NCBI GenBank assembly: GCA_051251855.1
Contig: JBPOGI010000001.1
Coordinates: 576,001-640,000, forward strand
Length of the DNA stretch: 64,000 nt
Source of the DNA: Roseibacillus sp.
GTDB lineage: Bacteria > Verrucomicrobiota > Verrucomicrobiia > Verrucomicrobiales > Akkermansiaceae
Direction of reading: 5' to 3'
In this document: positions 1 to 64,000 of the stretch, piece by piece
How the letters are laid out: the number at the start of each line of letters is the position of its first letter
How positions within the stretch are numbered: the first letter of the stretch is position 1
The notes under the pieces: model-generated
Database searches by the model: none
What the model was told of the DNA's origin: nothing
Seen by the model: only the letters and a program-made list of their open reading frames with translations
Made by a program: the position numbers and the translations under genes

Positions 1-379
1 CGTGGCTCAGTTTGTCGAGGATGACGGTGTCGCCCTTTCCTACGACCGCTGGAATGGAGCCCATGGCGGTGCAATAGCCATTGGCAAAGAGACGGGTGTC
101 GTCGGTTTCTTTGAGTTGGGCAAGGTGCTCTTCTAGCTCACGATGATAGGAGAAGGTTCCGCAGACGAGTCGAGAGGCGGTGGCTCCGGTGCCGTGAAGG
201 CGGGTGGCCTCTATCGCTGCTTGGCGGAGGGCTGGGTGTTGGGCGAGGCCGAGGTAGTCGTTGGATGAGAAGTTAAGGAGTTTTTCCCGGGAAGAGGGGG
301 CTTCCGAGTCCCAGACTTTGAGTGAGCGAAGGAGGTCCGCTTGCTGGAGAGCTTCAAGCTCGTGGATTGGAGAACGCAT
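1..379 (-). CDS. bioF: 8-amino-7-oxononanoate synthase, N-terminal part (runs off the window start)
   Basis: Not in the ORF track. Manual translation from ATG at 379 gives MRSPIHELEALQQADLLRSL...LLNFSSNDYLGLA...GTGATASRLVCGT...LFANGYCTAMG...VILDKLSH, which are BioF/AONS motifs. Confidence 0.9.
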   Translation of the reverse strand, partial: MRSPIHELEALQQADLLRSLKVWDSEAPSSREKLLNFSSNDYLGLAQHPALRQAAIEATRLHGTGATASRLVCGTFSYHRELEEHLAQLKETDDTRLFANGYCTAMGSIPAVVGKGDTVILDKLSH

Positions 380-544
380 TTTTGACTGAAAGAACGGGAG
401 AATCTTGGCGGCTAGCCTCGAGCTCTGTCGACTCTTTTGCTGAAGAATAGTCCTCGTTCTCGGTTGAAATCGCGGAAATCGGAAAAAGTCACAAGAAAGT
501 TTTGAGGGCTTGTCATAGAACTTTAAATAGTTTATGACACCAAA

Positions 545-3193
545 ATGCTACGCACTCCAAAATATCTTACATTCCTAATGAGTGGTCTAGCGACCGCCTT
601 TTTGCCTGCGCAGTTCATGATCAACGAGATCGAGGCAGATACTCCGGGTTCAGACACGGGAGAATTCGTTGAAATCTATCGTCTCGATGGTTCAGGCGAC
701 AGCCTGGCTGGACATGTTCTCGTATTCTTTGATGGCAGCGATCCTTCCGACTCAGTTTATCGAACAGTAGACTTGGGATCGTCTACTTTCGACCCAGGAG
801 GCTTCTTTGTGATTGGAGGCAGCGACTTCGGTCCCTTTGACGTCGACCTCATGTTCGGTCCTGGTGAGGACTTTATTAAGAATGGGGCCAATGGGGTGGC
901 TCTCTATTCTGGCTCGACAGCGACAGATTATTTGAGCGGGACCCTGACGATCCCTGTAGCAAACGGGGATTTAGTCGATGTCGTGATTCACCGCGTTGGA
1001 GCTTCTGAGGATGCGAGTCTCGCTGCGACGTTTGGAATCGTGGACCAGCCTGATGAGAATGAGAACTTTGACTCGGCGAATCATTCGATCCAGAGAATAC
1101 CGGATGGAGGCGCCGCCTTTGTTTCAACTGACCCCACTGCGCGCTCAACCAATACTCCACTTCCTCGTATCCAAGTTCTTCCAAGTCCGAATCAGGTCAA
1201 TGAAGATTCAGGGGTAGGGGCATCGACTGTCACCTTGACGCGAGAAGGCGACGTCAGTCAGTCATTGTCTGTCGAAATTCTGGTCTTTCCCTTCGAGCCC
1301 AGTCGCCTCTCCGTTCCTAGTTCCGCTTTTTTTGGCGCTAACGAGTCAACGACGACTTTCACAATCGATACTTTTCAAAATATGAATGTGGATGGAAATG
1401 CCATCTACGAACTCACAGTCTCTGAGGCACTAGGTGGTCCAGGTGGTCCAGGTGGTCCGGGTGGTCCCGGAACGGAAGCCAGTTATCAGAGCGGCACGGC
1501 TAGCCTTGTTCTCAAGGACGATGAGAGTATCTCTCCGACCTTGGTGATAAACGAGATCTTACGAAGTGGCGAGGGAGGTCAAGGGGCAGAGTTTATCGAG
1601 ATCTTTAATGTGGCGAGCATCGTCGACTTATCGAACTATAAGGTGGTGTTTTATGGTGCGGATCCCGATCAGGATTTTGGGGTAGAGCTTTTTTCTGTGA
1701 CGATTCCGAGTGGTTCGCTTGCTGCTGGCGGATTCTATACGATTGGCAACTCGGCTTTGTCTTCTGTCTATGGCGTTAGCCCTGACCTTGAGATTGCTTC
1801 GTTGAACCTGCCAAACGATGATGTCTCGGTTGTTCTTTTCAACTCGGCAGGGAATCCCGAGTTCTCGGTTTTAATGCAGGATGATGAGCGCGACGCGGTG
1901 ACTAATACTGGAGGAGTTCCTCTAGCTGCTGATATTCTGGTGGGTCAGGATGAAGGGGATAATCCGGCAGGATATTTTCTCACCACCAATGGTGGGGCAC
2001 TGGCGCAGATTCTTGAGAGTGTGAATGCCAATGAGGAAGCTGATTCGGCCACTCCAGGGGCCCCCAATGTGGATTCTCCCACGTTGTATCTCACGCGCGA
2101 TTTGGAACTCATTGATGAGGATGACTCGGGGGGCGTCACCTTCACTGTCACTCGTGTTCCCGATACGGTGGGAGATTTGACTGTTTCTATCGGCAATACT
2201 AACAACCTTGAACTGGCTTTACCGGGAACAGTAACGATTCCGAATGGCCAAGCCTCGGCGACTTTTACGGGGATTCCACAGATGGACGGAGTGCGTGATG
2301 GGATTAAATTGGTAGAGATTCAGGTTTCGGCTTCAGGGTATACCTTTGATGCCACTGAAGTGGCGGTGTTAGATTCTGACGTGCCAGATTTGGGGCCGTG
2401 TGATATTGCCTTTGTTGCATCCATTTCTGATGGGCCCAATGAGGTTTTTGCCTTCGTAACTTTGACGGAGATTTTCTCAGGAACGAGGATCACGCTCACC
2501 GATCGGGGTTGGAAGGCGGCAGGAGGGTTCCGAGCAGGAGAAGGTGAGATGAACTGGCTCGCGATTAATGATGTCCCTGTCGGCACGGTGGTGACTTTCA
2601 CGGATAACAGTCCCAATGTAGGAACAGCCAACTCGGGGAGTTTGAATTTGTCGGACAGTGGAGACCAGATTTTTGCCTATCAGGGGAGTGGTTCTTCTCC
2701 GACATTGATTGCTGGAATTCACACGAATGGTGCTTGGGATGCCGATGCCACTGATGCTCATACTTCGGCGCTACCGGCGGCACTGGCGAGTGGAGGAGCT
2801 GTTGCGATTGATCCTGAGCGAAACAATGCCGTCTATACCGGACCGACTTCGGGTACAGTAGCGTCACTCAAGGCGCTCTTGTCTTCGGATAGTAACTTTA
2901 CGTCGGGCAACGATAGTGGCACTGCAGGAGCAATCTTGATTCCAAGCTCTTTTTCGACCAATTCCAGTGTTTTGTATGAGGTTGTGATGGAAGATTTTTC
3001 GCTTTCTCAAGGACAGGTAAACATCTCATTCACTGCGAGTGGTCTCTCGGATATCTATGTTTCTAGTGACCTCGAGAACTGGTCACTGGCCAGTGGAGGA
3101 AAAGATGTCGCGTCGGGATCTTACTCTGACAGTGTGGAGCCTGCAGGAAAGGCTTTCTACTTAGTGCAGGAGGCTGACGCACCAGCTCCTTAA
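545..3193 (+). CDS. Secreted acidic protein with lamin-tail-like domains, Calx-beta/Ig-like spacers and a C-terminal SxDLxxW module
   Basis: Signal peptide; INEIEADTPGSD..EFVEIY and LVINEI..EFIEIFN LTD-type starts; C-terminus YVSSDLENW...KAFYLVQE. Confidence 0.75.
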   Translation: MLRTPKYLTFLMSGLATAFLPAQFMINEIEADTPGSDTGEFVEIYRLDGSGDSLAGHVLVFFDGSDPSDSVYRTVDLGSSTFDPGGFFVIGGSDFGPFDVDLMFGPGEDFIKNGANGVALYSGSTATDYLSGTLTIPVANGDLVDVVIHRVGASEDASLAATFGIVDQPDENENFDSANHSIQRIPDGGAAFVSTDPTARSTNTPLPRIQVLPSPNQVNEDSGVGASTVTLTREGDVSQSLSVEILVFPFEPSRLSVPSSAFFGANESTTTFTIDTFQNMNVDGNAIYELTVSEALGGPGGPGGPGGPGTEASYQSGTASLVLKDDESISPTLVINEILRSGEGGQGAEFIEIFNVASIVDLSNYKVVFYGADPDQDFGVELFSVTIPSGSLAAGGFYTIGNSALSSVYGVSPDLEIASLNLPNDDVSVVLFNSAGNPEFSVLMQDDERDAVTNTGGVPLAADILVGQDEGDNPAGYFLTTNGGALAQILESVNANEEADSATPGAPNVDSPTLYLTRDLELIDEDDSGGVTFTVTRVPDTVGDLTVSIGNTNNLELALPGTVTIPNGQASATFTGIPQMDGVRDGIKLVEIQVSASGYTFDATEVAVLDSDVPDLGPCDIAFVASISDGPNEVFAFVTLTEIFSGTRITLTDRGWKAAGGFRAGEGEMNWLAINDVPVGTVVTFTDNSPNVGTANSGSLNLSDSGDQIFAYQGSGSSPTLIAGIHTNGAWDADATDAHTSALPAALASGGAVAIDPERNNAVYTGPTSGTVASLKALLSSDSNFTSGNDSGTAGAILIPSSFSTNSSVLYEVVMEDFSLSQGQVNISFTASGLSDIYVSSDLENWSLASGGKDVASGSYSDSVEPAGKAFYLVQEADAPAP
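1433..1468 (+). repeat. 4 x 9-bp in-frame tandem repeat (GGTGGTCCN) encoding (GGP)4
   Basis: ggtggtcca ggtggtcca ggtggtccg ggtggtccc. Confidence 0.9.
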
Positions 3194-3260
3194 TCTCTTG
3201 AAAAACAGCTGCGATTGGTTCGCGGCAAGACTTTCTTACAAGGGTCACTAGGTTCTACAG

Positions 3261-3290
3261 CCTTCTCCTTAGGAGAAGGTCTTTTTTATT
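3261..3290 (+). terminator. Intrinsic terminator
   Basis: CCTTCTCC-tta-GGAGAAGG followed by a T-rich tract. Confidence 0.75.
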
Positions 3291-3427
3291 TTGAGGGATT
3301 TAATGTTAATGTTTTACAGAGCTTTTGTGACGAATTCGTTTCGAGGTTTGGTATTATTTTGGTCGCAATAGGCCCGGTTCCTGCTGAAGGTTGTGGTGAT
3401 CGGGTCGATCAATAACCAACCAACCCC

Positions 3428-5968
3428 ATGAAAACAAAATTCTTCTACGGTCTGATGGCCGCCATTGCTGCTCCGTTTGCCTATTCGCAGACGTTTACGA
3501 TTAACGAGATTGATTCTGATACCCCAGGGACAGATGCCCTCGAATTCATCGAACTCTATGATGGTGGAGTGGGTAATAGTTCTCTCAACGGCCTCGTGCT
3601 AGTTTTGGTGAATGGCTCTGATGACCAAACCTATTCAGACAGCTACGACTTAGATGGCTTCACGACGGACGCGAATGGTTACTTCGTGATTGGGTCGGTT
3701 CCTGAGGCTGACACTCCTTTCGCAGGTGCTACGAATCAGTTGCAGAATGGCGCTGATGCGGTGGCTCTCTATATGGGAGACGCGACGGAGTTTCCGAACG
3801 ACACCATACCAACAGTCACCAATCTGGTTGATGTTGTGCGGTATGGTACGGGAGATGGTAACGATACTGGGTTGGAGGGGATTTTCGGGGGAGACCAGCA
3901 GGATGAAAGTGCGAATGGAAACAATGACATTGAGTCGATTCAGCGCAATCCGGATGGGGCGGCAGCTTTCATTACTTCGGCCCCCACTCCGGGTGCTTCG
4001 AACGACCAAGATCCTATTCTTACTTTGACTCTTGATCCTTCTGCAATCAGCGAGGGTGACGGTGCTCAAGCTTCTTTTGGCCTGGTCATTCTCCCGGAAG
4101 CAGTCACCGCAGACCTCGTGCTTACTATTTCCATTGATGATGGAACGGAGGCTTCTGGTCCTACTTCGGTGACAGTTCTTAGCGGAGATGATTTTGCAGA
4201 GTTCGAGCTTGATGCGGTAGACGATACCGATGTCGATGGCCCTCAATCTGTCGAGATTCGAGTCAGCGCGGCGGGCTATCAAGACGGAGTTGCGACTCTC
4301 ACTGTAGCGGATGACGATTTGGTTTTACCGGATATTGTGATTAACGAGATGCAGGTCAAAGCCAGCGGCTTCGACCCTCAGTTTGTGGAGTTGTATAATA
4401 ATCAGGGAACTGCGGTCGATATCGCAGGGTGGTCTGTGAAAGCGTATGGAAGTGATACCGCTGAGGCTGACTATGGAACTGAGGTGGGTTCTTTCACGAT
4501 TCCTTCAGCGAGCGCTGTGATGCTCGCCCCTGGTGAGTTTTACCTCGTCGGAGATGCCGTTTTTGAAAGTCTTTATGGAGTTGTTCCTGACTTACAAGCA
4601 GAGACTGGGTTTAGTGCTTTCGACATCACAATGATTCTTTTCGATGACGCTGGTAGCGCTGTCTACACGGTCTTGAATGCTGATGACGATGCGACAACTC
4701 AGGCAAACAATGCAGGAGGTCCTGCAGTATCGGATGTATCTGTTACAAGTGGTGACGGTTTCAGTGCTGCCGGTTATTATCTCGATCCGGATGGAGGAAC
4801 TTCGGCATCCGTCTTCGGTTTCTTCGACCCTCAACCAGCAGCGGAGGCAACTCCGGGACAAACAAATAGCGTCTTCATTGAGCGTTTGCGGTTGGATTTG
4901 GACACCACCTTTTTTACTGAGGTAGATGGAACGGGTGTTGCAACAGCCACTATCACTCGGGTCAACAATACAAGCGGAGATCTTGTCGTTACTCTCGATA
5001 GTGCGGACACCAGTGAGGTGGTGTTTCAGTCAGCGACTGTCACCATCCTTGATGGTGATGAGACTGCGACTGTATTGCTAGATGCCGTGGACGATTCTGA
5101 CGAAGACGGCCTCCAAGAGGTTCTACTCACCGTCAGCGCTGCAGGTTTCCTTGAAGCGACAAAGTCAGTCTCTGTTGCAGATGACGAGACAACTATGGGA
5201 GCTTCCGATATTCTCTTTACTCAGATTTACGAGGGAAGTGGTAATAACAAGCATTTGGAAATCAGTAACGTCGGGGCGAGCGCGATTACTCTTGATGGTT
5301 GGTCCTTCACGATTTGGGTGAACGCGAGAACGGAAGACTGGAAGACGGCAACGGCATCTAGCGACCCCATTCAAGACCTGTCAGGAATAACGATTCCCGC
5401 TGGAGGAAGTATTGTCTTTTCTAACGCGAATGCGGTGGACCCGAGCGGGATTACATCGACAACGAGTTCTGCTATTAATCATAACGGCGATGACTCATAC
5501 GCTCTTTATAACGGAGCGCTCAACCCTGCAAATCTTGTGGATGTGATCAGCTTTACCGATGTTGGAAACGAGGGGTCGAATACGAGTTTTGTCAGAGCGA
5601 CTCTCGACACGGGCTGGAATACAACTCCAGGTTCTAATATTACCGATTTCCCTTCTGTTTGGACAGAGGTGGACACCGCTACTGTGGATGTCGCAATGAC
5701 TGGCGATACGAATTACCTGGGCTTCTGGGCACTCGGGACCGCAACAGCTTACGAGGTAGAAATCGTCGACTGTTCCGCTTCAGGTGGTCAGTTCGTGATT
5801 AACTTTACGGCTACAGGGAATTCTGACGTTTATGTTTCGACAGACCTTGAAAACTGGGTTGGTGCCACCAACGGAGCGGGAGTCGCTTCGGGAACTTACA
5901 CTGATACAGCCCCTCCAGGAGCGAAGGCGTTCTACTTGATTCAAGAAGCTGGCACTGCCGCGCCTTAG
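3428..5968 (+). CDS. Secreted lamin-tail-domain protein, paralogue of 545..3193
   Basis: INEIDSDTPGTDALEFIELYD; second and third LTD-like units (IVINEMQ..FVELYN; FTQIYEGSGNNKHLEISN..NGDD); the same C-terminal module (VSTDLENW..KAFYLIQE). Confidence 0.75.
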   Translation: MKTKFFYGLMAAIAAPFAYSQTFTINEIDSDTPGTDALEFIELYDGGVGNSSLNGLVLVLVNGSDDQTYSDSYDLDGFTTDANGYFVIGSVPEADTPFAGATNQLQNGADAVALYMGDATEFPNDTIPTVTNLVDVVRYGTGDGNDTGLEGIFGGDQQDESANGNNDIESIQRNPDGAAAFITSAPTPGASNDQDPILTLTLDPSAISEGDGAQASFGLVILPEAVTADLVLTISIDDGTEASGPTSVTVLSGDDFAEFELDAVDDTDVDGPQSVEIRVSAAGYQDGVATLTVADDDLVLPDIVINEMQVKASGFDPQFVELYNNQGTAVDIAGWSVKAYGSDTAEADYGTEVGSFTIPSASAVMLAPGEFYLVGDAVFESLYGVVPDLQAETGFSAFDITMILFDDAGSAVYTVLNADDDATTQANNAGGPAVSDVSVTSGDGFSAAGYYLDPDGGTSASVFGFFDPQPAAEATPGQTNSVFIERLRLDLDTTFFTEVDGTGVATATITRVNNTSGDLVVTLDSADTSEVVFQSATVTILDGDETATVLLDAVDDSDEDGLQEVLLTVSAAGFLEATKSVSVADDETTMGASDILFTQIYEGSGNNKHLEISNVGASAITLDGWSFTIWVNARTEDWKTATASSDPIQDLSGITIPAGGSIVFSNANAVDPSGITSTTSSAINHNGDDSYALYNGALNPANLVDVISFTDVGNEGSNTSFVRATLDTGWNTTPGSNITDFPSVWTEVDTATVDVAMTGDTNYLGFWALGTATAYEVEIVDCSASGGQFVINFTATGNSDVYVSTDLENWVGATNGAGVASGTYTDTAPPGAKAFYLIQEAGTAAP

Positions 5969-5992
5969 GGCGAGGTGCTCCAAGAATTTTTC

Positions 5993-6026
5993 AAAACCCG
6001 AGGCTCTCTTGAGTCTCGGGTTTTTT
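5993..6026. terminator. Bidirectional intrinsic terminator between convergent genes
   Basis: AAAACCCGAGGCTC-tctt-GAGTCTCGGGTTTTTT. Confidence 0.85.
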
Positions 6027-6061
6027 CGTGTGAAGAGTGGGGAGAGTGTTCTTGAGAGGAA

Positions 6062-6457
6062 TTAGCTTTCTCGATTGAGGGTGTCGATCTTGCCGTTCAA
6101 GGTGCAAAAATCGTAGGCCCAACCAATGCCGAACAAGCCTCCGGTGAAGAGCCAGAGAAGGCCGGTACCCCACTTTCTCAAGTAGAAACGATGAATGCCA
6201 AGGTAGCCTAGGAAGGTTTGGAGAATCCAAGAAATGTCGTAGTCGTACTGCCCCTTGGTGAATCGATGGTCGGCCTTGCTATCCATACTAGGAATCAGAA
6301 AGAGGTCGATGATCCAACCCACGAGGAAAAGTCCTCCGGTCAAAAGCCAGATAACGCCGGTGATGGGCCGTCCGTAGTAAAATCTGTGGGCACCAGTGAA
6401 TCCGAAGATCCAAAGGAGGTAACCAATCGTCTTTGAGTGGGTGTCGTTGTTGTTCAT
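6062..6457 (-). CDS. TM2-domain (NINE-family) membrane protein with two TM2 repeats
   Basis: GYLLWIFGFTGAHRFYYG and LGYLGIHRFYL repeats. Start placed at MNNNDTHSK (6457), just after a -10-like box. Confidence 0.85.
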   Translation of the reverse strand: MNNNDTHSKTIGYLLWIFGFTGAHRFYYGRPITGVIWLLTGGLFLVGWIIDLFLIPSMDSKADHRFTKGQYDYDISWILQTFLGYLGIHRFYLRKWGTGLLWLFTGGLFGIGWAYDFCTLNGKIDTLNRES

Positions 6458-6603
6458 AGGGCCAAGATAGGGGAGGCACGAGTTTGTGCCATTGCAGAAG
6501 GCGGTGGATTTTGCACCATAGCCGTCAATTTGTTGAAATGGAGTCATTGGGCGTAAAATCCCTTCGCTAAGCTCCGTTGTATCTCCCAGACTCACTTTCC
6601 CCT

Positions 6604-9312
6604 ATGATTCGAAAACTCTTATTAGGACTGCCCTTGGTTGCGGCTGCGCAAACAGATGTCATCAAGAACACTGATTCCAACGGGATAGGCCCTGGCTTGC
6701 CTCCGCAGAAGGTTGAAACTGATTATTTTCGGCTTCCCGAGCATCTGGAGGTCACGGTTTGGGCGTCGACTCCGCAGCTTTTCAATCCCACCAATATCGA
6801 TATCGATGAGAAGGGGCGGATTTGGGCCTGTGAAGGAGTCCGCTACCGTCGTCATGAAAAGCGCCAACCAGAAGGAGACCGGGTGGTTGTTTTGCAAGAT
6901 ACTGATGGGGACGGGAAAGCGGATTCCTCGCATACTTTTGTGCAAGAAGAAGCACTCGTTGCGCCTCTAGGGATCGGGGTTTTTGGGAACAAGGTATTTG
7001 TATCGCAGCCTCCCGAACTGATTGTTTACACGGATGTGGACGAGGATTTGGTATTTGACCCGAAGGTGGATAAGCGCGAGGTGATTCTGACAGGGTTTAA
7101 CGCAAAAAATCATGACCATTCGCTTCACTCGGTGACGATGGGGCCGGATGGGAAGTTTTACTTCAACGTGGGAAACTGTGGCGCGATTTTTAAGGACGGA
7201 GATGACCGCGAATTTGTGATTGGTGGCCCTTACCGTGGCGGCGGGGGAGAGTGGTTTGTCGAAAACCAAAAACGAGGGGGTGAAAAGTCTGCTGATGGTC
7301 ACGTCTGGATGGCAGGAGCGACGTTCCGGATGAATGAAGACGGCACCGGACTCGAGGTGGTGGGCCATGGTTATCGGAACTCTTATGAGCAAGCGGTGAC
7401 TTCGTTTGGAGACATGTTTCAGAACGACAACGATGATCCGCCTGCTTGTCGGGTTTCCTACATTTTGGAGTATGGATGTGCTGGTTATTTTTCTCGTGAT
7501 GCTCGGCGGACTTACAAATCCGAGAAGAGGCGTAATCAGGAACATTGGCGCAATCATTGGCGTCAGGATGATCCCGGGACTATGGATGCGGGCGATGTTT
7601 ATGGGGGAGGCTCGCCTACAGGGGTGGCCTTCTACGAAAATGGGGCCCTTGGAGATGATTTCGTCGGGACTTTTCTCTCTTGTGAGCCAGGGAAGAACAC
7701 CATTTTTAGCTACCAGCCTCAGCCGAAGGAGGGAACATTCAGTTTGGACCGCCACGACTTCGTGACCACCAATGCGAAGAAAAATTTTCTTGGGAGCGAC
7801 TTTGTTGGTGGCACCCAAGGGAAAGAGCAGAAGGATATGGAAGACTATTTGCTCTTCCGCCCCTCAGACATCGCGGTGGGACCGGATGGCGCTCTCTACA
7901 TTGCGGATTGGTATGATGCTCGAGTTGGGGGACATGCGGACTTGGACGACTCGTGTTCCGGCACGATCTATCGTATTGCTCCGAAAGGATTTCAGCCGAA
8001 GGTGCCGCAGTTCGACGCGGCTACTGTGGAAGGCGCTTTGGAAGCCTTGAGGTCTCCGGCAGTGAACGTGCGTTACTTAGGATTTCAAACTCTGAAGTCA
8101 AAAAGGGATGAGGGGCTCGCCGCTATTTCCAAGTTTATCGAGACAGAGAAGAATCCTTTTGTTTCGGTGCGTGGCGTGTGGCTTCTGCCTCATTTGGGCG
8201 AGGAAGGATTGGCCGCGTGTGAAGCATTGTTAGAGAGTGAAAGCTCTCAGGTTCGCATCGCCGCTTTAAGGGCTTTGCGACGGACTGGGGTGGATATCTT
8301 GCCCTTTGCAAAATCTCTCGCAACTGATTCGGACCCAGGAGTCAGGCGTGATGTGGCGCTTGCGCTTCGGGATATTCCCGCAGCACAAACGAAAGAGGTA
8401 TTTGCGACTTTGGCTGGTTCGGTCAATGTGAACGACAAGAACTCATTGGAGGCGATTGGACTCGGTGCCGCTTTACAGGAAGATGTAATTTGGCTTCACC
8501 TCCGTGAGGTCATGGGGGCTACGAACCCATTGAAGTGGGACGAGCGCTTTACCAAGCTGACTTGGCGGCTTTGGCCTGCGGCTGCTGTCGATGACTTGAA
8601 GGCGAGAGCTTCGGCTTCGAATCTTTCGCAAGAAGAGCGTATTTTTGCGGTGGAGTCGATTGCGTTCATTGATGCCCCTGAGTCCGTGAGTGCGATGTTG
8701 GCCTTAGCTGAAGAAGGTTCTGCGACTCGTCTCGAGGCGATGGACTGGCTTTTTCGAAGGGGAACGGGTGAGTGGCAGAAATATGATGTTATGCCTGAGT
8801 TAAAGAAGCGTGGCATCTACGATCCTGACAAGATTGTGGTTACTGAGGTGAAGGTGCCTGCTCCTCCCAAGAAGCCAAGTTACACTACTCAGGAAGTTCT
8901 CGCTCTCACAGGAGACGCAGAGAAGGGCAAAGCGAAAGCGATGGGCTGCGTGATGTGCCATGAGTTCAACGGGGTGGGAGTCAATTATGGACCTAATCTC
9001 AAAAGCTGGGGCAAAGGGCAACCAATGGATGTCATCGTTCGCGCGCTTGTTGAACCTTCGGCTGATATTGCTCATGGCTTTAAGGGGAGTGCCGTCGTTA
9101 CCAAGGATGGGAAAACGGTTCACGGTCTGGTGATCAATCCCGGAGACCCAGTGGTCATTGTTTCGACAGGAGCGGTAGAGCAGGTCATTCCTCGGAAGCA
9201 AGTGAAGGCGCTGAGGAAGTTCAACCGTTCTTTGATGTTATCATCGGAACAGCTGGGTATGAAGGCGCAGGACGTAGCTGATGTGGCCGCCTTCTTAAAA
9301 GAGTATGAGTAA
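6604..9312 (+). CDS. PVC-type heme-binding (CxxCH) membrane-bound-dehydrogenase-domain protein
   Basis: Beta-propeller dehydrogenase-like N-terminus (NPTNIDIDEKGRIW, DTDGDGKAD, FRPSD..GPDGALYIADWYD), HEAT repeats, C-terminal CVMCH...GPNL cytochrome c domain. Confidence 0.85.
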   Translation: MIRKLLLGLPLVAAAQTDVIKNTDSNGIGPGLPPQKVETDYFRLPEHLEVTVWASTPQLFNPTNIDIDEKGRIWACEGVRYRRHEKRQPEGDRVVVLQDTDGDGKADSSHTFVQEEALVAPLGIGVFGNKVFVSQPPELIVYTDVDEDLVFDPKVDKREVILTGFNAKNHDHSLHSVTMGPDGKFYFNVGNCGAIFKDGDDREFVIGGPYRGGGGEWFVENQKRGGEKSADGHVWMAGATFRMNEDGTGLEVVGHGYRNSYEQAVTSFGDMFQNDNDDPPACRVSYILEYGCAGYFSRDARRTYKSEKRRNQEHWRNHWRQDDPGTMDAGDVYGGGSPTGVAFYENGALGDDFVGTFLSCEPGKNTIFSYQPQPKEGTFSLDRHDFVTTNAKKNFLGSDFVGGTQGKEQKDMEDYLLFRPSDIAVGPDGALYIADWYDARVGGHADLDDSCSGTIYRIAPKGFQPKVPQFDAATVEGALEALRSPAVNVRYLGFQTLKSKRDEGLAAISKFIETEKNPFVSVRGVWLLPHLGEEGLAACEALLESESSQVRIAALRALRRTGVDILPFAKSLATDSDPGVRRDVALALRDIPAAQTKEVFATLAGSVNVNDKNSLEAIGLGAALQEDVIWLHLREVMGATNPLKWDERFTKLTWRLWPAAAVDDLKARASASNLSQEERIFAVESIAFIDAPESVSAMLALAEEGSATRLEAMDWLFRRGTGEWQKYDVMPELKKRGIYDPDKIVVTEVKVPAPPKKPSYTTQEVLALTGDAEKGKAKAMGCVMCHEFNGVGVNYGPNLKSWGKGQPMDVIVRALVEPSADIAHGFKGSAVVTKDGKTVHGLVINPGDPVVIVSTGAVEQVIPRKQVKALRKFNRSLMLSSEQLGMKAQDVADVAAFLKEYE

Positions 9313-9470
9313 GCCAAGTTGCTCGGGCCTGTTGGAGTGTCGTAGCATCAGCTTGCTAGCGCTGATGCTCGCAAAGTGCTCTTGCTTATTGGGTCTCACA
9401 AGGCTAGCGCCTATCGTCATCACTTCTCGCAAATGACTGCCCCCTTCACCAAGTAGATTTTCAACCCACA

Positions 9471-10967
9471 ATGAAGCATATTTCAAACCCTGACGTGGTC
9501 CTGATTGGATCTGGGATTATGTCCGCTAATCTGGGCGCGCTCCTCAAGTCGCTAGACCCCAAATTAAAGGTCCAACTCTACGAGGTCACCGATGAGTTTG
9601 CCAAGGAGGCATCCAACGGTTGGAACAACGCGGGAACGGGGCATGCTGGAATTTGTGAGCTGAGCTATACTCCGGACCAGGAGGAAGATGGTTCGGTAGA
9701 TGTCTCGAACGCGGTTCAGATTTTCGAACAGTTTGAGGCTTCACGGCAGTTCTGGGCCTATGCTGTGGAGAAGGGAATGATAGAGAATCCAAGCGACTGT
9801 ATCAATCCGGTGGCTCACATCTCTTTTGTTCATGGGGAGAAGCAGGTCAATTTTTTGAAGGAGCGTCACAAGGGGATGGCAAATCATCACTTCTTTGAGT
9901 CGATGACTTATTCTACCGACCGCGAGGAAATCGCCGAGTGGGCGCCCTTGCTCGTTGAAGAACGTGACCCGAAGGTCCCCATTGCGGCGACTAAAATGGT
10001 AGAGGGCACCGATGTCAACTTTGGAGCCATTGCGTTGAGCTTGGTCAACTGGCTTGATCAGCAAGAAGGTTGCTCTGCACTGACGGGGCACAAGGTGGTC
10101 GGGCTCGAGAAGACCGAGCGGGGTTGGGATGTGCTAGTGGAGGATTTGGCAACCGAAGAATTGACAGTGACTTCGGCGAAGTTCGTCTTTGTTGGTGCGG
10201 GAGGAGGGAGCTTGCAGCTTTTGCAAAAGGCTGGCATCCCGCAAGCGCAAGGCCTCGGAGGATTTCCGATTGGGGGGCAGTGGCTGATTTGTCAGAACCC
10301 CGAGGTTGTGGAAAAGCATCAGGCGAAGGTATACGGACAGCCTCTTGATGCCGCTCCCACGATGGCAGTGCCTCATCTGGATACTCGGATTTTGGATGGT
10401 GAAAAGTCGCTGCTCTTTGGCCCTTTTGCCTCTTGGACTACTAAGTTTTTGCACGGCAAGGGGTCTTTCCTGGACTTGCCAGGCACGGTGAAACCTCACA
10501 ATTTGGCGACCTTATTAAAGGTGGGAATCAGCAATCTTCCGCTAGTGAAGTATTTGGTTCAGCAGGGGACGCAGTCGATGCAGGATCGGATCGACGTGCT
10601 GCATGTCTTTTATCCGGGAGCGAAGGTCGAAGACTGGAAGCTGATTGATGCAGGCATCCGAGTGCAGGCGATTAAGAAGGAAGATGGCGAAGCGGGGATT
10701 GTGCACTATGGCACGGAAGTGATTACCTCGGACGATCGCAGCATCTCGGCATTGTTAGGAGCCTCGCCGGGAGCCTCTGTCTCGGTTCATATCGTCTTGG
10801 AGGTGATCAAGAAATGCCTACCTGAAATGCTGGAAACGGAAGAAGGGAAACGGAAAATCTTGGAGATGATTCCCAATTTTAACGAAGACCTGAAAGAGCC
10901 GTCGAAGGCGGAACGCTATCGTGAGTTGGCTCAGTCGGCGATTTCTCGCCTTGGTTTGAACTATTAG
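9471..10967 (+). CDS. mqo: Malate:quinone oxidoreductase
   Basis: DVVLIGSGIMSA, WNNAGTGHAGICELSYTP, GFPIGGQWL, HLDTR, AGIRVQ, LLGASPGAS. Confidence 0.95.
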   Translation: MKHISNPDVVLIGSGIMSANLGALLKSLDPKLKVQLYEVTDEFAKEASNGWNNAGTGHAGICELSYTPDQEEDGSVDVSNAVQIFEQFEASRQFWAYAVEKGMIENPSDCINPVAHISFVHGEKQVNFLKERHKGMANHHFFESMTYSTDREEIAEWAPLLVEERDPKVPIAATKMVEGTDVNFGAIALSLVNWLDQQEGCSALTGHKVVGLEKTERGWDVLVEDLATEELTVTSAKFVFVGAGGGSLQLLQKAGIPQAQGLGGFPIGGQWLICQNPEVVEKHQAKVYGQPLDAAPTMAVPHLDTRILDGEKSLLFGPFASWTTKFLHGKGSFLDLPGTVKPHNLATLLKVGISNLPLVKYLVQQGTQSMQDRIDVLHVFYPGAKVEDWKLIDAGIRVQAIKKEDGEAGIVHYGTEVITSDDRSISALLGASPGASVSVHIVLEVIKKCLPEMLETEEGKRKILEMIPNFNEDLKEPSKAERYRELAQSAISRLGLNY

Positions 10968-10982
10968 GGCCATCAGCTCCTC

Positions 10983-11023
10983 AAAAAAAGAAGCCCAAAC
11001 CGCCGGGCAGCGGATCGGGCTTT
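10983..11023 (-). terminator. Intrinsic terminator of the PEP-CTERM gene (may be bidirectional)
   Basis: Minus strand AAGCCCGATCCGC-loop-GCGGTTTGGGCTT-CTTTTTTT. Confidence 0.75.
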
Positions 11024-11044
11024 GCTTTCGAAAAATTTAAATTT

Positions 11045-11809
11045 TTATCGGCGGTTCCGGCGTCTCAGCGTGAGAAGTAAGCTCAACGCAGAGAGGCTCA
11101 TAGCCGAAGGTTCTGGTATCGCGGTGTATTCGATGACTGGCCATTCACCCATTTGTCCAGCTTCGCGAACGGTGATTTTATAGGCGTCCCAACCGGCAGC
11201 TAAGCTGTCAGAGCCGTAACTCAAGCGCAGAAAGACGAAGTCTCCGGCACCCGCCCCGCTCGCATAGGCTGTGTTTAGGTAATTTAGGAGTGCCGCATCA
11301 CCTAAGGCATTGGTGTTGTTGTTTGGAGCCCCCACAAATCCCACCGAACTAGCCGGGGTGAGGAAACTCTCCTGGATCAAGGTTGCGCTGCCATCGAAAG
11401 CAGACCCATTGTACCAGTCGCTGATGAGGATCGCAGGGGTTGCACTGGTCCTGACAGCATAGAGATCGAGATCGGTGATCGTGGCATTGCCCATCTCGTG
11501 GACCATCACACCGAGATCAGCGCTGGTAAACGGGTTGGTAACCGCGCCTAGCGACGGCAACTCGAAGGGCAGGACGATCGTGGTCAAACCTGGCCCAAAC
11601 CATTCGCCGGCGTTCGCAGAGAAAAAGCCGTTAGTGTCGGGGTGAACCTGAGGCCAAGGATTCGTAGGAGGAAGGTTGTCGCGAACTTCGAGGAAGCCGT
11701 CATTGGCATCTGAGAAAATGAGCGCGGCTTCTGCTCGGAGAGGAATCAAAGTTGCGGAGATTCCAAACAGGGCCGTCGTTGCCGAGGCAAGTTTTGTTTT
11801 TAGGTTCAT
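11045..11809 (-). CDS. PEP-CTERM sorting-domain surface protein
   Basis: Signal peptide (MNLKTKL...AEA); C-terminus IPEPSAMSLSALSLLLTLRRRNRR. Confidence 0.9.
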   Translation of the reverse strand: MNLKTKLASATTALFGISATLIPLRAEAALIFSDANDGFLEVRDNLPPTNPWPQVHPDTNGFFSANAGEWFGPGLTTIVLPFELPSLGAVTNPFTSADLGVMVHEMGNATITDLDLYAVRTSATPAILISDWYNGSAFDGSATLIQESFLTPASSVGFVGAPNNNTNALGDAALLNYLNTAYASGAGAGDFVFLRLSYGSDSLAAGWDAYKITVREAGQMGEWPVIEYTAIPEPSAMSLSALSLLLTLRRRNRR

Positions 11810-11896
11810 CTTAATTTGGTTGCTGGGTAGAAGAGTTGGGGTGAATGTTTTTTCCAACTTCTTTTAAGATTTTTGGGGGTTTTTAAAGGGATGTCT

Positions 11897-11912
11897 TCCC
11901 TCGATAGAGGGG
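11897..11912. promoter_or_regulatory. Palindromic box TCCCTC-N4-GAGGGG, copy 1 (upstream of the PEP-CTERM gene)
   Basis: tccctcgatagagggg. Confidence 0.7.
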
Positions 11913-11933
11913 TAAGCGCTTGGTTTTCCGCAG

Positions 11934-11968
11934 AAAAAAACGAGCCTTAGGATTTCTCCCAAGACTCG
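11934..11968 (-). terminator. Intrinsic terminator of 11995..15279
   Basis: Minus strand CGAGTCTTGGGA-gaaa-TCCTAAGGCTCG-TTTTTTT. Confidence 0.8.
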
Positions 11969-11994
11969 CTGTGTAGAGGGGTTAAGAATTCGCG

Positions 11995-14900
11995 CTAGGG
12001 AGCGACGAACTCTTCCGCGCGGAAGAACTGTTTAGTGTTCGTTCCTGAGTTGGCGGGAATGCTAATACTAGTCGCCGTGGAGTTGTCAAAGGTGACGCCC
12101 GTTGGAGTGAAGCCAGTCAGGGTGGTGGAGCTGGTGATATGGTAGTTCTTACCACTTTCGGTTCCTGTTACATTCACCACAAAGTTAGAGCCGTTGTAGC
12201 TCACGAGGTCGATATCAAGTCCGTCAGGCAGACCAAGAATGAAGAATTGATCTCCCGCTAAGGCGCTAAAGTCGACAACGCTGGATGCTCCAAGGTTTTC
12301 GGTTCCTACAGGCATGCCTGGGAGCGACTGGTTGGACATGAAATCGTGGCCACCGTTATTGAGTAGGACCATAATTTTCATCGAACCGGAGGAGGCTCCG
12401 ATATCCGCGAGGGCGACAGACAGTTCGACTCCGGTGGTGACGGCAAGGGCTGCCGTTTGGTCGGCTGCAGTGCCTCCACCTTCTTCAAGAATTCCAGCGG
12501 TATTGCTGTTGTTGAGGGCGAAGGACAATGAATCACCATTCACCGTGCCAGTCGCGGTAGTTCCAAAGCCGGTGCCGCTGCCCCCAAAGACATCAACGTA
12601 GCTGTCGAAGGCTGCTGTGCCAATGTCTGCGATATCGGCATCGAATCGAAACCCTTGGCGTACCGTGATTTGATAGTCGGGTGCGAAGCCGATATCGAAC
12701 GTCATGCCGTTTAGGTTAGCGGTAGAATCGTTACCAGCGGCTGTCATCACATTAGTGGTAATGGTATCGTTGGTGTCGAAAAAGAAATCCAGCTTGTTGA
12801 AGTTGTTTTCCAAGTTGCCGGTGACCATCAGGTTGAGCCTTCCGTTGACTACTGAAGCATAGACCGCATCGAGTTGGTTGAAGTTGAATGCCGAGTTGAT
12901 GGTCTGCACTGCACTTGCTGCCGGATAGAGACTGTCTTTGGCTCCATCGATCAGGATGATTCCTGCTGCGGTCGGATTACTTGCGCCATCATTGGGGTCG
13001 AACCCAAAGTTGACTTCCACAAGATCGTCGAAGGTGTCGGAATCGGAGTCTGCGAGAAGAGGATTGGTTGGAGCTCCATCGAAGGTGTTGCCAGTACCAT
13101 CGATTTCAGGTCCATCTTCGATGCCGTCGCCGTCGCTATCGGCGTCACATGGATCCGTCCCAGAGCTATTCACTTCTACATCGTCATTGGCGCCATCTCC
13201 ATCAGTGTCGCTAAGGATTGGGTTTGTGCCTGCGGTCTGCTCTGCCAAGTTATTGAGAGTGTCAGAGTCTCCATTGGCTATTGGATCAGATACTCCAAAG
13301 CCAGCTTCGAAGCTGTCTCTGAGACCGTTGCTATTTGCATCGGCAGGAGCGGTTTGCAGATCGGCCCAGGTCGTAACCACCAAGATGTTGTCCCATTCCG
13401 TGACATCACTGCCGCCAGAGGCGCAGCGAATCGCGGTGAGGTCAAAGGGATTGAAGGCTCCGAAGATATCGGTGTCGTTGATGGGATCGGGTTCCGCGCC
13501 GCTGAGATCGGGATTGAGGTAAACGTCGAGTTCACCAAGCGGGATGTTGACTTTCATGACCACAGTGTTGGTGTCGCCATCGACAAGGAATTTGCCCGAG
13601 CCCGTGTTGTTGACGCCACCCGGCTCTTCATAGCCGAGTTCGTCGGTAGCGGCTTGGATGCCGGGAACACCGATGAAGACTTTTTCCTCGCCATAGCTAA
13701 AGAGGCTCACGCCTGACCACACCGCGCCTGCTGAGCGGGAGATGTCAAATTTCATCCAAATGACGTCGGTCGTTTGGTTGGTTACACCGGGAGAGGCTAG
13801 GATAGCTCCGGTGGCCTCGGAACCGCTTGCGCCTTCGCTAAGCCCGTTGAATTGACGGATGATTCCGCTTTCGCGGGTTTGGAGCTTCTGGCAAAAAATG
13901 TTGCTGTCTCCAAATTGGGAGGTCCAGTCAGATGCCGATCCGGTGTGGCCAGTGAAGGCATCGGGGCTATCGAGGTTATCGAAGTCGAAGCCATCACCAC
14001 CAGCAAGTCCACTCGCATTACCGTCGGGATAGTCGAATCCTTCCAAGCCGATGAAGGTAATGGAACCATTTGAGGTGGGGTCGTCGCCGGCGTTTCCGGT
14101 TTGGGGAAGAGTGCCAACGGCGATTTCGATACCATCGGGGGTTCCTCCGCCATCGGTGTCGGCAAGATTGGGGTCGGTGCTGTGTGTATTGACTTCAGCG
14201 CCGTCAGTGAGTTCGTCGTTATCGCTATCGGGGTCGAGAGGATCGGTGCTATGCATGGTGAGCTCGGGGCCGTCATTGAGACTGTCGTCATCGCTGTCGG
14301 CGTCTTGAGGATCGGTTCCGCCACTGAATCCGGTGACGCCAGTGCCATCAAATTCGGCAATATTGGTAAGACCGTCTGCGTCAGGATTACCGAGAGCGCC
14401 ATTGGGGCCGTCCTTGGCTCCTAGGGAGGTTTCGCCAATGGTTCCGTCGTCGGAATCGTCGAGACCATTTGCAAGTTCAAAGTCGAGAGGCATTCCGTCA
14501 CCATCGGCATCGACGAAATCTTGCAGTCCCACATCACCCGGGTCGGTGGCTACGGTGAGGTCGTCCCAGCTGACGCTTCCACCTGAACCGATTCGGACGC
14601 GGGAGGCCCAGTTGGAGTTGGTGAAAGGAGCGGTGATATCAGCACTGTTTGAAGCACCAGCGGTCCAGTAGTCGGTGACATCGGGATCCACCCACATGCC
14701 GACAAGGTCGTTATCAAAATCGACGACGGTCACAATGGTGTAAGCTTGGTCATCAACAAAGGCGGGAAGGGATCCGGTGAAGGTTCCGTTCTCAGGATCG
14801 GCGTTGGAAATTTCGATAGTAGGAATGTCGTCGGTTCCAGCGGCCCCAAACTTCACTTTTTCGGTTCCAAAGTCGCTGTGCATGATCCATCCCCACTCGG

Positions 14901-15279
14901 CGGTGGAACTTCGAGTCATCTTGACTTTGTAGAAAAATCTGCCAGCAGCTTTGACTGCCCCATTCCCTTCGTCTTCGCCATATTTGCGTTCGTGTGCTCC
15001 ACCGTTAGAAACAACAACACTGTTTCCTCCTAAATCGGTAATGACAGAAGCGGTGCCAAAAGGAGTGGTCCAAAGAGCAGCTCCGATGGCGTTGTTGGTC
15101 TGGTCTTGGGTATCATTGTTCCATTCCCAGCCCGTTCCGTTGGAATCGTTAGGAGGGGTAGTGATGTCACCAGGAGTGCCTTCAAAGTCATCGATACCGA
15201 TGATGTTTCCAGAGAGGGGAAGAGCGAAAATGCCCAATGAAAGCAGGATTAGTTTAGTCGTCGGTTTTCGCAATTGCAT
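11995..15279 (-). CDS. Large secreted acidic protein with a duplicated beta-sandwich-like domain and TSP3-like Ca-binding repeats
   Basis: Signal peptide; many DxDxDG..D..E...TDP repeats; two homologous domains of about 230 aa; C-terminus YHITSSTTL...KQFFRAEE. Confidence 0.75.
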   Translation of the reverse strand: MQLRKPTTKLILLSLGIFALPLSGNIIGIDDFEGTPGDITTPPNDSNGTGWEWNNDTQDQTNNAIGAALWTTPFGTASVITDLGGNSVVVSNGGAHERKYGEDEGNGAVKAAGRFFYKVKMTRSSTAEWGWIMHSDFGTEKVKFGAAGTDDIPTIEISNADPENGTFTGSLPAFVDDQAYTIVTVVDFDNDLVGMWVDPDVTDYWTAGASNSADITAPFTNSNWASRVRIGSGGSVSWDDLTVATDPGDVGLQDFVDADGDGMPLDFELANGLDDSDDGTIGETSLGAKDGPNGALGNPDADGLTNIAEFDGTGVTGFSGGTDPQDADSDDDSLNDGPELTMHSTDPLDPDSDNDELTDGAEVNTHSTDPNLADTDGGGTPDGIEIAVGTLPQTGNAGDDPTSNGSITFIGLEGFDYPDGNASGLAGGDGFDFDNLDSPDAFTGHTGSASDWTSQFGDSNIFCQKLQTRESGIIRQFNGLSEGASGSEATGAILASPGVTNQTTDVIWMKFDISRSAGAVWSGVSLFSYGEEKVFIGVPGIQAATDELGYEEPGGVNNTGSGKFLVDGDTNTVVMKVNIPLGELDVYLNPDLSGAEPDPINDTDIFGAFNPFDLTAIRCASGGSDVTEWDNILVVTTWADLQTAPADANSNGLRDSFEAGFGVSDPIANGDSDTLNNLAEQTAGTNPILSDTDGDGANDDVEVNSSGTDPCDADSDGDGIEDGPEIDGTGNTFDGAPTNPLLADSDSDTFDDLVEVNFGFDPNDGASNPTAAGIILIDGAKDSLYPAASAVQTINSAFNFNQLDAVYASVVNGRLNLMVTGNLENNFNKLDFFFDTNDTITTNVMTAAGNDSTANLNGMTFDIGFAPDYQITVRQGFRFDADIADIGTAAFDSYVDVFGGSGTGFGTTATGTVNGDSLSFALNNSNTAGILEEGGGTAADQTAALAVTTGVELSVALADIGASSGSMKIMVLLNNGGHDFMSNQSLPGMPVGTENLGASSVVDFSALAGDQFFILGLPDGLDIDLVSYNGSNFVVNVTGTESGKNYHITSSTTLTGFTPTGVTFDNSTATSISIPANSGTNTKQFFRAEEFVAP

Positions 15280-15348
15280 GGTTTTTAAGGTTAAAATAGG
15301 GCTAAGGTCCTAGGCTAGAAAGGATGGCAGCACAAGCATTCCTGTCCA

Positions 15349-15364
15349 TCCCTCGATGGAGGGG
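15349..15364. promoter_or_regulatory. Palindromic box, copy 2
   Basis: tccctcgatggagggg. Confidence 0.7.
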
Positions 15365-15377
15365 GGGCTACTCGGCT

Positions 15378-17669
15378 TTATGGTGTAATAGGAGTGACAG
15401 GATGATAGTGCTGGATTTTAGGTTTTTCGAGGATTGCGATTTGTCCTCCGGGCCAGTGGACCGTTATGGTTTCGACCTCTTCATCGTTTGCGAGACCGAA
15501 GTGTTTCTGGGCGGGATGCTGGCACATGAAGGAGTCGCCGCTCACGATAACGGATTCAATGACTCTTTGATTCGTCTTGAGAGAGAGCTTTGCGCCGTTA
15601 GGCGAAGATTCCTTGGATGTTTCGAGGGTCACGCCAATCCAAGGTCGTTTTTCCGCTTCGGGAAGAGTGTTCTGCATGATGAGGAGGGCGGGAGGTTCGA
15701 CGTCAGTCTCGCCATCGTGGAAGAATCCTGAGGTGCCTTCGATCCGACCCACTGCGAGGTCGACGCGTCCATCGAGGTCTAAGTCAGCGGCAATAACGCG
15801 GCGACAATCGAAATCAAATCCGATATCAAGAAGAAACCCGAAGTCTTGGAATCCGATCCCATCTTGATTGATAAGGAGGGGATTGATTTGAAAGCCATCC
15901 CAAGACTGTTCTTCCATTTGGGGAAGGGTCTCAAGATATCCTGAAATGGCGGGGAGCTTAAAGTCTTTCATCACATAGACATCGCGGCACCAGAAGTTCG
16001 AGCAATAGTCGCGTGAGGTTTTTCCTGAGATATGACCGTTGGCGGCATAGATGTCGTGGTCGCCATCGTTATCGAAGTCAGCAGATGCAGAGCCCCAGGT
16101 CCAGCCGGTGCGGGCGACTTGAGGTTCAAATTCGGGAGCTTTATAGCCGCCTTCCTTGCGTCCCAGATACATCCGGTTTCCAAATCCCATCACGCCGCGC
16201 ATTTTGTTATGCTCGGGGTGTTGTTCGGGGTTGGCTTTCATTTGGTCGAGACGTCGGGCAGTGGTGGAGCCCATACCGAGAACATAAAAATCGAGTAGAC
16301 CGTCAGCATCGTAGTCGGCAACGGTGTGCGACATTCCAAAAGAGTATGGATTGCCGACGTAGGAGTCTTCTTGTTCGGAGAATTTTCCTTGGCCGTTATT
16401 GAGGTAGACGTCGACACCGTGAAAATCACTGATCACGAGAAGGTCGAGGTCTTCATCTTGGTCGAGGTCGAGAAAGGATCCCGAATAGGCGCGGCGATAG
16501 CGCTTCTGGGCGAGGCCGGAAGCCTCGGTCCGGTCTTCGAAGGTTCCGGTACCATCGTTGATGAGAAGAGTATTTCCAAAGCCGTCGTTGGCGTCCCAGA
16601 AGGTGTCAGGCATCTTTTCGTAAAGGGATCGCCATTGGCCCACATAAAGGTCGAGGTCGCCATCTTGGTCGCAATCACCTGCGGTGATGAAGGAGGGAAC
16701 ACGCAGTCGGTAGTCGCCAAGTTTGATACGGCGGGGCACTTTTGCGAATTTGCCGCCTTCTTCACCGAACCAGAGAGCGAGGTCACCTTCTTTGGTGTCG
16801 CTGAGCCAATCTAACAGGCCGTCACCATTGAGGTCAGCGGTGAGACCGATGACGGAGTCGAAGAAGAGTCCGCCGGGGTCGACGATAGGTTGAGGCTCAA
16901 ACTGGAAGTTACCTTTGTTCCAGAGGATCTTGTTTGAATTGCCCAAGATGATTTCGGGGAGTTGATCGCCATTGAGATCGTAGACCGATATGGCCCCCAT
17001 GTCGTCGCGTTCGGTGGGGTTGGGATTTCCGCCCTCGATGACCGCTCGGGTGGTGAAGGCGGCAGGTCCGCGTCGCTGCGCGGAAGTCGCTTCTAAAAGA
17101 GTGATGGTGGAGGGCCGAAGTTTTTCCTCTGACTCATCCCATACGATGCGGAGTGTGCCTTTGAACTGGAGGCGTTCGGTTCCTTCCTTACGCGAACCCT
17201 GAAGGTTGAAGGTCACTTCGGAGATCGCTTTTTCTGCTTCGTTGCGCTGGAAAGAACGATGATGCCAGTCGCTGTGGACGAGGGAGTAGCCGGCTTGGCG
17301 GTAGCTTTGGAGAATTTCCGCGAACCCTTCGCAAGAGAGCGTTTCTCCACCGGAGGTGATTTGGCGTGTGGTGATACCTAAGTCGTGGCGTGTGGGAGCG
17401 CCTGCCTTGCCTAGAGTCAAGGTGTCGAAGGGGACGGCGGCGAGGAGTTCCAGTCGTTTGCCAAGAGGAGCTTGTAGAAGCGAGTCCCAGAGGGGAACGA
17501 TACCTTCGAGTTCGATTTCGCGCGCTTCGCTTTCGTTTTCGAAGGCTTCGGCTTCGAGGGAAACAATTTTTTCGATGAGAAGAGCGGGATCAGCGATCTC
17601 GCCGACGGTCACGATGGTTGAGAGAAGGAGCGATGTCGCAAAGAGGGGGAGGCAAGAATGGGTTTTCAC
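15378..17669 (-). CDS. CRTAC1-family protein (FG-GAP/VCBS propeller plus ASPIC/UnbV C-terminus)
   Basis: Repeated D[LY]DxDGxxD motifs, TGWTWGSASADFDNDG..DIYAANGH, C-terminal SFMCQH..HFGL..VHWPGG. Start taken as GTG at 17669 (signal-peptide-like). Confidence 0.85.
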   Translation of the reverse strand: MKTHSCLPLFATSLLLSTIVTVGEIADPALLIEKIVSLEAEAFENESEAREIELEGIVPLWDSLLQAPLGKRLELLAAVPFDTLTLGKAGAPTRHDLGITTRQITSGGETLSCEGFAEILQSYRQAGYSLVHSDWHHRSFQRNEAEKAISEVTFNLQGSRKEGTERLQFKGTLRIVWDESEEKLRPSTITLLEATSAQRRGPAAFTTRAVIEGGNPNPTERDDMGAISVYDLNGDQLPEIILGNSNKILWNKGNFQFEPQPIVDPGGLFFDSVIGLTADLNGDGLLDWLSDTKEGDLALWFGEEGGKFAKVPRRIKLGDYRLRVPSFITAGDCDQDGDLDLYVGQWRSLYEKMPDTFWDANDGFGNTLLINDGTGTFEDRTEASGLAQKRYRRAYSGSFLDLDQDEDLDLLVISDFHGVDVYLNNGQGKFSEQEDSYVGNPYSFGMSHTVADYDADGLLDFYVLGMGSTTARRLDQMKANPEQHPEHNKMRGVMGFGNRMYLGRKEGGYKAPEFEPQVARTGWTWGSASADFDNDGDHDIYAANGHISGKTSRDYCSNFWCRDVYVMKDFKLPAISGYLETLPQMEEQSWDGFQINPLLINQDGIGFQDFGFLLDIGFDFDCRRVIAADLDLDGRVDLAVGRIEGTSGFFHDGETDVEPPALLIMQNTLPEAEKRPWIGVTLETSKESSPNGAKLSLKTNQRVIESVIVSGDSFMCQHPAQKHFGLANDEEVETITVHWPGGQIAILEKPKIQHYHPVTPITP

Positions 17670-17729
17670 GCACGGAGAAGAGTGAAGTTGAAAGAGCGCT
17701 CTGCAAGTTGAAAATTGGCGACTTCTTTC

Positions 17730-17745
17730 TCCCTCAGATGAGGGG
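17730..17745. promoter_or_regulatory. Palindromic box, copy 3 (between the divergent CRTAC1 and kinase genes)
   Basis: tccctcagatgagggg. Confidence 0.7.
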
Positions 17746-17832
17746 GGATAGAGTCGCGAGGAGGCGCTAAAGTATGTAACCCGGTAAATCAAACTCCGAG
17801 GTGCGTTCGTTTTTCAATGGACTTTTGAACGT

Positions 17833-20067
17833 GTGAACTTGAACTTGAGAACTTTGAAAATCACCGTGACAATTGCGTTCTGGTTCACTTTGCAAGCGAT
17901 GCTCGTGGGAGTTGAGCAGTCCGAAGATCCCGTGCTCACAACGGCGATGGATGTGATCTCGTTAACGGGTGAGGAGGCCGCTCAGTCGATTCCCGTCTCA
18001 CTCACTGGCGTAGTGACTGTTTCGTATCCTCATTGGGGGGGGCGATTTTTCGTGCAGGATGAGACGAGTGGTATCTTTGTCGATTCATTAGAGGATGAGA
18101 GACCGATGCCGGGTGATCGGATTAGCTTGAGCGGGCTGAGTTATCCCGGAGGGTTTGCTCCTTCAGTTTTTAGCGCGCAATGGAAAAAAACTGAGGAGGA
18201 GCCATTGCCTGTGGCGCGAGTTGTTCCGATCGAGGTGCTGCTTTCGGGAGCCGAAGATAGCCAGCGGGTGGAAGTTACTGGAGTGGTTCGGACGGCTACC
18301 TTGAATGAGAACGAGCTATCGCTGTATCTCGTTTCCGATGGTCATCGTTTGCAGGCTTTGCTGCCACCCGCCACGGTGACTGAGCCTCAATCTCTAATTG
18401 GAGCCACCGTGCGGGTGAGGGGGACGGCTGCGGCAACGTTCAATGGTGAGTCGCGTCAGGTGATTTCGATGAATCTTTTCGTGCCAGTGTCGGATGATTT
18501 CCTCGTGGTTCAGCGGGAGAAAGTGAATCCTTTGGAAAAAGAGGTGCTCTTGATTGGGGCGCTAGGGAAATATAGTCGAGCGATTTTACCTCATGATCGG
18601 GTGCGCTTGCGGGGAGTAGTGACTTATCAACAGTTGGGGGAAGAGCTGTTTATCCAAGACGAAACAGGAGGCTTGCATGTGCGTAGCTCTCAATTGATTG
18701 ATGTCGAGCGGGGTGCGCTGGTTGAGGTGGTGGGGTTTCCTGGGGCAGAGGACAACCTGCCGGTCTTGCAGGATGCTTCCATTCGTTTGATTGAGGGTTC
18801 GAAGGTTCCGGAGGCGTTTCGCTTTCAGTTGGAGGAGTTGAAAAAGAGCCATCGGTTTGGACAGTTGGTTTCATTAAAAGCAATCTTGTTGGATCGTTCA
18901 GTGAGAATGGCGGCTGAAGGTTCGGAAGGGCAATTGGAAGAGAGGGTGACTTTGATGTTAGAAGCGGAGGACGAGGTCTTTACTGCAGATGGTTCTTTTG
19001 CTGGCGCAGGGACGAGCTTTTTGAACCTAGAGGTGGGGAGTCAGGTGAACGTGGAGGGAATTTGCTCTCTCGATATTCGTGATGATGGCGAAGTGACGAG
19101 CTTCCAGATTCTCTTGCCCGACGCGGAGAGTGTAACGGTGCTCGTGAGGCCGAGCTGGTTGAATGCGCGGAGGTTGAAGTATGGGCTTGGTATTTTGGGA
19201 GGAGTGGTTTTGTTATTTTTAATTTGGGCTGCAACTTTGGCTCGAAAGAATCAGATGTTGAAGCGCTCCATTGAGGGGCGAGCCAGAGCGCAAGCGGAGT
19301 TGCAGAAGGTCAATGAGACTTTGGATTTACGGGTACAAGAGCGGACGGCTCAGTTGAAGTCCGAGATGGATGAGAGAAAGAAAGCGGAGGTGAGCTTTAA
19401 GGCGACCTTGGCGGAACGAACGCGACTTGCGCAAGAGTTGCACGATACTACGGAGCAAAGTTTGGCCGGAATCGGGTTGCAGTTGGATACCTCCGCCAAA
19501 CTTCTTCCGAATGACTTGGAGGAGGGATTGAAGCCATTGGATTTGGCGCGAACGTTGATCGGGCAGAGTCATCAGGACCTTAGACGTTCGATTTGGAATC
19601 TGCGCTCGCGTGAGCTGGAAGAGTTTAACTTCTCCGATGCTGTTCGCATGAGTGTGCGTGAGGTCTTGTTGGGCACTGGAATCGAGTTTGAGAAGGTTGA
19701 GCAGGGCGTTGCGCGGTCTCTTCCTGAGGTGGTGGAGGAAAATTTGCTACGGGTGGTTCGAGAGGTCGCTACCAACGCTGTGAAGCATGCCGACGCTTCG
19801 AAGTTAGAAGTGACATTGTCTTATCGAGAAGGTGAGGTTGAGCTCACGGTGAGTGATGATGGGCGAGGCTTTTCTTCGGAGAGTGCGCCTGGTGCGAAGG
19901 AAGGTCACTTTGGATTGTTAGGTATTTCTGAGCGAGTGAAGAGGTTCGATGGAATCCTTGTTCTCGATTCGAAGGTGGGGCAGGGCACCACGGTGCGAGT
20001 GACGGTTTCAACTGCGCGTTTGACGAGTGATGTGGCGACCGCGCAGACTAACGGAATGAAATCATGA
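17833..20067 (+). CDS. Sensor histidine kinase (HisKA_3 + HATPase) with a large duplicated extracytoplasmic region
   Basis: ERTRLAQELHDT H-box, E..TNAVKHA, DDGRGF, GHFGLLGISER, GQGTTV; a TM segment before the coiled coil. Confidence 0.92.
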   Translation: MNLNLRTLKITVTIAFWFTLQAMLVGVEQSEDPVLTTAMDVISLTGEEAAQSIPVSLTGVVTVSYPHWGGRFFVQDETSGIFVDSLEDERPMPGDRISLSGLSYPGGFAPSVFSAQWKKTEEEPLPVARVVPIEVLLSGAEDSQRVEVTGVVRTATLNENELSLYLVSDGHRLQALLPPATVTEPQSLIGATVRVRGTAAATFNGESRQVISMNLFVPVSDDFLVVQREKVNPLEKEVLLIGALGKYSRAILPHDRVRLRGVVTYQQLGEELFIQDETGGLHVRSSQLIDVERGALVEVVGFPGAEDNLPVLQDASIRLIEGSKVPEAFRFQLEELKKSHRFGQLVSLKAILLDRSVRMAAEGSEGQLEERVTLMLEAEDEVFTADGSFAGAGTSFLNLEVGSQVNVEGICSLDIRDDGEVTSFQILLPDAESVTVLVRPSWLNARRLKYGLGILGGVVLLFLIWAATLARKNQMLKRSIEGRARAQAELQKVNETLDLRVQERTAQLKSEMDERKKAEVSFKATLAERTRLAQELHDTTEQSLAGIGLQLDTSAKLLPNDLEEGLKPLDLARTLIGQSHQDLRRSIWNLRSRELEEFNFSDAVRMSVREVLLGTGIEFEKVEQGVARSLPEVVEENLLRVVREVATNAVKHADASKLEVTLSYREGEVELTVSDDGRGFSSESAPGAKEGHFGLLGISERVKRFDGILVLDSKVGQGTTVRVTVSTARLTSDVATAQTNGMKS

Positions 20068-20693
20068 GTAAGGAGAAGACGATCAAGGTGCTGATTGCCG
20101 ATGACCACTATGTGGTGCGCATGGGCCTAGCGGCGATGGTGAAGACGGAGTCGGACATGGAAGTGGTGGGGGAAGCGGAAGACGGGAGGGAGGCGATCCG
20201 GCTCTATGAGCGGTATCAACCTGATATCTTGCTGATGGACTCTCGGATGCCGGTCTTGAATGGGGTGGAGACGACGATTGAGATTTTAAAGAAGTATCCA
20301 AAGGCGCGCGTCCTCATGATTTCGGCCTACGATGGTGATGCCGATATTCAGCGTGCTTTGGAGGCGGGAGTGCAGGGCTATGTTCTCAAGCAATCAGCGG
20401 GGGACCGTTTGTTGCCTGCTATTCGAGCGGTGGCGGCAGGGAAGAAGTGGCTCTCGCGGGCGGTGGCGGGAGAGCTGGCGTTGAGAAAATCTTACGAACA
20501 ACTCACCCCGCGTGAACTAGATGTGCTGAAGGAGATATCACTGGGGTTGGCGAACAAACAAATTGCGGATTCCTTGGGTATCTCTGAGCATACGGTGAAG
20601 GACCATGTCAAAAATGTGCTCGCTAAATTGCGGGTCTCCGACCGCACCGAGGCAGTCGCGGTGGGAGTGAAGCGAGGCTTTATTCATCTTTAA
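20064..20693 (+). CDS. NarL/LuxR-family response regulator
   Basis: IADDH..PDILLMD receiver; LTPRELDVL..GLANKQIA..LGISEHTVKDHV HTH; 4-bp overlap with the kinase gene. Confidence 0.95.
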   Translation: MSKEKTIKVLIADDHYVVRMGLAAMVKTESDMEVVGEAEDGREAIRLYERYQPDILLMDSRMPVLNGVETTIEILKKYPKARVLMISAYDGDADIQRALEAGVQGYVLKQSAGDRLLPAIRAVAAGKKWLSRAVAGELALRKSYEQLTPRELDVLKEISLGLANKQIADSLGISEHTVKDHVKNVLAKLRVSDRTEAVAVGVKRGFIHL

Positions 20694-22635
20694 TGGAGGT
20701 CTGTGCAGGATCCTTTGCTTCGGGATAGCTGAGACCATAGCCGACGGGATAGCGCAGGCGGCTCTGCTCGTGAGTCGAGGCTGGCACTTCCTTCATCGAG
20801 GCGGGCCAAGCGTAGGAGAGCTTTCCGGTGAACGGCTTCTTTGCTAACAGGACATCGGCGACTCCTGCTCCTTCGCTGCCAGGTAACCAAGCAGCGACGA
20901 TGGCGTCTGCTTGCGAGCGGGCGGCATCTAGAACGAGGGGGCGGCCGGAGATGATGAGGAGTGCTACTTTTGAACCGGTTGCGTGAGCGTTCGCGACAAG
21001 GTCTTGATCGGATTGGCTGAGGGTGATGTTTTCGCGATCGCCCTTCATCTCGGCATAGGGATCTTCACCCACGACCACAAGGATGAGGTCGGCACCTTCA
21101 CTGCCATTGACGTTGGGGGAGTGGGTGACTTTGGTTTCAGGAGAAACTCCGTTTTGGAGGCCTTGTAGAATGGTGGAGCCGCCATTGACGGTTGGGCCGC
21201 GGCCTCCTTGCCAACTGACGGTCCAGCCACCGCATTGCATGCCAACGTCGCTGGCTGCGGAGCCTGCCACGTGGAGATGGCGGCAGTCGTTGGTAATGGG
21301 GAGAAGATTGTCTTTGTTTTTGAGAAGGACCAAGGATTCCGAAACGGCTTGTCGGGCAACGGCGCGGTGTTTTTCGGAGCCGAACTCTTTCTGGAGTTCT
21401 TCGTTGGGCCAGAGTTGGGGGCCTTTTTCCATCATGCCTGCCGCAAATTTGACGCGCAGGATGCGAGTGACGGCGTCGTCGATACGAGACATGGGCACAC
21501 GACCTTCCTGAACAAGTTCTTGAAGGAAGGTGATGAATTTTTTGTAGTGGTCGGTGACCATGACCATGTCCATGCCGGCGTTGATGGAGATTTCGATGCA
21601 GCGCTTATAGTTAGGCGTCTTGACCTGACCGGCGGCATTGTTGCTTTCGACTTGTTGAAACCCACCTTCAGGCCAGACGAGTTGGTCGATAGCGTTGTAG
21701 TCCGAGATGAGCATGCCCTCGAAGCCGAGCTGTTCCTTGAGGACGTAGGTTAGGAGGTATTTGTTGCCGGAGAGTTTGATGCCGTTCCAACTAGAGTAGG
21801 AGGGCATAATAGTGGCGACGCCGGCATCGATGGCGGGGATGTAAGGAGTGATGTGGAGGCGACGGAGTTCTTCCTCGCTGAGTTGGGTGTTGCCTTGATC
21901 GAGTTTGGATTCGCCTCGGGTGGAATCGTAGGTTGTGCCGCCATCGGCGACCCAGTGTTTAGCGCAAGCCACGACTGAGTAAGGGGAGGCGAGGTCGTCT
22001 CCTTGCAGTCCTTTGACGGCGGCTTCGCTATAGAGGGAGACCACTTCGGGGTCTTCGGAGAAGCCTTCGTAGGCGCGCCCCCAGCGGATGTCGCGCGGGA
22101 CGGTGAGGCAGGGAGCAAAGGTCCATTGAATGCCGGTGGCTCGTATTTCGCGGGCAGTGATGCGGCCAATTTCTCTCACGAGGGCAGGGTTGCGGGTGCA
22201 GCCGAGGCCGATGTTGTGAGGAAAGATGACGGCGTCGGGGAGGTTGCTATGGCCGTGCACGGCATCGACGCCGTAGATGAGCGGGATGCCGAGCCGGGTC
22301 TTGAGCGCTCTTTCTTGGCAATCTCGATAGAGGTTGGACCAGTTGGCGAGGCTGTTGCCTGATTTGGGGTCAGAGCTGCCTCCGCTGAGAATGGAGCCGA
22401 GGGCGAGGCGCTCAATATTGTCGAAGTCCTTGACCGAATTCAGGTCGGGCTGGGTCATTTGACCGACCTTTTCGGCGAGAGTCATTTCGGCGACGAGTTC
22501 CTTGATTTTGTCATCGTGAGCGGTGAGCCATGCTGGAGAAGCTGCTGGGACACTTAATGAGAGAGAGACGGAGAGCGAGAGCGCGACAAGGTGGATTTGG
22601 AAGCGAGAAAATCGAAATTGAATTGTTGATTGCAT
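20680..22635 (-). CDS. GH3 beta-glucosidase / exo-1,3(1,4)-beta-glucanase-like, secreted
   Basis: MTLAEKVGQMTQ, YGVDAVHGH, FPHNIGLG, RWGRAYE, AKHWVADGGT, ISDY (nucleophile), VVGEDPYAE, AWLPGSEG. Confidence 0.92.
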   Translation of the reverse strand: MQSTIQFRFSRFQIHLVALSLSVSLSLSVPAASPAWLTAHDDKIKELVAEMTLAEKVGQMTQPDLNSVKDFDNIERLALGSILSGGSSDPKSGNSLANWSNLYRDCQERALKTRLGIPLIYGVDAVHGHSNLPDAVIFPHNIGLGCTRNPALVREIGRITAREIRATGIQWTFAPCLTVPRDIRWGRAYEGFSEDPEVVSLYSEAAVKGLQGDDLASPYSVVACAKHWVADGGTTYDSTRGESKLDQGNTQLSEEELRRLHITPYIPAIDAGVATIMPSYSSWNGIKLSGNKYLLTYVLKEQLGFEGMLISDYNAIDQLVWPEGGFQQVESNNAAGQVKTPNYKRCIEISINAGMDMVMVTDHYKKFITFLQELVQEGRVPMSRIDDAVTRILRVKFAAGMMEKGPQLWPNEELQKEFGSEKHRAVARQAVSESLVLLKNKDNLLPITNDCRHLHVAGSAASDVGMQCGGWTVSWQGGRGPTVNGGSTILQGLQNGVSPETKVTHSPNVNGSEGADLILVVVGEDPYAEMKGDRENITLSQSDQDLVANAHATGSKVALLIISGRPLVLDAARSQADAIVAAWLPGSEGAGVADVLLAKKPFTGKLSYAWPASMKEVPASTHEQSRLRYPVGYGLSYPEAKDPAQTSIKDE

Positions 22636-22702
22636 ATTATTTGGCTCTCAGTGGGAGCTGGGAAATTTCGTGGAGTGTGAAGTAGAATTTGTTTGTTGAA
22701 AA

Positions 22703-22718
22703 TCCCCACAAGGAGGGG
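22703..22718. promoter_or_regulatory. Palindromic box, copy 4 (degenerate left arm; upstream of GH3)
   Basis: tccccacaaggagggg. Confidence 0.6.
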
Positions 22719-22816
22719 GATAGGCTCCTATTTGAACTTTAGTGCGTGAGGAAGGTGGGAGATCGTCTGGATTGCGATCTTGTAAGATGGGGGCGAAGGT
22801 GTTCGTCTTGGGGAGT

Positions 22817-24943
22817 ATGTTTCGAATACGTGTCGCTGCGCTAGTGGTTTCTCTGGGGGCTGGAGCCTCCTTTGGTTACGGGGAAAGCCTATTCAATGGT
22901 GAAGATTTGAAGGGATGGAGCTCAAAGCCTGGGGAATTGCAGAGTGCTCATTGGGCGGTCGAGGGTGGGGAGATAGTGGGCGAGAATCTTGATAAGAAGA
23001 ATTCGGTCCTGTGGACGGACGAGCAATTTGGTGATTTTGAGCTGTCTCTGGACTACAAAACGCCTTCTCCAGATTACGATTCGGGAATTTTTTTACGAGG
23101 TCAGAGTCATCAGGTGCAGATTGGGATTTCGCGCTCTCTTAAGGTCGATCTGACAGCTTGCATTTATGCGCCTAAAGATGGCAAGGGTGGGTATCCGGCG
23201 AAGTCGGATAAGGTTGCGGCGACGCATAAGTTGGGTGAATGGAATCACCTGCGTATTGTGGTGGAGGGAAAGCGGATTCAGACCTTTTTAAATGGGGAAG
23301 CGTTCGTGGATTATGTGGGAGAGACGATCCAAGCAACGGGGCCGATTGGGTTGCAGCTGCATGCAGGGGTGCATCAGAAGATGCAGTTCAAGAATTTGGA
23401 GCTTAAGAAGATCGCGGTTGAAGAGGAGCCAGCGCCTTCGAAGCCAAATGTGGTGATTATTTACGGTGATGATGTGGGTTATGCCGATTTGGGATGTTAT
23501 GGGGCAGAGAAGATTCCGACTCCGAATTTGGACAAGATGGCTGCAGAAGGATTGCGCTTTACCGATGCTCATTGTGCAGCGGCGACTTGCACGCCGTCAC
23601 GTTATTCACTGCTGACGGGAGAGATGGCTTTTCGCAAAAAAGGGACGGGGATTTTGCCAGGAGATGCCGCGATGGCGATTCATCCGGACCAGTTCACGAT
23701 GGCAGATGCTTTTCAGGCTGCAGGATATACCACAGGAGTGGTTGGCAAGTGGCACTTGGGTCTGGGTGATGGGGTGACTCCTATTGATTGGAACAAGGAG
23801 ATTAAACCGGGGCCTCTGGAGATTGGTTTTGACTATTGTTTCATGCTGCCATCGACGAATGATCGGGTTCCTTGTGTCTACTTGGAGAATCATCACATTG
23901 TGAACCTCGACCCTGAGGATCCGTTGACGGTTTCGTATAAAAAGAAGATTCCAGCGGAGGTGCCGGGAACGGTTTATCCGGATGGACGTGAGGACCCTGA
24001 GGCAATGACTTACTACATGAATACTCATGGCCACAACATGTCGGTCATCAATGGGGTGGGTCGGATTGGGATGATGAAGGGGGGGAAGTCTGCGCTTTGG
24101 AATGATGAAGAGATGGCGGACAAGCTTGTGGAGAAGGCGGGTGCCTTTATTGAAAAGAACAAGGGGGAGCCCTTCTTCCTCTTCTTCTCGTCGCAGGATA
24201 TTCATGTGCCTCGGACGCCGCATCCCCGTTTTCGAGGGAAGAGTGATTTGAGTTATCGGGGTGATGCGATGGTGCAGTTGGATTGGACCACGGGAGCGAT
24301 TCTGGAAGCGCTGAAGAAGAACGGAATCGACGACAACACGGTCGTAATTTTCAGTAGCGACAATGGACCTGTTTACGATGACGGCTACCAAGATGGGACT
24401 ACGGTAGAGACTTCAATGGAAGAGGTGGACCGTGGGCATGATGGCTCAGGACCTTATCGTGGTGGGAAGTATCAGCTATATGAGGGAGGGACCCGGGTTC
24501 CCTTCATCGTGCGTTGGCCTGAGGGAATCGAACCGGGAGTCTCCAATGCTCTGGTCACTCAGGTTGACCTCTTGAAGTCATTCGCTGGACATTTGAAGGT
24601 CGAGATTCCTTCTGGTCACGCTATCGATAGCCGCGATTATTTACCTGCGTTTCTTGGTGAAGACGAAAAGGGCGCCGATATCATTTTGGAGCAGGCCAAG
24701 GCGGTTGCTATTCGTAAAGGTCCTTGGAAGTACTTTGATGGCTGGCCGGGCCACATGTTTAAGAAGGCCAAGGCCAAGAACGGCAAAAGCAAGAATGTGA
24801 AGAATGTGAAGAATACGCCTATGTTGTTCAATGTGGAACAGGACAAGATGGAAAAGAGCAATCTTGTGGAAGAAAAGCCTAAGTTGACGGAGGAACTCGC
24901 TGAGCTTTTGAAGAAGTATCAGGAAGAAGGACTCGCTGAGTAG
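22817..24943 (+). CDS. DUF1080 (3-keto-disaccharide-hydrolase-like) domain fused to a Cys-type S1 sulfatase
   Basis: SLFNGEDLKGW...GEWNHLRI...GPIGLQLH (DUF1080), then PNVVIIYGDDVGYADL, CTPSR (FGly motif), GKWHLG, FSSDNG. Confidence 0.9.
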   Translation: MFRIRVAALVVSLGAGASFGYGESLFNGEDLKGWSSKPGELQSAHWAVEGGEIVGENLDKKNSVLWTDEQFGDFELSLDYKTPSPDYDSGIFLRGQSHQVQIGISRSLKVDLTACIYAPKDGKGGYPAKSDKVAATHKLGEWNHLRIVVEGKRIQTFLNGEAFVDYVGETIQATGPIGLQLHAGVHQKMQFKNLELKKIAVEEEPAPSKPNVVIIYGDDVGYADLGCYGAEKIPTPNLDKMAAEGLRFTDAHCAAATCTPSRYSLLTGEMAFRKKGTGILPGDAAMAIHPDQFTMADAFQAAGYTTGVVGKWHLGLGDGVTPIDWNKEIKPGPLEIGFDYCFMLPSTNDRVPCVYLENHHIVNLDPEDPLTVSYKKKIPAEVPGTVYPDGREDPEAMTYYMNTHGHNMSVINGVGRIGMMKGGKSALWNDEEMADKLVEKAGAFIEKNKGEPFFLFFSSQDIHVPRTPHPRFRGKSDLSYRGDAMVQLDWTTGAILEALKKNGIDDNTVVIFSSDNGPVYDDGYQDGTTVETSMEEVDRGHDGSGPYRGGKYQLYEGGTRVPFIVRWPEGIEPGVSNALVTQVDLLKSFAGHLKVEIPSGHAIDSRDYLPAFLGEDEKGADIILEQAKAVAIRKGPWKYFDGWPGHMFKKAKAKNGKSKNVKNVKNTPMLFNVEQDKMEKSNLVEEKPKLTEELAELLKKYQEEGLAE

Positions 24944-25088
24944 AGCTGATTTGCGACTGCTTCTACGCCTGCGAAGTGGTAGCTTTGCGTCCTTTTTGGG
25001 CGCTGAGGCCTAAGCCGAGGGTGCCGGAGAGAGTCGGAAACTCGGTCGAGAAATCAGGGCCCTGCGGCCAGAAATACAAACTACGACT

Positions 25089-26165
25089 TTACTGAGGAGT
25101 CGCTACCAAGGGAGAGTGACCAAGGTCTGTAGCGAGCTTGTTGAAGCCGTCGACTTCTTCTTGCGTGAAAAGGAGGGCGTCTGCTTCGTCGGAGCGATTA
25201 CGGAACTGGGCTTCCATCTGTCCAGGGATGTTGGCGTCGGGGTTGCCGCGTAGGATGTCGGCGAGCACGTGCTTGAGGTTATCGAGCTGGCTGCGACCCA
25301 TGCCGAAGTTATTGGAAGAAAGAGCTTCGGGGTGGATGACCTGAAAGTAGAAGGTCGCGGTGTTCTTCTCGCGTGCATTCTCGGTGAGACGTCCGCGTAA
25401 AGAGGGCAAGGAGCCACCAATAAACGCGGCGAGGACCTCATTAATAAGAGAAAGACCGTAGCCCTTATGTGTGCCGAAAGGGAGAAGGGCATGAACACGA
25501 TTGGGGTCGGTTGTTACTTTTCCGTCGCGATCAATGGCTGAATCGGCGGGGAGCTCTTTACCGCTGTTGCGGGCGGACTCGACGCGATACATGTCGATAT
25601 TGGAGGTGATCCAGTCGACGAGGAGAGGGAAACCAAGGGCGGGAGAGGTGGGGAAGGCCCAAGAATGAGGGTTGGTGCCCAAGGTGGGGCGGTTGCCTCC
25701 GAGAGGCGCTACTTCGGCAAGAGGCGAGGTGGCGTGGGTGTAGGCAATAAAGCCTCGTTCGGCGGCAGCCATGACATAGCCAGCTCCCCAAAGGTAGGGC
25801 GAGGCATTGTCGACCGAGATTTGCGCGACTCCATATTGGTTAGCGAGCTCGATGGCACGGTCGATGGCGCGATAGGCCACGGCGGGACCAAATTTCTTGT
25901 TTGCGTTCCATGTTTCGGAGGCGGGAAAACGAGAGGGGACGACTTCCACTTCGGCGCCGGGGACGCAGCCTCCTGTGTTGGAACCGAAGTAATGGTCATT
26001 GTAGAGAGCACGGAGGGCAATGTGCGGCCTGACACCGTGTCGGGCCGCCTCAGCGCAAAGGTAGGTTCCCGGTGCGACTTCATCGGCCTTGAAGCCTCGC
26101 TTCAAAAAGGCGGTAGCGACCAAGGCATCGTGGTCTTTTCGGGAAACAGCTAGAAAGTCGGACAT
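25089..26165 (-). CDS. Ldh_2-family (malate/L-lactate/ureidoglycolate-type) NAD(P)-dependent oxidoreductase
   Basis: LGTNPHSWAFP, IDRDGKVTTDP, LLPFGTHKGYGLSL, IPGQME. Confidence 0.85.
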   Translation of the reverse strand: MSDFLAVSRKDHDALVATAFLKRGFKADEVAPGTYLCAEAARHGVRPHIALRALYNDHYFGSNTGGCVPGAEVEVVPSRFPASETWNANKKFGPAVAYRAIDRAIELANQYGVAQISVDNASPYLWGAGYVMAAAERGFIAYTHATSPLAEVAPLGGNRPTLGTNPHSWAFPTSPALGFPLLVDWITSNIDMYRVESARNSGKELPADSAIDRDGKVTTDPNRVHALLPFGTHKGYGLSLINEVLAAFIGGSLPSLRGRLTENAREKNTATFYFQVIHPEALSSNNFGMGRSQLDNLKHVLADILRGNPDANIPGQMEAQFRNRSDEADALLFTQEEVDGFNKLATDLGHSPLVATPQ

Positions 26166-26373
26166 GATTCTTTGCTGCTAGGTAAAACCTTTAAGGAGGG
26201 AAACGGAAGTGCGATCTCTGGCAGAGTGTCAGCAAAGCGTGTCAGGATTGGCAAGAAAAGGGGCGGCAATGGCCTTCGAATGAAGGCTGTGGGACTGTGA
26301 CGGGCCCGTTTTTCCAGTGCTAGAGAACGAAAGCAAGGTTGACGAGAAGGGTTCTTGGGTTATGGAAACGGGC

Positions 26374-26979
26374 GTGAACGAAGAATTGGAAGAAGTTGTT
26401 GCTAAGGAGGAGACTGCTCCTGTTGAGGGTTCAGCTCCCCAGCAGGGAGCTGAAGGGGAGGAGAATCTTGCTGAGCAACCGGAGGAATTGGACCCAATGG
26501 CGGCCTTGGAAGCCGAAGTTCAGAAGTATAAGGATGAGTCGCTCCGTCGAGCCGCTGAGATGGATAATTACCGTAAGCGGATGGCTAAGGAGCTGGAGCA
26601 GAGCCGTAAGTTTTCCAATCAAGGTTTGTTAATGGAGCTTTTACCGGTGCTTGATAATTTCGGGATGGGGATGCAAATGGCGGAGAAGGAACAGGGTTCG
26701 ATGCTTTTCCAAGGCATGTCGATGGTACAAGGGCAGTTGAGCGAGTTTTTCTCGAGTCAGGGCGTGAAACCAGTGGCAGTCGATACGGGAAGTGATTTCG
26801 ACCCCAACTTTCATGAGGCTGTGAGCCAAGAAGTTTCTAACGAGGTCGAGGAAGGCAAAGTGCTGCGCGTGGTTCGCGGAGGATATTTCATTGGTGATCG
26901 TCTTCTTCGTCCCGCGAATGTGATTGTTGCTAGGTCTCAAGAGAGTGCCGATGCGGCTGGAGAGGAGGAGGCGAAGTAA
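26374..26979 (+). CDS. grpE: Nucleotide exchange factor GrpE
   Basis: RRAAEMDNYRKR, LLPVLDNF, FDPNFHEAV, RLLRPANV. GTG start inferred from promoter position; ATG 26362 is the alternative. Confidence 0.93.
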   Translation: MNEELEEVVAKEETAPVEGSAPQQGAEGEENLAEQPEELDPMAALEAEVQKYKDESLRRAAEMDNYRKRMAKELEQSRKFSNQGLLMELLPVLDNFGMGMQMAEKEQGSMLFQGMSMVQGQLSEFFSSQGVKPVAVDTGSDFDPNFHEAVSQEVSNEVEEGKVLRVVRGGYFIGDRLLRPANVIVARSQESADAAGEEEAK

Positions 26980-28146
26980 ATGGCTGAGCGCGACTACTAC
27001 GAGGTTTTAGGAGTTTCGAAAGGAGCTTCGGCTGCTGAAATTAAGAAGTCCTATCGCAAGATGGCGATGAAGTATCATCCGGACCAAAATCCAGATGATC
27101 CCAAGGCTGAGGAAAAATTTAAGGAACTGGGTGAGGCCTATCAAGTTCTCAGTGACGAGGATAAGAAGGCGGCCTACGACCGTTATGGGCATTCTGCTTT
27201 CAAGCAGGGTGGCATGGGCGGAGGAGGCGGTGGCTTCGGAGGAGGTGGCGGCTTTGGCGACCCGATGGATATCTTTTCACAAGTCTTTGGTGGAGCCTTT
27301 GGCGGCGGCGGAGGTGGTTTTGAGGACCTCTTTGGCGGAGGTGGGGGACGACGTCGTGATCCTTCCGGAAAGCAGCGAGGAAGCGACTTGCGCTATGATT
27401 TGGAGATTAGCTTGGAAGAAGCGGCGAGTGGCGCAGAGAAGGAACTCGAAATCGAGCGTTCGATGCCTTGTAGCACTTGTAAATCCTCTGGCTCCAAAGG
27501 TGGAGGAAGTTCGGCCTGCACAAGTTGCGGTGGCCGTGGAGTGGTGACACGTCAAGCGGGTATCTTTGTGCAACAAACGACGTGTCCCGAGTGTCGGGGG
27601 GCGGGTCAAACGATTTCGGATCCTTGTAATGATTGTCACGGAGATGGTCGCATCGAGAAATCAGATCGGATTAAGATTAAGATTCCACCAGGGGTTGACG
27701 ATGGCATTCGATTGCGGTCCTCCGGGAATGGTGATGCGGGAATGCGTGGAGGTGCTTCAGGCGACCTTTATGTCTTCTTGCATGTTCGGGCTCACAATGT
27801 TTTCCAACGCGAAGACGATGACCTTTTTTGTGAAGTGCCAGTTCCGTTCTCAGTAGCGGCTTTGGGAGGAGAGATTGATGTGCCAACCTTAGAGGGCAAG
27901 GCGTCGATTAAGGTTCCTACCGGAACGCAAGGAGGCACCGTCTTCCGTCTGCGCGGTCGCGGAATGCCGGAAGTGGGTGGTGGTCGTAAAGGTGATCTCC
28001 ACATTCAGGCCAGTGTGGAAGTTCCAACGAACTTGGATTCGAGCCAGAAGGAAAAGTTGCGTGAATTCGCGGAGTCCATTGGTCAGAAAAATTCTCCCAT
28101 GCAAGAAGGCTTCCTCGAGCGAACAAAGAAGTTCTTTGGTAAGTAG
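26980..28146 (+). CDS. dnaJ: Chaperone DnaJ
   Basis: J domain with HPD, G/F-rich region, four CxxCxxxG zinc motifs. Confidence 0.97.
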
Positions 28147-28157
28147 TTTCTTGGGCC

Positions 28158-28883
28158 ATGGACCGGTTCTTTCTTTTTCCTACAGACTGGAGCCCCGAGA
28201 GGCTCTCGTTAGCGGGTGAGGAAGGTCATCACGCTGTGCGGGTGATGCGCAAGAAGGTGGGAGACTGCATCGAAGTATTCGATGGCGCTGGGCGTTGGGC
28301 GCGTGGAGAGGTCACCACGGTGGAGCGAGCTGGGTTGACGATGGATATCAGAGAAGAAGGGACGTCGCCTGAGGTGGCCACCCAAGTCTCTCTAGCGGTG
28401 TCGGTTCCTAAAGGGAAGACGATGGACCTGGTGGTGCAAAAGGCGGTTGAGTTAGGAGTGAATAGGATTCAGCCCTTGGTGACGACCAATAGCGTGGTGA
28501 AGATTGGAGAGAAAGACGCCGCAGAGAAATCGCAGAAGTGGCAGCGAGTTGCCTTGGAGGCCTGTAAACAGTGTGGGCAGAATTTTTTGCCCGTGGTAGA
28601 GCCGGTCAAGACTCTCACCCACTATCTAGCTGAAGAGAGACAAGGAGAGGCGATTATAGCCTCTTTGGCTCCAGGTGCAGTTCCCGTAAGGGAGACTCTG
28701 GAGGGACTGCCCGATGATTGTGGGCAAGTGTCCTTTTTGGTGGGGCCCGAGGGGGATTTTTCTCTCAGCGAAGTTGGAGATGCTCTTGCTGCTGGCTTTC
28801 GACCGGTAAGTTTAGGTGAGATTGTTCTAAGGGTTGAAACTGCCTGTCTGTTCTTAGCTTCGTCGGCTCGTTATCGATTTTAG
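28158..28883 (+). CDS. rsmE: 16S rRNA m3U1498 methyltransferase
   Basis: HAVRVMR, QKAVELGV, EACKQC, VGPEGDFS, LGEIVLRVETA. Confidence 0.93.
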   Translation: MDRFFLFPTDWSPERLSLAGEEGHHAVRVMRKKVGDCIEVFDGAGRWARGEVTTVERAGLTMDIREEGTSPEVATQVSLAVSVPKGKTMDLVVQKAVELGVNRIQPLVTTNSVVKIGEKDAAEKSQKWQRVALEACKQCGQNFLPVVEPVKTLTHYLAEERQGEAIIASLAPGAVPVRETLEGLPDDCGQVSFLVGPEGDFSLSEVGDALAAGFRPVSLGEIVLRVETACLFLASSARYRF

Positions 28884-28907
28884 CTTGGAGCAAGCTCGTT
28901 ACTGATC

Positions 28908-29576
28908 CTAGAGAAGATCCGGGCGATTTTCGCGGGTGCGCTGGAGGGCTTGTTCTTTCTTCCAGGCTCCGATTTTGGCATGGTGTCCGGAGAGGAGTAC
29001 CTCTGGGACTTGGAGTCCGCGAAATTCGTTGGGCTTGGTGTAGGCGGGGGCCTCAAGAAGATTAGGGTCGGAGAAGGACTCCTCTTCGGGGGAGCGTTCG
29101 TCGCCGAGGGCTCCAGGGAGAAGGCGGATGATGGCGTCACAAAGGACTGCGGCAGCGATGGCGCCATTGGTGAGCACGTAGTCGCCGATGGAGAGTTCGA
29201 GGTCGACAAGTTCGGTGATGACGCGGTGGTCAACGCCCTCGTAGTGTCCGCAGATAAGGATAAGATGTTGCTCGGATGAGAGTTCGCGGACAGTTGCTTG
29301 TTTGAGAACTTGGCCTTGGGGGGTAAGGAGAACGACCTTTGAATTGGCGGAGCGCAGTTCTTCGATGGCCGCAAAGAGGGGCTCGGGTTTCAGGAGCATG
29401 CCTTGGCCGCCACCGCAGAGATATTCGTCAGTTTTGCGATGCTTGCCGGTGGCCCAATCGCGGAGTTGGTGCGCGTGGACTTCAGCAATATTGTGTTGGC
29501 GGGCGCGCTTGATGATGCTCTCAGAGAGAGGAGCAAGGGCAACCTCAGGAAAGAGGGTAATAATGTCGACGCGCAT
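28908..29576 (-). CDS. trmD: tRNA (guanine37-N1)-methyltransferase
   Basis: IITLFPE, GGGQGMLLKPEP, CGHYEGVDHR, SIGDYVLTNG, VPEVLLSGHH. Confidence 0.95.
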   Translation of the reverse strand: MRVDIITLFPEVALAPLSESIIKRARQHNIAEVHAHQLRDWATGKHRKTDEYLCGGGQGMLLKPEPLFAAIEELRSANSKVVLLTPQGQVLKQATVRELSSEQHLILICGHYEGVDHRVITELVDLELSIGDYVLTNGAIAAAVLCDAIIRLLPGALGDERSPEEESFSDPNLLEAPAYTKPNEFRGLQVPEVLLSGHHAKIGAWKKEQALQRTRENRPDLL

Positions 29577-29626
29577 ACGGGGCCCAAGTCTCAACACGGG
29601 TTGACTTCATGAGCAATAGCGGACTT

Positions 29627-30103
29627 TTACCACTGCTTATAAATAGCGGGCTGCGGGTTGTAGGTGTAGTCCGTCAGGCTTCCACCACCACCTGTGCAGA
29701 TGTAGAGTTCGCCGTACGCTGGGATGATGTCGCCACTACCAGCTACGAAGTCAAAGTTCTGGCCTGATACGGGGTGTTCAGGCAACTCTCCGTCTTCTTT
29801 AGGAAGTCCTGTGCCTCGGTCGATTCCGTTGGGAACATATTTCCCTTGGCCAAAGATAAAGTCGGGTAGGTCTGTGAGTGTAGACCCTTCAATTCCTTCG
29901 ATTTGACAATGAGTGCGCATTCCCATCTGAGCGCTGCGAATCTCTAAAATCGCAATTGTGCGGTCGCTTCCTCGTTTCCATGCGCTGACGCCAACGAAGG
30001 TCACGCCAATAAGACTGAAAATCACAAGAATGACGACCGTCAGCTCGATAAGCGTCATGCCGGACTTGGCAGTGAAGGTTCTCTTTGAGGGGGAAGATTT
30101 CAT
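29627..30103 (-). CDS. Prepilin-type (type IV pilin / T2SS pseudopilin) protein
   Basis: G|MTLIELTVVILVI class III signal with E5. Confidence 0.85.
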   Translation of the reverse strand: MKSSPSKRTFTAKSGMTLIELTVVILVIFSLIGVTFVGVSAWKRGSDRTIAILEIRSAQMGMRTHCQIEGIEGSTLTDLPDFIFGQGKYVPNGIDRGTGLPKEDGELPEHPVSGQNFDFVAGSGDIIPAYGELYICTGGGGSLTDYTYNPQPAIYKQW

Positions 30104-30313
30104 AGTTAAGATGCTTTAAATGTCAGCAACGAGAGTCTTTTAGCATACATAGACCGTTTTTTTTATAAAAATCTTGGGGAAATACTCGTTTATTTCGATT
30201 CTTCTCCTCGAGAGATTAATCCGTAGGCTTCCTGTTTCCTGACTCATTGAGAGTGTGATATCGCTATCAAATTGATAATCAGTTACGGAGAGACGAGATT
30301 TGATAGCTCTTTT

Positions 30314-32287
30314 TCACCGAGAGTGGAGATAGCTCCAAATTGCTTCGAACTGTTGAGATCTGTCGTTACCGAAGTCAAGCAGGGGTGTTTTGCCCTCCTC
30401 GTCGGCGTAGCGCGGCATTTTGGTTGCTGAATTGATTCGAGTGGGATTGTGCATCCAGCGGTAGAAAAAGGTCTCTCGAAGGCGGTGTTTGGTGAGATCG
30501 AAATTGATGCCGACCACTTCGAAGGCGGCAGTAGGTGCGGCTTCGCCGACACCGTGACATGTCGTACAGCCGAATCCCGCTTCGGAGCCAATGAGCTTTT
30601 CCCCTATTGTGATGCTCTCTAGGTCGGTTATTTTTTCCACCGGTTGGGATGGGCTGAGACCGTGAAGAGCGGCGATTCCAGCCGCGAAGGTGTCGGGAGA
30701 ATGATTGGCGAATCCAGGCATGCGGGCATCGAGCCAAGGGCGCGGTCGAGGTTGGGCTTCTCCTTTAAGGATAGACGAGAGGTAGCTGGTGTGGAGCATT
30801 TCTCCGGTGTGGGTGAGGCTGGGGAGACTTTGGTCGACTTTTTCTTCGATCTTGAGGTGGGCAGCAAGGAAGGCTGATTGTGAGTGCTGCGAGCCAAGCA
30901 AAGCGGGCATGTCATCTTGGCTGTGGCAGGCGGTGCAGCGAAGAGATCGCAGTTGGCGTTCTGCTAGGGAGACTGGGGTGTCTTTTTTGAGAGATTCGAG
31001 ATGCTGGCTGCGCAGGGATTCCAGAGCTTGGCCTGCTTCGGGTGGCAGGTTGAGGTGGCTGGTTTCGGATTCGTAACAGGGGGCCGACTCCCAGGGCGTT
31101 TTGACAATGGATTCAAAGGGGGGCATGGCTGAGGGGTCAAAGGGCAGGCCGGCATGGCACGCTCCGCACTGCATTTTAGTGGAAAGGGCTGGACCGTTGG
31201 CGGCATTTCCAGTGGGGAAAGTGATGGTCTTGGTCTCCCCTTTGGAAGTGGCGTCGAGAAGGTAGCTGGTGAGATTGGCTGCTTCCTCTTCGCTGAGACG
31301 AAAATCGGGCATGCGGGTGTGAGGCGAAAGTTTCGAGGGCTCGAGGAGAAAGTCCCTGAGAGCGCTGGGCTTGAATTTGGCAGAGAGATGGCTGAGGGGA
31401 ACTCTGTCGTGAGAAGGGGTGGTCTCGTCGGGGAGTTCGTGGCAGGTGACGCAGGCAAGTTTGTGGAAGGTGGCACCGCCTTCTTGGATCGAACCCGCAA
31501 TAGGGGGCGACTTGGCACCGGTCTTCATGGTCATCAGGTAGGCGGCGAGATCGGCAGCTTGTTGGCGGCCCTCTTCGTTGTCAGCAACGAGGCGGGGCAT
31601 GTTGGTGTCGGGGCGAATGGAGGCAGGGTTGGCGATCCAATGGGCGAGCCAAGGTTCGTTGAGGCGGTCGCCGGTGAGTCCAAGAATGGGCGGAATTTGA
31701 GTAAGTTCAGGCATGGCTTGGCTTCCGAATCCTTCAGTGGGGAGGTGGCACTTGCTGCAAAGGTGGCGTGCGAAGATTTCGCGGCCCTGATAGACGAGGG
31801 TGTGCTCGGCGAGGGTAGGATCGACTTCGCCGAAAGCGCTGGGAGGAATGGGTTCGCGAGGAAAGGCCCGCTCTTCCCAGAAAAGCTGAAAGCGCGCTTC
31901 TTCTTCGTCCGAGGGTGACTGATAGTGGAGGGTAAATTCGTGTTCGCCCGAGTTGAGACGGAGGCGTTCAGATTGCGCTGTCCCGAGGGTGCCAGATTCT
32001 TGGAGCACCATTTCACCGTTGATAGTGAGAGTGGCGCTGCCATTACCCTCGAATGAGAAGTAGAGGCGCTGTCGTTTTTCGAGCTGAAGAGCTCCGGTCC
32101 AAGTGACTTCGAAAGGACCAGCATTGAGCAAGGGAGTGGCGGGCTGGCCTTTGTCCACAAAGAGGGCTGGAAGGCGGCTAAGTTGGCTGTCAGTGGCTTC
32201 TCCCTGTTGGAACTCTGCGAGAACGTCGCCACTGAGAAGAGGAGCGAAAAGTAGGAGCAGGAAAAAGATTGAGAAGGGAGAGGTCAT
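30314..32287 (-). CDS. Secreted pentaheme cytochrome c with an N-terminal PA14-like domain
   Basis: CSKCH, CVTCH, CGACH, CTACH, CTTCH; PA14-like FEVTWTGALQL...GEHEFTLHY...LFWEE. Confidence 0.85.
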   Translation of the reverse strand: MTSPFSIFFLLLLFAPLLSGDVLAEFQQGEATDSQLSRLPALFVDKGQPATPLLNAGPFEVTWTGALQLEKRQRLYFSFEGNGSATLTINGEMVLQESGTLGTAQSERLRLNSGEHEFTLHYQSPSDEEEARFQLFWEERAFPREPIPPSAFGEVDPTLAEHTLVYQGREIFARHLCSKCHLPTEGFGSQAMPELTQIPPILGLTGDRLNEPWLAHWIANPASIRPDTNMPRLVADNEEGRQQAADLAAYLMTMKTGAKSPPIAGSIQEGGATFHKLACVTCHELPDETTPSHDRVPLSHLSAKFKPSALRDFLLEPSKLSPHTRMPDFRLSEEEAANLTSYLLDATSKGETKTITFPTGNAANGPALSTKMQCGACHAGLPFDPSAMPPFESIVKTPWESAPCYESETSHLNLPPEAGQALESLRSQHLESLKKDTPVSLAERQLRSLRCTACHSQDDMPALLGSQHSQSAFLAAHLKIEEKVDQSLPSLTHTGEMLHTSYLSSILKGEAQPRPRPWLDARMPGFANHSPDTFAAGIAALHGLSPSQPVEKITDLESITIGEKLIGSEAGFGCTTCHGVGEAAPTAAFEVVGINFDLTKHRLRETFFYRWMHNPTRINSATKMPRYADEEGKTPLLDFGNDRSQQFEAIWSYLHSR

Positions 32288-32480
32288 CTTAAGAAAATGG
32301 TGAAATGAGAAAGAGCGTTTAGGAAAAGTGTCATCGTGAGACTGAGATTCATGAGGGAAAACCAAGAGAGCTTGGAACTTTTTGCAAAGATTGTGGCACG
32401 GGGAAGGCTCTAAATTGGAGGTGGGAGGAATAGTTCCGTTGCTCTAACGGTGGTTCTCCTCCTATCCTTACAGCCGCATC

Positions 32481-33932
32481 ATGGATAAGACGAAGTCAGA
32501 GAACAAGGGCCAGAAAGGGCAATCGCCAAGATTGCAAGTGGTTCCTGAGGAAGGGCTCAAAGATGGGCGTTCAATTCCTAATGCTTTGGAGGCTGAGCGC
32601 TCGGTATTGTCATCGATGCTGCAAGATCCCGTGGACCGAATTGGTCAAGCGGTGGAGGCTGGCTTACGGCCCCAATACTTCTACCTGCCTTCGCACACGA
32701 TGCTCTATGAGCTTTTGTTAGAGCGCTCGGATGCGGGGTTGCCGATTGATTTGGTGATCTTACACCAAGTGCTTTCGGACAAGGGATTGTTGGATTCCAT
32801 TGGTGGTCCTTCGGCATTAGTGGACCTCTCTAATGCGGCAAGCTCAGCTGCTCACTTTGAGTACTATCTCAATATCATCCGTGATAAGTATGTCTTGCGT
32901 GCTGTTATCGAGAATGCGAATTCCTCCATCGAGGAGGCTTACGGCAACCCTCCCGAGGTGGCAGGTTTTCTTGATTCGGTGGAGACCAATATATTTTCGA
33001 TTAAAGAAGATTTAGAGGTGAAGGGGGAGCTGACGATGAAGGAGTTGATCGGCGATGTCCTCGACGTTTTTGAGCAGTTGGCTTCGGGACAAAAAGGGCT
33101 GGAGGGGATTCCGACGGGCTATCCTATGCTCGATGAGATGTCCAATGGCCTCAAGCCGGGTGAAATGATGATTATCGCGGCTCGTCCTTCGATGGGGAAG
33201 ACCTCCTTCATGATGAACATTGTGGAGCAGATTGCCATCGACCAGAAGAAGCCTTCGCTGGTGTTTTCGTGTGAGATGTCGTCCCAGCAAATTGTGCAAC
33301 GTTTGTTGTTCTCGCGGGCGCGTTTCGCGCTTTCCCAGATGAAGCCGGGCTTCAAGATTACTAAGGAGGAGCTGAAGAATATTCAAAAAGCCTCGCAGGA
33401 ATTGGCGGAGGCTCCGCTCTTTATTGATGATACGCCGTCGCTGCCGATTGGAGATTTACGGGCGAAGGCGCGTCGTCTCAAGCGGGATGAAGATATCCAG
33501 CTCATCGCGGTGGATTATCTACAGCTGATGCGCTCGAACTCGAAGCAAGCGGGTGATTCTCGTGAGCGTGAAATTGCGGAGATTTCGTCGGGCCTGAAGG
33601 CGATTGCGAAGGAGTTAGGAATTCCGGTGATTGTCTTGGCTCAGCTGAACCGGGGGCCTGAGCAACGAGGAGGAACGCCACGAATGTCTGACTTGCGTGA
33701 GTCGGGTTCCATTGAGCAAGATGCCGACATGATTGGCCTCCTCTTTCGAAAGGAATACTACAACGACCCCACCAAGGACGATGCCGAGGAGGAGAAGGAA
33801 GCGAATGCGGGATTGGCGCAGCTGATTTTGGCGAAGAATCGTAACGGTGCTACTGGGGATATTCCTCTGCACTTTACGAAGGAGTTGATGCGCTTCGAGC
33901 CGCGTGAGTTCAATGATGATGAGTTGGAGTAG
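32481..33932 (+). CDS. dnaB: Replicative DNA helicase
   Basis: AARPSMGKT, VDYLQL, LAQLNR, DLRESGSIEQDAD, KNRNG; no intein seen. Confidence 0.97.
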   Translation: MDKTKSENKGQKGQSPRLQVVPEEGLKDGRSIPNALEAERSVLSSMLQDPVDRIGQAVEAGLRPQYFYLPSHTMLYELLLERSDAGLPIDLVILHQVLSDKGLLDSIGGPSALVDLSNAASSAAHFEYYLNIIRDKYVLRAVIENANSSIEEAYGNPPEVAGFLDSVETNIFSIKEDLEVKGELTMKELIGDVLDVFEQLASGQKGLEGIPTGYPMLDEMSNGLKPGEMMIIAARPSMGKTSFMMNIVEQIAIDQKKPSLVFSCEMSSQQIVQRLLFSRARFALSQMKPGFKITKEELKNIQKASQELAEAPLFIDDTPSLPIGDLRAKARRLKRDEDIQLIAVDYLQLMRSNSKQAGDSREREIAEISSGLKAIAKELGIPVIVLAQLNRGPEQRGGTPRMSDLRESGSIEQDADMIGLLFRKEYYNDPTKDDAEEEKEANAGLAQLILAKNRNGATGDIPLHFTKELMRFEPREFNDDELE

Positions 33933-33944
33933 GGGCTAAAGACG

Positions 33945-34583
33945 ATGCGGCTACTTTTTGATTTGGACGGAACTTTGACGAACCCGCTGGTCGGGTTTGC
34001 TCGCTCGGTTCAACATGCGATGACCGCTCTTGGGCGGGTTGCTCCGCCTGAGGAGGAGCTAGGTAGGTTTATTGGTCCGCTCTTGCATGATAGCTTTCGG
34101 ATACTGTTAGGCTCGCATGATGAGGAGTTGGTTCTAGAGGCGGTGAGATTGTATCGAGAGCGTTATGGGACCGTCGGGTTGTTTGAGAATGAGGTTTACT
34201 CGGGTATCGCGGATTCTTTGCAGAAATTGTCTCAGGAAGGTCATCGTCTCAGTGTTGCGACCTCCAAGCCGACTGTTTTTGCAAAACAGATCTTGGACCA
34301 CTTTGAGCTCAGCGAATTTTTCTGCTCGGTAGATGGAAGTGAGCTGAATGGGGTGCGTGGAGATAAGACGAGTCTCCTTGCTCATGTCATCGAGCGGGAT
34401 GGGTTGATTCCCAGTGAAGTGGTGATGATTGGGGATACCAAGTTCGACATGATTGGTTCGGTGAATAATGGGGTGCGTGGAGTGGGAGTTCTTTGGGGAT
34501 TTGGTTCGCAGGAAGAACTTTTGGAGGCTGGGGCGAGTGAGTGTCTCGGGAGTCCTAGTGAGCTGACCTCGCTGCGATTTTAG
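33945..34583 (+). CDS. HAD-superfamily hydrolase (phosphoglycolate phosphatase/nucleotidase-like)
   Basis: LFDLDGTL, VATSKP, MIGDTKFD. Confidence 0.9.
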   Translation: MRLLFDLDGTLTNPLVGFARSVQHAMTALGRVAPPEEELGRFIGPLLHDSFRILLGSHDEELVLEAVRLYRERYGTVGLFENEVYSGIADSLQKLSQEGHRLSVATSKPTVFAKQILDHFELSEFFCSVDGSELNGVRGDKTSLLAHVIERDGLIPSEVVMIGDTKFDMIGSVNNGVRGVGVLWGFGSQEELLEAGASECLGSPSELTSLRF

Positions 34584-34702
34584 AGCTTGGGCACTCTGAA
34601 ACTTGAGGCCTGCGCCTCAAATTAACGGACGCGGTTGGGCCAGGCTAAAGCCTAGTGCTCCTATTTGAGACGATGCGGTTGCGGAGGTGGGTGAGTCGGA
34701 TT

Positions 34703-35440
34703 TTAAGAGGTCTTTTCTGGAGAAACCTGGAACCCGGCTTGCGAGATCGCCTGAATGAACTTGGATTTTGCATCTGTTAGGATGGGGTCTCCGTGGGCGA
34801 CGATGATGTGCTCAAAATCGAGGTCTGCAATTTGTTGAAGGGAATGAGTGAAGGCTTCGCGGTCCTTGATGCAGAGCTTCAGAAGGCGGCTCATGCCGGG
34901 GTAGACTTTGATTCCGGACAAGGCGCGCAAGAAGAAACGGGTCCACCCTTTAGTGGTGGGGGGAAGGTTGAAGATGAGGTCGGCAAGAATGAGGGTTTTT
35001 GAAGGGCTGTGGTAGAGTGCGAGTTCGTTGAGTTTGGGCGCGCCCTTGATGGGGATTACTTCCAACTCCCGGGCCCACTCGTTGGGTGCATTCTGCGGAG
35101 TGAGTGTTTGTGCATTGAGGCTTTCTGCTTCAGGAAATTTTTTTGGAACGAGATAGGGAATGTCTGGAAAGGCTGCGCGCCCTTCCTTGGCGAAGGTGTC
35201 GTGGTAGAGGGTCGCTTCAAGGAGCCAAGCAGGTTCACCGAGTTCGGAGATCGCCTGGGCGTCCTCCTCGGTAAAGTCGGCGGTAGAGTGAATGAGGAGC
35301 TTGCCGCTGGAGAGTCGGACGACGGTAATATTTCGCCCAAATTGAGCTCCCGCGATAGAGAGAGGGTGCCTTTGTAAAAAGACATTGTCTGTGAGTGGTT
35401 CGAGAGCGGACATCAGGTGTTTTGGTGAAATGGCTATCAA
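34703..35440 (-). CDS. DUF4336-like protein (metallo-beta-lactamase-like fold)
   Basis: TVVRLSSGKLLIHS, HSPSKTLILADLIFN, IIVAHG. The start may be ATG 35413. Confidence 0.75.
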   Translation of the reverse strand: MIAISPKHLMSALEPLTDNVFLQRHPLSIAGAQFGRNITVVRLSSGKLLIHSTADFTEEDAQAISELGEPAWLLEATLYHDTFAKEGRAAFPDIPYLVPKKFPEAESLNAQTLTPQNAPNEWARELEVIPIKGAPKLNELALYHSPSKTLILADLIFNLPPTTKGWTRFFLRALSGIKVYPGMSRLLKLCIKDREAFTHSLQQIADLDFEHIIVAHGDPILTDAKSKFIQAISQAGFQVSPEKTS

Positions 35441-36912
35441 GCGATGTTGCCGATTTTTCCTCGAAGGTGGGCTAGGTAGTCAGCCCCTTCGGTGGGGCGG
35501 CCGGTGGCGGACTTCATGAGATCTTGGGGGAGGAGGGTGGCGCCTTTGCCGTGGATTTCGCGCTGGAGCCAGCTGAGGAGGGGAGCGGTGTCGGCTTGGG
35601 CGAAGGCGCTGGCGATGGTGGAATCTTGCATGGCGGTGCGGAAGAGTTGGGCGGCGTTGAGGTTGCCGAGGGAATAGGTGGCGAAGTAGCCGAGGCCTCC
35701 CATGGACCAGTGGATGTCTTGTAGGCAGCCTTCAGTATCAGTGGATGGGGTGATGCCAAAGAGTTCTTTGAATTGGGAATTCCAGGCGTCGGGGATATCT
35801 TGGACCTTGAGGTCACCGTTAATGAGTTGGCGCTCGAGGGCAAAGCGGAGGAGGATGTGAAGGTCGTAAGTGGCTTCGTCGGATTCGACTCGGACGAAGG
35901 AGTATTGCGAGCGATTGATGGCGGGAAGGAAGGTGTCGAGGTCGAGGGTGCGCAGGTGGGGGAAGAGTTCTTGGGCGCTTGGAAGCCATTTTTCCCAGAA
36001 GGGGCGGGAACGGCCGACGTGGTTTTCCCAGAGGCGGGATTGGGATTCGTGGATGCCGAGTGAGACAGAGTCGCCAGAGGGGAGGTGCGCTTGGTCGGAA
36101 GGGAGGCCTTGTTCGTAGAGACCATGACCTGCTTCGTGGAGGACTCCGAAGAGGGAGGAGGCGAAGTCGTTTTCATCATAGCGGGTGGTGAGGCGGACGT
36201 CTTGTGGCCCGAGGGTAGTGCAGAAGGGATGAGTGGTGGTGTCGATGCGGCCGTTGTCGAAATCGAAGCCAATGGACTCGGCGACTTCGCGATTGAGTTG
36301 CTGCTGTTGGGCAACGGGTGCGGCTCCGAAGAGGAGGTCGGCTGGGATTTCTTGGGAGGCGGCCACGGCTTGCGCGGCGATATCAGTGAGGTCGGTCTTG
36401 AGGGAGTCAAAGAGGGAGGAGATTTCGGTGGTGGTGGCGGCGCGCTCGTAACCGGAGAGGAGAGCGGTGTAGGGTTCGTCGTCATAGCCCCAGAGGTCGG
36501 CTTTTTCGCGGGCGATATCTAACAGGGTCTCGAGGTGAGGGGCGAAGGTGGCGAAGTCGTTTTCGGTGCGCGCTTTGGCCCAGGCTGCTTTGGCGAGGGA
36601 GGAGGTTTGGGAATCTTTCTCGACGAGGGCTTGCGGGATGCGAGTGGCGCGCTCGTAGTGATGGCGTAGTTCGCGCAAGTTAGCGGCGTGTTGTGGGAGG
36701 TTTTCTGCTTCGGCTGCTTCGAGGGCCTGGCGGTAGGTGTCGCTGGTGGAGAGTTGATGCACTTTGCCCGAGAGGAGAGAGAGTTGAGCTGCGCGATGAG
36801 GGATGGCTCCCTCGGGGAGGAAAGTCTCTTGGTCCCAGCCGAGGGTGGCGGCGGCGGTGTTGTAGAGGTGTTTTTCGCGAAGGAGCTGGGAGAGGTGTTC
36901 GAAGGCGGACAT
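35437..36912 (-). CDS. Carboxypeptidase Taq, peptidase family M32
   Basis: HPFC, DVRLTTRY, HEAGH, HESQS, GCLQDIHWS. Confidence 0.95.
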   Translation of the reverse strand: MSAFEHLSQLLREKHLYNTAAATLGWDQETFLPEGAIPHRAAQLSLLSGKVHQLSTSDTYRQALEAAEAENLPQHAANLRELRHHYERATRIPQALVEKDSQTSSLAKAAWAKARTENDFATFAPHLETLLDIAREKADLWGYDDEPYTALLSGYERAATTTEISSLFDSLKTDLTDIAAQAVAASQEIPADLLFGAAPVAQQQQLNREVAESIGFDFDNGRIDTTTHPFCTTLGPQDVRLTTRYDENDFASSLFGVLHEAGHGLYEQGLPSDQAHLPSGDSVSLGIHESQSRLWENHVGRSRPFWEKWLPSAQELFPHLRTLDLDTFLPAINRSQYSFVRVESDEATYDLHILLRFALERQLINGDLKVQDIPDAWNSQFKELFGITPSTDTEGCLQDIHWSMGGLGYFATYSLGNLNAAQLFRTAMQDSTIASAFAQADTAPLLSWLQREIHGKGATLLPQDLMKSATGRPTEGADYLAHLRGKIGNIA

Positions 36913-37012
36913 GCCAGAGTTTTGGAAAGGGGGTGATTTTTTGCGAGGGGAATCTTGCAAAGGTTGCGCATTGCTCTTTCGGCTTTGCAAGCTCGGTGCT
37001 ATTCTCGCGCTC

Positions 37013-37804
37013 TTGTATTGGGAAGCATTCCAGAATCATTGGAGGGACGGGGTTGAAATTCTCGTCCTTTGGTTGGTGATCTATCAGCTCTATCGGGCAT
37101 TTCGTGCGACACGAGGGGCCAGTATTCTGGTGGGCTTGGCGACAGTGTTGATCGCGTTTATCTTGGTTTCTACGGTGCTGCAGCTGCCGGTGTTGAGCTG
37201 GATTTTGAGCAAGGCGGTCCTCTTTTTGGCCTTTGCGCTGTTGATTATTTTTCAACCTGAGATTCGCAGCACTTTAGCTCGTATCGGTAGCACGCGGTTC
37301 CTATCTTTTAACACGGGACAGCGGAAATTTTTGACCTTGTTGCAAGACTCGGTTGTGCAGCTTTCGAAGAAACGGTTCGGAGCGCTCTTTGCCTTGGAGC
37401 GTTCGATTTCGTTAAAGGAAATTCAGCAAACGGGAGTTGAGATTGGGGGCGAGCTTTCAGTGGAGTTGGCGATGACCTTGTTCTTTCCCAAGTCGGCCCT
37501 CCATGACGGTGGAGTGGTATTGGATGAGGAGAGGATTGTATCGGCGGGTTGCGTCTTTCCTGTGACGCAACGTGATATGAGCGACCGCTCCTTGGGGCTG
37601 CGTCATCGGGCTGCTATTGGGCTGACTGAGGAGACGGACGCGGTTGCGATTGTGGTGAGCGAGGAGACGGGCACGATTTCGATTGCAGTGGATGGGGAGT
37701 TGGAGCGTTTCAAGAATGAGACCGAGTTTCGCGAACGCTTGGAGGCGATTTTCTTAAATAATGAGCAGAAAAAAGACAGTTCAGATTCGGAATCTGACAG
37801 CTAA
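37013..37804 (+). CDS. cdaA: Diadenylate cyclase CdaA/DacA
   Basis: Three TM helices, IFQPEIR, LHDGG, GLRHRAAIG, VSEETG. TTG start inferred. Confidence 0.92.
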   Translation: MYWEAFQNHWRDGVEILVLWLVIYQLYRAFRATRGASILVGLATVLIAFILVSTVLQLPVLSWILSKAVLFLAFALLIIFQPEIRSTLARIGSTRFLSFNTGQRKFLTLLQDSVVQLSKKRFGALFALERSISLKEIQQTGVEIGGELSVELAMTLFFPKSALHDGGVVLDEERIVSAGCVFPVTQRDMSDRSLGLRHRAAIGLTEETDAVAIVVSEETGTISIAVDGELERFKNETEFRERLEAIFLNNEQKKDSSDSESDS

Positions 37805-37988
37805 GGTAGCTTCGCTATTTCTGGCAGTGATCGTTTGGTTCCTCATTACGACGGACCTTCGGCGAACCTCGAGTTCGGCTGATAAAAATGACGAAGACTC
37901 GACTCTGTTAGGGCCAGCCTTCAACCCTGATTTACAAGGAACGGGTGAACCTGTTGAGCCCAAGAAGGAGACTCCGACAGTTCACTGA
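37761..37988 (+). CDS. Small membrane protein resembling the N-terminus of CdaR/YbbR
   Basis: RNLTAKVASLFLAVIVWFLI resembles the CdaR anchor; overlaps the cdaA 3' end. Confidence 0.6.
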   Translation: MSRKKTVQIRNLTAKVASLFLAVIVWFLITTDLRRTSSSADKNDEDSTLLGPAFNPDLQGTGEPVEPKKETPTVH

Positions 37989-38023
37989 CTACTTTGCGCC
38001 GAGAAAGGTGGACTTAGCTAAGG

Positions 38024-38551
38024 ATGAAGGTGAAACTAGCGCTCTTTGTTCTTGGTGTCTGTGCCTTTGTCGCTGGAGGCGTTTTTGTTATGTGGGTCTC
38101 TGGAGCTTTCGATGAAGTCCATCAGAGATACGAAAGTAAGAAACAGGCCCAAGCGGATCGCCTGTTTGAGCGAGGTTGGTTGCCTCACTTTATCCCTGAA
38201 AGTTCCAGGAATATCTCGATGGTGAACAACCTCGATATTAATACCACGATGGGTTCTTTTGATTTCGACCCGCTTGAGTTGGATTTGTTTGTCAGGAGTG
38301 TTCAGCAGGCGAACGATGGCTTGGTGAGGGTGGGCTCTTATCGGGAGAAAGAAGGGGAGCTAAATAGAAATGGCTACCTGATTTTTGACTGTAGTTTTGG
38401 AGAGGGAGCTTGGAAGTTTCTGATTCATCCCCGTGGGCACTGCGAGTTCTGGGGTAGTAGTAATGACGGGGTTCTTTCGAAAAAATCTGAGAAGGAGAAC
38501 AAAGCTGAGAACTTAAAGTCTATTGAGAGCGATGAGTCGGAGGTTGACTGA
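38024..38551 (+). CDS. Hypothetical membrane-anchored protein, YbbD-like
   Basis: N-terminal TM; LFERGWLP..IP.S..NI...NNLD.N...G.F.F motif recalled from YbbD-like proteins. Confidence 0.55.
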   Translation: MKVKLALFVLGVCAFVAGGVFVMWVSGAFDEVHQRYESKKQAQADRLFERGWLPHFIPESSRNISMVNNLDINTTMGSFDFDPLELDLFVRSVQQANDGLVRVGSYREKEGELNRNGYLIFDCSFGEGAWKFLIHPRGHCEFWGSSNDGVLSKKSEKENKAENLKSIESDESEVD

Positions 38552-38619
38552 GCATGTGGTCGTAGTAGAACTAATCAAGGCGTGCTGAGTTGATTGGATT
38601 ATGGGCGCTGGAAGATTCT

Positions 38620-39267
38620 ATGAAAGGTGGCGTGATTGTTACGGGGACTGATACTGGGTGTGGTAAGACTTGGTTTTCGTGGTTGCTTGTGAAGGCGCTG
38701 CGGGCAAAGGGAATTGATGCGGTGGGCTGGAAACCGATGTGCTGCGGTGAGCGGGAGGATGCCTATGCTCTGGAAGATGCTAGCGACGGGCAGTTGACGA
38801 TTGACGAGGTGAATCCGGTGTGGTTTCGGACGCCGATTGCGCCCTTTCCTGCATCTGAGCTAGAGGGCGGAGCGGTTGACCTCGATGCCTTGGCTGCGTT
38901 AGGAAAGTCCTTGGCTGCGAAGCATGAGGTGGTGGTTTGTGAGGGGGTTGGAGGTTGGGAGGTGCCTTTGACGGCGTCGGAGGGTTTTTCGGACTTTGCG
39001 AAGAAGCTGGGCTGGCCGGTGATTTTGGTGATTGGAAACCGCCTCGGGGCGCTGAATCATACCTTTCTCTCGGCGGCGGCGATTGAGGCGGAAGGCTGTG
39101 AGTTGAAGGCTGCAGTCTTGAATCAGGTGATTGAAGAACAAGATGTGGCGGGGGTGACCAATCGTGGGGTGATTGAGCAACGAATGCCTGGGAAGGTTGT
39201 GGGAGAAGTGATGCACGGGGCTGAGGTGCTGGAGGAGGAGATTTTGGAGGCACTGATTGCGCGGTAG
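38620..39267 (+). CDS. bioD: Dethiobiotin synthase
   Basis: VTGTDTGCGKT, WKP, EGVGG, RLGALNH. Confidence 0.95.
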   Translation: MKGGVIVTGTDTGCGKTWFSWLLVKALRAKGIDAVGWKPMCCGEREDAYALEDASDGQLTIDEVNPVWFRTPIAPFPASELEGGAVDLDALAALGKSLAAKHEVVVCEGVGGWEVPLTASEGFSDFAKKLGWPVILVIGNRLGALNHTFLSAAAIEAEGCELKAAVLNQVIEEQDVAGVTNRGVIEQRMPGKVVGEVMHGAEVLEEEILEALIAR

Positions 39268-39406
39268 GGGCTGGGTAGGTTTCGTTCACCGCAGAGTCGA
39301 AGAGACGCGAGAAGGGCAGAATGTAAGGCTCTGAGAGGAGGTGATTGGTGGACGACTGAAGTTCGACATTCCTGTTGGACTCCTCTTGTGGGGGGCGAGT
39401 GGGCAC

Positions 39407-39437
39407 AAAAAAACGGCTCCTGTCGGAGCCGCTTTTT
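39407..39437. terminator. Bidirectional terminator (rplS / bioD)
   Basis: AAAAAAA-CGGCTCC-tgtc-GGAGCCG-CTTTTT. Confidence 0.85.
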
Positions 39438-39462
39438 GGAAAGTCTATTGTGTGGAGTAGAA

Positions 39463-39924
39463 TTACTCGGCGCTCTCGGTGGCTTCAGCGGCGGCTGGCG
39501 CGGGAGCTTCTTCCTTCGAAGCACGCTTGGCTGCAGAAGCTTCTTTCTTGGCTTCACGAGCTTTGGCAGCGGCGTTGGTGTCAGCGGGCTTAACAAGGAG
39601 GGCGCGCTTACCAACACGGTCACGGAGGTAGTGAAGCTTAGCACGACGAACACGGCCACGAGAAACAACTTCAATCTTAGAAACACGAGGAGTGTGAACT
39701 GGGAAAATACGTTCAACGCCTTCGCCGTAAGAAATCTTACGAACGGTGTAGGATGCGTTCACGCCGCCACCTTTACGAGCGATGACGAGTCCAGCAAAAA
39801 TCTGGGTCCGCTCTTTCTCTCCCTCACGAACGAGGCAATGGATTTTGACGCTGTCACCGACACCAAATTCGGGAATGTCACTTTTCTGTTGTTCTTGGTC
39901 GATTTTGTCGATGATGGCGCTCAT
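39463..39924 (-). CDS. rplS: 50S ribosomal protein L19 with an Ala/Lys/Glu-rich tail
   Basis: [45 protein letters not shown]. Confidence 0.97.
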
Positions 39925-40092
39925 AACTTGAAATTGGTTTCTTCCGGCTTTTCCGAGGGTTTCGGGACCGAAGGGGCGAGGGAACTAAGGGATTCGAAGG
40001 GTTGATTCAACTGTTTTTTTTGAAATTGGTGTCTCAATCCACTTTTTTCGTTGGAATACTGTCGGGAAGGGAGGTTGGGAGCATTTTAGGGC

Positions 40093-40800
40093 TTAACCGG
40101 CGAAGAGAATACGACCGCAGTTTTCGCACTGGGTGACTTCTTTGTCTGCGTTGACTTTGATGAGGGTAGCGGGGGTGACTTTGACGTGGCAGCCAGCGCA
40201 TTGTCCGCTTTCAGAGAGGCTGACAACGACCTTTGTTCCGCGCGCTTTGCGGAGGCGGTCGTAGGTTTCGAGTAGGTCTTGGTCGCTCGTCTCGGCGGCC
40301 GCCTTATCACGCATGGTCTTGACTTCGGCGAGACGCTTGGTTTCTTCGTCTTCACGTTTATCGTAGCTGACAAGCTCCTCATTCACGCTTTCTTCGGCCT
40401 TGGCAAGTTTGTCCTTGGCTTGATCGAGGACATCTCTTCGCTGGTCGCTTTTTTCCATGAGCTCAAGTTCGGTGGTCTCGTGGTCGTCAATTTCCTGCTG
40501 ATAACGCTCGATTTCGGTGCCGATAGCTCGAAATTCTTCGTTCTTACGCGTTTCAAACTGCTGGGTCTTGAGCCGGCCGATGGTTGTCTTGCGAGTTTCG
40601 ATGTCCAGTTCGACAGTTTTAATGGCCATCTCGTTCTCTTGGAGGCTGGCTTTGGCATCGGCAACGGCTTTCTGAGAGCTAGCGAGACGGGTCTTGGCCA
40701 TTTCCTTCTCGGCAGGAATACGCTTGAGGTCGGCGATGAGGTCAGCGATTGACTGGTCGCGCTGTTGAAGGATGAGAAGTTTCTCGATTTCGGGAATCAC
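40093..40800 (-). CDS. Coiled-coil protein with a C4-type zinc ribbon (CT398/FlgZ/DUF164 family)
   Basis: Long coiled coil, then CAGCH...CENCGRIL. Confidence 0.88.
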   Translation of the reverse strand: MIPEIEKLLILQQRDQSIADLIADLKRIPAEKEMAKTRLASSQKAVADAKASLQENEMAIKTVELDIETRKTTIGRLKTQQFETRKNEEFRAIGTEIERYQQEIDDHETTELELMEKSDQRRDVLDQAKDKLAKAEESVNEELVSYDKREDEETKRLAEVKTMRDKAAAETSDQDLLETYDRLRKARGTKVVVSLSESGQCAGCHVKVTPATLIKVNADKEVTQCENCGRILFAG

Positions 40801-40950
40801 GCCCTGTGATTATCGCGCTGTGGAGGGGCTGGCAAGAGTAGGAATGCTTGAGTGTAAAAAGAAGACTCTAAAATTGAAGAGAATGAGTTGATGCCACGCC
40901 GTTAAAAAGGGAGACTCTTGCGAGCGACCATCGCTATCCCTTTTACCTGA

Positions 40951-42558
40951 ATGAATACTTTGAGAATTGAATGCCCCGGCTGCCACCAAGGCTTTGAGGT
41001 GAGCGAAGAGCTCAACGGACGGACTGTTGAATGCGGCTCCTGCGAGAATCGCTTTCAAGTGACCCAAGAAGTATTGGCTCCTCAACGGGAGCGATTTTAT
41101 CCTGACGAAGTTCGCAAGGAAGTGGACTTGAGCCGTTTCGGGCGAGTGCCGGCGAAGGAGGCTCCCGTCGAATTTCGGACGATGGAGTATGATAAGATGG
41201 CGAAACAGAATTTTGTGGGTCCCATTCCTCCCGTTCTCCTTTTTGCCACAATTGGAGGATTCTTAATTTTGATTGGGGCGGCTTTGATTTTCTTTTTCGG
41301 TTCGATGCCCTCGAGTCAGATTTTGCAGGATGTGGAACGTCCGCAGCGGTATGTGCTTGCTGGCTTCTTTGGTTTTGTGGGTTTCATTTTGCTGACTTGG
41401 GGGATGATTAAAAGCAGGTTCCTCGGTGCTATTTTGGGCCTTTTGGGGGCTGGAGGTTTGTTGGCTCTGGCTCACTATTTGCCGGTTCATCGAACAGCGA
41501 CTCTTTTGAATGGAGTCGCGACTACGACAGAGGACGAAGATTCAAGAGAGATTGCGCCCGATAGCCCTTTCTTTCCCGGAATCAGTGCTGAGGAACAATT
41601 GACGCCGCAGGAGGTGATGAAGAAGACACGGTGGGAAGCATCTGTGTTGCCGCTGGTGTCGAATGGAGATGAAACGCAAGTCGCTGCGATTTGGGTTCGT
41701 TCGATGGCTGAATTTCATAAATCACAGATCCGGTCTTACTTGAGCCAAGAGTTGGACCTTCCGATTCGTCCTGACTTTCGGGAGTTAAAAGACGGGGGAA
41801 TCTTTGTGATGAGCGGCATTCCGCTCGACTTGGACCGCATCGAGTTTGTGGTCGAGAGGTTTGGTGAGGTGGAACAGGTGATTCCTGAATTGAGACTGAT
41901 TCAGATGCAGGTGAATACCGCAGTCTTGGGCGAGGTGAGTAATGAGTTAACGGCCAAATTGAATAACTCGGAGGATGGTGCTTTTTACTCTCTTAACTAT
42001 TCCGAACTGATCGCCCTTGATCGCGGGCGAGTGAAGGATGCAATTCGTCGCTTGGCGATGGCTGAACCTATCCGAATGAGAAAGGACATTACTGTCCGGC
42101 TGGTGGGGCTTTTGAGCGAGGAGCACGACGCGGAAACCTACGGTAATATTGCTGCGGCGCTGCAAAAGTGGTCAGAGGAGGGGGATGGAGCGGACCGGAT
42201 ATTGGCGGATATTGCGAGTAAGAAGAGGGGACGAGGGGTCAAGGTCCCCGATGAAGTCTTACGATTTTTTGCTGAGCGTAAGACGCCATCGGCGGCGCAG
42301 TTGATGACCGAGTTGTGGTCTGATGATCCAACCAGTCGGCAAAGATTCCTTGAAATCTATGGTTCGCAGGCTGCGCCATTGGTCGCTCCTTATCTTCGCT
42401 CCTCCAAGCCTGGGCTGCCACGCTCATCTGTTCGCTTGTTGGGGAAAATCGGGACGAAGAACGAGCTGCCAACGATGCGTGAGGCGCTGGCTGCGTCCCA
42501 AGACGAAGAATTTAAGGCTTTGCTCAAAGAGTCGATTAATCGGGTCGCTGGGCGATAG
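40951..42558 (+). CDS. Hypothetical membrane protein: N-terminal zinc ribbon, TM helices, C-terminal HEAT-like repeat
   Basis: IECPGC...VECGSC; three hydrophobic segments; RLLGKIGT..LPTMRE. Confidence 0.7.
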   Translation: MNTLRIECPGCHQGFEVSEELNGRTVECGSCENRFQVTQEVLAPQRERFYPDEVRKEVDLSRFGRVPAKEAPVEFRTMEYDKMAKQNFVGPIPPVLLFATIGGFLILIGAALIFFFGSMPSSQILQDVERPQRYVLAGFFGFVGFILLTWGMIKSRFLGAILGLLGAGGLLALAHYLPVHRTATLLNGVATTTEDEDSREIAPDSPFFPGISAEEQLTPQEVMKKTRWEASVLPLVSNGDETQVAAIWVRSMAEFHKSQIRSYLSQELDLPIRPDFRELKDGGIFVMSGIPLDLDRIEFVVERFGEVEQVIPELRLIQMQVNTAVLGEVSNELTAKLNNSEDGAFYSLNYSELIALDRGRVKDAIRRLAMAEPIRMRKDITVRLVGLLSEEHDAETYGNIAAALQKWSEEGDGADRILADIASKKRGRGVKVPDEVLRFFAERKTPSAAQLMTELWSDDPTSRQRFLEIYGSQAAPLVAPYLRSSKPGLPRSSVRLLGKIGTKNELPTMREALAASQDEEFKALLKESINRVAGR

Positions 42559-42639
42559 AACGGCGACGGTGGAGAACGAGGTAAAAGAACGCTTTTAAGC
42601 TTTGACGAGAACCCTCATTGCGAAGAAGAGAGCGCCGTT

Positions 42640-42987
42640 ATGTTACGCCAATTTTTAAAGTCCAAAATTCACCGCGCAGTGATTACTCAAGCCGACGTTG
42701 AATACGAAGGAAGCATTGAGATGCCAGGTAATCTGATGGATGAGGTGGGCCTCATGGAGGGCGAGAAGGTCTTAGTGGCCTCGGTGACATCTGGAAATCG
42801 CCTCGAGACCTATGCCCAGCGGGGACCTGACGGAACGGAGTTTTTGATCAATGGGGGGGCTGCTCTTCGTATTAAGAAGGGGGAGCGCGTGACGATTATG
42901 GCTTGGGGTCTTTCCGAAGGGCCGGTGGTCGCCCGTCGTATCGTGATGAATGAAAAGAATGAAATTGTGGCTCGATCGGGTCAGTGA
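42640..42987 (+). CDS. panD: Aspartate 1-decarboxylase
   Basis: KSKIHRA, YEG|SI self-cleavage site, GNRLETY, INGGAA. Confidence 0.95.
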   Translation: MLRQFLKSKIHRAVITQADVEYEGSIEMPGNLMDEVGLMEGEKVLVASVTSGNRLETYAQRGPDGTEFLINGGAALRIKKGERVTIMAWGLSEGPVVARRIVMNEKNEIVARSGQ

Positions 42988-43044
42988 AAGGTTCCTTAAA
43001 CTTCTTTTGACAACTTGGGGTCCCTTACCCATAGTCCGCCGCCC

Positions 43045-43605
43045 ATGACTCTGGCAGCAGTTTCCACAGCTCTTAGTATTTCGATCACTCTTCTGATTAT
43101 CACTTTGGTAGTCGTCAGCTTGCTGATGATTCTGGTCGTGATGATGCAGCGACCCAAGCAAGAAGGTTTGGGAGCCGCTTTTGGAGGAGGAATGACGGAC
43201 CAACTTTTGGGTGCCGGAACAACGAGTTTTCTTCAAAAGGCGACTGTCATTCTCGGTATTCTCTTTTTTGTTCTGAGTTTGATTCTCGGGATTTTGGTTG
43301 GCCGCTCCAATAAGCAGCAAGGTATCACGACGCAGGCTGCTGTTCCTACCGAGCAAAAAGCTGCTCCGGCCATCGCTGATGATATTCAGATTATCGAAGA
43401 CGGCGACGAAGATGAACTTTTGAAAGCGATTGAGACTGCGGCTGGAGCTTCTACCTTAGGGGATGCAGCCGAAACTGTCGAAGGAGCCATGACCGAATCT
43501 TCTGCTGAGGTAGAAGTTGCAGTCGAGGAAACGTCGGCGCCAGAAGTTGAAGAAGCACCTGCTCCCGTTGAAGGAGAAGAAGGTAGCACAGAGACTCCTC
43601 AATAG
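43045..43605 (+). CDS. secG: Preprotein translocase SecG with an acidic C-terminal tail
   Basis: VVMMQRPKQEGLGAAFGGG...FLQKAT; two TMs. Confidence 0.92.
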   Translation: MTLAAVSTALSISITLLIITLVVVSLLMILVVMMQRPKQEGLGAAFGGGMTDQLLGAGTTSFLQKATVILGILFFVLSLILGILVGRSNKQQGITTQAAVPTEQKAAPAIADDIQIIEDGDEDELLKAIETAAGASTLGDAAETVEGAMTESSAEVEVAVEETSAPEVEEAPAPVEGEEGSTETPQ

Positions 43606-43611
43606 ATTCTC

Positions 43612-44868
43612 ATGAGTGGGCAGGAACAAGAGACGGACCTGCCCGTCTGGCAGCGGGAGCACATTTTTCCACCCAAGCCGAAAAGCCCTTCCTATGGTGT
43701 TTTGCTAGGAAAGGGAGAAGCCAAGGGTTTTGACGAATTTTCCGAGCTAGAAGCGCATGTCATCCAATGGCGGGAGCCTGCAGGGCTGATTTGGACGCCG
43801 GAACGTGAGCGCTGCTTTCCACCCGAGGAAGATCCTCGACTGCTAAAGGCCCTGCGGAAGAGGAAGGCTGCTATCTCTGATGATGAGTGGAGTAAGAACC
43901 GGTTTCGAGCCTTTGCGTTCTTGTTGCCCATCGTCTATTTCGTTTGGAAAGGTCTCTCGGAGGGGCGGCTTTTACGTTCACAGGAACTCGGTCTTTTCGG
44001 GGTGCTTTGGCTTATGTTTGCTGGAATTCCAGCTTACGAGGCATGGAAAAGACGTAAGCGTGCGGTACGTTTGAATGCTGAGAATCTTACGAGCGAGGCG
44101 GAGGAAGTGCGCTTTGAGATCTGGCTGCGGCGTCAGCACATCCCCGTGACCAAGATTTTGTTAGGAATGGTGGTGGGAGTTTATCTCGTTCAGGTTCTTA
44201 AGGGGATTCCCCAGAGTGGGGGGCTTTTAGGTGCACTGTGGTTTCCACTCGACCTTTGGAATGGGAAGACGACGTTGGCCGGACTGCGCGAAGCGGGTTT
44301 GGTGAAGAATCAGGAGGGAATCGGGTACTTTAACGGCGAGTGGTGGCGGCTCTTTACGGCACCGATGCTTCATGGGCAGTTGATCCATTTAGTCATGAAT
44401 GGGCTGGGGCTTCTTTACTTGGGGAGGCGAACGGAGGTGATGGCAAGCTGGCCGCACCTAGTCCTCGTTTTTCTTGCTTCGATGATGGCTGGAGGAATTG
44501 CTTCTGCATACGGCTTGCCGACCCAGGCATCGGTAGGTGCTTCGGGTGGAATTATGGGCCTGTTGGGTTTCCTTCTTGTCTTTGAGTGGTTGCATGGACG
44601 GCTCGTACCTAAGCGGGCAACGCGACGATTGGTGGCGGCTCTGGTTTTCACCTTCGTGGTTGGCTTTGTGGGTTACAACTTTATCGACAATTGGGCTCAC
44701 GGGGGTGGGTTAGTTGCGGGGATGCTCTACGCGGGAATTGTCTTTCCGAAGTCGGGTTCGCCCCATCGTCCCAGAGCGACACGCGGGGACCAAGTTCTCG
44801 GAGTGATCGCGGCTTTGGTCGTGGTGGGGGGAGCTCTCGTCGCGGTCGTTAAAATGCGCGGGGGATAG
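43612..44868 (+). CDS. Rhomboid-family intramembrane serine protease with an N-terminal extension
   Basis: GEWWRLFT..LH..IHLVMN, VGASG, NWAHGGG. Confidence 0.92.
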   Translation: MSGQEQETDLPVWQREHIFPPKPKSPSYGVLLGKGEAKGFDEFSELEAHVIQWREPAGLIWTPERERCFPPEEDPRLLKALRKRKAAISDDEWSKNRFRAFAFLLPIVYFVWKGLSEGRLLRSQELGLFGVLWLMFAGIPAYEAWKRRKRAVRLNAENLTSEAEEVRFEIWLRRQHIPVTKILLGMVVGVYLVQVLKGIPQSGGLLGALWFPLDLWNGKTTLAGLREAGLVKNQEGIGYFNGEWWRLFTAPMLHGQLIHLVMNGLGLLYLGRRTEVMASWPHLVLVFLASMMAGGIASAYGLPTQASVGASGGIMGLLGFLLVFEWLHGRLVPKRATRRLVAALVFTFVVGFVGYNFIDNWAHGGGLVAGMLYAGIVFPKSGSPHRPRATRGDQVLGVIAALVVVGGALVAVVKMRGG

Positions 44869-44871
44869 TTT

Positions 44872-44925
44872 TTTAAACAAGTGATTAAAACAATCGTTTG
44901 ACGGTGGCTTTTTTCGGGGTATTGT
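44872..44925 (+). promoter_or_regulatory. Tandem TetR (PsrA-like) operators overlapping a sigma70 promoter
   Basis: TTTAAACAAGTGATTAAA and AAAACAATCGTTTGA; TTGACG-N16-TATTGT. Confidence 0.7.
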
Positions 44926-44930
44926 CGGCC

Positions 44931-45566
44931 GTGGTGAAGATGAATTCCCTGAATGAGACCCAAGTGCGTCTCCTTGATGCTGCGGAGATTCTTTTTGCTG
45001 AGAAGGGGTTCGAGGCGGTTTCGCTGCGGGATATTACTCAAGCCGCAGATGCCAATGTGGCAGCGGTGAGTTACCACTTTGGAGGGAAGGAAAATTTGAT
45101 CAACGCGGTGATGGGGCGTCATGCCATGCCGATCAACTGCGAGCGGATTGAGCGCTTGGATCAATTGCTTGCTCGTGAGCAGAAGCCAACTGTGAGGGAG
45201 GTGGTCGATGCTTTTCTGCGGCCTTTGATGGAGCGGATCCTTGATCAAGAAAATCGGCAACAGCTCTTTGCGAAGTTTATGGCAAGAATGATGGGCGAGA
45301 AGGCCTGTGGATTGCCGGCAGAAGTGCTTCCGCAATTTCAAGAAATGGCCCGCAAGGTGGTGGCGGGGTTTCAAGCTGCAGTCCCAAGTTTGAGCGAAGA
45401 GCAGGCTTACTTCCGGCTTAAATTCTGCTTTGCGGTGATGGCAGATGCGATGATGCGTGACGAGGCTTTTGAACAGATTTCAGAGGGCCGTTTGGCTGGA
45501 CCTTGGAATTGGGAGCAGGTGTTTGAAGAGGTTTTGGATTTTTGTGAAGGAGGGTTGAAAGGATGA
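44931..45566 (+). CDS. TetR/AcrR-family regulator (PsrA-like)
   Basis: RLLDAAEILFAEKGFEAVSLRDIT..ANVAAVSYHFGGKE. Start GTG 44931 or ATG 44940. Confidence 0.92.
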   Translation: MVKMNSLNETQVRLLDAAEILFAEKGFEAVSLRDITQAADANVAAVSYHFGGKENLINAVMGRHAMPINCERIERLDQLLAREQKPTVREVVDAFLRPLMERILDQENRQQLFAKFMARMMGEKACGLPAEVLPQFQEMARKVVAGFQAAVPSLSEEQAYFRLKFCFAVMADAMMRDEAFEQISEGRLAGPWNWEQVFEEVLDFCEGGLKG

Positions 45567-45595
45567 TGATAGCCGAGAGTGGAGGTGGCATCGCC

Positions 45596-47014
45596 ATGCG
45601 ATTTTTTGGAACTGTGATGGCATGCCTCGTCGTAAGCTGTGGTCAGGGAACTGTTCCAGGTTCTCAGATGGATGCGTTAGGAGGAACGACGCCTTCGACT
45701 TGGGCCGCGAGTCGTGCGGGGCGAGCGGGAGTGGATGAACGTTGGGTGAGTCGCTTTGGTGACCGCCGTCTGGACGCCTTGGTGTCGGAAGCAATTTCTG
45801 CCAATCCAAGTATGACCTCTGCACGCGAACGGGTGAATCGAGCCGTTATTTTGGCTAAGGCTTCGCAAGCTCCCAGTCTACCGCAGGCGTCGGCGGGGTT
45901 GAGCGGCAATCGTAGTAAGCAAGTTTTCGTAGGCCTACCGATTCCAGGGAGTTCTGGTCCGTTGTCTTCATTGGCGACGTCCTTGGGGGCTTCTTTGGAT
46001 GTGAGCTGGGAGCCTGATATTTGGGGAAAGGTTTCGGCGAGCCAATCTGCTGAGTTGGCGCGGGTCGGTGCTGAAGAGAACGCCTTTCGTGCGGCGCGGG
46101 CGAGTCTGGCAGCCCAAGTGGTGAAGGCTTGGTTGGCTCTAGGAGAAGCCAATGAACAGCTCACCCTCGCACACGAATCTTTGTCGATTAGGAAAAAGAC
46201 CGAGGTCGCTATTGAGGAGCGCTTTGCGAATTCTCTCGATGATGAGGGAGGCACTGCGGCACAGTTGCGACTGGCGCGAACGGACTCTGCAAACACGGAA
46301 GGAGTGATTGAGCAATGGCGGGCTGAGGTGGCTCGGGCTCAGCGGCAATTGGAGCTCTTAGTAGGTCGCTATCCGGCGGGACGTGCGGGGGAGGGGGTGA
46401 CTTTACCTAAGTTGCCAAGTAAGCCTCCGACAGGGCTCCCAAGTGAACTTTTGCAACGCCGGCCTGACGTGATTGAGGCGGAAAGGCGTTTTGCCGCTGC
46501 CATCAAGGATGCTGAGGTGGCGGACTTGGCGCGCTTTCCCAGCTTTTCTCTTACGAGCAGTGCGGGACGCACTTCGAGCAAGCTAGGCGACTTGTTAGAT
46601 AGTGATTTTGGAGTGTGGTCGCTGGGAGGAAACTTGGTGGCTCCCATTTTGAGTGGAGGTCGCCTCAAGGCAGATTTTGAGAGTGCACAGAGTCGTGAGC
46701 GGAGTGCTTTGTCTGATTTGCAACGCAAGGTTCTCGATGCTTTTGGAGAGGTTGAGCAGGCATTGATCGCGGATTACTTTTTTGACCAACAAGTATCGGC
46801 AGCTCAGCGAGCGCTCGGTGAAGCACAAGAGGCGGATGACGCTTCTTCACGCGATTATGCCGATGGCGTGGATACCGTTTTGACTGTCTTGCAGGCGCGC
46901 AGTCAGCGGATTCAGGTTGCGACTCAACTGGTCACTCTTCGCCGCCAAAGGCTGGAGAATCGGGTGAATCTGCATTTGGCATTGGGAGGCGACTTTCAGG
47001 TTCGAGGAAAATAG
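45596..47014 (+). CDS. RND efflux outer-membrane factor (NodT/OprM-type lipoprotein)
   Basis: Lipobox VVSC; SWEPDIWG; LPSELLQRRPDV; LHLALGG. Confidence 0.92.
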   Translation: MRFFGTVMACLVVSCGQGTVPGSQMDALGGTTPSTWAASRAGRAGVDERWVSRFGDRRLDALVSEAISANPSMTSARERVNRAVILAKASQAPSLPQASAGLSGNRSKQVFVGLPIPGSSGPLSSLATSLGASLDVSWEPDIWGKVSASQSAELARVGAEENAFRAARASLAAQVVKAWLALGEANEQLTLAHESLSIRKKTEVAIEERFANSLDDEGGTAAQLRLARTDSANTEGVIEQWRAEVARAQRQLELLVGRYPAGRAGEGVTLPKLPSKPPTGLPSELLQRRPDVIEAERRFAAAIKDAEVADLARFPSFSLTSSAGRTSSKLGDLLDSDFGVWSLGGNLVAPILSGGRLKADFESAQSRERSALSDLQRKVLDAFGEVEQALIADYFFDQQVSAAQRALGEAQEADDASSRDYADGVDTVLTVLQARSQRIQVATQLVTLRRQRLENRVNLHLALGGDFQVRGK

Positions 47015-47032
47015 AGAAGGAGACGGCACAGT

Positions 47033-48298
47033 ATGAATGATGATAAATTAGAGACGATGACCTTCGAGGAACTCGAGAAAGACCGAGGTCTTGCCTTGCG
47101 TGCAGTGATGAGCTTCGTCGCTGTGTTGGTGATTCTAGGGCTAATGTCTGCGGCGATTTGGATTCTGATTATGAGCAAGCCGACGGCGGCCAAGAAGGTG
47201 GAGACTGCGGCGATGGCTCGCACCGTTCAAGTGGCGACAGTTGAGAAGGCTAAGGGGGAGGTAGAGATTCGCGCCGAAGGGGTGGTCGAGAGTCAAAGGG
47301 TGGTGAACCTAACCGCTGAAGTCACAGGGAAACTCATTGAGGTGAGTTCGAATTTGGTTCCTGGAGGGAAAGTTCGTCAGGATGAGATCTTGGTCACCAT
47401 CGACCCTGCTGATTATCGGGCAGCCCTAGAGCAGGCCAAAGCGGCCCAAGAGCGAACGCGCATGACGGTGGCTGATGCAGAGTTGGCGATCGAGCAAGAG
47501 GAGGCCCGACGTGAGCAGGCGCTCCGTGATTGGAAGAAATTAGGGAAGGGGAACCCGAGTGATCTCCTAGCCCGCAAACCTCAGTTGGCAAGTGCGCAAG
47601 CTCGGTTGGCAAGCGCCAAGGCTGATGTCGAGAGTTCGGCGGCAGAGGTGGAGCGGGCGAGTCGTAATTTGACGCGGACTGTGATTCGAGCCCCTTTCGA
47701 CGCGGTTGTTCGGCAGGAGTCGGTTGAAGTGGGAGCTGTTTTGGCGCCGGGGACGATGTTAGCGACTCTATTTTCGGAAAGCAGTCTGGAGGTCGAACTC
47801 CCTCTGAAGCTCGAAGATTATGCTCTCTTAAGCCGTGATGAAAACGGGGCCGTGCAAGGCGACGTAAAGCTGGTGGGAACCCTTGGTGTGCGGGAAGTGA
47901 TTTGGCCGGGTCGAATTGTGAGAACAACGGGCGAAGTGGAGCGAGGAGCTCTTACTGCGAGTGTGGTGGTTGCCATTGAGGGCGCTGAGGGGGAGGGGGA
48001 ATTACGGTTACCTCCTCCGGGACTGTTCGTTCGGGCCGAGTTACAGGGGCAAACTTTGGATGACGCTTTGGTTATTCCGCGTGAGGCGGTGCGTGAGGGG
48101 AATCGCCTAGCGGTGGCTACTGAAGAGGGGACGCTTGATTTTCGGATTTTGACGGTGGTGCGCTCGAACGCCACCAAGGTGTTTGTCAGTGAAGGTGTCG
48201 AGGTTGGAGAGCGGGTCGTATTGACAAGGGTGACGGGGGCGATTCAGGGGATGGAAGTTGAAGTCGAGGAATCTGTCCAAGGAGAGGAAGGCGAGTAA
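47033..48298 (+). CDS. RND periplasmic adaptor (membrane fusion protein)
   Basis: AEVTGKL, IDPADY, coiled hairpin, IRAPFDA. Confidence 0.92.
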   Translation: MNDDKLETMTFEELEKDRGLALRAVMSFVAVLVILGLMSAAIWILIMSKPTAAKKVETAAMARTVQVATVEKAKGEVEIRAEGVVESQRVVNLTAEVTGKLIEVSSNLVPGGKVRQDEILVTIDPADYRAALEQAKAAQERTRMTVADAELAIEQEEARREQALRDWKKLGKGNPSDLLARKPQLASAQARLASAKADVESSAAEVERASRNLTRTVIRAPFDAVVRQESVEVGAVLAPGTMLATLFSESSLEVELPLKLEDYALLSRDENGAVQGDVKLVGTLGVREVIWPGRIVRTTGEVERGALTASVVVAIEGAEGEGELRLPPPGLFVRAELQGQTLDDALVIPREAVREGNRLAVATEEGTLDFRILTVVRSNATKVFVSEGVEVGERVVLTRVTGAIQGMEVEVEESVQGEEGE

Positions 48299-51200
48299 TG
48301 GAAGGTGTTGTTCGTTGGTTCACTCGTAATCATGTTGCAGGCAATTTTCTAATGCTGGCTATCTTGCTAGCGGGCTTTACGACTTGGTTCAAAGTCCGAA
48401 AGGAAATTTTTCCGGACACGGCGTTCGACGCTCTAACAGTTTCGATTCCTTATCCCAATGCCACTCCCGAGGAGGTAGAGCGTGGGGTGGTGGTGCCGGT
48501 TGAGGAAGCGGTGGCTGATGTGTTAGGCATTAAGAAGATGCGTTCGAGCTCGTCGCAGAATGGCGGCGGAGTGACGATTGAGGTTGAGAATGGTTATGAG
48601 GTTCGCGATGTCATGGATGATGTCAAAACGCGGGTCGATGCCATTGCTAACTTTCCTGAGGAGGCGGAGAAGCCTGTCCTGGAAGAGATTGTGATTACCT
48701 CACCGGTGATGGCGATTACGCTGGTTGCGGACGGGGCCGATGAAACGACTTTGGTCAAGCTGGCGGAAGAAATTAAGGACGAGTTGCTTTCTTTCGAGCC
48801 TCAGAAGAAGCCAACCTTCATGGAGTTCGTGGGGAACGCTTTGGCCGGAAAACCGAAGATTACCAAAGTATCGATCGCTGGAACCCGTCCTTATGAAATT
48901 TCGATTGAAGTCAGTGAGGAGCGGTTGAGGGAACTGGGATTGACCCTCGGTGAAGTTGCCGATTCTGTGCGGCGCTTCTCGGTCGACTTGCCAGCAGGAT
49001 CGATTCGCAGTGAGGGAGGCGAACTGATCGTGCGAACGGTTGGTAAGAAGTTCCACGCCGTTGATTTTGCAGGCGCTCCCATTAAGACTCTTTCCGATGG
49101 TTCGGTTGTTCGCTTGAGCCAAGTCGCGAAGCTAATCGATGGCTTTGAGGATGTGGACTTGAGCGTGACCTACGACAGTGAGGAAGCTGTGGTGGTCAAT
49201 GTCTATCGAGTGGGAGACCAAGATACCACGCGCTTGGCCAAGATGGTGGAAGAGTATGTAGAATGGAAGAATGGGCAATCTTTGAACGGAGTGACTCTCG
49301 GGATTTGGAATGATCAGAGTGAACTGCTCAAAGGACGTATTGATTTGTTAGCTCGTAACGCGTCTTTTGGGCTTCTGTTTGTTTTGATTGTGCTGGCGCT
49401 GTTTCTGCGTCCTTCTCTGGCGTTCCTAGTTGCCTTGGGGATTCCGGTTTCTTTCGCTGGAGGAATGTGGTTGATGCCAATGCTGGGGATCTCGATCAAT
49501 ATGATTTCTCTTTTCGCCTTCATTCTCGTTCTGGGAATTGTGGTCGATGATGCCATTGTTACGGGCGAAAATGTCTACGCGCGTATTCAAAAGGGGGAGC
49601 ATCCCACCTTGGCTGCTTGGAAAGGGACGCACGAGGTTGGAACAGTTGTTATTTTCGGAGTCCTCACGACGGTGGTTGCGTTTACGCCGATGCTCGGGTT
49701 GAGCGGGGTGAGCGGCAAGATTTGGCCAAACATTCCGTTGGTAGTCATTCCGACGTTGCTGTTCTCATTGGTGCAGTCGAAGTTGGTTCTGCCTGCTCAT
49801 TTGGCTTTATTGGGGCCAACGAAGTCGGACGAGGAGCGAAGCCACTCGCGGTGGAGGGCGTTTCATCCATTGAACCCGGTGAAGTGGGTTGTGTTTTTGG
49901 TAGAAGGACTTTTTTGGATTCAGCATCAGATCGCTTCGGGTCTTCTCCTCTTTGTTAAGAATATCTATCAGCCTGCGTTGAACTTTGGACTGCGTTGGAG
50001 GTATCCCATGATCGCCCTCTTTTTTGCAATCTTTGCCTTCAGTCTCGCGGTGGTGGGGACAGGGCGGATTAAGTTTCAGTTCTTTCCCGAGGTGGAGGGA
50101 GATATTTTGAGTGCGAAGTTGGAGTTGGCTCAAGGGGTGCCCTTTTACCAGACGGAAGAAGTAGTGGCTCGGATTGCGGAGGCTGCCTCTCAGATGGGTG
50201 AACAGTATCAGGGATACGAGGGTGAACCGGTTGTGCGGCATGTGCTTGCGAGTAGCGGGACTCAGCCTTTTATTACAGGGTTTCAGCCCGGTGGCCCACC
50301 AAAAGCAACGCACATTGGAGAGGTCACGATTGAGCTTTTACCCTCAGCGAAGCGCGCTGTAGGGAGTGACGAATTAGTCAGTAAATGGCGCGAGTTGACG
50401 GGGGATATTCCAGGAGTGGTTGAGCTCTCTTTTAAGGCGGAGACTGCCTCGGGCGGGAATGCGATTGATCTAAGTTTGACGGGATCGAACCTCGAAGAAT
50501 TGGAGGCAGCGACGGCTTTTGCTAAGGAGCGGTTGGGTGACTACGAGGGTGTGATTGATATTGCCGACAGTAGTCGGGCTGGGAAGGACGAGATTCAAAT
50601 CGTTCGCCTCACTCGCGCGGGGGAGACTTTGGGATTTACTCTGGGGGACGTGGGGGGGCAGGTCCGAGATGCCTTTTTCGGGAACGAAGTGCAACGACTG
50701 CAGCGAGGGCGAGATGAGGTAAAGGTTATGGTTCGACTACCAGCCGCAGACCGGCGCACGACAGAGACGATCGAGAAGTTGGAACTTACCAGCCCCTCCG
50801 GTGAGCGAGTGGCGTTACGGGATGTCGCGGTCTATCAGTTTGGAAGCGGTCCGGCGGTAATTAATCGTACTGATCGTCAAAGGTCAGTGAAGGTGACGGC
50901 CGATGTGGATGAAAGCACCAACGCTAACGAAGTGGTTGGGCTATACACGAAGGAGGCGCTTAGTGAGATGTCCAGCAGGTTTCCTAGTGTGCAGTGGGGT
51001 TTTGAGGGAGAGCAAGAGGACCAAGCCAACTCTGTTCGGGAAATCGGGATCGGCTTTTTGGGGGCGATTATTATCATGTATGTTCTGATTGCGATTCCTC
51101 TTAGAAGTTACTTTCAGCCGATTATTATTTTGAGTGTGATTCCGTTTGGGCTCATCGGAGGGATTTGGGGGCATGCTGCTCTCGGGATGAATTTGTCCAT

Positions 51201-51570
51201 CATGTCAATGGTAGGTTTTGTAGCGTTGGCTGGGGTTGTTGTGAATGATTCGTTGGTAATGGTGGACTTTGTGAATCGTCACCGAGATGAGTTGGGGTCC
51301 GCTCGGGAAGCGGCCTTGCAGGCGGGAGGACGGCGCTTTCGAGCTATTCTTTTGACCTCGTTGACAACGTTTGTCGGCCTTTTACCTATGCTGGCAGAGC
51401 AAGATATGCAGGCGAAATTTTTGATTCCAATGGCGGTTTCTTTGGGGTTTGGAATCATCTTTGCGACGACGATCACTCTCTTCTTGGTTCCGGGAGTTTA
51501 TGTCGTCATGGATGATGTCCAGAGGGTGCTTTTGCGCATCGCTCGCGGTTTCCGCAAGACGAAGGTATGA
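48298..51570 (+). CDS. RND efflux permease (AcrB-like)
   Basis: GIVVDDAIV..EN, VVNDSLV, RFRAILLTSLTT..GLLPM; TAATG coupling with the adaptor gene. Confidence 0.95.
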   Translation: MEGVVRWFTRNHVAGNFLMLAILLAGFTTWFKVRKEIFPDTAFDALTVSIPYPNATPEEVERGVVVPVEEAVADVLGIKKMRSSSSQNGGGVTIEVENGYEVRDVMDDVKTRVDAIANFPEEAEKPVLEEIVITSPVMAITLVADGADETTLVKLAEEIKDELLSFEPQKKPTFMEFVGNALAGKPKITKVSIAGTRPYEISIEVSEERLRELGLTLGEVADSVRRFSVDLPAGSIRSEGGELIVRTVGKKFHAVDFAGAPIKTLSDGSVVRLSQVAKLIDGFEDVDLSVTYDSEEAVVVNVYRVGDQDTTRLAKMVEEYVEWKNGQSLNGVTLGIWNDQSELLKGRIDLLARNASFGLLFVLIVLALFLRPSLAFLVALGIPVSFAGGMWLMPMLGISINMISLFAFILVLGIVVDDAIVTGENVYARIQKGEHPTLAAWKGTHEVGTVVIFGVLTTVVAFTPMLGLSGVSGKIWPNIPLVVIPTLLFSLVQSKLVLPAHLALLGPTKSDEERSHSRWRAFHPLNPVKWVVFLVEGLFWIQHQIASGLLLFVKNIYQPALNFGLRWRYPMIALFFAIFAFSLAVVGTGRIKFQFFPEVEGDILSAKLELAQGVPFYQTEEVVARIAEAASQMGEQYQGYEGEPVVRHVLASSGTQPFITGFQPGGPPKATHIGEVTIELLPSAKRAVGSDELVSKWRELTGDIPGVVELSFKAETASGGNAIDLSLTGSNLEELEAATAFAKERLGDYEGVIDIADSSRAGKDEIQIVRLTRAGETLGFTLGDVGGQVRDAFFGNEVQRLQRGRDEVKVMVRLPAADRRTTETIEKLELTSPSGERVALRDVAVYQFGSGPAVINRTDRQRSVKVTADVDESTNANEVVGLYTKEALSEMSSRFPSVQWGFEGEQEDQANSVREIGIGFLGAIIIMYVLIAIPLRSYFQPIIILSVIPFGLIGGIWGHAALGMNLSIMSMVGFVALAGVVVNDSLVMVDFVNRHRDELGSAREAALQAGGRRFRAILLTSLTTFVGLLPMLAEQDMQAKFLIPMAVSLGFGIIFATTITLFLVPGVYVVMDDVQRVLLRIARGFRKTKV

Positions 51571-51662
51571 CGGAAAGGGGCTGCTGTTAGGCATTTCACT
51601 GAGCACGAAAAAGTTCTATAGTCCTCTTTGAAGTGAGAGGAAATTTAGAGCAACCGGCTTTG

Positions 51663-52313
51663 ATGCCTGAGGCGGACCGTTTTCGGCAGCTATCTGTAAA
51701 GTGTCGTAACGTGCGCACTTCGTTTCCTCTCGCAATCCTGCGGCATCTCTACTTTCGGATGTGGGGACGAAAAATTCTCACTAGTAATCGAGTGCGAATT
51801 CAAGGACTTAAGAATATCGTAGCGGAAGAGTATCTTACGATTGGATTGAGTCACTACGGATTCATGAACCCCAAGGACAGGACGTTCTTAAACGTGGAGG
51901 GGAAGCTGATCTTTGCCGGACGCTTCACGATGGCTAAGGGGTGCCGTATCGATGTCGGTGGAGATGCAGAGGTGAAATTCGGGTCGGGGTATATGAGTCC
52001 CATGACCGATGTGATTATTGTACATGGCATGACAATTGGTGATGGGTGCGCCATTTCGTGGAGTTGTCAGTTCCTTGATGACGATTTTCACGACCTCAAT
52101 TACGAAGGGCGGAAAGAAATTGAGGATCCTCGAATCCGGATTGGCTCTCACGTTTGGATTGGCAGTCGCGTTTCGGTTCTCAAGGGGGCTGTGATTCCTG
52201 ATGGTTGCGTGGTGGCAGCTAACTCGGTAGTAAACAAAGTTTTTACCGAGAAGAACTGCCTCCTAGCAGGCAATCCCGCGAAGGTGATTCGACGGGATGT
52301 GAGTTGGAAATAG
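51663..52313 (+). CDS. Hexapeptide-repeat (LbH) acyltransferase
   Basis: IGDGCAIS, IGSHVWIG..VLKGAVIPDGCVVAANSVV, AGNPAKVI. Confidence 0.88.
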   Translation: MPEADRFRQLSVKCRNVRTSFPLAILRHLYFRMWGRKILTSNRVRIQGLKNIVAEEYLTIGLSHYGFMNPKDRTFLNVEGKLIFAGRFTMAKGCRIDVGGDAEVKFGSGYMSPMTDVIIVHGMTIGDGCAISWSCQFLDDDFHDLNYEGRKEIEDPRIRIGSHVWIGSRVSVLKGAVIPDGCVVAANSVVNKVFTEKNCLLAGNPAKVIRRDVSWK

Positions 52314-52339
52314 AGAATTCCCCGTTGGGGAACGGATTT

Positions 52340-55300
52340 TTACTGGCTGCTGTCTTCCTCAACAAGAACGCGGAGATATCCTCGCTCATGGTCCGACTCT
52401 GAGAGACGGAAGGTGAGGTAGTGATATCCGTTAGGTGCTACGGGGACGTTGCTTGGATTAGGAATGAAGGTGACGCCCTGATCCCAATCTTCGAGGTCGG
52501 AGGAGCCTTGGAAGGTGTAGATGAGGCCAGCTGCCCGATAGCTATTGCGCCCGAGGGTTCCACCGACTGCGACGGGAACGGTCTGGCAGCAATTGCCTTC
52601 ATGGTCGAAACCGAGAAGAAGTTGTGGGCGGCTTGAGGATGAGCCTTGATTTGAGCCGAAGGCAAATTCAAGGAGGTTGCTCGTGTTATCGCCATCGCTG
52701 TCCATCATTGCCGCGGCTTGTTGCCCGGTTTCGCTGAGCGTTGTGAAGGTCAGGTTGGACGCGGGTGCGGTTTCAATGAATTCGAACCAGTTCACATTAA
52801 CGGCATCGCCGATCATCTCGAGGCGAAGTACCCTTTCTCCAGAGGTGGCAATAGCTAGGTTCGGGAGAGTGAAGGTGACCCAATTTCCCCAACCGCCGGT
52901 GGACTGAACGTCAATCGTGCCAAGAACTTCACCGTCGAGGGTGACTCGGACGTCGCCCACGATGGACTCGTTACTGGAAGCGCGTAGGTTGAGCTGATAG
53001 ACGCCTGGTGTGGTGTTGAGGGTGTATTCCATCCATTGAGCATCATCAAACCAGCCTACATTAAATCCACCGTCAGTGTCACCAGAGGGCTCGATATCGA
53101 CGGCATCACCGCGATAGGAACCGCCAAAGTTCTCGGGGTCGGCATCGGAGTAGGCAACGCCTTCGCCGCCGAGGTCGTAGTCCTCAGCCTGAACGCGGCC
53201 GGGGACGGCATGGGCGGTGCCGCCGAAGGGCGACTGTCCCGTTGGAGGGGGAGGAGCGACGGATCCGTCGTCGAATTCAACCCAGTTCAGGTTGAAGCCT
53301 GCGGCTCCCGCGAATCTCAGTCGAAGGATGTGGCTGCCGGTCTCTGTGATGGTCACTTGGGGAATGGTAAGAGTCTCCCAGTTATACCAATCGCCGGTGC
53401 CATTGACGGAGAAGACACCGAGTGAACGACCGTCAAGTTCGACAGCCAGTTGACCAGGGAAGGTAAAGCCACTCGCGATACGTGCGTTGAGGTCGTAGGT
53501 GCCTGGGGTCACATTGACCGTGTATTCGAGCCATTCGCCGGGGTCGGTCCAACCGATGGAGGGAGTGGCGTTGGTGTCGAAGGAGGCCTCGATATCGACT
53601 CCGCTGGTGCGGTAGTTGAGGTCGGTATAGGTGAGACCGAAGTTCTCTTCCTCCGAGTCAAGGTAGGCTTCTCCTGGGCCGTCTTCGTCGAAGTTTTCGG
53701 CTTCAATTTTACCAGGGATATTGGCTGCCACTCCGCCGAATGGGGTTTGGTTGCCGGTCGGAGGCGGAGGAGTGACGGAAGGGTCACGGAGTTCGAGCCA
53801 GTTGAGGTTAAAGGATGATCCTTGATATTCGAGACGCAGGACGGCGTCACCACTAGGTACGGTGATGCTGGGGAGAGTGAAGTCTTCCCAGAGATACCAA
53901 CCTCCGGTGGAGTCGATATCGATTTCGCCGATAGGGCTGCCGTCTAACAGAACACGTATGGTTCCGGGGATAGCGAGTTCGCTGGCAGCGCGAGCCACAA
54001 TATCGTAGGTGCCAGCGGTGAGGGTAACGGAGTATTGAGTCCATTCACTGTCTTCGAGCCAGCCGATGGCAGGGGTGTCGTCGGTGTCGTTAGAGGCTTC
54101 GAGGTCGACGCCTTCGTCACGGAAGTTGGGACCAAAGTTAGCACCGAAGTTCTCGGGGTCGAGGTCACTGTAGGAGATGCCGGGACCACCAGTATCGTAG
54201 TTTTCGACTTGGAGCCGGCCGGGAAGTGCTGTCGGGGTTCCTCCGAAGGCAAGTGAGGCATCGGGAACTTCGTCTGGTTTACCTTCGAGCTGATTGATGA
54301 AGGATACCAGATAGTTGCGTTCCGTGGTGGTGACCGAAACGCCGTCATGGGCATCGATGGCGGCGGCGAGGTCGGGCGCGGAACCGTCATGGAGATAAGG
54401 GGCACCCGCGAATGCAGTGAGGAGAGAAGGGGTGTCGAGGCCGGGGAGGTTGCCGCCGAGACGTTGACCCGAAGCGGAAGTCAGAGTGCCGATATCGTGG
54501 AAGGAACTTCCGGAGTCCGTGAAGGCGCTTCCGCTATGACAGTCGACGCAGCCCTTCGAGGTGAAGAGGTCGCGGCCCGCGAGGCCGGCTGCGGTGAGCT
54601 CTCCGGCATTTGTGCGGTGCGGGGAGACCGGTTTCTCAGTCAGGCTTCCCAAGTAGGCTGCGAGGGCATCAAGGTCGGCACTGCGCCCGCCGTTAGGAGT
54701 GCCGAGTGGTGCATGGGGAGTGCCGTTCGCAATGAGTCCTGATCCTCCCGAGAAGTTGCGGATTTGGCCTTCGAAGTCTTGAACCTCATCAAAGTTGGCG
54801 GACCAGTGGAAGGGGCCGTGCTCTTCGCCGCCTCGGCCGTGAAGCTCGATGGTGTTGCGGAGTCCTTCTCCAACGCCGGTGAAGTCCCAAGTACGGCCGT
54901 CGTGTCCGGCGTCGTTGTGGCAAGAGGCGCAGGACATGTAGTTCTCCAAACTGAGTCTGTCGTCAAAAGAGTCGTAGAAGAGTTGTTTGCCGAGAAGGAT
55001 TTGAGCTGGCAGAGCTTCTGCAGCCGTCGCATCTAAGGTGGCGACGGTAGAAGAAGTTTCGGTTCCGTTCTCTACAAGGGCCGCAATATCGTGAAGGGTC
55101 ACGGATCGGCTCATGAAGTTGTGAACGAGGAGTGTGTGGCCGTCAGCAGAAAGAGCGAGGCCTTGGGGTGCTCGCTCCACGTTGATGCGGAAGAGCTCTT
55201 GTTCTCCGTAGACGTCGACGACGGAGACTTCGCGGGATCCTTCCAGTGCGACGAAGAGGTGTAGCCCGTAAGGTCCATAGATTGCTGCTGAGGGTAGTCC

Positions 55301-58300
55301 GGAGTTGTCAAAGTCGATTCGGCTTAGGTAATCCTCATTGTTTGTAGAGAGGTTCAGGCGCGACGTGACGGAGCGGACTGTATTCTGGTGGTCGAGTTGG
55401 CGTCCGTCGCGAAGCATTCCGCGTTCGATGTTGTCGAGCTTGGAGGGAATCCAGGCGGAGTCATTGGCGGGGGAAATGGCAGGGGCACCCAAATAGTTGG
55501 GGAGTCCACGGCCGCCGCCAGCGAAGTCACTTTCGGTGGAGGCTTGCAAGCGAGTCGTGGTGAGAGAACTTGGGTTGGCTGGGTCCATGATGCCGATGTA
55601 ACCGCCAGCGTTAGTGAGGTTAGGGTTCGCCGTAGACTCGCCGGGAGCGGGTGGGGAGATAAAGCGGGGTAGGTAGAGTTGGCTTCCGTTGTGGTTGATG
55701 GCGAGGTGGCGGGGACCTTCGCCCGCATCGTGACGACCGAGATTGCCACCAGTCGTGGGATTCAGCTGGGCGACGAGGCCGTCTGCTTCCAAGGCAACCC
55801 AAGCGCTGCTTCCATCAGGGCTATGCACGACTCCGTGAGGTTGGGAACCTCGGGGGAAGACGCGGGTCACTAAGCTGTAGTTGTTCGGGTTGATGATGGA
55901 GAGGGTTGCGGAGTTCTTGTTGGTGACCCAAACCCGTCCATCGGGGGCGAGGCTGAGGGTGCGAGGGGAGTCGCCTACCGCGACCTCGGTAATTTTGTTG
56001 CCGGTCACGAGGTTGAAGACGCTCACGGTGTCTTGGTCTGGATTAACGCTCCAGACTTGCTCGTTGGTGCCATTGCCCACAGTGATGACGGGTTGACTAT
56101 TGCGAGGACGGTTGGCGGTGAGTGCAGGGTGAACGAGATGAGTGATGCGCCTCGTGACTGAAGTGCCATTGTTGTCAGTCGCTGTCAGGGTCACTGTATA
56201 GCGACCAGGATTGGCGAAGGTATGGTTGGCCGCTGGGCTGGTGGAAGTGACTTCGGCGGTGCCATCACCAAAGTTCCAATTATAGCTCACGCCTGTTCCT
56301 CCCGTGGCTGCCACGGAGAAGTTGGTGGATGAACCCGACTGGCTTGGAGTGGTGAGAGTCTCGGGGAGGGTAATGGCCGCGCGAATGATCCAGCGGAAGG
56401 TGCGCGAGGCCTGTTCACCAGCAGGGTCGGAAACGGTGACGATAGGGTTGTAGGTCTGCGGACTGGTAGGGCTTCCTGTCATGCGGCCGCTGGTCGCATT
56501 CATGGTTAATCCTGGCGGTAAACCTGTGGCGCTATAGGTGAGAGTGTCTCCGTCGGCGTCCGAGCCGAAGGCTCGAATGTTGATAGCCGTTCCGACAGTG
56601 TGAATACGGTTGGCTAGGATGGCTAAGGTAGGAGCTTGGTTGTCATCAGGAATGAAGGTCACGCGAACTGACTCCAGTTCGAAGTGAGCAGACTCGCTGA
56701 GACCGTTCTTTTTCGAGAGGTAGGCGCCGAGGCGCAGGGTATGATTGCCGGCGGGAAGGATGGCTGAAGAGACAGTGGAAGTGAGGTCGCCCGAGTCGCC
56801 GCCACCGGTGTTTTGATAGAGGTAGCTATTGCCGTTTGTTCCGAGTAGCTGTCCGCCAATAGAGACAAGGGCTTGGCTGTTTTCATCGCTATCGAGAGTA
56901 AGATCCGCATCGAGTCTCCACTGGGGGCTGACGACAATGGTGCCCGGCTGGCTTAATGAGATCGTTCTTTGCCAAGCTCCCGACATCCCAGTGCGGCCAG
57001 AGGTGTCGACTCCTCCCAATTCGACATGAAGGCGACCATCACGAACGGGTGAACCCGAGCGACCTGCTTGGAAGTTGGTCGCGATATCGGCATTGGTCAG
57101 GCGTTTGCTGTAGACCGCAAGAAGATCGTAGTCGCCCAGCCAAGCGCGATCACCCGCCAGTTCGTTGGCGAGGGCAAATTGATAGGAAGGATCCCAGTTG
57201 GTGAAGTCGCCGGGAACGGTGGCAGATTTGATGAGGGAGCCGTTGAGGTAGATACGACCCACTCCGTCTGAGATGGTGTAGACGACGTGCTGGTAAGCGA
57301 TGGCTGCAGGGTTGGTGGTCGTTTCAACTCCAGGAAGTCCGTTGGTGGAGGTTTGCGGAGTGCGGACCCGTCCGTGGTAGTTGAGGGCTTCCTGTCCAAG
57401 GGTGAAGTTGCGCAGACTGGTTGTGCTCGAGAGTGTCGCAATGCGGGCAGGTCCTGCTTGGGTGAGATTTTGAGGACGGATCCAGGCCTCGATGGACATG
57501 GCATTGCTCGTGGTGATGGAGTTGTAGAGCTTACTTGCTGCTCCCGCGCTGCGGATGAGGGTGCTGCCGTTGACGCTGAGAGTTCCATCGCCATTCCAAG
57601 CGGTTTGAGCGGGTGTGGTGATGGTGAGGTTAAGCGGAGTGCCATTGCCAGCCACGTCGTAGACGATGTTAGAGTTTGCCCCTTGGTCAAAGGTATAGAG
57701 AGCCTGAAGAGTGCTGCCGGCGACTCGGCTCTGAATAGCGTTAACACCACTGGCGTAATTAGGGTTGTTGGTGCCACGGAAGGCGTCATCGACGTAGCTA
57801 AAGCCACCGTCGTCACTTTCAAAATCTTCTTCGAAAAGGAGACTGCCATCGATGGTCCATGGCTGTGTGCTAGAGACCTGTTGGCTATCGCTATCAGTGA
57901 CAGTGATGGTCACGTTGGTAGTCCCAGTTGCGGTCGGCTGGCCGGTGATGGCTCCAGTAGAGGAGTTGAGTGAAAGTCCCGCAGGGAGGTTGCTTGCCGA
58001 AAAGGAATAAGGGGGCACCCCTCCGCGAGCGGAAACGCCGTGATTGAGACTGGTATTGAGGAAGGCGTTGAGGGGCGCCTGATGGGTGAGAGAAAGTTCT
58101 CCGACTTTGATGCGCAGATAAAGACCGTTGCGATTGTTGAGGTTAGAGGACCAGACCCACTTGGCATCCGAGTCGACGGGGAATCCGGAGATGGTATTCC
58201 AAGGGGAGCTGCCGAGACCGCCGTGTTCGGTGGCGGAAGACCAAGAGGAGTCATTGAAGTTGGGTTGTTCCCAGCCTGAGGGAGCGGTGTGCGACACTTT

Positions 58301-60535
58301 CCAATCTGAGGAGGTTGTGACGAGCTCACCATTGACTCGAAGTTGCCCGAGTAAACCTGTGGCGCCTACGACGTCGGTCACGTGGATGGCAATGGTCGAA
58401 CTTTGGCTGCCTGAGAACGAGGTGGTCGTTGCGTTGTTAGAGTTGAGACCGATCTGAGTCAGTTGACCATCGACGTAGAGTTCGTGGCGGTTTTGGGAAG
58501 CGATAGTGGCCTCGTTGAGAGGCTCGATGGCGCGCAGCACGCGGGAGGGAACGATGGCCTTGGGAGTGCGAGGGCTGGACCACTTCAGCTGAATGATCGA
58601 GGCAGCAGTACCTTGAAAGTAGTCGAGGCGAATGGGGACGGGGACTCCTGCTTGGAGGCTGATGGTCGCCGAGTTCTCGGTGGATCCGTGGTTGGTCCAG
58701 TTATTGATGATGAGCTGGTCATCAATCCAGAGCCGGACGCCGTCATCTGATTGGGTGTGGAAGGTGTAGGTTTCGCTATACTCAGGAATGATCCAACCGG
58801 TCCAGCGAACGGAGTAGGTGTCGTTGCCGACGAGGTCAGGGAGGGGTGAGTTGGAGGTCGAGGTGTAGTCGATGAGGGCATCGGTACGAGTTTCCTTCAA
58901 AGTGTTGAAGCCGGTGCCATCGTAGTATCGAGCCAAAAGGCCGCTGGTGTCGGCGTCAGAGGTCTCCTTGACGTGAATGATTTTGGCTTCGGAGTAGGAG
59001 CCGTTGGCGCGGGTGCCGAACAGCATCCAGTAACCAGGAACCATGACATCCTTGTTAGGGTGAGAGATGAGTTGGTATTTTCCGCTGGAGGTCTCGGTGA
59101 AGGGAATGTCGAGAAAGCGTTGGTCTGAGGTGACGCCATGGGTGATGGCAATCATACGAATCATGGAGAATCGACGGAGGTTTGCGGAGGCATCAACTTC
59201 AAAGACCGAGCCTAATGAAACTGCATCTGGTGCGGTCGTAATAACGGGACGCGCAATAGGTTCGTTGCTGGCATTGAGAAGAGCGGGGGGAGTGAGAATT
59301 TGTGCATCAGGGTGGGTAGCGGGATGATTGGCATTGCCGACACCGGAGAGAAAGCCACCACCACCAGAAAAGACGCGACCGTCGGGCAAGAGTGCCGCGG
59401 TGGAGTGGTAGTTGCGAGGGATGGCCATGCTAGCAAGAGTGCGCCAAGTTCCGGTGGTGGGGTTCCAGACCTCGGCAGGGAGAATAGAGCCTGTATCAGA
59501 GAAGCGTTGACCGGTGGTGTTTCCTCCGATGGCAACGACTTCGCCTGAGGGCAATGCGACAATGTTGTGAAGACTGCGAGCAAAGGCCATGGAAGAAGTT
59601 GTCTCAACCGTGGGCGGAGTAGTGTTGAGATCAACGGTGTAGCAAAGCTTGCTGGCGGCATTCGAGGCGGCAACGGCAGCGCCACCGACGATGAGATACT
59701 TGCCGGAGCCATACATGACGATGCCGCCGTCGTGGGGATAATGGTTTCCTGGGACGGTGACTCCTGCGGAGATGCGTGAGCCGTTGCCACTGGCATCGAC
59801 CCAATGCATGGCATCCGTGGGGCCAAAGTGAAAGAGGCGTCCATCGGGAGCGACCATGAGGAAGGGCCAGCCTTCACTCTCGAATCCGGCCGCGCCTGAT
59901 ACCGGCTGCCAGTTGATACCGTTGAGCAAATTCCATTGGTTGCTATCACGGTCGAAGCGTTCAGCTTCGTTCGGGCTTCCTCGGCCTCCAAAGGTGGCGA
60001 CGTCTCCATCGGGGAGCGCTACCGCGGTGGTATACCAGCGCGGACCATTCATATCAGAGACGCGATTCCACGAATTGGAGCGCCAGTCATAGATGGAGGA
60101 GTGTTCGATGGTGAAGCGGCCGCCTACTGTTTGGAGGAGACCGTCGGTACGCATCACGGGGTGGGCGCAGAACATTTCGTGACCTTGATAGAGATCGTTC
60201 GCGAATTGGGAGGTCTCGGGATTCCAAAGCGACCAGTGAGTTCGGTGAGCCGTTCCGGGCCAACTGAGAAGCTCTTGTCCAGAGTAGGTGAGGAGCTTGC
60301 CGTTGGGAAGGACCGCCAAAGAAACCGGAACATGCGGCCAGTCGATGACGGGTCCCCAAGAACCTGCGCGCGTGGAAATGGTGGGAGCCGCTGGAGTGGC
60401 GGTGTAGTTGGGCAATAGGGAGGCCGCCTGCTGCCAAAACGCATCGTCTTCGGCGTGGACGTTGGCATCAGCGAGTGAGCTCGTGAGGGAGCTGAACCAA
60501 GTGATGAGGAGGATGAACAGGGTGGAACGTTTCAT
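52340..60535 (-). CDS. 2731-aa secreted multidomain protein: AA5/galactose-oxidase-like copper radical oxidase + DUF1929, PA14, lectin-like, Ig (He_PIG), LamG, PKD, YVTN propeller, di-heme peroxidase-family domain, 3x CBM6-like, C-terminal SxDLxxW module
   Basis: HEMFC (C123), RWY (Y168), RNYHS (Y376/H377), ITHG..DQR (H466); CASCH and CVDCH with APYLHDG; three PGR/KxxxExxD...GW...EW..Y repeats. Confidence 0.88.
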   Translation of the reverse strand: MKRSTLFILLITWFSSLTSSLADANVHAEDDAFWQQAASLLPNYTATPAAPTISTRAGSWGPVIDWPHVPVSLAVLPNGKLLTYSGQELLSWPGTAHRTHWSLWNPETSQFANDLYQGHEMFCAHPVMRTDGLLQTVGGRFTIEHSSIYDWRSNSWNRVSDMNGPRWYTTAVALPDGDVATFGGRGSPNEAERFDRDSNQWNLLNGINWQPVSGAAGFESEGWPFLMVAPDGRLFHFGPTDAMHWVDASGNGSRISAGVTVPGNHYPHDGGIVMYGSGKYLIVGGAAVAASNAASKLCYTVDLNTTPPTVETTSSMAFARSLHNIVALPSGEVVAIGGNTTGQRFSDTGSILPAEVWNPTTGTWRTLASMAIPRNYHSTAALLPDGRVFSGGGGFLSGVGNANHPATHPDAQILTPPALLNASNEPIARPVITTAPDAVSLGSVFEVDASANLRRFSMIRMIAITHGVTSDQRFLDIPFTETSSGKYQLISHPNKDVMVPGYWMLFGTRANGSYSEAKIIHVKETSDADTSGLLARYYDGTGFNTLKETRTDALIDYTSTSNSPLPDLVGNDTYSVRWTGWIIPEYSETYTFHTQSDDGVRLWIDDQLIINNWTNHGSTENSATISLQAGVPVPIRLDYFQGTAASIIQLKWSSPRTPKAIVPSRVLRAIEPLNEATIASQNRHELYVDGQLTQIGLNSNNATTTSFSGSQSSTIAIHVTDVVGATGLLGQLRVNGELVTTSSDWKVSHTAPSGWEQPNFNDSSWSSATEHGGLGSSPWNTISGFPVDSDAKWVWSSNLNNRNGLYLRIKVGELSLTHQAPLNAFLNTSLNHGVSARGGVPPYSFSASNLPAGLSLNSSTGAITGQPTATGTTNVTITVTDSDSQQVSSTQPWTIDGSLLFEEDFESDDGGFSYVDDAFRGTNNPNYASGVNAIQSRVAGSTLQALYTFDQGANSNIVYDVAGNGTPLNLTITTPAQTAWNGDGTLSVNGSTLIRSAGAASKLYNSITTSNAMSIEAWIRPQNLTQAGPARIATLSSTTSLRNFTLGQEALNYHGRVRTPQTSTNGLPGVETTTNPAAIAYQHVVYTISDGVGRIYLNGSLIKSATVPGDFTNWDPSYQFALANELAGDRAWLGDYDLLAVYSKRLTNADIATNFQAGRSGSPVRDGRLHVELGGVDTSGRTGMSGAWQRTISLSQPGTIVVSPQWRLDADLTLDSDENSQALVSIGGQLLGTNGNSYLYQNTGGGDSGDLTSTVSSAILPAGNHTLRLGAYLSKKNGLSESAHFELESVRVTFIPDDNQAPTLAILANRIHTVGTAINIRAFGSDADGDTLTYSATGLPPGLTMNATSGRMTGSPTSPQTYNPIVTVSDPAGEQASRTFRWIIRAAITLPETLTTPSQSGSSTNFSVAATGGTGVSYNWNFGDGTAEVTSTSPAANHTFANPGRYTVTLTATDNNGTSVTRRITHLVHPALTANRPRNSQPVITVGNGTNEQVWSVNPDQDTVSVFNLVTGNKITEVAVGDSPRTLSLAPDGRVWVTNKNSATLSIINPNNYSLVTRVFPRGSQPHGVVHSPDGSSAWVALEADGLVAQLNPTTGGNLGRHDAGEGPRHLAINHNGSQLYLPRFISPPAPGESTANPNLTNAGGYIGIMDPANPSSLTTTRLQASTESDFAGGGRGLPNYLGAPAISPANDSAWIPSKLDNIERGMLRDGRQLDHQNTVRSVTSRLNLSTNNEDYLSRIDFDNSGLPSAAIYGPYGLHLFVALEGSREVSVVDVYGEQELFRINVERAPQGLALSADGHTLLVHNFMSRSVTLHDIAALVENGTETSSTVATLDATAAEALPAQILLGKQLFYDSFDDRLSLENYMSCASCHNDAGHDGRTWDFTGVGEGLRNTIELHGRGGEEHGPFHWSANFDEVQDFEGQIRNFSGGSGLIANGTPHAPLGTPNGGRSADLDALAAYLGSLTEKPVSPHRTNAGELTAAGLAGRDLFTSKGCVDCHSGSAFTDSGSSFHDIGTLTSASGQRLGGNLPGLDTPSLLTAFAGAPYLHDGSAPDLAAAIDAHDGVSVTTTERNYLVSFINQLEGKPDEVPDASLAFGGTPTALPGRLQVENYDTGGPGISYSDLDPENFGANFGPNFRDEGVDLEASNDTDDTPAIGWLEDSEWTQYSVTLTAGTYDIVARAASELAIPGTIRVLLDGSPIGEIDIDSTGGWYLWEDFTLPSITVPSGDAVLRLEYQGSSFNLNWLELRDPSVTPPPPTGNQTPFGGVAANIPGKIEAENFDEDGPGEAYLDSEEENFGLTYTDLNYRTSGVDIEASFDTNATPSIGWTDPGEWLEYTVNVTPGTYDLNARIASGFTFPGQLAVELDGRSLGVFSVNGTGDWYNWETLTIPQVTITETGSHILRLRFAGAAGFNLNWVEFDDGSVAPPPPTGQSPFGGTAHAVPGRVQAEDYDLGGEGVAYSDADPENFGGSYRGDAVDIEPSGDTDGGFNVGWFDDAQWMEYTLNTTPGVYQLNLRASSNESIVGDVRVTLDGEVLGTIDVQSTGGWGNWVTFTLPNLAIATSGERVLRLEMIGDAVNVNWFEFIETAPASNLTFTTLSETGQQAAAMMDSDGDNTSNLLEFAFGSNQGSSSSRPQLLLGFDHEGNCCQTVPVAVGGTLGRNSYRAAGLIYTFQGSSDLEDWDQGVTFIPNPSNVPVAPNGYHYLTFRLSESDHERGYLRVLVEEDSSQ

Positions 60536-62241
60536 GGTGAGTTGGGGAATTTGTGGTCAGTGAGGGTATTGAGAAAAGCGAGGAGATCGGCCTTGTCTTC
60601 GTCGTCGAGGTCAAGTCCGGTCTGGGGGTGCTTTGCGAGGTTGGGGTCGAGGGTGGGAGAGCGTTTGATGCCGGAGTTATAGTGCTCAATGACTTCTTCC
60701 AGAGTCTTAAAACGGCCGTCGTGCATGTAGGGCGCAGTGAGGGTGAGGTTGCGTAAGGAAGGCACTTTGAGCTTGCCGCGATCGTTAGGGTCTCCAGTGA
60801 CCAGTTCGCGGCCTAGGTCCTTGAAAGTGTTCGAAAGGCCGTTGTTGTGGAATCCATGATTGGTAAAGAGAGAGCCACCGTGGCAGTGGAAGCAATCCGC
60901 TCCTTTGAGGCCGTTTGCAGGGTCATGCTCGGTCACGAAGAGTTCGAAGCCGCGCTTTTCTTGTTCGGTGAATTCGACCTCGCCTCGCATCGCTTGGTCG
61001 AAACGGGCTTCCTGCGAAACCAAGGAAAGGAGGTATTGCTCGAGAGCTTTGGCGAGGTGATCCGAGGAGGCTTCCGCGATTCTAAAAACAGTTTCGAATT
61101 GTTGTTGGTAGTGACTATCGCTGTTGATGCGAGTCAGGGCTTCCTCGAGAGGAAGAGCCAGTTCGTCAGGATGCTCGATGGGGTGGAGGACTTGTTCCCG
61201 TAGAGTGGTCGCGCGGCCGTCCCAGAACATTTCTTTGTGCCAAGCGAGATTGAAAAGAGGCATTGAGTTACGAGAGCTCTTTCCACCGAGATGTCCGACG
61301 GAAAAGGCTTTGCCGGTATCAGAGAAGGCGGCTTCTGGTTGATGGCAACTGGCGCAAGAGAGGTTACGATCGTGAGAGAGGGTGGTGTCAAAAAAGAGCT
61401 TCTTGCCCAGGGCGATTCCTTCGGCTGTGAGGGGGTTATCAGCAGGGAAAGCTGGCTTGGGAAAGTGGCTTTGAATCAACGGCTGACCCGAGGAGGCTGA
61501 AGGCGACTCTAGGTCTGCGCCCGTGGTGGGAGGGTGGAAGACACCAGAGTGAATTTTCTCTACGGAGAAGCTTTTGGCTAAAGCTTCGGACATCAGTTTG
61601 GCGACGGGATCTCCGGTACGGGAATGAGTGGAAGTGGTCGCCCGAATATCAAGGTTTGAGCCTCCTAAGAGAGGGGAGAGGTCGAAGCGGAGAGAAATCG
61701 TGCGTGCACTTTGCGCAGACAGCGAGAGAGGGAGGGTGATGGTGGTGGCGTTCTCGTCATTGCCCAAATGATAGAGGAAGCCAAGGTCGCTCTCGCTGTG
61801 ACCTTCGACGGCGCAGAAAATGTAGCCGGTTTGCCAAGTCCAGTGCAGATTGTTGAGTTGGGGATTGAGAGGATGATCGGCTGGGTAACGATTAGGGTCG
61901 GAATGATTACTCTCTGAATCCAAGCCGACCACGAAGCGAATCGCACGATAATCGCCGGTTGGAATTTGACCTAAGGAGAAGTGGGTTCGGTTGTTCGAGT
62001 GAGAGATGAAGGCAACGAGACTGGCGTTGGCTTCCATCCAAGAACCGTCTTTGCGCTGGAGGGCAAATTGAGAGAGAAGGGAGTCGCAGCGAGTGACCTT
62101 GATTCCGTCCACTTCCTCTCCGAGTTGGTAAGAGCGGCCCGAAAGCTCCAGTTCGAAGGTAAGATCACAACGTGTCGTCTGAGCCTGAGCGGGCAGCAGA
62201 AACAGGAGTGGGAACAAAAAATGATGAGCGATCTTCCTCAT
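60532..62241 (-). CDS. MbnP-like copper-binding domain fused to an MbnH/MauG-type di-heme cytochrome c peroxidase
   Basis: N-terminal GDYRAIRF.VGLD..NH.DP...HWTWQTGY.F...EG; C-terminal LGKKLFFD..LS...SCASCH, FWDGR, CFHCH, KVPSLRN...APYMHDGRF.TLEEVIEHY. Confidence 0.85.
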   Translation of the reverse strand: MRKIAHHFLFPLLFLLPAQAQTTRCDLTFELELSGRSYQLGEEVDGIKVTRCDSLLSQFALQRKDGSWMEANASLVAFISHSNNRTHFSLGQIPTGDYRAIRFVVGLDSESNHSDPNRYPADHPLNPQLNNLHWTWQTGYIFCAVEGHSESDLGFLYHLGNDENATTITLPLSLSAQSARTISLRFDLSPLLGGSNLDIRATTSTHSRTGDPVAKLMSEALAKSFSVEKIHSGVFHPPTTGADLESPSASSGQPLIQSHFPKPAFPADNPLTAEGIALGKKLFFDTTLSHDRNLSCASCHQPEAAFSDTGKAFSVGHLGGKSSRNSMPLFNLAWHKEMFWDGRATTLREQVLHPIEHPDELALPLEEALTRINSDSHYQQQFETVFRIAEASSDHLAKALEQYLLSLVSQEARFDQAMRGEVEFTEQEKRGFELFVTEHDPANGLKGADCFHCHGGSLFTNHGFHNNGLSNTFKDLGRELVTGDPNDRGKLKVPSLRNLTLTAPYMHDGRFKTLEEVIEHYNSGIKRSPTLDPNLAKHPQTGLDLDDEDKADLLAFLNTLTDHKFPNSP

Positions 62242-62531
62242 GGGGTGGAAACGAGCGCGCAGACTACTATTTTTTATAAATACGATAAAATATTTTATGA
62301 AAGTTGTTTAATGGGGATGTGGCTTTATATTCTTGCAGTAATCTTATTTTAAGTGGTTTAAGTGGTATTTCGTGTCTGTTTAGTAAGGGTGTTTTCCTGC
62401 TGGTTCCGCAATTTTTTAGTTAGGTTTTATGTAATACCTTGTTTGTTTGATTTTTTGAAGAAGAGAGGTAGATGGCTTTAGGGTGACAGTTCTCTTGGCT
62501 GAAGGAGGGTGCTTTGGCTAGGGTTGCCTTA

Positions 62532-63788
62532 GTGAAAGCTTTAGCCCTGTTCCCAATTCTCTTCTTTTGGTTGTTGAGTGTCCCTCTTTTTGCTGAGCCG
62601 ACGGAGGAACGTGAATGGACCTCGAAAGCAGGAACGAAGTTGGTGGCCTCGGCGCTCGAAATTGATGGCTCGGAAGTGGTTCTGCAACGGGGAACGGGCG
62701 CAACTCTGCGAGTCAAACTGAACCAACTCGTGGCCGAAGATCAGGAGGTTTTGAAAAAGCACTTCTCGGAAGGAGATTCTGAGATTGCGAACGGGAAGAT
62801 GGAGGGCTTGCCTCATCCGCAGGGGGAGGTCGTGGGGCCGATTCAGGCGGAAGGAGGGAAGTATTTTCTCTATGTTCCCAAGAATTTGGTGAAGGAGCGA
62901 TTGGCTCCGTTGTTATTTTTTACGGGCGCAGGAGGTGGGTCTGCGGGGAGCGTTAAGCGTTTCACCGAAGGGGCAGAAGTGAATGGTTGGATCGTAGCGG
63001 CTTCAGTGGAGTCGAAAAATGGCAAAGACGGTCGCCCGTTTGTGAAGGCTTGCTTAGAGCATATTCAAGCCACCCTTCCAGTCGACCCCGAGCGGTTGTA
63101 TTTCACGGGGACTTCGGGTGGCGCAGTGTTCTCGATGATCAACTGCGAGACCTACGATGGAGCAGGGGCGATGCCCTTTATCGCGCATGGGGTGATCAAT
63201 ACTTTGCCTTCGAAGAAGGGCCACTACTACTTTGTGAACGGCGCTACCGACTATAACCGCTATGGGTCTTCCTGGATGCGCACGGGTTACAAGGATCATG
63301 CCTTTCATCGCTTCCATAAGGGCGCTCATGGCGCGGGACCTTTTTATCTGGGGCATGATGGGATGGCTTGGCTCAATGGTCAGTATCTTGCAGAGAAGGA
63401 ATCGGACCGGGAATTTGCGCAAGAGCGTCTCGACTACGAAAGAGCCATCTTGGCATGGGCTGGTCGCTTGCAGGCGGACGCGCCTCATAGAGCGCTTATG
63501 CATTTAGATTTTCTGACCGAAGAGTATGAGGTCTCAAGAGAGAATGCTGGCAAGGTCGATGAGTTGAAGCGTGAGCTCTCGGAGAACCCGAACAATGTTC
63601 GTTACGTCGAGGCTCTTAAAGCGATTGACGAGTTCTCGCAGGACGAATTTTCTGGAAAAGGCGGGAGTTCTCTCCACAAGCACACGAGCGACGATATCAA
63701 AAAAGCAGCGTCCAAATTGGAAGCCGAGTATCAGGGAGTTCCCGAGGTGCCCGAGATTCTGAAGAATCTTCCGAAGCCTTCGATTTAG
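62532..63788 (+). CDS. Secreted SHD1-domain protein with an alpha/beta-hydrolase-like domain
   Basis: REWTSKAG...LNQLVAEDQEVL (SHD1); YFLYVP, VDPERLYFTGTSGGA (GxSxG). Confidence 0.75.
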   Translation: MKALALFPILFFWLLSVPLFAEPTEEREWTSKAGTKLVASALEIDGSEVVLQRGTGATLRVKLNQLVAEDQEVLKKHFSEGDSEIANGKMEGLPHPQGEVVGPIQAEGGKYFLYVPKNLVKERLAPLLFFTGAGGGSAGSVKRFTEGAEVNGWIVAASVESKNGKDGRPFVKACLEHIQATLPVDPERLYFTGTSGGAVFSMINCETYDGAGAMPFIAHGVINTLPSKKGHYYFVNGATDYNRYGSSWMRTGYKDHAFHRFHKGAHGAGPFYLGHDGMAWLNGQYLAEKESDREFAQERLDYERAILAWAGRLQADAPHRALMHLDFLTEEYEVSRENAGKVDELKRELSENPNNVRYVEALKAIDEFSQDEFSGKGGSSLHKHTSDDIKKAASKLEAEYQGVPEVPEILKNLPKPSI

Positions 63789-64000
63789 GGGAGTCTGCCG
63801 ATGGATTCGGTGGGGCCGCTTTCCATGGCTTCCAATGTGGAAGCTAGTTCTTCTCCGGTCGTGGGTTGTTTATGGACGTAGCTAAGACCTTCGTCGTCGT
63901 CGCGCTTGAAGATTGAGGGTGCTTGTTCGGGGCAGAGTCCGCAATCAAGGCAACTGATAGCTTCGACATGATGGTTCAACTGGTTGAATTGGGAGTGGGG
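63785..64000 (-). CDS. Ferredoxin-like ORF (CxxCxxC), possibly degenerate; 5' end uncertain and the frame is open to the window end
   Basis: CLDCGLCPEQAP..F...SYVHKQP....EAMESGPTESIG; the expected fourth Cys (CP) is GP. Confidence 0.55.
   Translation of the reverse strand, partial: PHSQFNQLNHHVEAISCLDCGLCPEQAPSIFKRDDDEGLSYVHKQPTTGEELASTLEAMESGPTESIGRLP

Follow-up and report, generated by a model that had tools for sequence, protein, structure and literature searches.

Genes and boxes at the locus

The window analysed here, a 64,000-nt stretch of the Roseibacillus sp. genome, contains a two-component gene pair among genes for secreted proteins and a glycoside hydrolase. The sensor histidine kinase (744 aa, 17833..20067, plus strand) was recognised from its sequence and from Pfam matches to HisKA_3 and HATPase_c, which are preceded by a signal/TM segment, a periplasmic domain of ~430 aa and a TM segment. 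No Pfam family matched the periplasmic sensor; its AF2 model (pLDDT 87.6) predicts tandem beta-barrels that match OB-fold arrays. The kinase ORF overlaps by 4 bp with the gene for a NarL/FixJ-type response regulator (209 aa, 20064..20693, plus strand), which has a receiver domain (Response_reg, PF00072, E 1.4e-26) and a GerE/LuxR-type helix-turn-helix (PF00196, E 7.7e-20, residues 146-199) with the recognition helix SEHTVKDHVKN. D13, D14, D59 and K109 are invariant in a six-sequence alignment of regulators, the full-length protein could be aligned to VraR and NarL, and its C-terminus aligns to chains 1je8, 1zg1 and 1zg5 of the NarL C-terminal domain. The acidic-pocket/lysine receiver, the GerE domain and the cognate HisKA_3 kinase alongside place it in the NarL/FixJ family. 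NarL is its best NCBIfam match, but the 163 bits fall short of the cut-off (250), and we therefore rejected an assignment as NarL proper (equivalog NF007935). The closest solved structures are VraR, NarL and DevR.

Three putative target genes lie on the minus strand. The gene at 11045..11809 encodes a 254-aa secreted protein with a signal peptide and a PEP-CTERM-like tail (IPEPS...RRRNRR); PF07589 scores 16.1 bits at residues 230-251, below its cut-off of 20.7, and the motif is visible by eye. The gene at 11995..15279 encodes a 1094-aa secreted protein with TSP3-type repeats, assigned from weak Pfam and NCBIfam repeat matches only, and is followed on the same strand by an intrinsic terminator (11939..11970, a 14-pair stem with a T-run), confirming the separation of these two genes proposed in the initial annotation. 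The gene at 15378..17669 encodes a CRTAC1-like protein (FG-GAP/ASPIC-UnbV by Pfam; 763 aa from GTG 17669, a start picked from the signal-peptide-like N-terminus). Beyond the regulator, also on the minus strand, lies a GH3 beta-glucosidase gene (20680..22635; Pfam GH3 N and C domains), whose nearest NCBIfam models, an exo-beta-1,3/1,6-glucosidase and BglX, are both below cut-off.

On the gene-sense (minus) strand, the box CCCCTC-N4-GAGGGA (TCCCTC-N4-GAGGGG on the plus strand) occurs without mismatch at 11897, 15349 and 17730. Box 1 (11897..11912, minus strand, sense CCCCTCTATCGAGGGA) is intergenic, downstream of the terminator and 88 bp before the PEP-CTERM protein gene (ATG 11809), with an AAAAAT hexamer starting 23 nt behind it (11874-11869). 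Box 2 (15349..15364, minus strand, sense CCCCTCCATCGAGGGA) precedes the 1094-aa protein gene (ATG 15279) by 70 bp, and CATCCT starts 23 nt behind it (15326-15321). Box 3 (17730..17745) is flanked by two divergent genes 163 bp apart, the CRTAC1-like gene (GTG 17669, 61 bp away) and the kinase gene (88 bp away); TAAAGT starts 23 nt behind it towards the kinase (17768-17773), and CAACTT (17710-17705) starts at offset 20 towards the CRTAC1-like gene.

A fourth site (22703..22718, minus strand, sense CCCCTCCTTGTGGGGA; TCCCCACAAGGAGGGG on the plus strand) carries two core mismatches. With an intact left arm but TGGGG as the right arm, it is not the kind of palindrome seen in the exact boxes. It lies 68 bp before the GH3 gene (ATG 22635) and 24 bp before a sulfatase ORF, with CACACT starting at offset 24. 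Since the genome holds 491 matches with two mismatches, 57 of them intergenic, this candidate weak or half site is not significant alone and is suggestive by position only, which makes GH3 a possible target; box variants with a G-run right arm are present at the expected places in other homologous loci. The initial annotation had described a four-copy box defining a likely local four-gene regulon. Its four box strings, its box-to-start distances (88, 70, 61 and 68 bp) and its hexamers CATCCT, CAACTT and CACACT were all found; three of the copies stand as exact, firm local sites, the fourth does not, and a likely remote site before a GH30 gene is added.

Distribution of the box in the genome and in related loci

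A genome-wide scan for the exact 16-mer returned four copies in the 4.96-Mb Roseibacillus genome (one for the backwards-read control), so that it is not scattered in the manner of a REP element. Three of the four fall within 5.85 kb, and none is inside a real gene in a genome that is 91.5% coding. Reduced to its palindromic core, CCCTC-N4-GAGGG, the box is found 10 times, six times within long ORFs; the packing of three of the 10 into 5.85 kb has P = 5e-4 by simulation. Looser matches are background, as 22 of the 24 one-mismatch matches in the genome are coding and the window holds 13 matches with up to two mismatches against 7.8 expected. The fourth exact copy, on another contig, lies 60 bp before a GH30 beta-1,6-glucanase gene. 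At the canonical offset it lacks a -10-like hexamer (the sequence TAATTT begins at offset 34), and one chance intergenic match is not unlikely, because the six coding matches imply about 0.6 intergenic ones; it is likely to be a further site of the regulon.

A close orthologue of the kinase/regulator pair was found in one of the 400 other genomes sampled from the family, a Haloferula MAG (G220) of a different genus, and in none of the other genomes sampled from the order. Kinase and regulator are 50% and 67% identical between the two genomes, the 1094-aa and PEP-CTERM proteins 55.9% and 69.7%, and both of the latter genes stand behind boxes in G220, as does its own HK-RR operon. The G220 locus has five boxes in 13.4 kb, all intergenic and in one shared orientation. 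These are five of the 11 core matches in that genome, and the simulated P for at least four core matches in such a span is 2e-5. The orthologous promoters have kept the box and the box-to-ATG distance while their flanks have diverged, and the promoter of the 1094-aa orthologue retains the box, the CCTTCTAG block and a box-to-ATG distance within 1 nt of that of box 2.

We then extended the comparison to 36 loci with kinase homologues across Verrucomicrobiota (670 kb), of which 15 contain exact boxes, 29 in total; as these loci share ancestry, the counts overstate independence. Among five arm-shuffled palindrome controls, four gave no match in the 36 loci and the fifth gave two; with altered spacing, N2 and N3 gave none and N5 and N6 one each. 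The box is most commonly found just before the kinase gene, another usual place being just after the regulator gene. By crude longest-ORF gene calls, 26 of the 29 boxes are intergenic and three lie inside called ORFs. Genes near boxes in the surveyed loci encode GH5, GH3, GH16, GH30 and CBM6/CBM35 proteins. The consensus across homologous loci is a 20-bp palindrome, CAY-CCCTC-nWWn-GAGGG-RTG, both box arms being invariant across 33 sites and the flanking Y/R pairs assorting independently (T.A 9, C.G 5, T.G 11, C.A 8).

In all 15 exact-box loci the recognition helix of the regulator carries [H/Y]-T-x-K-[D/G], and an exact box is absent from all 14 loci whose regulator has N in place of the H/Y. 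Five further H/Y loci have one-mismatch boxes at the expected places, and in the regulator tree the loci without boxes fall into two distinct nested clades. As judged from these alignments, presence of the box tracks two recognition-helix residues of the regulator. Our search for an alternative operator in the box-less subfamilies found none, which leaves the specificity switch documented on one side only.

Promoter geometry and the predicted function of the box

Outside Roseibacillus and G220 we examined 31 box-to-gene directions, and in 23 of them an nAnnnT hexamer begins 23-24 nt downstream of the 16-mer (background 0.065 per offset; binomial P = 1e-14), and in these two genomes a -10-like hexamer is found at offsets 22-24 at seven of nine sites. 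This spacing implies a box centre at about -42.5 to -43.5, with the transcription start predicted from the hexamer. The fixed distance of the hexamer behind the box, 22-23 nt, supports the earlier proposal that the box abuts the -35 region. As a -35, the sequence right after the box is poor: it mostly reads TGnnnn, which belongs to the operator itself. It is from box position alone that we infer activation rather than repression. For boxes that face the kinase gene, only roughly one in two of the other loci has a canonical -10, which suggests that autoregulation may not be universal.

The operator travels, as far as sequence comparison can tell, with the HisKA_3 kinase/NarL-family regulator pair across Verrucomicrobiota, being located in front of both the operon of the pair itself and adjacent genes that encode secreted glucanases and surface proteins, and the same predicted regulator-box pair recurs beside glucan-degrading enzyme genes in many other members of the phylum. 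Four independent lines of comparison (co-inheritance, family-wide link, covariation and position) point to the adjacent regulator as the predicted binder, in support of the initial assignment of the box to the protein encoded at 20064..20693, whose dimer would bind the inverted repeat. We consider it quite probable that the box is the operator of this regulator, which would act as a glucan-signal activator of the local genes and probably of the GH30 gene. The periplasmic sensor of the kinase would detect a glucan-derived signal, a role suggested only by the neighbouring genes, and phosphorylate the regulator. Each monomer of the regulator dimer would contact one half-site of the box, whose centre would lie ~43 bp ahead of the transcription start, and the dimer, abutting the poor -35 region, would recruit RNA polymerase. 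It would thereby switch on the PEP-CTERM, 1094-aa and CRTAC1-like genes as well as the HK-RR operon itself (positive autoregulation), probably the remote GH30 gene, and perhaps GH3.

The same sequence-based evidence for binding would serve equally if the regulator acted as a repressor or dual regulator instead of a class-II-type activator. A site overlapping the -35 region can occlude RNA polymerase, and NarL itself represses at some promoters, according to PMC7419079. The poor -35 behind the box and the rigid box-to-hexamer spacing (23/31), which is typical of activator-dependent promoters and unneeded for occlusion, make this unlikely. It is improbable, too, that another transcription factor encoded elsewhere binds the box and that its linkage to the two-component system is indirect. 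The exact copy on the other contig adjoins an ECF sigma/ChrR-like anti-sigma pair, which would fit such a factor; however, the box accompanies the HK-RR pair in widely differing gene neighbourhoods and lineages and vanishes exactly where the recognition helix changes, the kinase and the regulator are the only regulatory genes common to the Roseibacillus and G220 loci, and the 9-bp half-site spacing of the palindrome is in keeping with a GerE-type dimer.

An RNA hairpin in the 5' UTR, serving stability, processing or attenuation, could be formed from a G+C-rich stem of 5-6 bp with a 4-nt loop, and the local copies do share one orientation relative to the genes. Such a hairpin is nevertheless highly improbable, given that the arms are invariant, with no compensatory changes in 33 sites, and that the flanking Y/R positions would yield eight C.A mismatches. 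In addition, box 3 serves a divergent gene pair, as do many of the homologous boxes, and the conserved -10-like hexamer downstream implies that the box should not be transcribed. An intrinsic terminator was likewise rejected, as the boxes have no T-run and are absent from the terminator scan, in which only 11939-11970 qualifies nearby. Short G+C-rich palindromes do arise by chance, at least one exact 16-mer is present in 62 of 201 family genomes, and identical boxes in one genus (g33) lie inside conserved coding genes. Even so, the view that the copies clustered by chance, or form a small REP/MITE-like repeat dispersed in the genome, is effectively refuted by the four exact copies and 10 core matches (six coding) in the genome, by the clustering in Roseibacillus and its lower P in G220, by the 29 boxes beside homologous regulators against 0-2 for controls, and by the lack of any extended repeat unit around the boxes.

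Relation to known regulators

In kind, the predicted operator of the NarL-family regulator belongs to an ordinary, textbook autoregulated two-component regulon. The pair resembles E. coli NarX/NarL in combining a HisKA_3 kinase with a Response_reg/GerE regulator, for which NarL is the best NCBIfam match and among the closest solved structures, and in having an inverted repeat (16-bp core) for a predicted dimer. According to PMC7419079, NarL activates from 7-2-7 sites, two inverted 7-base consensus elements 2 bp apart, that abut the -35 element and are centred at -44.5, close to the predicted box centre near -43. We rejected the box as a 7-2-7 operator: its length fits, but its conserved bases are CCCTC/GAGGG around a 4-nt A/T-rich centre, and the half-site CAYCCCTC places the C-run further from the dyad. 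The likeness of one arm to the NarL heptamer, raised in the initial annotation, is present at box 1 (TACCCCT), that is, at one of the three exact sites, and is not conserved. Unlike NarX, the Roseibacillus sensor is modelled as an all-beta periplasmic domain of ~430 aa, and the predicted regulon comprises glucanases and surface proteins, not respiration genes.

The closest solved relative of the regulator is VraR/LiaR (E 2e-43), and DevR (DosR) is the third-closest (E 4e-32); both share the two-domain layout, regulate their own expression and recognise ~20-bp palindromes. Their signals, cell-envelope stress and hypoxia, and their regulons are unrelated to those proposed here. A functional analogue is offered by the polysaccharide utilisation loci (PULs) of Bacteroidota, which are controlled by hybrid two-component systems and SusR-like regulators. 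As in those loci, a periplasm-facing sensor is encoded in a CAZyme locus and presumably activates adjacent GH and surface-protein genes; in contrast, kinase and regulator are split, with a GerE output instead of fusion to an AraC-type output, SusC/SusD genes are absent, and the sensor fold differs.

Verrucomicrobiota play a major part in degrading algal and plant polysaccharides, both in the sea and in soil, and full-text literature searches brought up neither this operator and its glucan-linked regulon nor any operator or regulon described for the CAZyme loci of the phylum. More tentatively, the kinase/regulator family with its OB-fold-like sensor may be a widespread verrucomicrobial counterpart of the PUL regulators, its sensor binding beta-glucan oligosaccharides directly and its regulator activating a portable module of secreted glucanases (GH5, GH3, GH16 and GH30 with CBM6/35), as well as PEP-CTERM proteins sorted by exosortase and giant surface proteins. 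If so, glycan sensing would be coupled to cell-surface remodelling. An operator with predictable promoter geometry and a specific regulator family would make glucan-utilisation regulons predictable from genomes alone, and provides both a concrete target gene set, with PEP-CTERM and large surface proteins whose role is unknown among its products, and a simple test system of one regulator and one 20-bp site.

Single half-sites may accompany the boxes, a further likeness to NarL as described in PMC7419079. A candidate left-arm half-site (11966..11981, minus strand, sense TTAACCCCTCTA...; a two-mismatch match) lies 69 bp upstream of box 1 and shares with it TTA(A)CCCCTCTA, which has three copies in the genome, and a CCCCTCATCT half-site lies upstream of the remote GH30 site.

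Exact and degenerate copies of the box

Read in the sense of the minus-strand genes, the palindrome CCCCTC-N4-GAGGGA is exact at three places in the window: box 1 (11897-11912, CCCCTC-TATC-GAGGGA), box 2 (15349-15364, CCCCTC-CATC-GAGGGA) and box 3 (17730-17745, CCCCTC-ATCT-GAGGGA). The initial annotation had counted four copies and taken them for operators of the response regulator encoded at 20064-20693. The fourth, site 4 (22703-22718, CCCCTC-CTTG-TGGGGA), carries two mismatches in its right arm, so that the count holds for three of the four. The box-to-start distances given there (88, 70, 61 and 68 bp) are correct; two of the starts used, an internal ATG (11809) and a GTG (17669), are followed by signal-peptide-like sequence. 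The terminator said to separate two of the genes is likewise present, between the 1094-aa gene and box 1 (11939-11970, 14 pairs and a T-run). The proposed resemblance to a NarL heptamer did not hold up, as only box 1 has the TACCCCT arm. Pfam and NCBIfam describe the genes of the region as encoding a 254-aa protein with a sub-threshold PEP-CTERM tail, the secreted, repeat-containing 1094-aa protein, a CRTAC1-like protein (FG-GAP/ASPIC-UnbV), a HisKA_3 kinase, the Response_reg/GerE regulator, a GH3 enzyme and a sulfatase.

A REP-like element scattered over the genome, or a chance cluster, would also produce repeated palindromes. In the 4.96-Mb genome the exact 16-mer occurs four times (once for the backwards-read control). 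The core CCCTC-N4-GAGGG occurs at ten places, six of them within long ORFs; those outside long ORFs are the three local boxes and one site on contig C7. Three of ten places fall inside 5.85 kb, with a simulated probability of 5e-4. Copy number, ORF placement and clustering thus rule out both scatter and chance clustering, and the finding is real at three sites. Looser matching yields background: 22 of the 24 one-mismatch matches are coding, in agreement with a coding fraction of 91.5% for the genome, and the window holds 13 matches with up to two mismatches against 7.8 expected. Since two-mismatch matches comparable to site 4 number 491 genome-wide, 57 of them intergenic, site 4 is not significant by itself. 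Hexamer enrichment over 1538 upstream regions returned A/T-rich words only, with no usable promoter consensus. A one-mismatch box, CCCTC-CAAT-GGGGG, lies in an intergenic region at C8:156748, 255 bp before a gene for a 1240-aa protein with a pilin-like N-terminus, and possibly marks a further regulon member.

Some minor features of the window were also recorded. GC skew is positive in all 2-kb bins (0.09-0.32), independent of gene strand, and the four start codons examined have no Shine-Dalgarno-like sequence upstream. In many related genomes, open frames of 900-3000 aa contain the core of the small PEP-CTERM protein (11045-11809), approximately residues 77-230; the small protein therefore has a module in common with giant surface proteins.

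Conservation in an orthologous locus and across the wider family

The 40 nearest genomes contain no close relative of the kinase (best match 34% identity), and no intergenic box was found in the 19 loci scanned around kinase homologues in these genomes. With the kinase alone as query, public genome contigs gave no relative and public metagenome contigs a single match, 24% identical. Short contigs from four metagenome runs are near-identical to the window, one differing at two positions around box 3 and another at one position around site 4, in each case outside the site; variation this small is insufficient for a footprint. A family-wide pattern scan returned identical 16-mers in three genera (g33, g3 and g11), which we rejected as coincidence because every one of them falls within a conserved ORF and no related regulator is encoded close by. 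Using the sensor domain alone against 400 family genomes, we recovered one true orthologue, in the Haloferula MAG G220. Searches with the PEP-CTERM protein and, at order level, with the kinase (401 genomes each) found no close orthologue besides it.

The G220 proteins are 50% (kinase), 67% (regulator), 56% (1094-aa protein) and 70% (PEP-CTERM protein) identical to those of the window. Five of the 11 core matches in that genome fall in this locus within 13.4 kb, all intergenic and in one common orientation. They precede the 1094-aa orthologue, a GH16-CBM6-CBM35 gene, the kinase-regulator operon (divergent from the gene for a 1601-aa surface protein), the PEP-CTERM orthologue and a 289-aa gene with a weak PEP-CTERM tail. 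The remaining six comprise four in long open frames, one hairpin between convergent ORFs and one ambiguous match. At the 1094-aa promoter, three features are retained in otherwise diverged sequence: the box itself, a CCTTCTAG block some 25 nt downstream, and the spacing from box to ATG, which is equal within 1 nt.

With the two kinases aligned as the query, 36 loci were recovered from Verrucomicrobiota MAGs; kinase identities are 33-50%. Fifteen of these loci (670 kb for all 36) contain 29 exact core boxes. In the same loci, four of five arm-permuted palindrome controls gave no match and the fifth gave two, and spacings of N2, N3, N5 and N6 gave 0, 0, 1 and 1. By a crude gene call, 26 of the 29 boxes are intergenic. 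The main positions are 130-230 bp ahead of where the kinase match begins and directly behind the regulator gene; five further loci have one-mismatch variants with a G-run arm at the same places. Pfam analysis of 30 box-adjoining genes identified nine GH5 genes (several with CBM6/CBM35), two each for large CBM6 proteins, giant Ig-like proteins and Laminin_G_3 proteins, and one each for GH3, a PEP-CTERM protein, a TonB-receptor plug, a second kinase, a pilin-like protein, a TPR protein and a helicase; eight had no family. Contigs L139, L142, L157 and L164 are among those labelled as Bathyarchaeota, Solirubrobacterales, Bifidobacterium or Actinomycetes MAGs despite a verrucomicrobial-type locus, probably through mis-binning or mislabelling.

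The response regulator as candidate binder

The kinase and the response regulator are the only regulatory genes common to the window and G220 loci. Across the wider family, the recognition helix of the regulator and the presence of the box covary. In all 15 exact-box loci H or Y precedes T-x-K and D or G follows the K (SEHTVKDHVKN in the window). An exact box occurs in none of the 14 loci with N at the first helix position, and it is also missing from two loci that have H there but A following the K. It is likewise absent beside the closest box-less family homologues and the paralogue in the Roseibacillus genome. A maximum-likelihood tree places the box-less N-type regulators in two nested clades that are separate from each other (support 100/100 for one of them), so helix change and box loss coincide at least twice. 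In the NarL recognition helix, the counterpart of the second covarying position is the residue that follows the conserved lysine and makes contact with bases. Taken together, shared regulator content and covariation provide good support, at the level of sequence comparison, for the box as the predicted operator of this regulator, as had been proposed. Two box-less loci, L138 and L153, have in common GTTTC-N7-GAAAC about 91 bp before the kinase match, a candidate alternative operator of their regulator subfamily.

The regulator differs from NarL proper (163 bits against a cut-off of 250), and the box differs in sequence from the NarL 7-2-7 site. As an autoregulated two-component regulon, the system would be of an ordinary kind. 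The apparent novelty lies in the predicted operator, the rigid promoter geometry and the occurrence beside genes for glucanases and surface proteins throughout Verrucomicrobiota; among the listings and abstract openings returned by a full-text literature search, we found no description of the box or regulon. The periplasmic sensor (17914-19197, kinase residues 28-455, approximately 430 residues) matches no Pfam family. Its structure model, built from a 25-sequence alignment (pLDDT 87.6), is all-beta with a row of beta-barrels, and the best solved-structure matches are tandem OB-fold arrays (HIN, RPA, CST, POT1) at low TM-scores of 0.2-0.4. The predicted architecture looks unusual for a histidine kinase. 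Judging from the neighbouring genes only, the ligand would be glucan-derived.

Promoter geometry and the remote copy

A palindrome of this kind could also act as an RNA hairpin. Symmetrising 33 exact boxes gives the consensus CAY-CCCTC-nWWn-GAGGG-RTG, in which A/T makes up 77% of the centre. Both arms are invariant, hence there are no compensatory changes, and the boxes are without a T-run. The Y and R on either side vary independently of each other (T.A 9, C.G 5, T.G 11, C.A 8), a pattern that fits two separately read half-sites and not a stem. The position of the box relative to promoters bears on its reading as a DNA site. At seven of nine Roseibacillus and G220 sites the 16-mer is followed by an nAnnnT hexamer with its start at offset 22-24, and at an eighth the offset is 20; taken alone this is only suggestive. 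Of the 31 box-to-gene directions in the other loci, 23 have the hexamer start at offset 23 or 24; given a background of 0.065 per offset, the binomial P is 1e-14, a figure inflated by related loci. Many of these hexamers are good TAnnnT elements, and in the kinase direction box 3 is followed by TAAAGT at offset 23 (17768-17773). If transcription begins about 7 nt past the hexamer, the centre of the box would lie near -42.5 to -43.5. The box directly abuts a poor -35 region that begins with the operator's own TG. As described in PMC7419079, NarL sites at the yeaR and ogt promoters abut the -35 element and are centred at -44.5. By analogy the geometry would be the same here, and it supports, by position, the class II activator placement suggested earlier; the sign of regulation we infer.

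On contig C7 the exact box stands 60 bp ahead of a gene for a GH30 enzyme, which among NCBIfam models is nearest to an endo-beta-1,6-glucanase. The nearest models for the window GH3 are exo-beta-1,3/1,6-glucosidase and BglX, and both assignments are consistent with a beta-glucan theme. The GH30 box is without the canonical spacing to a -10 hexamer and a single intergenic chance match is not improbable; we consider the chances that this is a genuine regulon site about even. In the stretch C7:415121-415175 (5122-5176 of the extracted locus L023), a CCCCTCATCT half-site with the same sequence as the left arm and spacer of box 3 lies about 46 bp upstream of the GH30 box, and genes for an ECF sigma factor and a ChrR-like anti-sigma factor are directly upstream of the GH30 site.

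A paralogous module at C1:22000-41000 (extracted locus L022) encodes a GH3 enzyme (57% identity), a kinase, a regulator (42% identity), a 222-aa PEP-CTERM protein and an 867-aa PATR-repeat protein. The sole resemblance to the box there is a degenerate sequence, CCCTC-ATC-GAGGA, situated about 123 bp upstream of the module's PEP-CTERM gene; we did not count it. A CGGAG-N4-CTCCC repeat in the paralogous locus was attributed to chance, since its copies are all coding and number 28 in the genome. Upstream of the GH3 gene in this module, ACGAACTTCG occurs twice.

Follow-up and report, generated by a model that had tools for sequence, protein, structure and literature searches.

What does a copper radical oxidase do with a di-haem domain on the same polypeptide? 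The question is raised by one long reading frame in a 64,000-nucleotide stretch of Roseibacillus sp. DNA (the window). An earlier, sequence-only reading of the frame proposed a surface enzyme that oxidizes a polysaccharide alcohol or aldehyde and uses the resulting peroxide in cis for self-activation, detoxification or a second oxidation. The comparative data presented here lean to the last of these. The reading that we favour, with a confidence somewhat short of even, is that the oxidase feeds its peroxide to a haem enzyme acting on a substrate of its own.

Architecture of the fusion protein

The protein, P0001, is encoded by a single uninterrupted frame of 2731 residues with no internal stops. 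The claim that both enzymes lie on one chain therefore holds, and the separation of about 1,400 residues that had been given for them is 1,403 when counted from H466 to C1869. The features, in the order in which they are translated, are as follows.

52340..60535 (-), whole 2731-aa fusion protein P0001, single ORF
60464..60535 (-), N-terminal residues 1-24, resembling a signal peptide on visual inspection of the sequence
58967..60373 (-), AA5 copper radical oxidase, residues 55-523 (Pfam and structure alignments)
58550..58945 (-), PA14 domain, residues 531-662 (Pfam, E 3e-27)
58100..58522 (-), lectin-like module, residues 672-812 (Atlas look-alikes)
57845..58093 (-), first Ig-like (He_PIG) domain, approximate bounds (Pfam, one of two He_PIG stretches)
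56651..57838 (-), LamG/concanavalin-like domain, residues 1003-1152, plus unassigned flanks (900-1295) (Pfam)
56132..56641 (-), second He_PIG domain and PKD domain, residues 1299-1468 (Pfam)
55031..56104 (-), seven-bladed YVTN propeller, residues 1478-1835, hydrazine-synthase-beta-like (NCBIfam repeats, fold match)
54272..55024 (-), di-haem c domain, residues 1838-2088, hydrazine-synthase-gamma-like (profile and fold matches)
52775..54247 (-), three CBM6-like modules, residues 2097-2587 (Pfam, E 2.6e-48, three stretches)
52343..52738 (-), C-terminal DxDxDG..N..E module (sequence pattern)
52317..52333 (-), terminator-like hairpin just 3' of the P0001 stop, between convergent genes (hairpin scan)

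Pfam recognized PA14, LamG, two He_PIG, PKD, CCP_MauG and three CBM_6 domains, and NCBIfam matched the YVTN repeats, which bears out the domain list of the sequence-only reading. Its lectin-like module (672-812) has no Pfam family; the Atlas look-alikes of this module (0.95-0.97) include a cluster automatically named "Lectin family protein." The C-terminal module likewise had no Pfam match; the same ending is common to 33 long frames of the Roseibacillus genome and is a putative export or anchoring tag. The hairpin scan gave 6 overlapping hits at the terminator-like site, compared to 0.4 in shuffled sequences. A chance fusion or misassembly was rejected because 121 of 150 cluster representatives and 73 of 80 genome loci show the same domain order.

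The copper oxidase module

All five first-shell residues named by the sequence-only reading are in place: C123 (MFC), Y168, Y376 and H377 (RNYH/RTYH), and H466 (TH). They align one-for-one with motifs of solved enzymes, namely the galactose oxidase in 9G8H (E 3e-76) and the aryl-alcohol oxidase in 6RYV/6RYW (E 2e-59), and the set is kept in 114 to 117 of 117 homologues, the remainder being gaps in fragments. A seven-bladed Kelch propeller and C-terminal E-set are indicated, at the level of sequence, by PF09118 (59.5 bits), by Kelch models and by a full-length alignment to 9G8H. The view that P0001 is an exported, probably active copper radical oxidase joined to modules that bind carbohydrate is supported.

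Two positions near the active site depart from galactose oxidase. G186 aligns with the Trp of GGSW (the Trp290 site) in 9G8H and also with the Tyr/Phe position at which 6RYV and 6RYW differ, and E219 occupies the place of the Arg in the FRSDNH motif, which has a role in galactose binding. The module thus has neither the aromatic residue nor the Arg that mark the galactose 6-oxidases of AA5_2. The cross-link residue Tyr168 is directly preceded by W167, and this Trp-Tyr pair is present in 115 of 117 homologues. One report (PMC13094651) describes a consecutive Trp-Tyr second shell in FgrAldOx (W509-Y510) and a corresponding Trp in GlxA (W288). By analogy with aldehyde oxidases and GlxA, the pair in P0001 probably offsets the loss of Trp290, with W167 as the stacking Trp. 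The earlier argument that Gly at the W290 position signals a different substrate is therefore incomplete, since W167 probably substitutes; its conclusion stands on other ground, because replacement of the FRSDNH Arg by Glu219 makes a substrate other than galactose likely. By overall sequence, the module is nearer to AA5_2 structures than to aldehyde or glyoxal oxidases, and it falls outside AA5_1/GlxA, with 135 bits for the GlxA model (cut-off, 800) and 35.7 bits for PF07250 (cut-off, 37.5).

The propeller-di-haem module

The two haem-binding motifs are where the sequence-only reading had placed them, CASCH at 1869 and CVDCH at 1996. The domain that carries them also has an inter-haem Trp (W1911) and a probable second axial ligand, His2063, and the propeller before it has conserved residues E1633, N1680, Y1681, K1699, D1701, R1709 and R1721. 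A model of the two domains together was confident (pLDDT 85, pTM 0.90); this model and the invariant polar loop residues suggest a capped pocket, a point for the peroxide-fed reading. The propeller matched hydrazine synthase beta (5C2V) with a Z score of 34.9 (rmsd, 1.9 Å over 303 residues), tied with its match to 1L0Q (Z 35.1). Since propellers swamped the Foldseek search of the two-domain model, a separate model of the di-haem domain was built (pLDDT 70); its top fold match was hydrazine synthase gamma (Z 13.7; rmsd, 4.8 Å over 209 residues), with modest gaps in Z between matches. The gamma chain of 5C2V was also the top profile match (E 1.5e-21).

PF03150 (CCP_MauG), at 38.7 bits and above the cut-off, places the di-haem domain in the bCcP/MauG superfamily, as do two CxxCH domains, W1911 and the superfamily fold. 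The counterpart of H2063 in 3O5C and 1IQC is Met, and His is found at the H2063 position in 119 of 120 sequences; the His/Met high-potential haem of canonical bacterial cytochrome c peroxidase is thus absent, as is the His/Tyr haem of MauG, BthA and MbnH. We infer from alignment to the corresponding His of the hydrazine synthase gamma chain that haem II is bis-His. The distal Gln-x3-Pro-x5-Glu motif was recognizable in none of 70 sequences. E1917, D1920 and E1922 are invariant or nearly so and are candidates for an acid-base carboxylate over haem I, but alignments disagree on their register; the idea that Gly1931 replaces the peroxidase Glu was dropped because the profile alignment gave a different register. 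Judged by these residues, the haem unit falls outside the canonical peroxidases: a cytochrome c peroxidase identity was rejected on the His in place of Met and a MauG identity on the His in place of Tyr, together with the missing Gln-Pro-Glu motif in each case. For the propeller and the di-haem domain alike, the best match is a subunit of hydrazine synthase (beta and gamma, respectively).

The missing triad counts against a haem enzyme fed with peroxide, since PMC6405878 describes it as important for the binding of peroxide by bCcP, MauG and BthA. According to the same source, BthA and MauG lose their bis-Fe(IV) signal when the Tyr is changed to His, and the His/His variant BthA Y463H retains H2O2 reduction with an external donor; the reactivity of this variant with H2O2 counts in favour of the peroxide-fed reading. 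Two properties of hydrazine synthase gamma, the closest relative of known structure, count against it: a proposed role in NO reduction and a bis-His haem of low potential.

The match of both halves to hydrazine synthase raises the possibility that the haem module retains chemistry on NO or hydroxylamine, perhaps joined to the aldehyde made by AA5 (e.g., oxime formation or NO detoxification). We consider this very improbable. The third haem thioether Cys (Cys165 on haem I of hydrazine synthase [PMC12758564]) is absent, all cysteines of the module being those of the two CxxCH motifs, and a true hydrazine synthase was rejected on this basis. The NCBIfam hydrazine synthase model gave 53 bits, compared to a cut-off of 1250, and no alpha-subunit-like gene stood out among the recurrent neighbours of fusion loci, which were listed without an alpha profile. 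Moreover, beta-gamma homologues are common outside anammox bacteria; fused ones are frequent in environmental bacteria, and their function is described as open (PMC12758564). A Glu-bearing beta loop and a distal Asp168 are further marks of hydrazine synthase beta-gamma. The profile alignment left that part of the beta chain unaligned, so that the correspondence of the E1633 loop is uncertain and E1633 was rejected as a proven counterpart of the beta-loop Glu.

The missing triad and an invariant Phe near haem I (Phe1921) would also fit a module that uses O2, either as a RoxA-like oxygenase or fed with electrons. RoxA is a secreted c-type di-haem oxygenase whose second haem is bis-His. Such a module would cut or oxygenate a polymer and the Trp-Tyr-type AA5 would oxidize the released aldehydes, which reverses the order of steps in the sequence-only reading. 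The aldehyde-oxidase type of the AA5 shell and a weak Pfam RoxA-like match at 2038-2061, below the cut-off, point the same way; in the profile comparison, RoxA matched with E 0.11 over 34 positions. However, RoxA was the weakest structural match of the di-haem domain (Z 8.4, compared to 13.7 for hydrazine synthase gamma). In addition, a galactose-oxidase-type AA5 can replace the aldehyde-type one, and a fixed hand-off of aldehyde is therefore hard to square with the family. We regard the O2-using alternative as improbable.

Distribution and evolution of the pairing

Fusions of AA5 with this haem module span eight phyla. AA5 is carried by all 117 cluster representatives that have room for it upstream of the haem unit, and the spacers between the two range from 86 to 1520 aa; the pairing looks obligate despite this variability, in keeping with the peroxide-fed reading. 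A phylum-wide search found the fusion in 11 of 301 genomes, a rough prevalence since at most eight candidates were scored per genome. Across 108 fusions, median identity is 51% for the haem module and 39% for the oxidase (Spearman, 0.17), and the trees of the two modules agree weakly. The oxidase is of the Trp-Tyr type in 94 of the 108 fusions and of the galactose oxidase type in 10 (9 RGY and 1 RAY), with GGSW kept in the 4 galactose-type fusions caught by pattern. In a FastTree tree of 227 sequences, the fused AA5 modules do not form one clade. A single origin of the 10 galactose-type haem modules was rejected (AU test, p 0.013); without P0182 it was not rejected (p 0.22), and therefore only one extra oxidase swap is firmly shown. 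We conclude from these trees that the haem unit has changed oxidase type. That a haem module more conserved than its oxidase has partnered both AA5 types counts for the peroxide-fed reading; that one origin of the galactose-type group is not rejected without P0182 counts against it.

Ten related genomes carry sister haem modules that share the haem-I motif and have no fused oxidase; 8 of these genomes had no AA5 match at E 1e-15, so the haem module has a job for which no oxidase partner is needed, in favour of the peroxide-fed reading. At their N-terminus the sister proteins have a domain of LVIVD type, which may be a substitute oxidase, although in 11 sequences its conserved columns were sparse and no catalytic set was evident. 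A proline loop bearing E1633 is present in 108 of 108 fusions and in 0 of 12 sister modules, which could mean specialization towards the oxidase and, to that extent, speaks against a haem enzyme with its own separate task.

The two modules might instead be merely co-displayed, sharing an export signal and binding modules with no exchange of peroxide or electrons. Each module also occurs alone, proteins of the host phyla are highly mosaic, and the weak agreement of the two trees is as expected under co-display. Against this, the order AA5 then haem has been kept in 117 of 117 representatives with room for both, in eight phyla and despite replacement of the oxidase type, whereas the accessory modules come and go, and we hold co-display to be still less probable than O2 use.

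Genes beside the fusion

One gene lies immediately upstream of P0001 and on the same strand:

60532..62241 (-), 569-aa fusion of MbnP with an MbnH/MauG-type di-haem protein (Pfam MbnP, E 1.5e-33; CCP_MauG, E 5.5e-53)

Its stop overlaps the P0001 start codon (ATGA). The MbnP part has the WxW motif (W134-T-W136), and the MbnH-type part has the Gln-Pro-Glu motif at 350-360 and the Tyr ligand motif EHY at 519; NCBIfam scores were under the cut-offs (TIGR04039, 230 of 363 bits; TIGR04052, 45 of 140 bits). According to PMC11951088, MbnH makes the kynurenine copper site of MbnP, whose biological role is described there as open. We infer that the upstream protein is a putative copper-loading partner of P0001. 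Among 80 fusion loci, SCO is the commonest neighbour (32 loci); MbnP-MbnH adjoins 15, plus the Roseibacillus locus, and the two are never found together. A gene for a small monohaem cytochrome adjoins 10 of the 80. None of the conserved neighbours points to a substrate of the haem unit. A conserved functional link between AA5 and the haem module, as the sequence-only reading implied, is supported by the family-wide fusion and the adjacent copper-loading genes.

These neighbours bear on the main rival proposal, that the haem module has no other substrate and is a built-in activator and peroxide sink for AA5, turning resting Cu(II)-Tyr into the radical and removing excess H2O2, as do the fungal tandem peroxidase and Streptomyces DtpA. 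Copper radical oxidases need one-electron activation, which an adjacent dedicated peroxidase provides in fungi (PMC9770985 and PMC12951238), and maturation of GlxA requires Sco and DtpA (PMC4736821), which fits SCO as the commonest neighbour. Changes of oxidase type would be no obstacle to a generic activator, the E1633 loop sets apart the clade linked to an oxidase, and the monohaem cytochrome could donate electrons for H2O2 reduction. However, close sister modules occur in 8 genomes with no AA5 match, constraint is stronger on the haem module than on the enzyme it would serve, and spacers of 86 to 1520 aa give no sign of docking in a fixed geometry. If hydrazine synthase is a guide, the propeller would cap haem I, and the bis-His haem, which would be exposed, would have a low potential (about -310 mV in hydrazine synthase) and be a poor oxidant for a Tyr radical. 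We consider this proposal possible, if on the unlikely side.

A model for the two enzymes

Under the favoured, peroxide-fed reading, P0001 would be a machine of two enzymes, secreted and tethered to glycans, with the copper oxidase at the service of the haem unit. MbnP-MbnH, or SCO in other phyla, may help to load copper into AA5, as the gene linkage and conserved residues suggest, and the Cys123-Tyr168 cofactor would form beneath Trp167. The substrate of AA5 would be a small alcohol or aldehyde other, in all probability, than galactose, and its oxidation would release H2O2, as expected from AA5 chemistry. The peroxide would react at haem I of the propeller-capped unit to give a compound-I-like oxidant, which would oxidize a substrate held by the conserved propeller loops. 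From its ligand pattern, bis-His haem II may act as an electron relay or reservoir and not as a MauG-type Fe(IV) partner. PA14, lectin, LamG and CBM6 modules, which vary freely, would tether the pair to a polysaccharide or cell surface, and re-oxidation of resting AA5 may occur as a side benefit. Such a machine would correspond, in bacteria and on one chain, to the couple of glyoxal oxidase and peroxidase in fungi. PMC13094651 regards AA5_1 enzymes as sources of H2O2 for peroxidases, which we count in favour of this reading.

A bolder form is tentative, and we doubt it more than we credit it: the propeller-capped bis-His di-haem unit, from the hydrazine synthase beta/gamma lineage and fed by an interchangeable copper oxidase, may represent an uncharacterized class of haem oxidant that attacks an extracellular surface polymer with no added peroxide or reductant, with MbnP-MbnH loading copper as SCO does elsewhere.

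No description of an AA5-haem fusion was found in the literature searched, which comprised titles and abstracts and had most subscription journals and supplements out of reach; the pairing is apparently widespread yet unstudied. Copper radical oxidase biocatalysts need added peroxidase and catalase, and a single-chain oxidase-haem fusion might need neither. A beta-gamma homologue attached to an enzyme of known chemistry offers a direct assay for the function of such modules, and the fusion bears on the origin of hydrazine synthase. The alternation of MbnP with SCO beside a copper enzyme gives MbnP a testable client.

Comparison with known systems

The best sequence matches of the oxidase module are the AA5_2 galactose and aryl-alcohol oxidases (9G8H/9G43, 1GOF and 6RYV; E 3e-76 to 1e-55), which share its fold elements and all five first-shell residues; P0001 differs in the Gly at the Trp290 site, the Glu in place of Arg, the Trp before the cross-link Tyr and the fused di-haem domain. 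FgrAldOx (9N3U) and Streptomyces GlxA (4UNM) share the consecutive Trp-Tyr second shell, although their overall similarity is weaker (E 9e-13 and 4e-24, respectively), and GlxA likewise depends on Sco and a haem peroxidase, the latter being a separate DyP where P0001 has a fused c-type di-haem. Hydrazine synthase beta and gamma (5C2V, chains B and C) share the order of propeller then di-haem and the His second axial ligand, whereas P0001 has 18 to 29% identity to them, no third haem Cys, non-anammox hosts and a fused copper oxidase. Bacterial di-haem peroxidases, MauG, BthA and MbnH share PF03150, two CxxCH motifs and the inter-haem Trp; P0001 differs from them in its propeller cap, in the lack of a Gln-Pro-Glu motif and in having His as the haem II ligand where they have Met or Tyr. 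The known MbnP/MbnH system has the WxW MbnP and the Tyr-ligand MbnH with a full triad that are also found in the upstream gene, which differs in being one fused gene beside a copper oxidase; no methanobactin gene was noticed next to it. In the tandem peroxidase-alcohol oxidase pair of Colletotrichum and Magnaporthe, a copper radical oxidase is genetically tied to a haem protein, as in P0001; the fungal pair consists of two genes with a class II b-type peroxidase, whereas P0001 is one chain with an unrelated c-type di-haem.

The fusion protein and its gene

The fusion is encoded by an unbroken minus-strand frame of 2731 residues. An MbnP-MbnH fusion gene (MbnPH), which the sequence-only reading had passed over, lies directly upstream with an ATGA overlap. 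The features of the window are as follows.

52340-60535 (-): fusion, with AA5 copper radical oxidase (residues 55-523), YVTN propeller (1478-1835) and di-haem c domain (1838-2088)
60532-62241 (-): MbnPH, 569 aa
62514-63788 (+): divergent gene whose 424-aa product matches nothing in Pfam and weakly hits a depolymerase/esterase-like NCBIfam model (27 bits; cut-off, 150)
44898-51570 (+): ordinary RND efflux operon with consecutive regulator-like, outer-membrane factor, adaptor and AcrB-family genes (AcrB by Pfam, the remainder judged from sequence)
545-5968 (+), 11995-17792 (-), 30314-32365 (-): further large, probably exported proteins (by Pfam, two lamin-tail-domain, one TSP3-repeat, one FG-GAP/ASPIC and one multi-domain cytochrome c)

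The AA5 catalytic residues and haem motifs named in that reading are all found where it placed them. In order, Pfam detects AA5 elements (glyoxal oxidase N-terminal region, slightly below cut-off, Kelch and E-set), PA14, Ig-like, LamG, a second Ig-like, PKD, propeller matches, CCP_MauG and three CBM6 domains. Residues 672-812 match no Pfam family; their look-alikes bear lectin names. The closest named relative is a 2729-aa protein of Roseibacillus persicicus (identity, 85% in AA5 and 76% in the haem module, i.e., propeller plus di-haem domain), which makes a related verrucomicrobium the probable source of the window. In the genome of the window, we found a single AA5 and a single haem module, both in the fusion.

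The fusion is widespread

A propeller-di-haem search restricted to proteins of 1502-4780 aa (8000 candidates scored) gave 2296 proteins at an E value of 1e-20 or better. AA5 was present in 117 of the 120 matches listed; the other three start mid-protein. Without a length limit there were 1402 clusters (50% identity; E value, 1e-30 or better), and AA5 was found in 121 of the best 150, N-terminal in every case, a fraction that, like the others here, rests on top-ranked matches and is valid for the near clade rather than the whole superfamily. All 117 of these best clusters with at least 560 residues ahead of the haem module carried AA5, with a spacer of 86 to 1520 aa. The 29 clusters lacking AA5 are mostly N-terminal fragments; a few (P0224, P0233, and P0236) are apparently whole. 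In GTDB, 578 of 601 pattern matches were confirmed, and 73 of the best 80 loci were fused (two with apparent frameshifts); six others were cut at the contig start and one had AA5 in pieces upstream. By our assignment from record titles and protein names, the family spans Verrucomicrobiota, Pseudomonadota, Myxococcota, Acidobacteriota, Chloroflexota, Deinococcota, Planctomycetota, and Nitrospirota. Loci L042, L070, L101, and L115 have a tandem second copy within 10 kb (another AA5-haem fusion or other large AA5 protein).

The AA5 oxidase is probably shielded and copper loaded

The best solved relatives of the AA5 module are AA5_2 enzymes, 9G8H first, and the five catalytic residues are kept in 114 to 117 of 117 homologues. 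Loss of Trp290 had been proposed from the sequence. Gly (G186) does occupy the Trp290/Tyr334 site, but the loss is likely offset by W167, directly before the cross-link Tyr (115/117). A consecutive Trp-Tyr pair (W509-Y510) forms the second shell of the aldehyde oxidase FgrAldOx, and GlxA W288 occupies the same place, as described in PMC13094651; by analogy, the radical is therefore probably still shielded. Galactose is an unlikely substrate, since the fusion has Glu219 where the FRSDNH motif has Arg, and the position varies across the family. Among stand-alone bacterial AA5 relatives, 90 of 119 have the galactose-oxidase-type motifs RGY or RAY and 81 of 119 keep the Arg; the closest short matches with the Trp-Tyr motif, RWY, are for the most part partial records.

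We clustered flanking frames at the best 80 GTDB loci. Two neighbors dominate, SCO1/SenC with CxxxC (32 loci; 4 of 4 tested frames above the Pfam cut-off) and MbnPH (15 loci), and never share a locus (0/80). Of 54 loci whose flanks are long enough on either side, 38 have one or the other (39 if the L104 YtkA-di-haem gene is counted). The alternation is no independent test because it tracks taxonomy, MbnPH occurring in Verrucomicrobiota plus two further records and SCO elsewhere. Ten strong AA5 matches were found in 61 related genomes, each in the same frame as a haem module. MbnPH lies directly upstream in eight (the window plus seven others); of the remaining two, one frame begins right at the edge of its contig and the other has no MbnPH. 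No MbnP was found in the fetched flanks of 13 haem-module loci without AA5 (three on short contigs), and MbnP also occurs in genomes without the fusion (21/61). Maturation of Streptomyces GlxA is reported to require Sco and the peroxidase DtpA (PMC4736821), and MbnH makes the kynurenine copper site in MbnP (PMC11951088). The neighbor genes support a copper-loaded, putatively active oxidase.

A second MbnP-MbnH fusion in the same genome (contig C6, L121 2971-11307) follows genes for two proteins, one of 1117 aa (YHYH plus sulfatase) and one of 995 aa that matches no Pfam family. No AA5 was found at this locus, so MbnPH may also act for other exported metal proteins. A gene for a small monohaem cytochrome c (single CxxCH; two frames tested lack a Pfam match) adjoins the fusion and SCO genes in 10 of 80 loci (L063, L067, L080, L086, L096, L109, L112, L113, L117, and L120); its product is a possible electron partner. 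Two Woeseiaceae loci (L104 12365-14005 and L105 6891-8528) have a different di-haem gene after the fusion, with a YtkA-like domain at L104. A large neighbor gene recurs at L058, L062, L082, L091, and L119. Its L091 product, which carries PA14 and PKD as well as a domain of the glucose/sorbosone dehydrogenase type, is a further oxidoreductase built on a comparable scaffold.

The haem module has exchanged oxidases

Across 108 fusions, the haem module is better conserved than AA5 (median identity, 51% versus 39%), and their pairwise identities are weakly correlated (0.17; pairs not independent). Ten fusions have a galactose-oxidase-type AA5. In AU tests on 34 rows drawn from the region of the tree concerned, a subset picked after seeing the 108-fusion tree comparison, a single origin of the haem modules of nine RGY fusions was rejected (P = 0.007), also with the RAY row added (P = 0.013). 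Since the rejection vanishes without P0182 (P = 0.22), at least one extra oxidase swap is shown.

Ten related genomes have sister haem modules that are not fused to AA5 (38-55% identity), mostly after an LVIVD-type plus Big_5 domain; eight of these genomes have no AA5 match and two have partial ones. The sister modules have the same haem-I motif as the fusions but no E1633 proline loop; in several, a His lies a few positions further on, as in hydrazine synthase gamma. This uncharacterized family (L028-L039; 1465-2230 aa) has an LVIVD-like N terminus, Big_5, variable binding modules and propeller-di-haem. Stand-alone propeller-di-haem clusters (~600 aa) are common, and genome G060 has a divergent AA5 with no haem-module match.

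Taken together, the conservation gap, the swap, the sisters without AA5 and the stand-alone modules say that the haem module would have its own conserved job, for which any H2O2-making AA5 would suffice as partner. A somewhat less likely reading is that the module is a generic activator of the oxidase, a role with a precedent in fungal tandem peroxidases (PMC9770985; PMC12951238). An own job with an exchangeable AA5 favors, tentatively, a supply of peroxide by AA5 to a putative catalytic haem site.

The haem module resembles hydrazine synthase

AlphaFold2 models the module as a seven-bladed propeller followed by a di-haem domain (pLDDT, 85; pTM, 0.90). Hydrazine synthase beta ranks second in Foldseek for the propeller; it also matches with a Z of 34.9, level with 1L0Q, a YVTN protein, and with a profile E value of 9e-20. 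The top PDB profile match of the di-haem domain is hydrazine synthase gamma (E value, 1.5e-21), with the peroxidase 3O5C a close second (6e-20). The fold search, run on a model of pLDDT 70, agrees (gamma Z, 13.7; bCcP, 11.9; MbnH-like, 11.7; MauG, 11.3; BthA, 9.8; RoxA, 8.4).

H2063 is kept in 119 of 120; in the alignment, its counterpart is the Met in bacterial peroxidases and a His in hydrazine synthase gamma. Haem II of the gamma chain is described as bis-His (PMC12607021). The inter-haem Trp is retained (W1911). The distal Gln-Pro-Glu motif is absent from all 70 haem-module sequences, and three conserved carboxylates lie near the missing site. As reported for BthA (PMC6405878), a Tyr-to-His change abolishes the bis-Fe(IV) state and keeps H2O2 reduction, and the distal Glu is required for both. 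By analogy, this ligand pattern makes MauG-type chemistry unlikely and peroxide use possible.

Our literature search returned no published description of the fusion, its hydrazine-synthase-like partner or the SCO/MbnPH alternation. Fused hydrazine synthase beta-gamma homologues are reported as prevalent in environmental bacteria (PMC12758564), in a paper whose main text has no word beginning "oxidase." We conclude that the fusion is real, widespread and testable, with its mechanism a proposal. Unlike hydrazine synthase, its haem module lacks the third haem Cys. All of its modules fall into superfamilies already described, and couples of an oxidase and a peroxidase are known in which the two are separate proteins.
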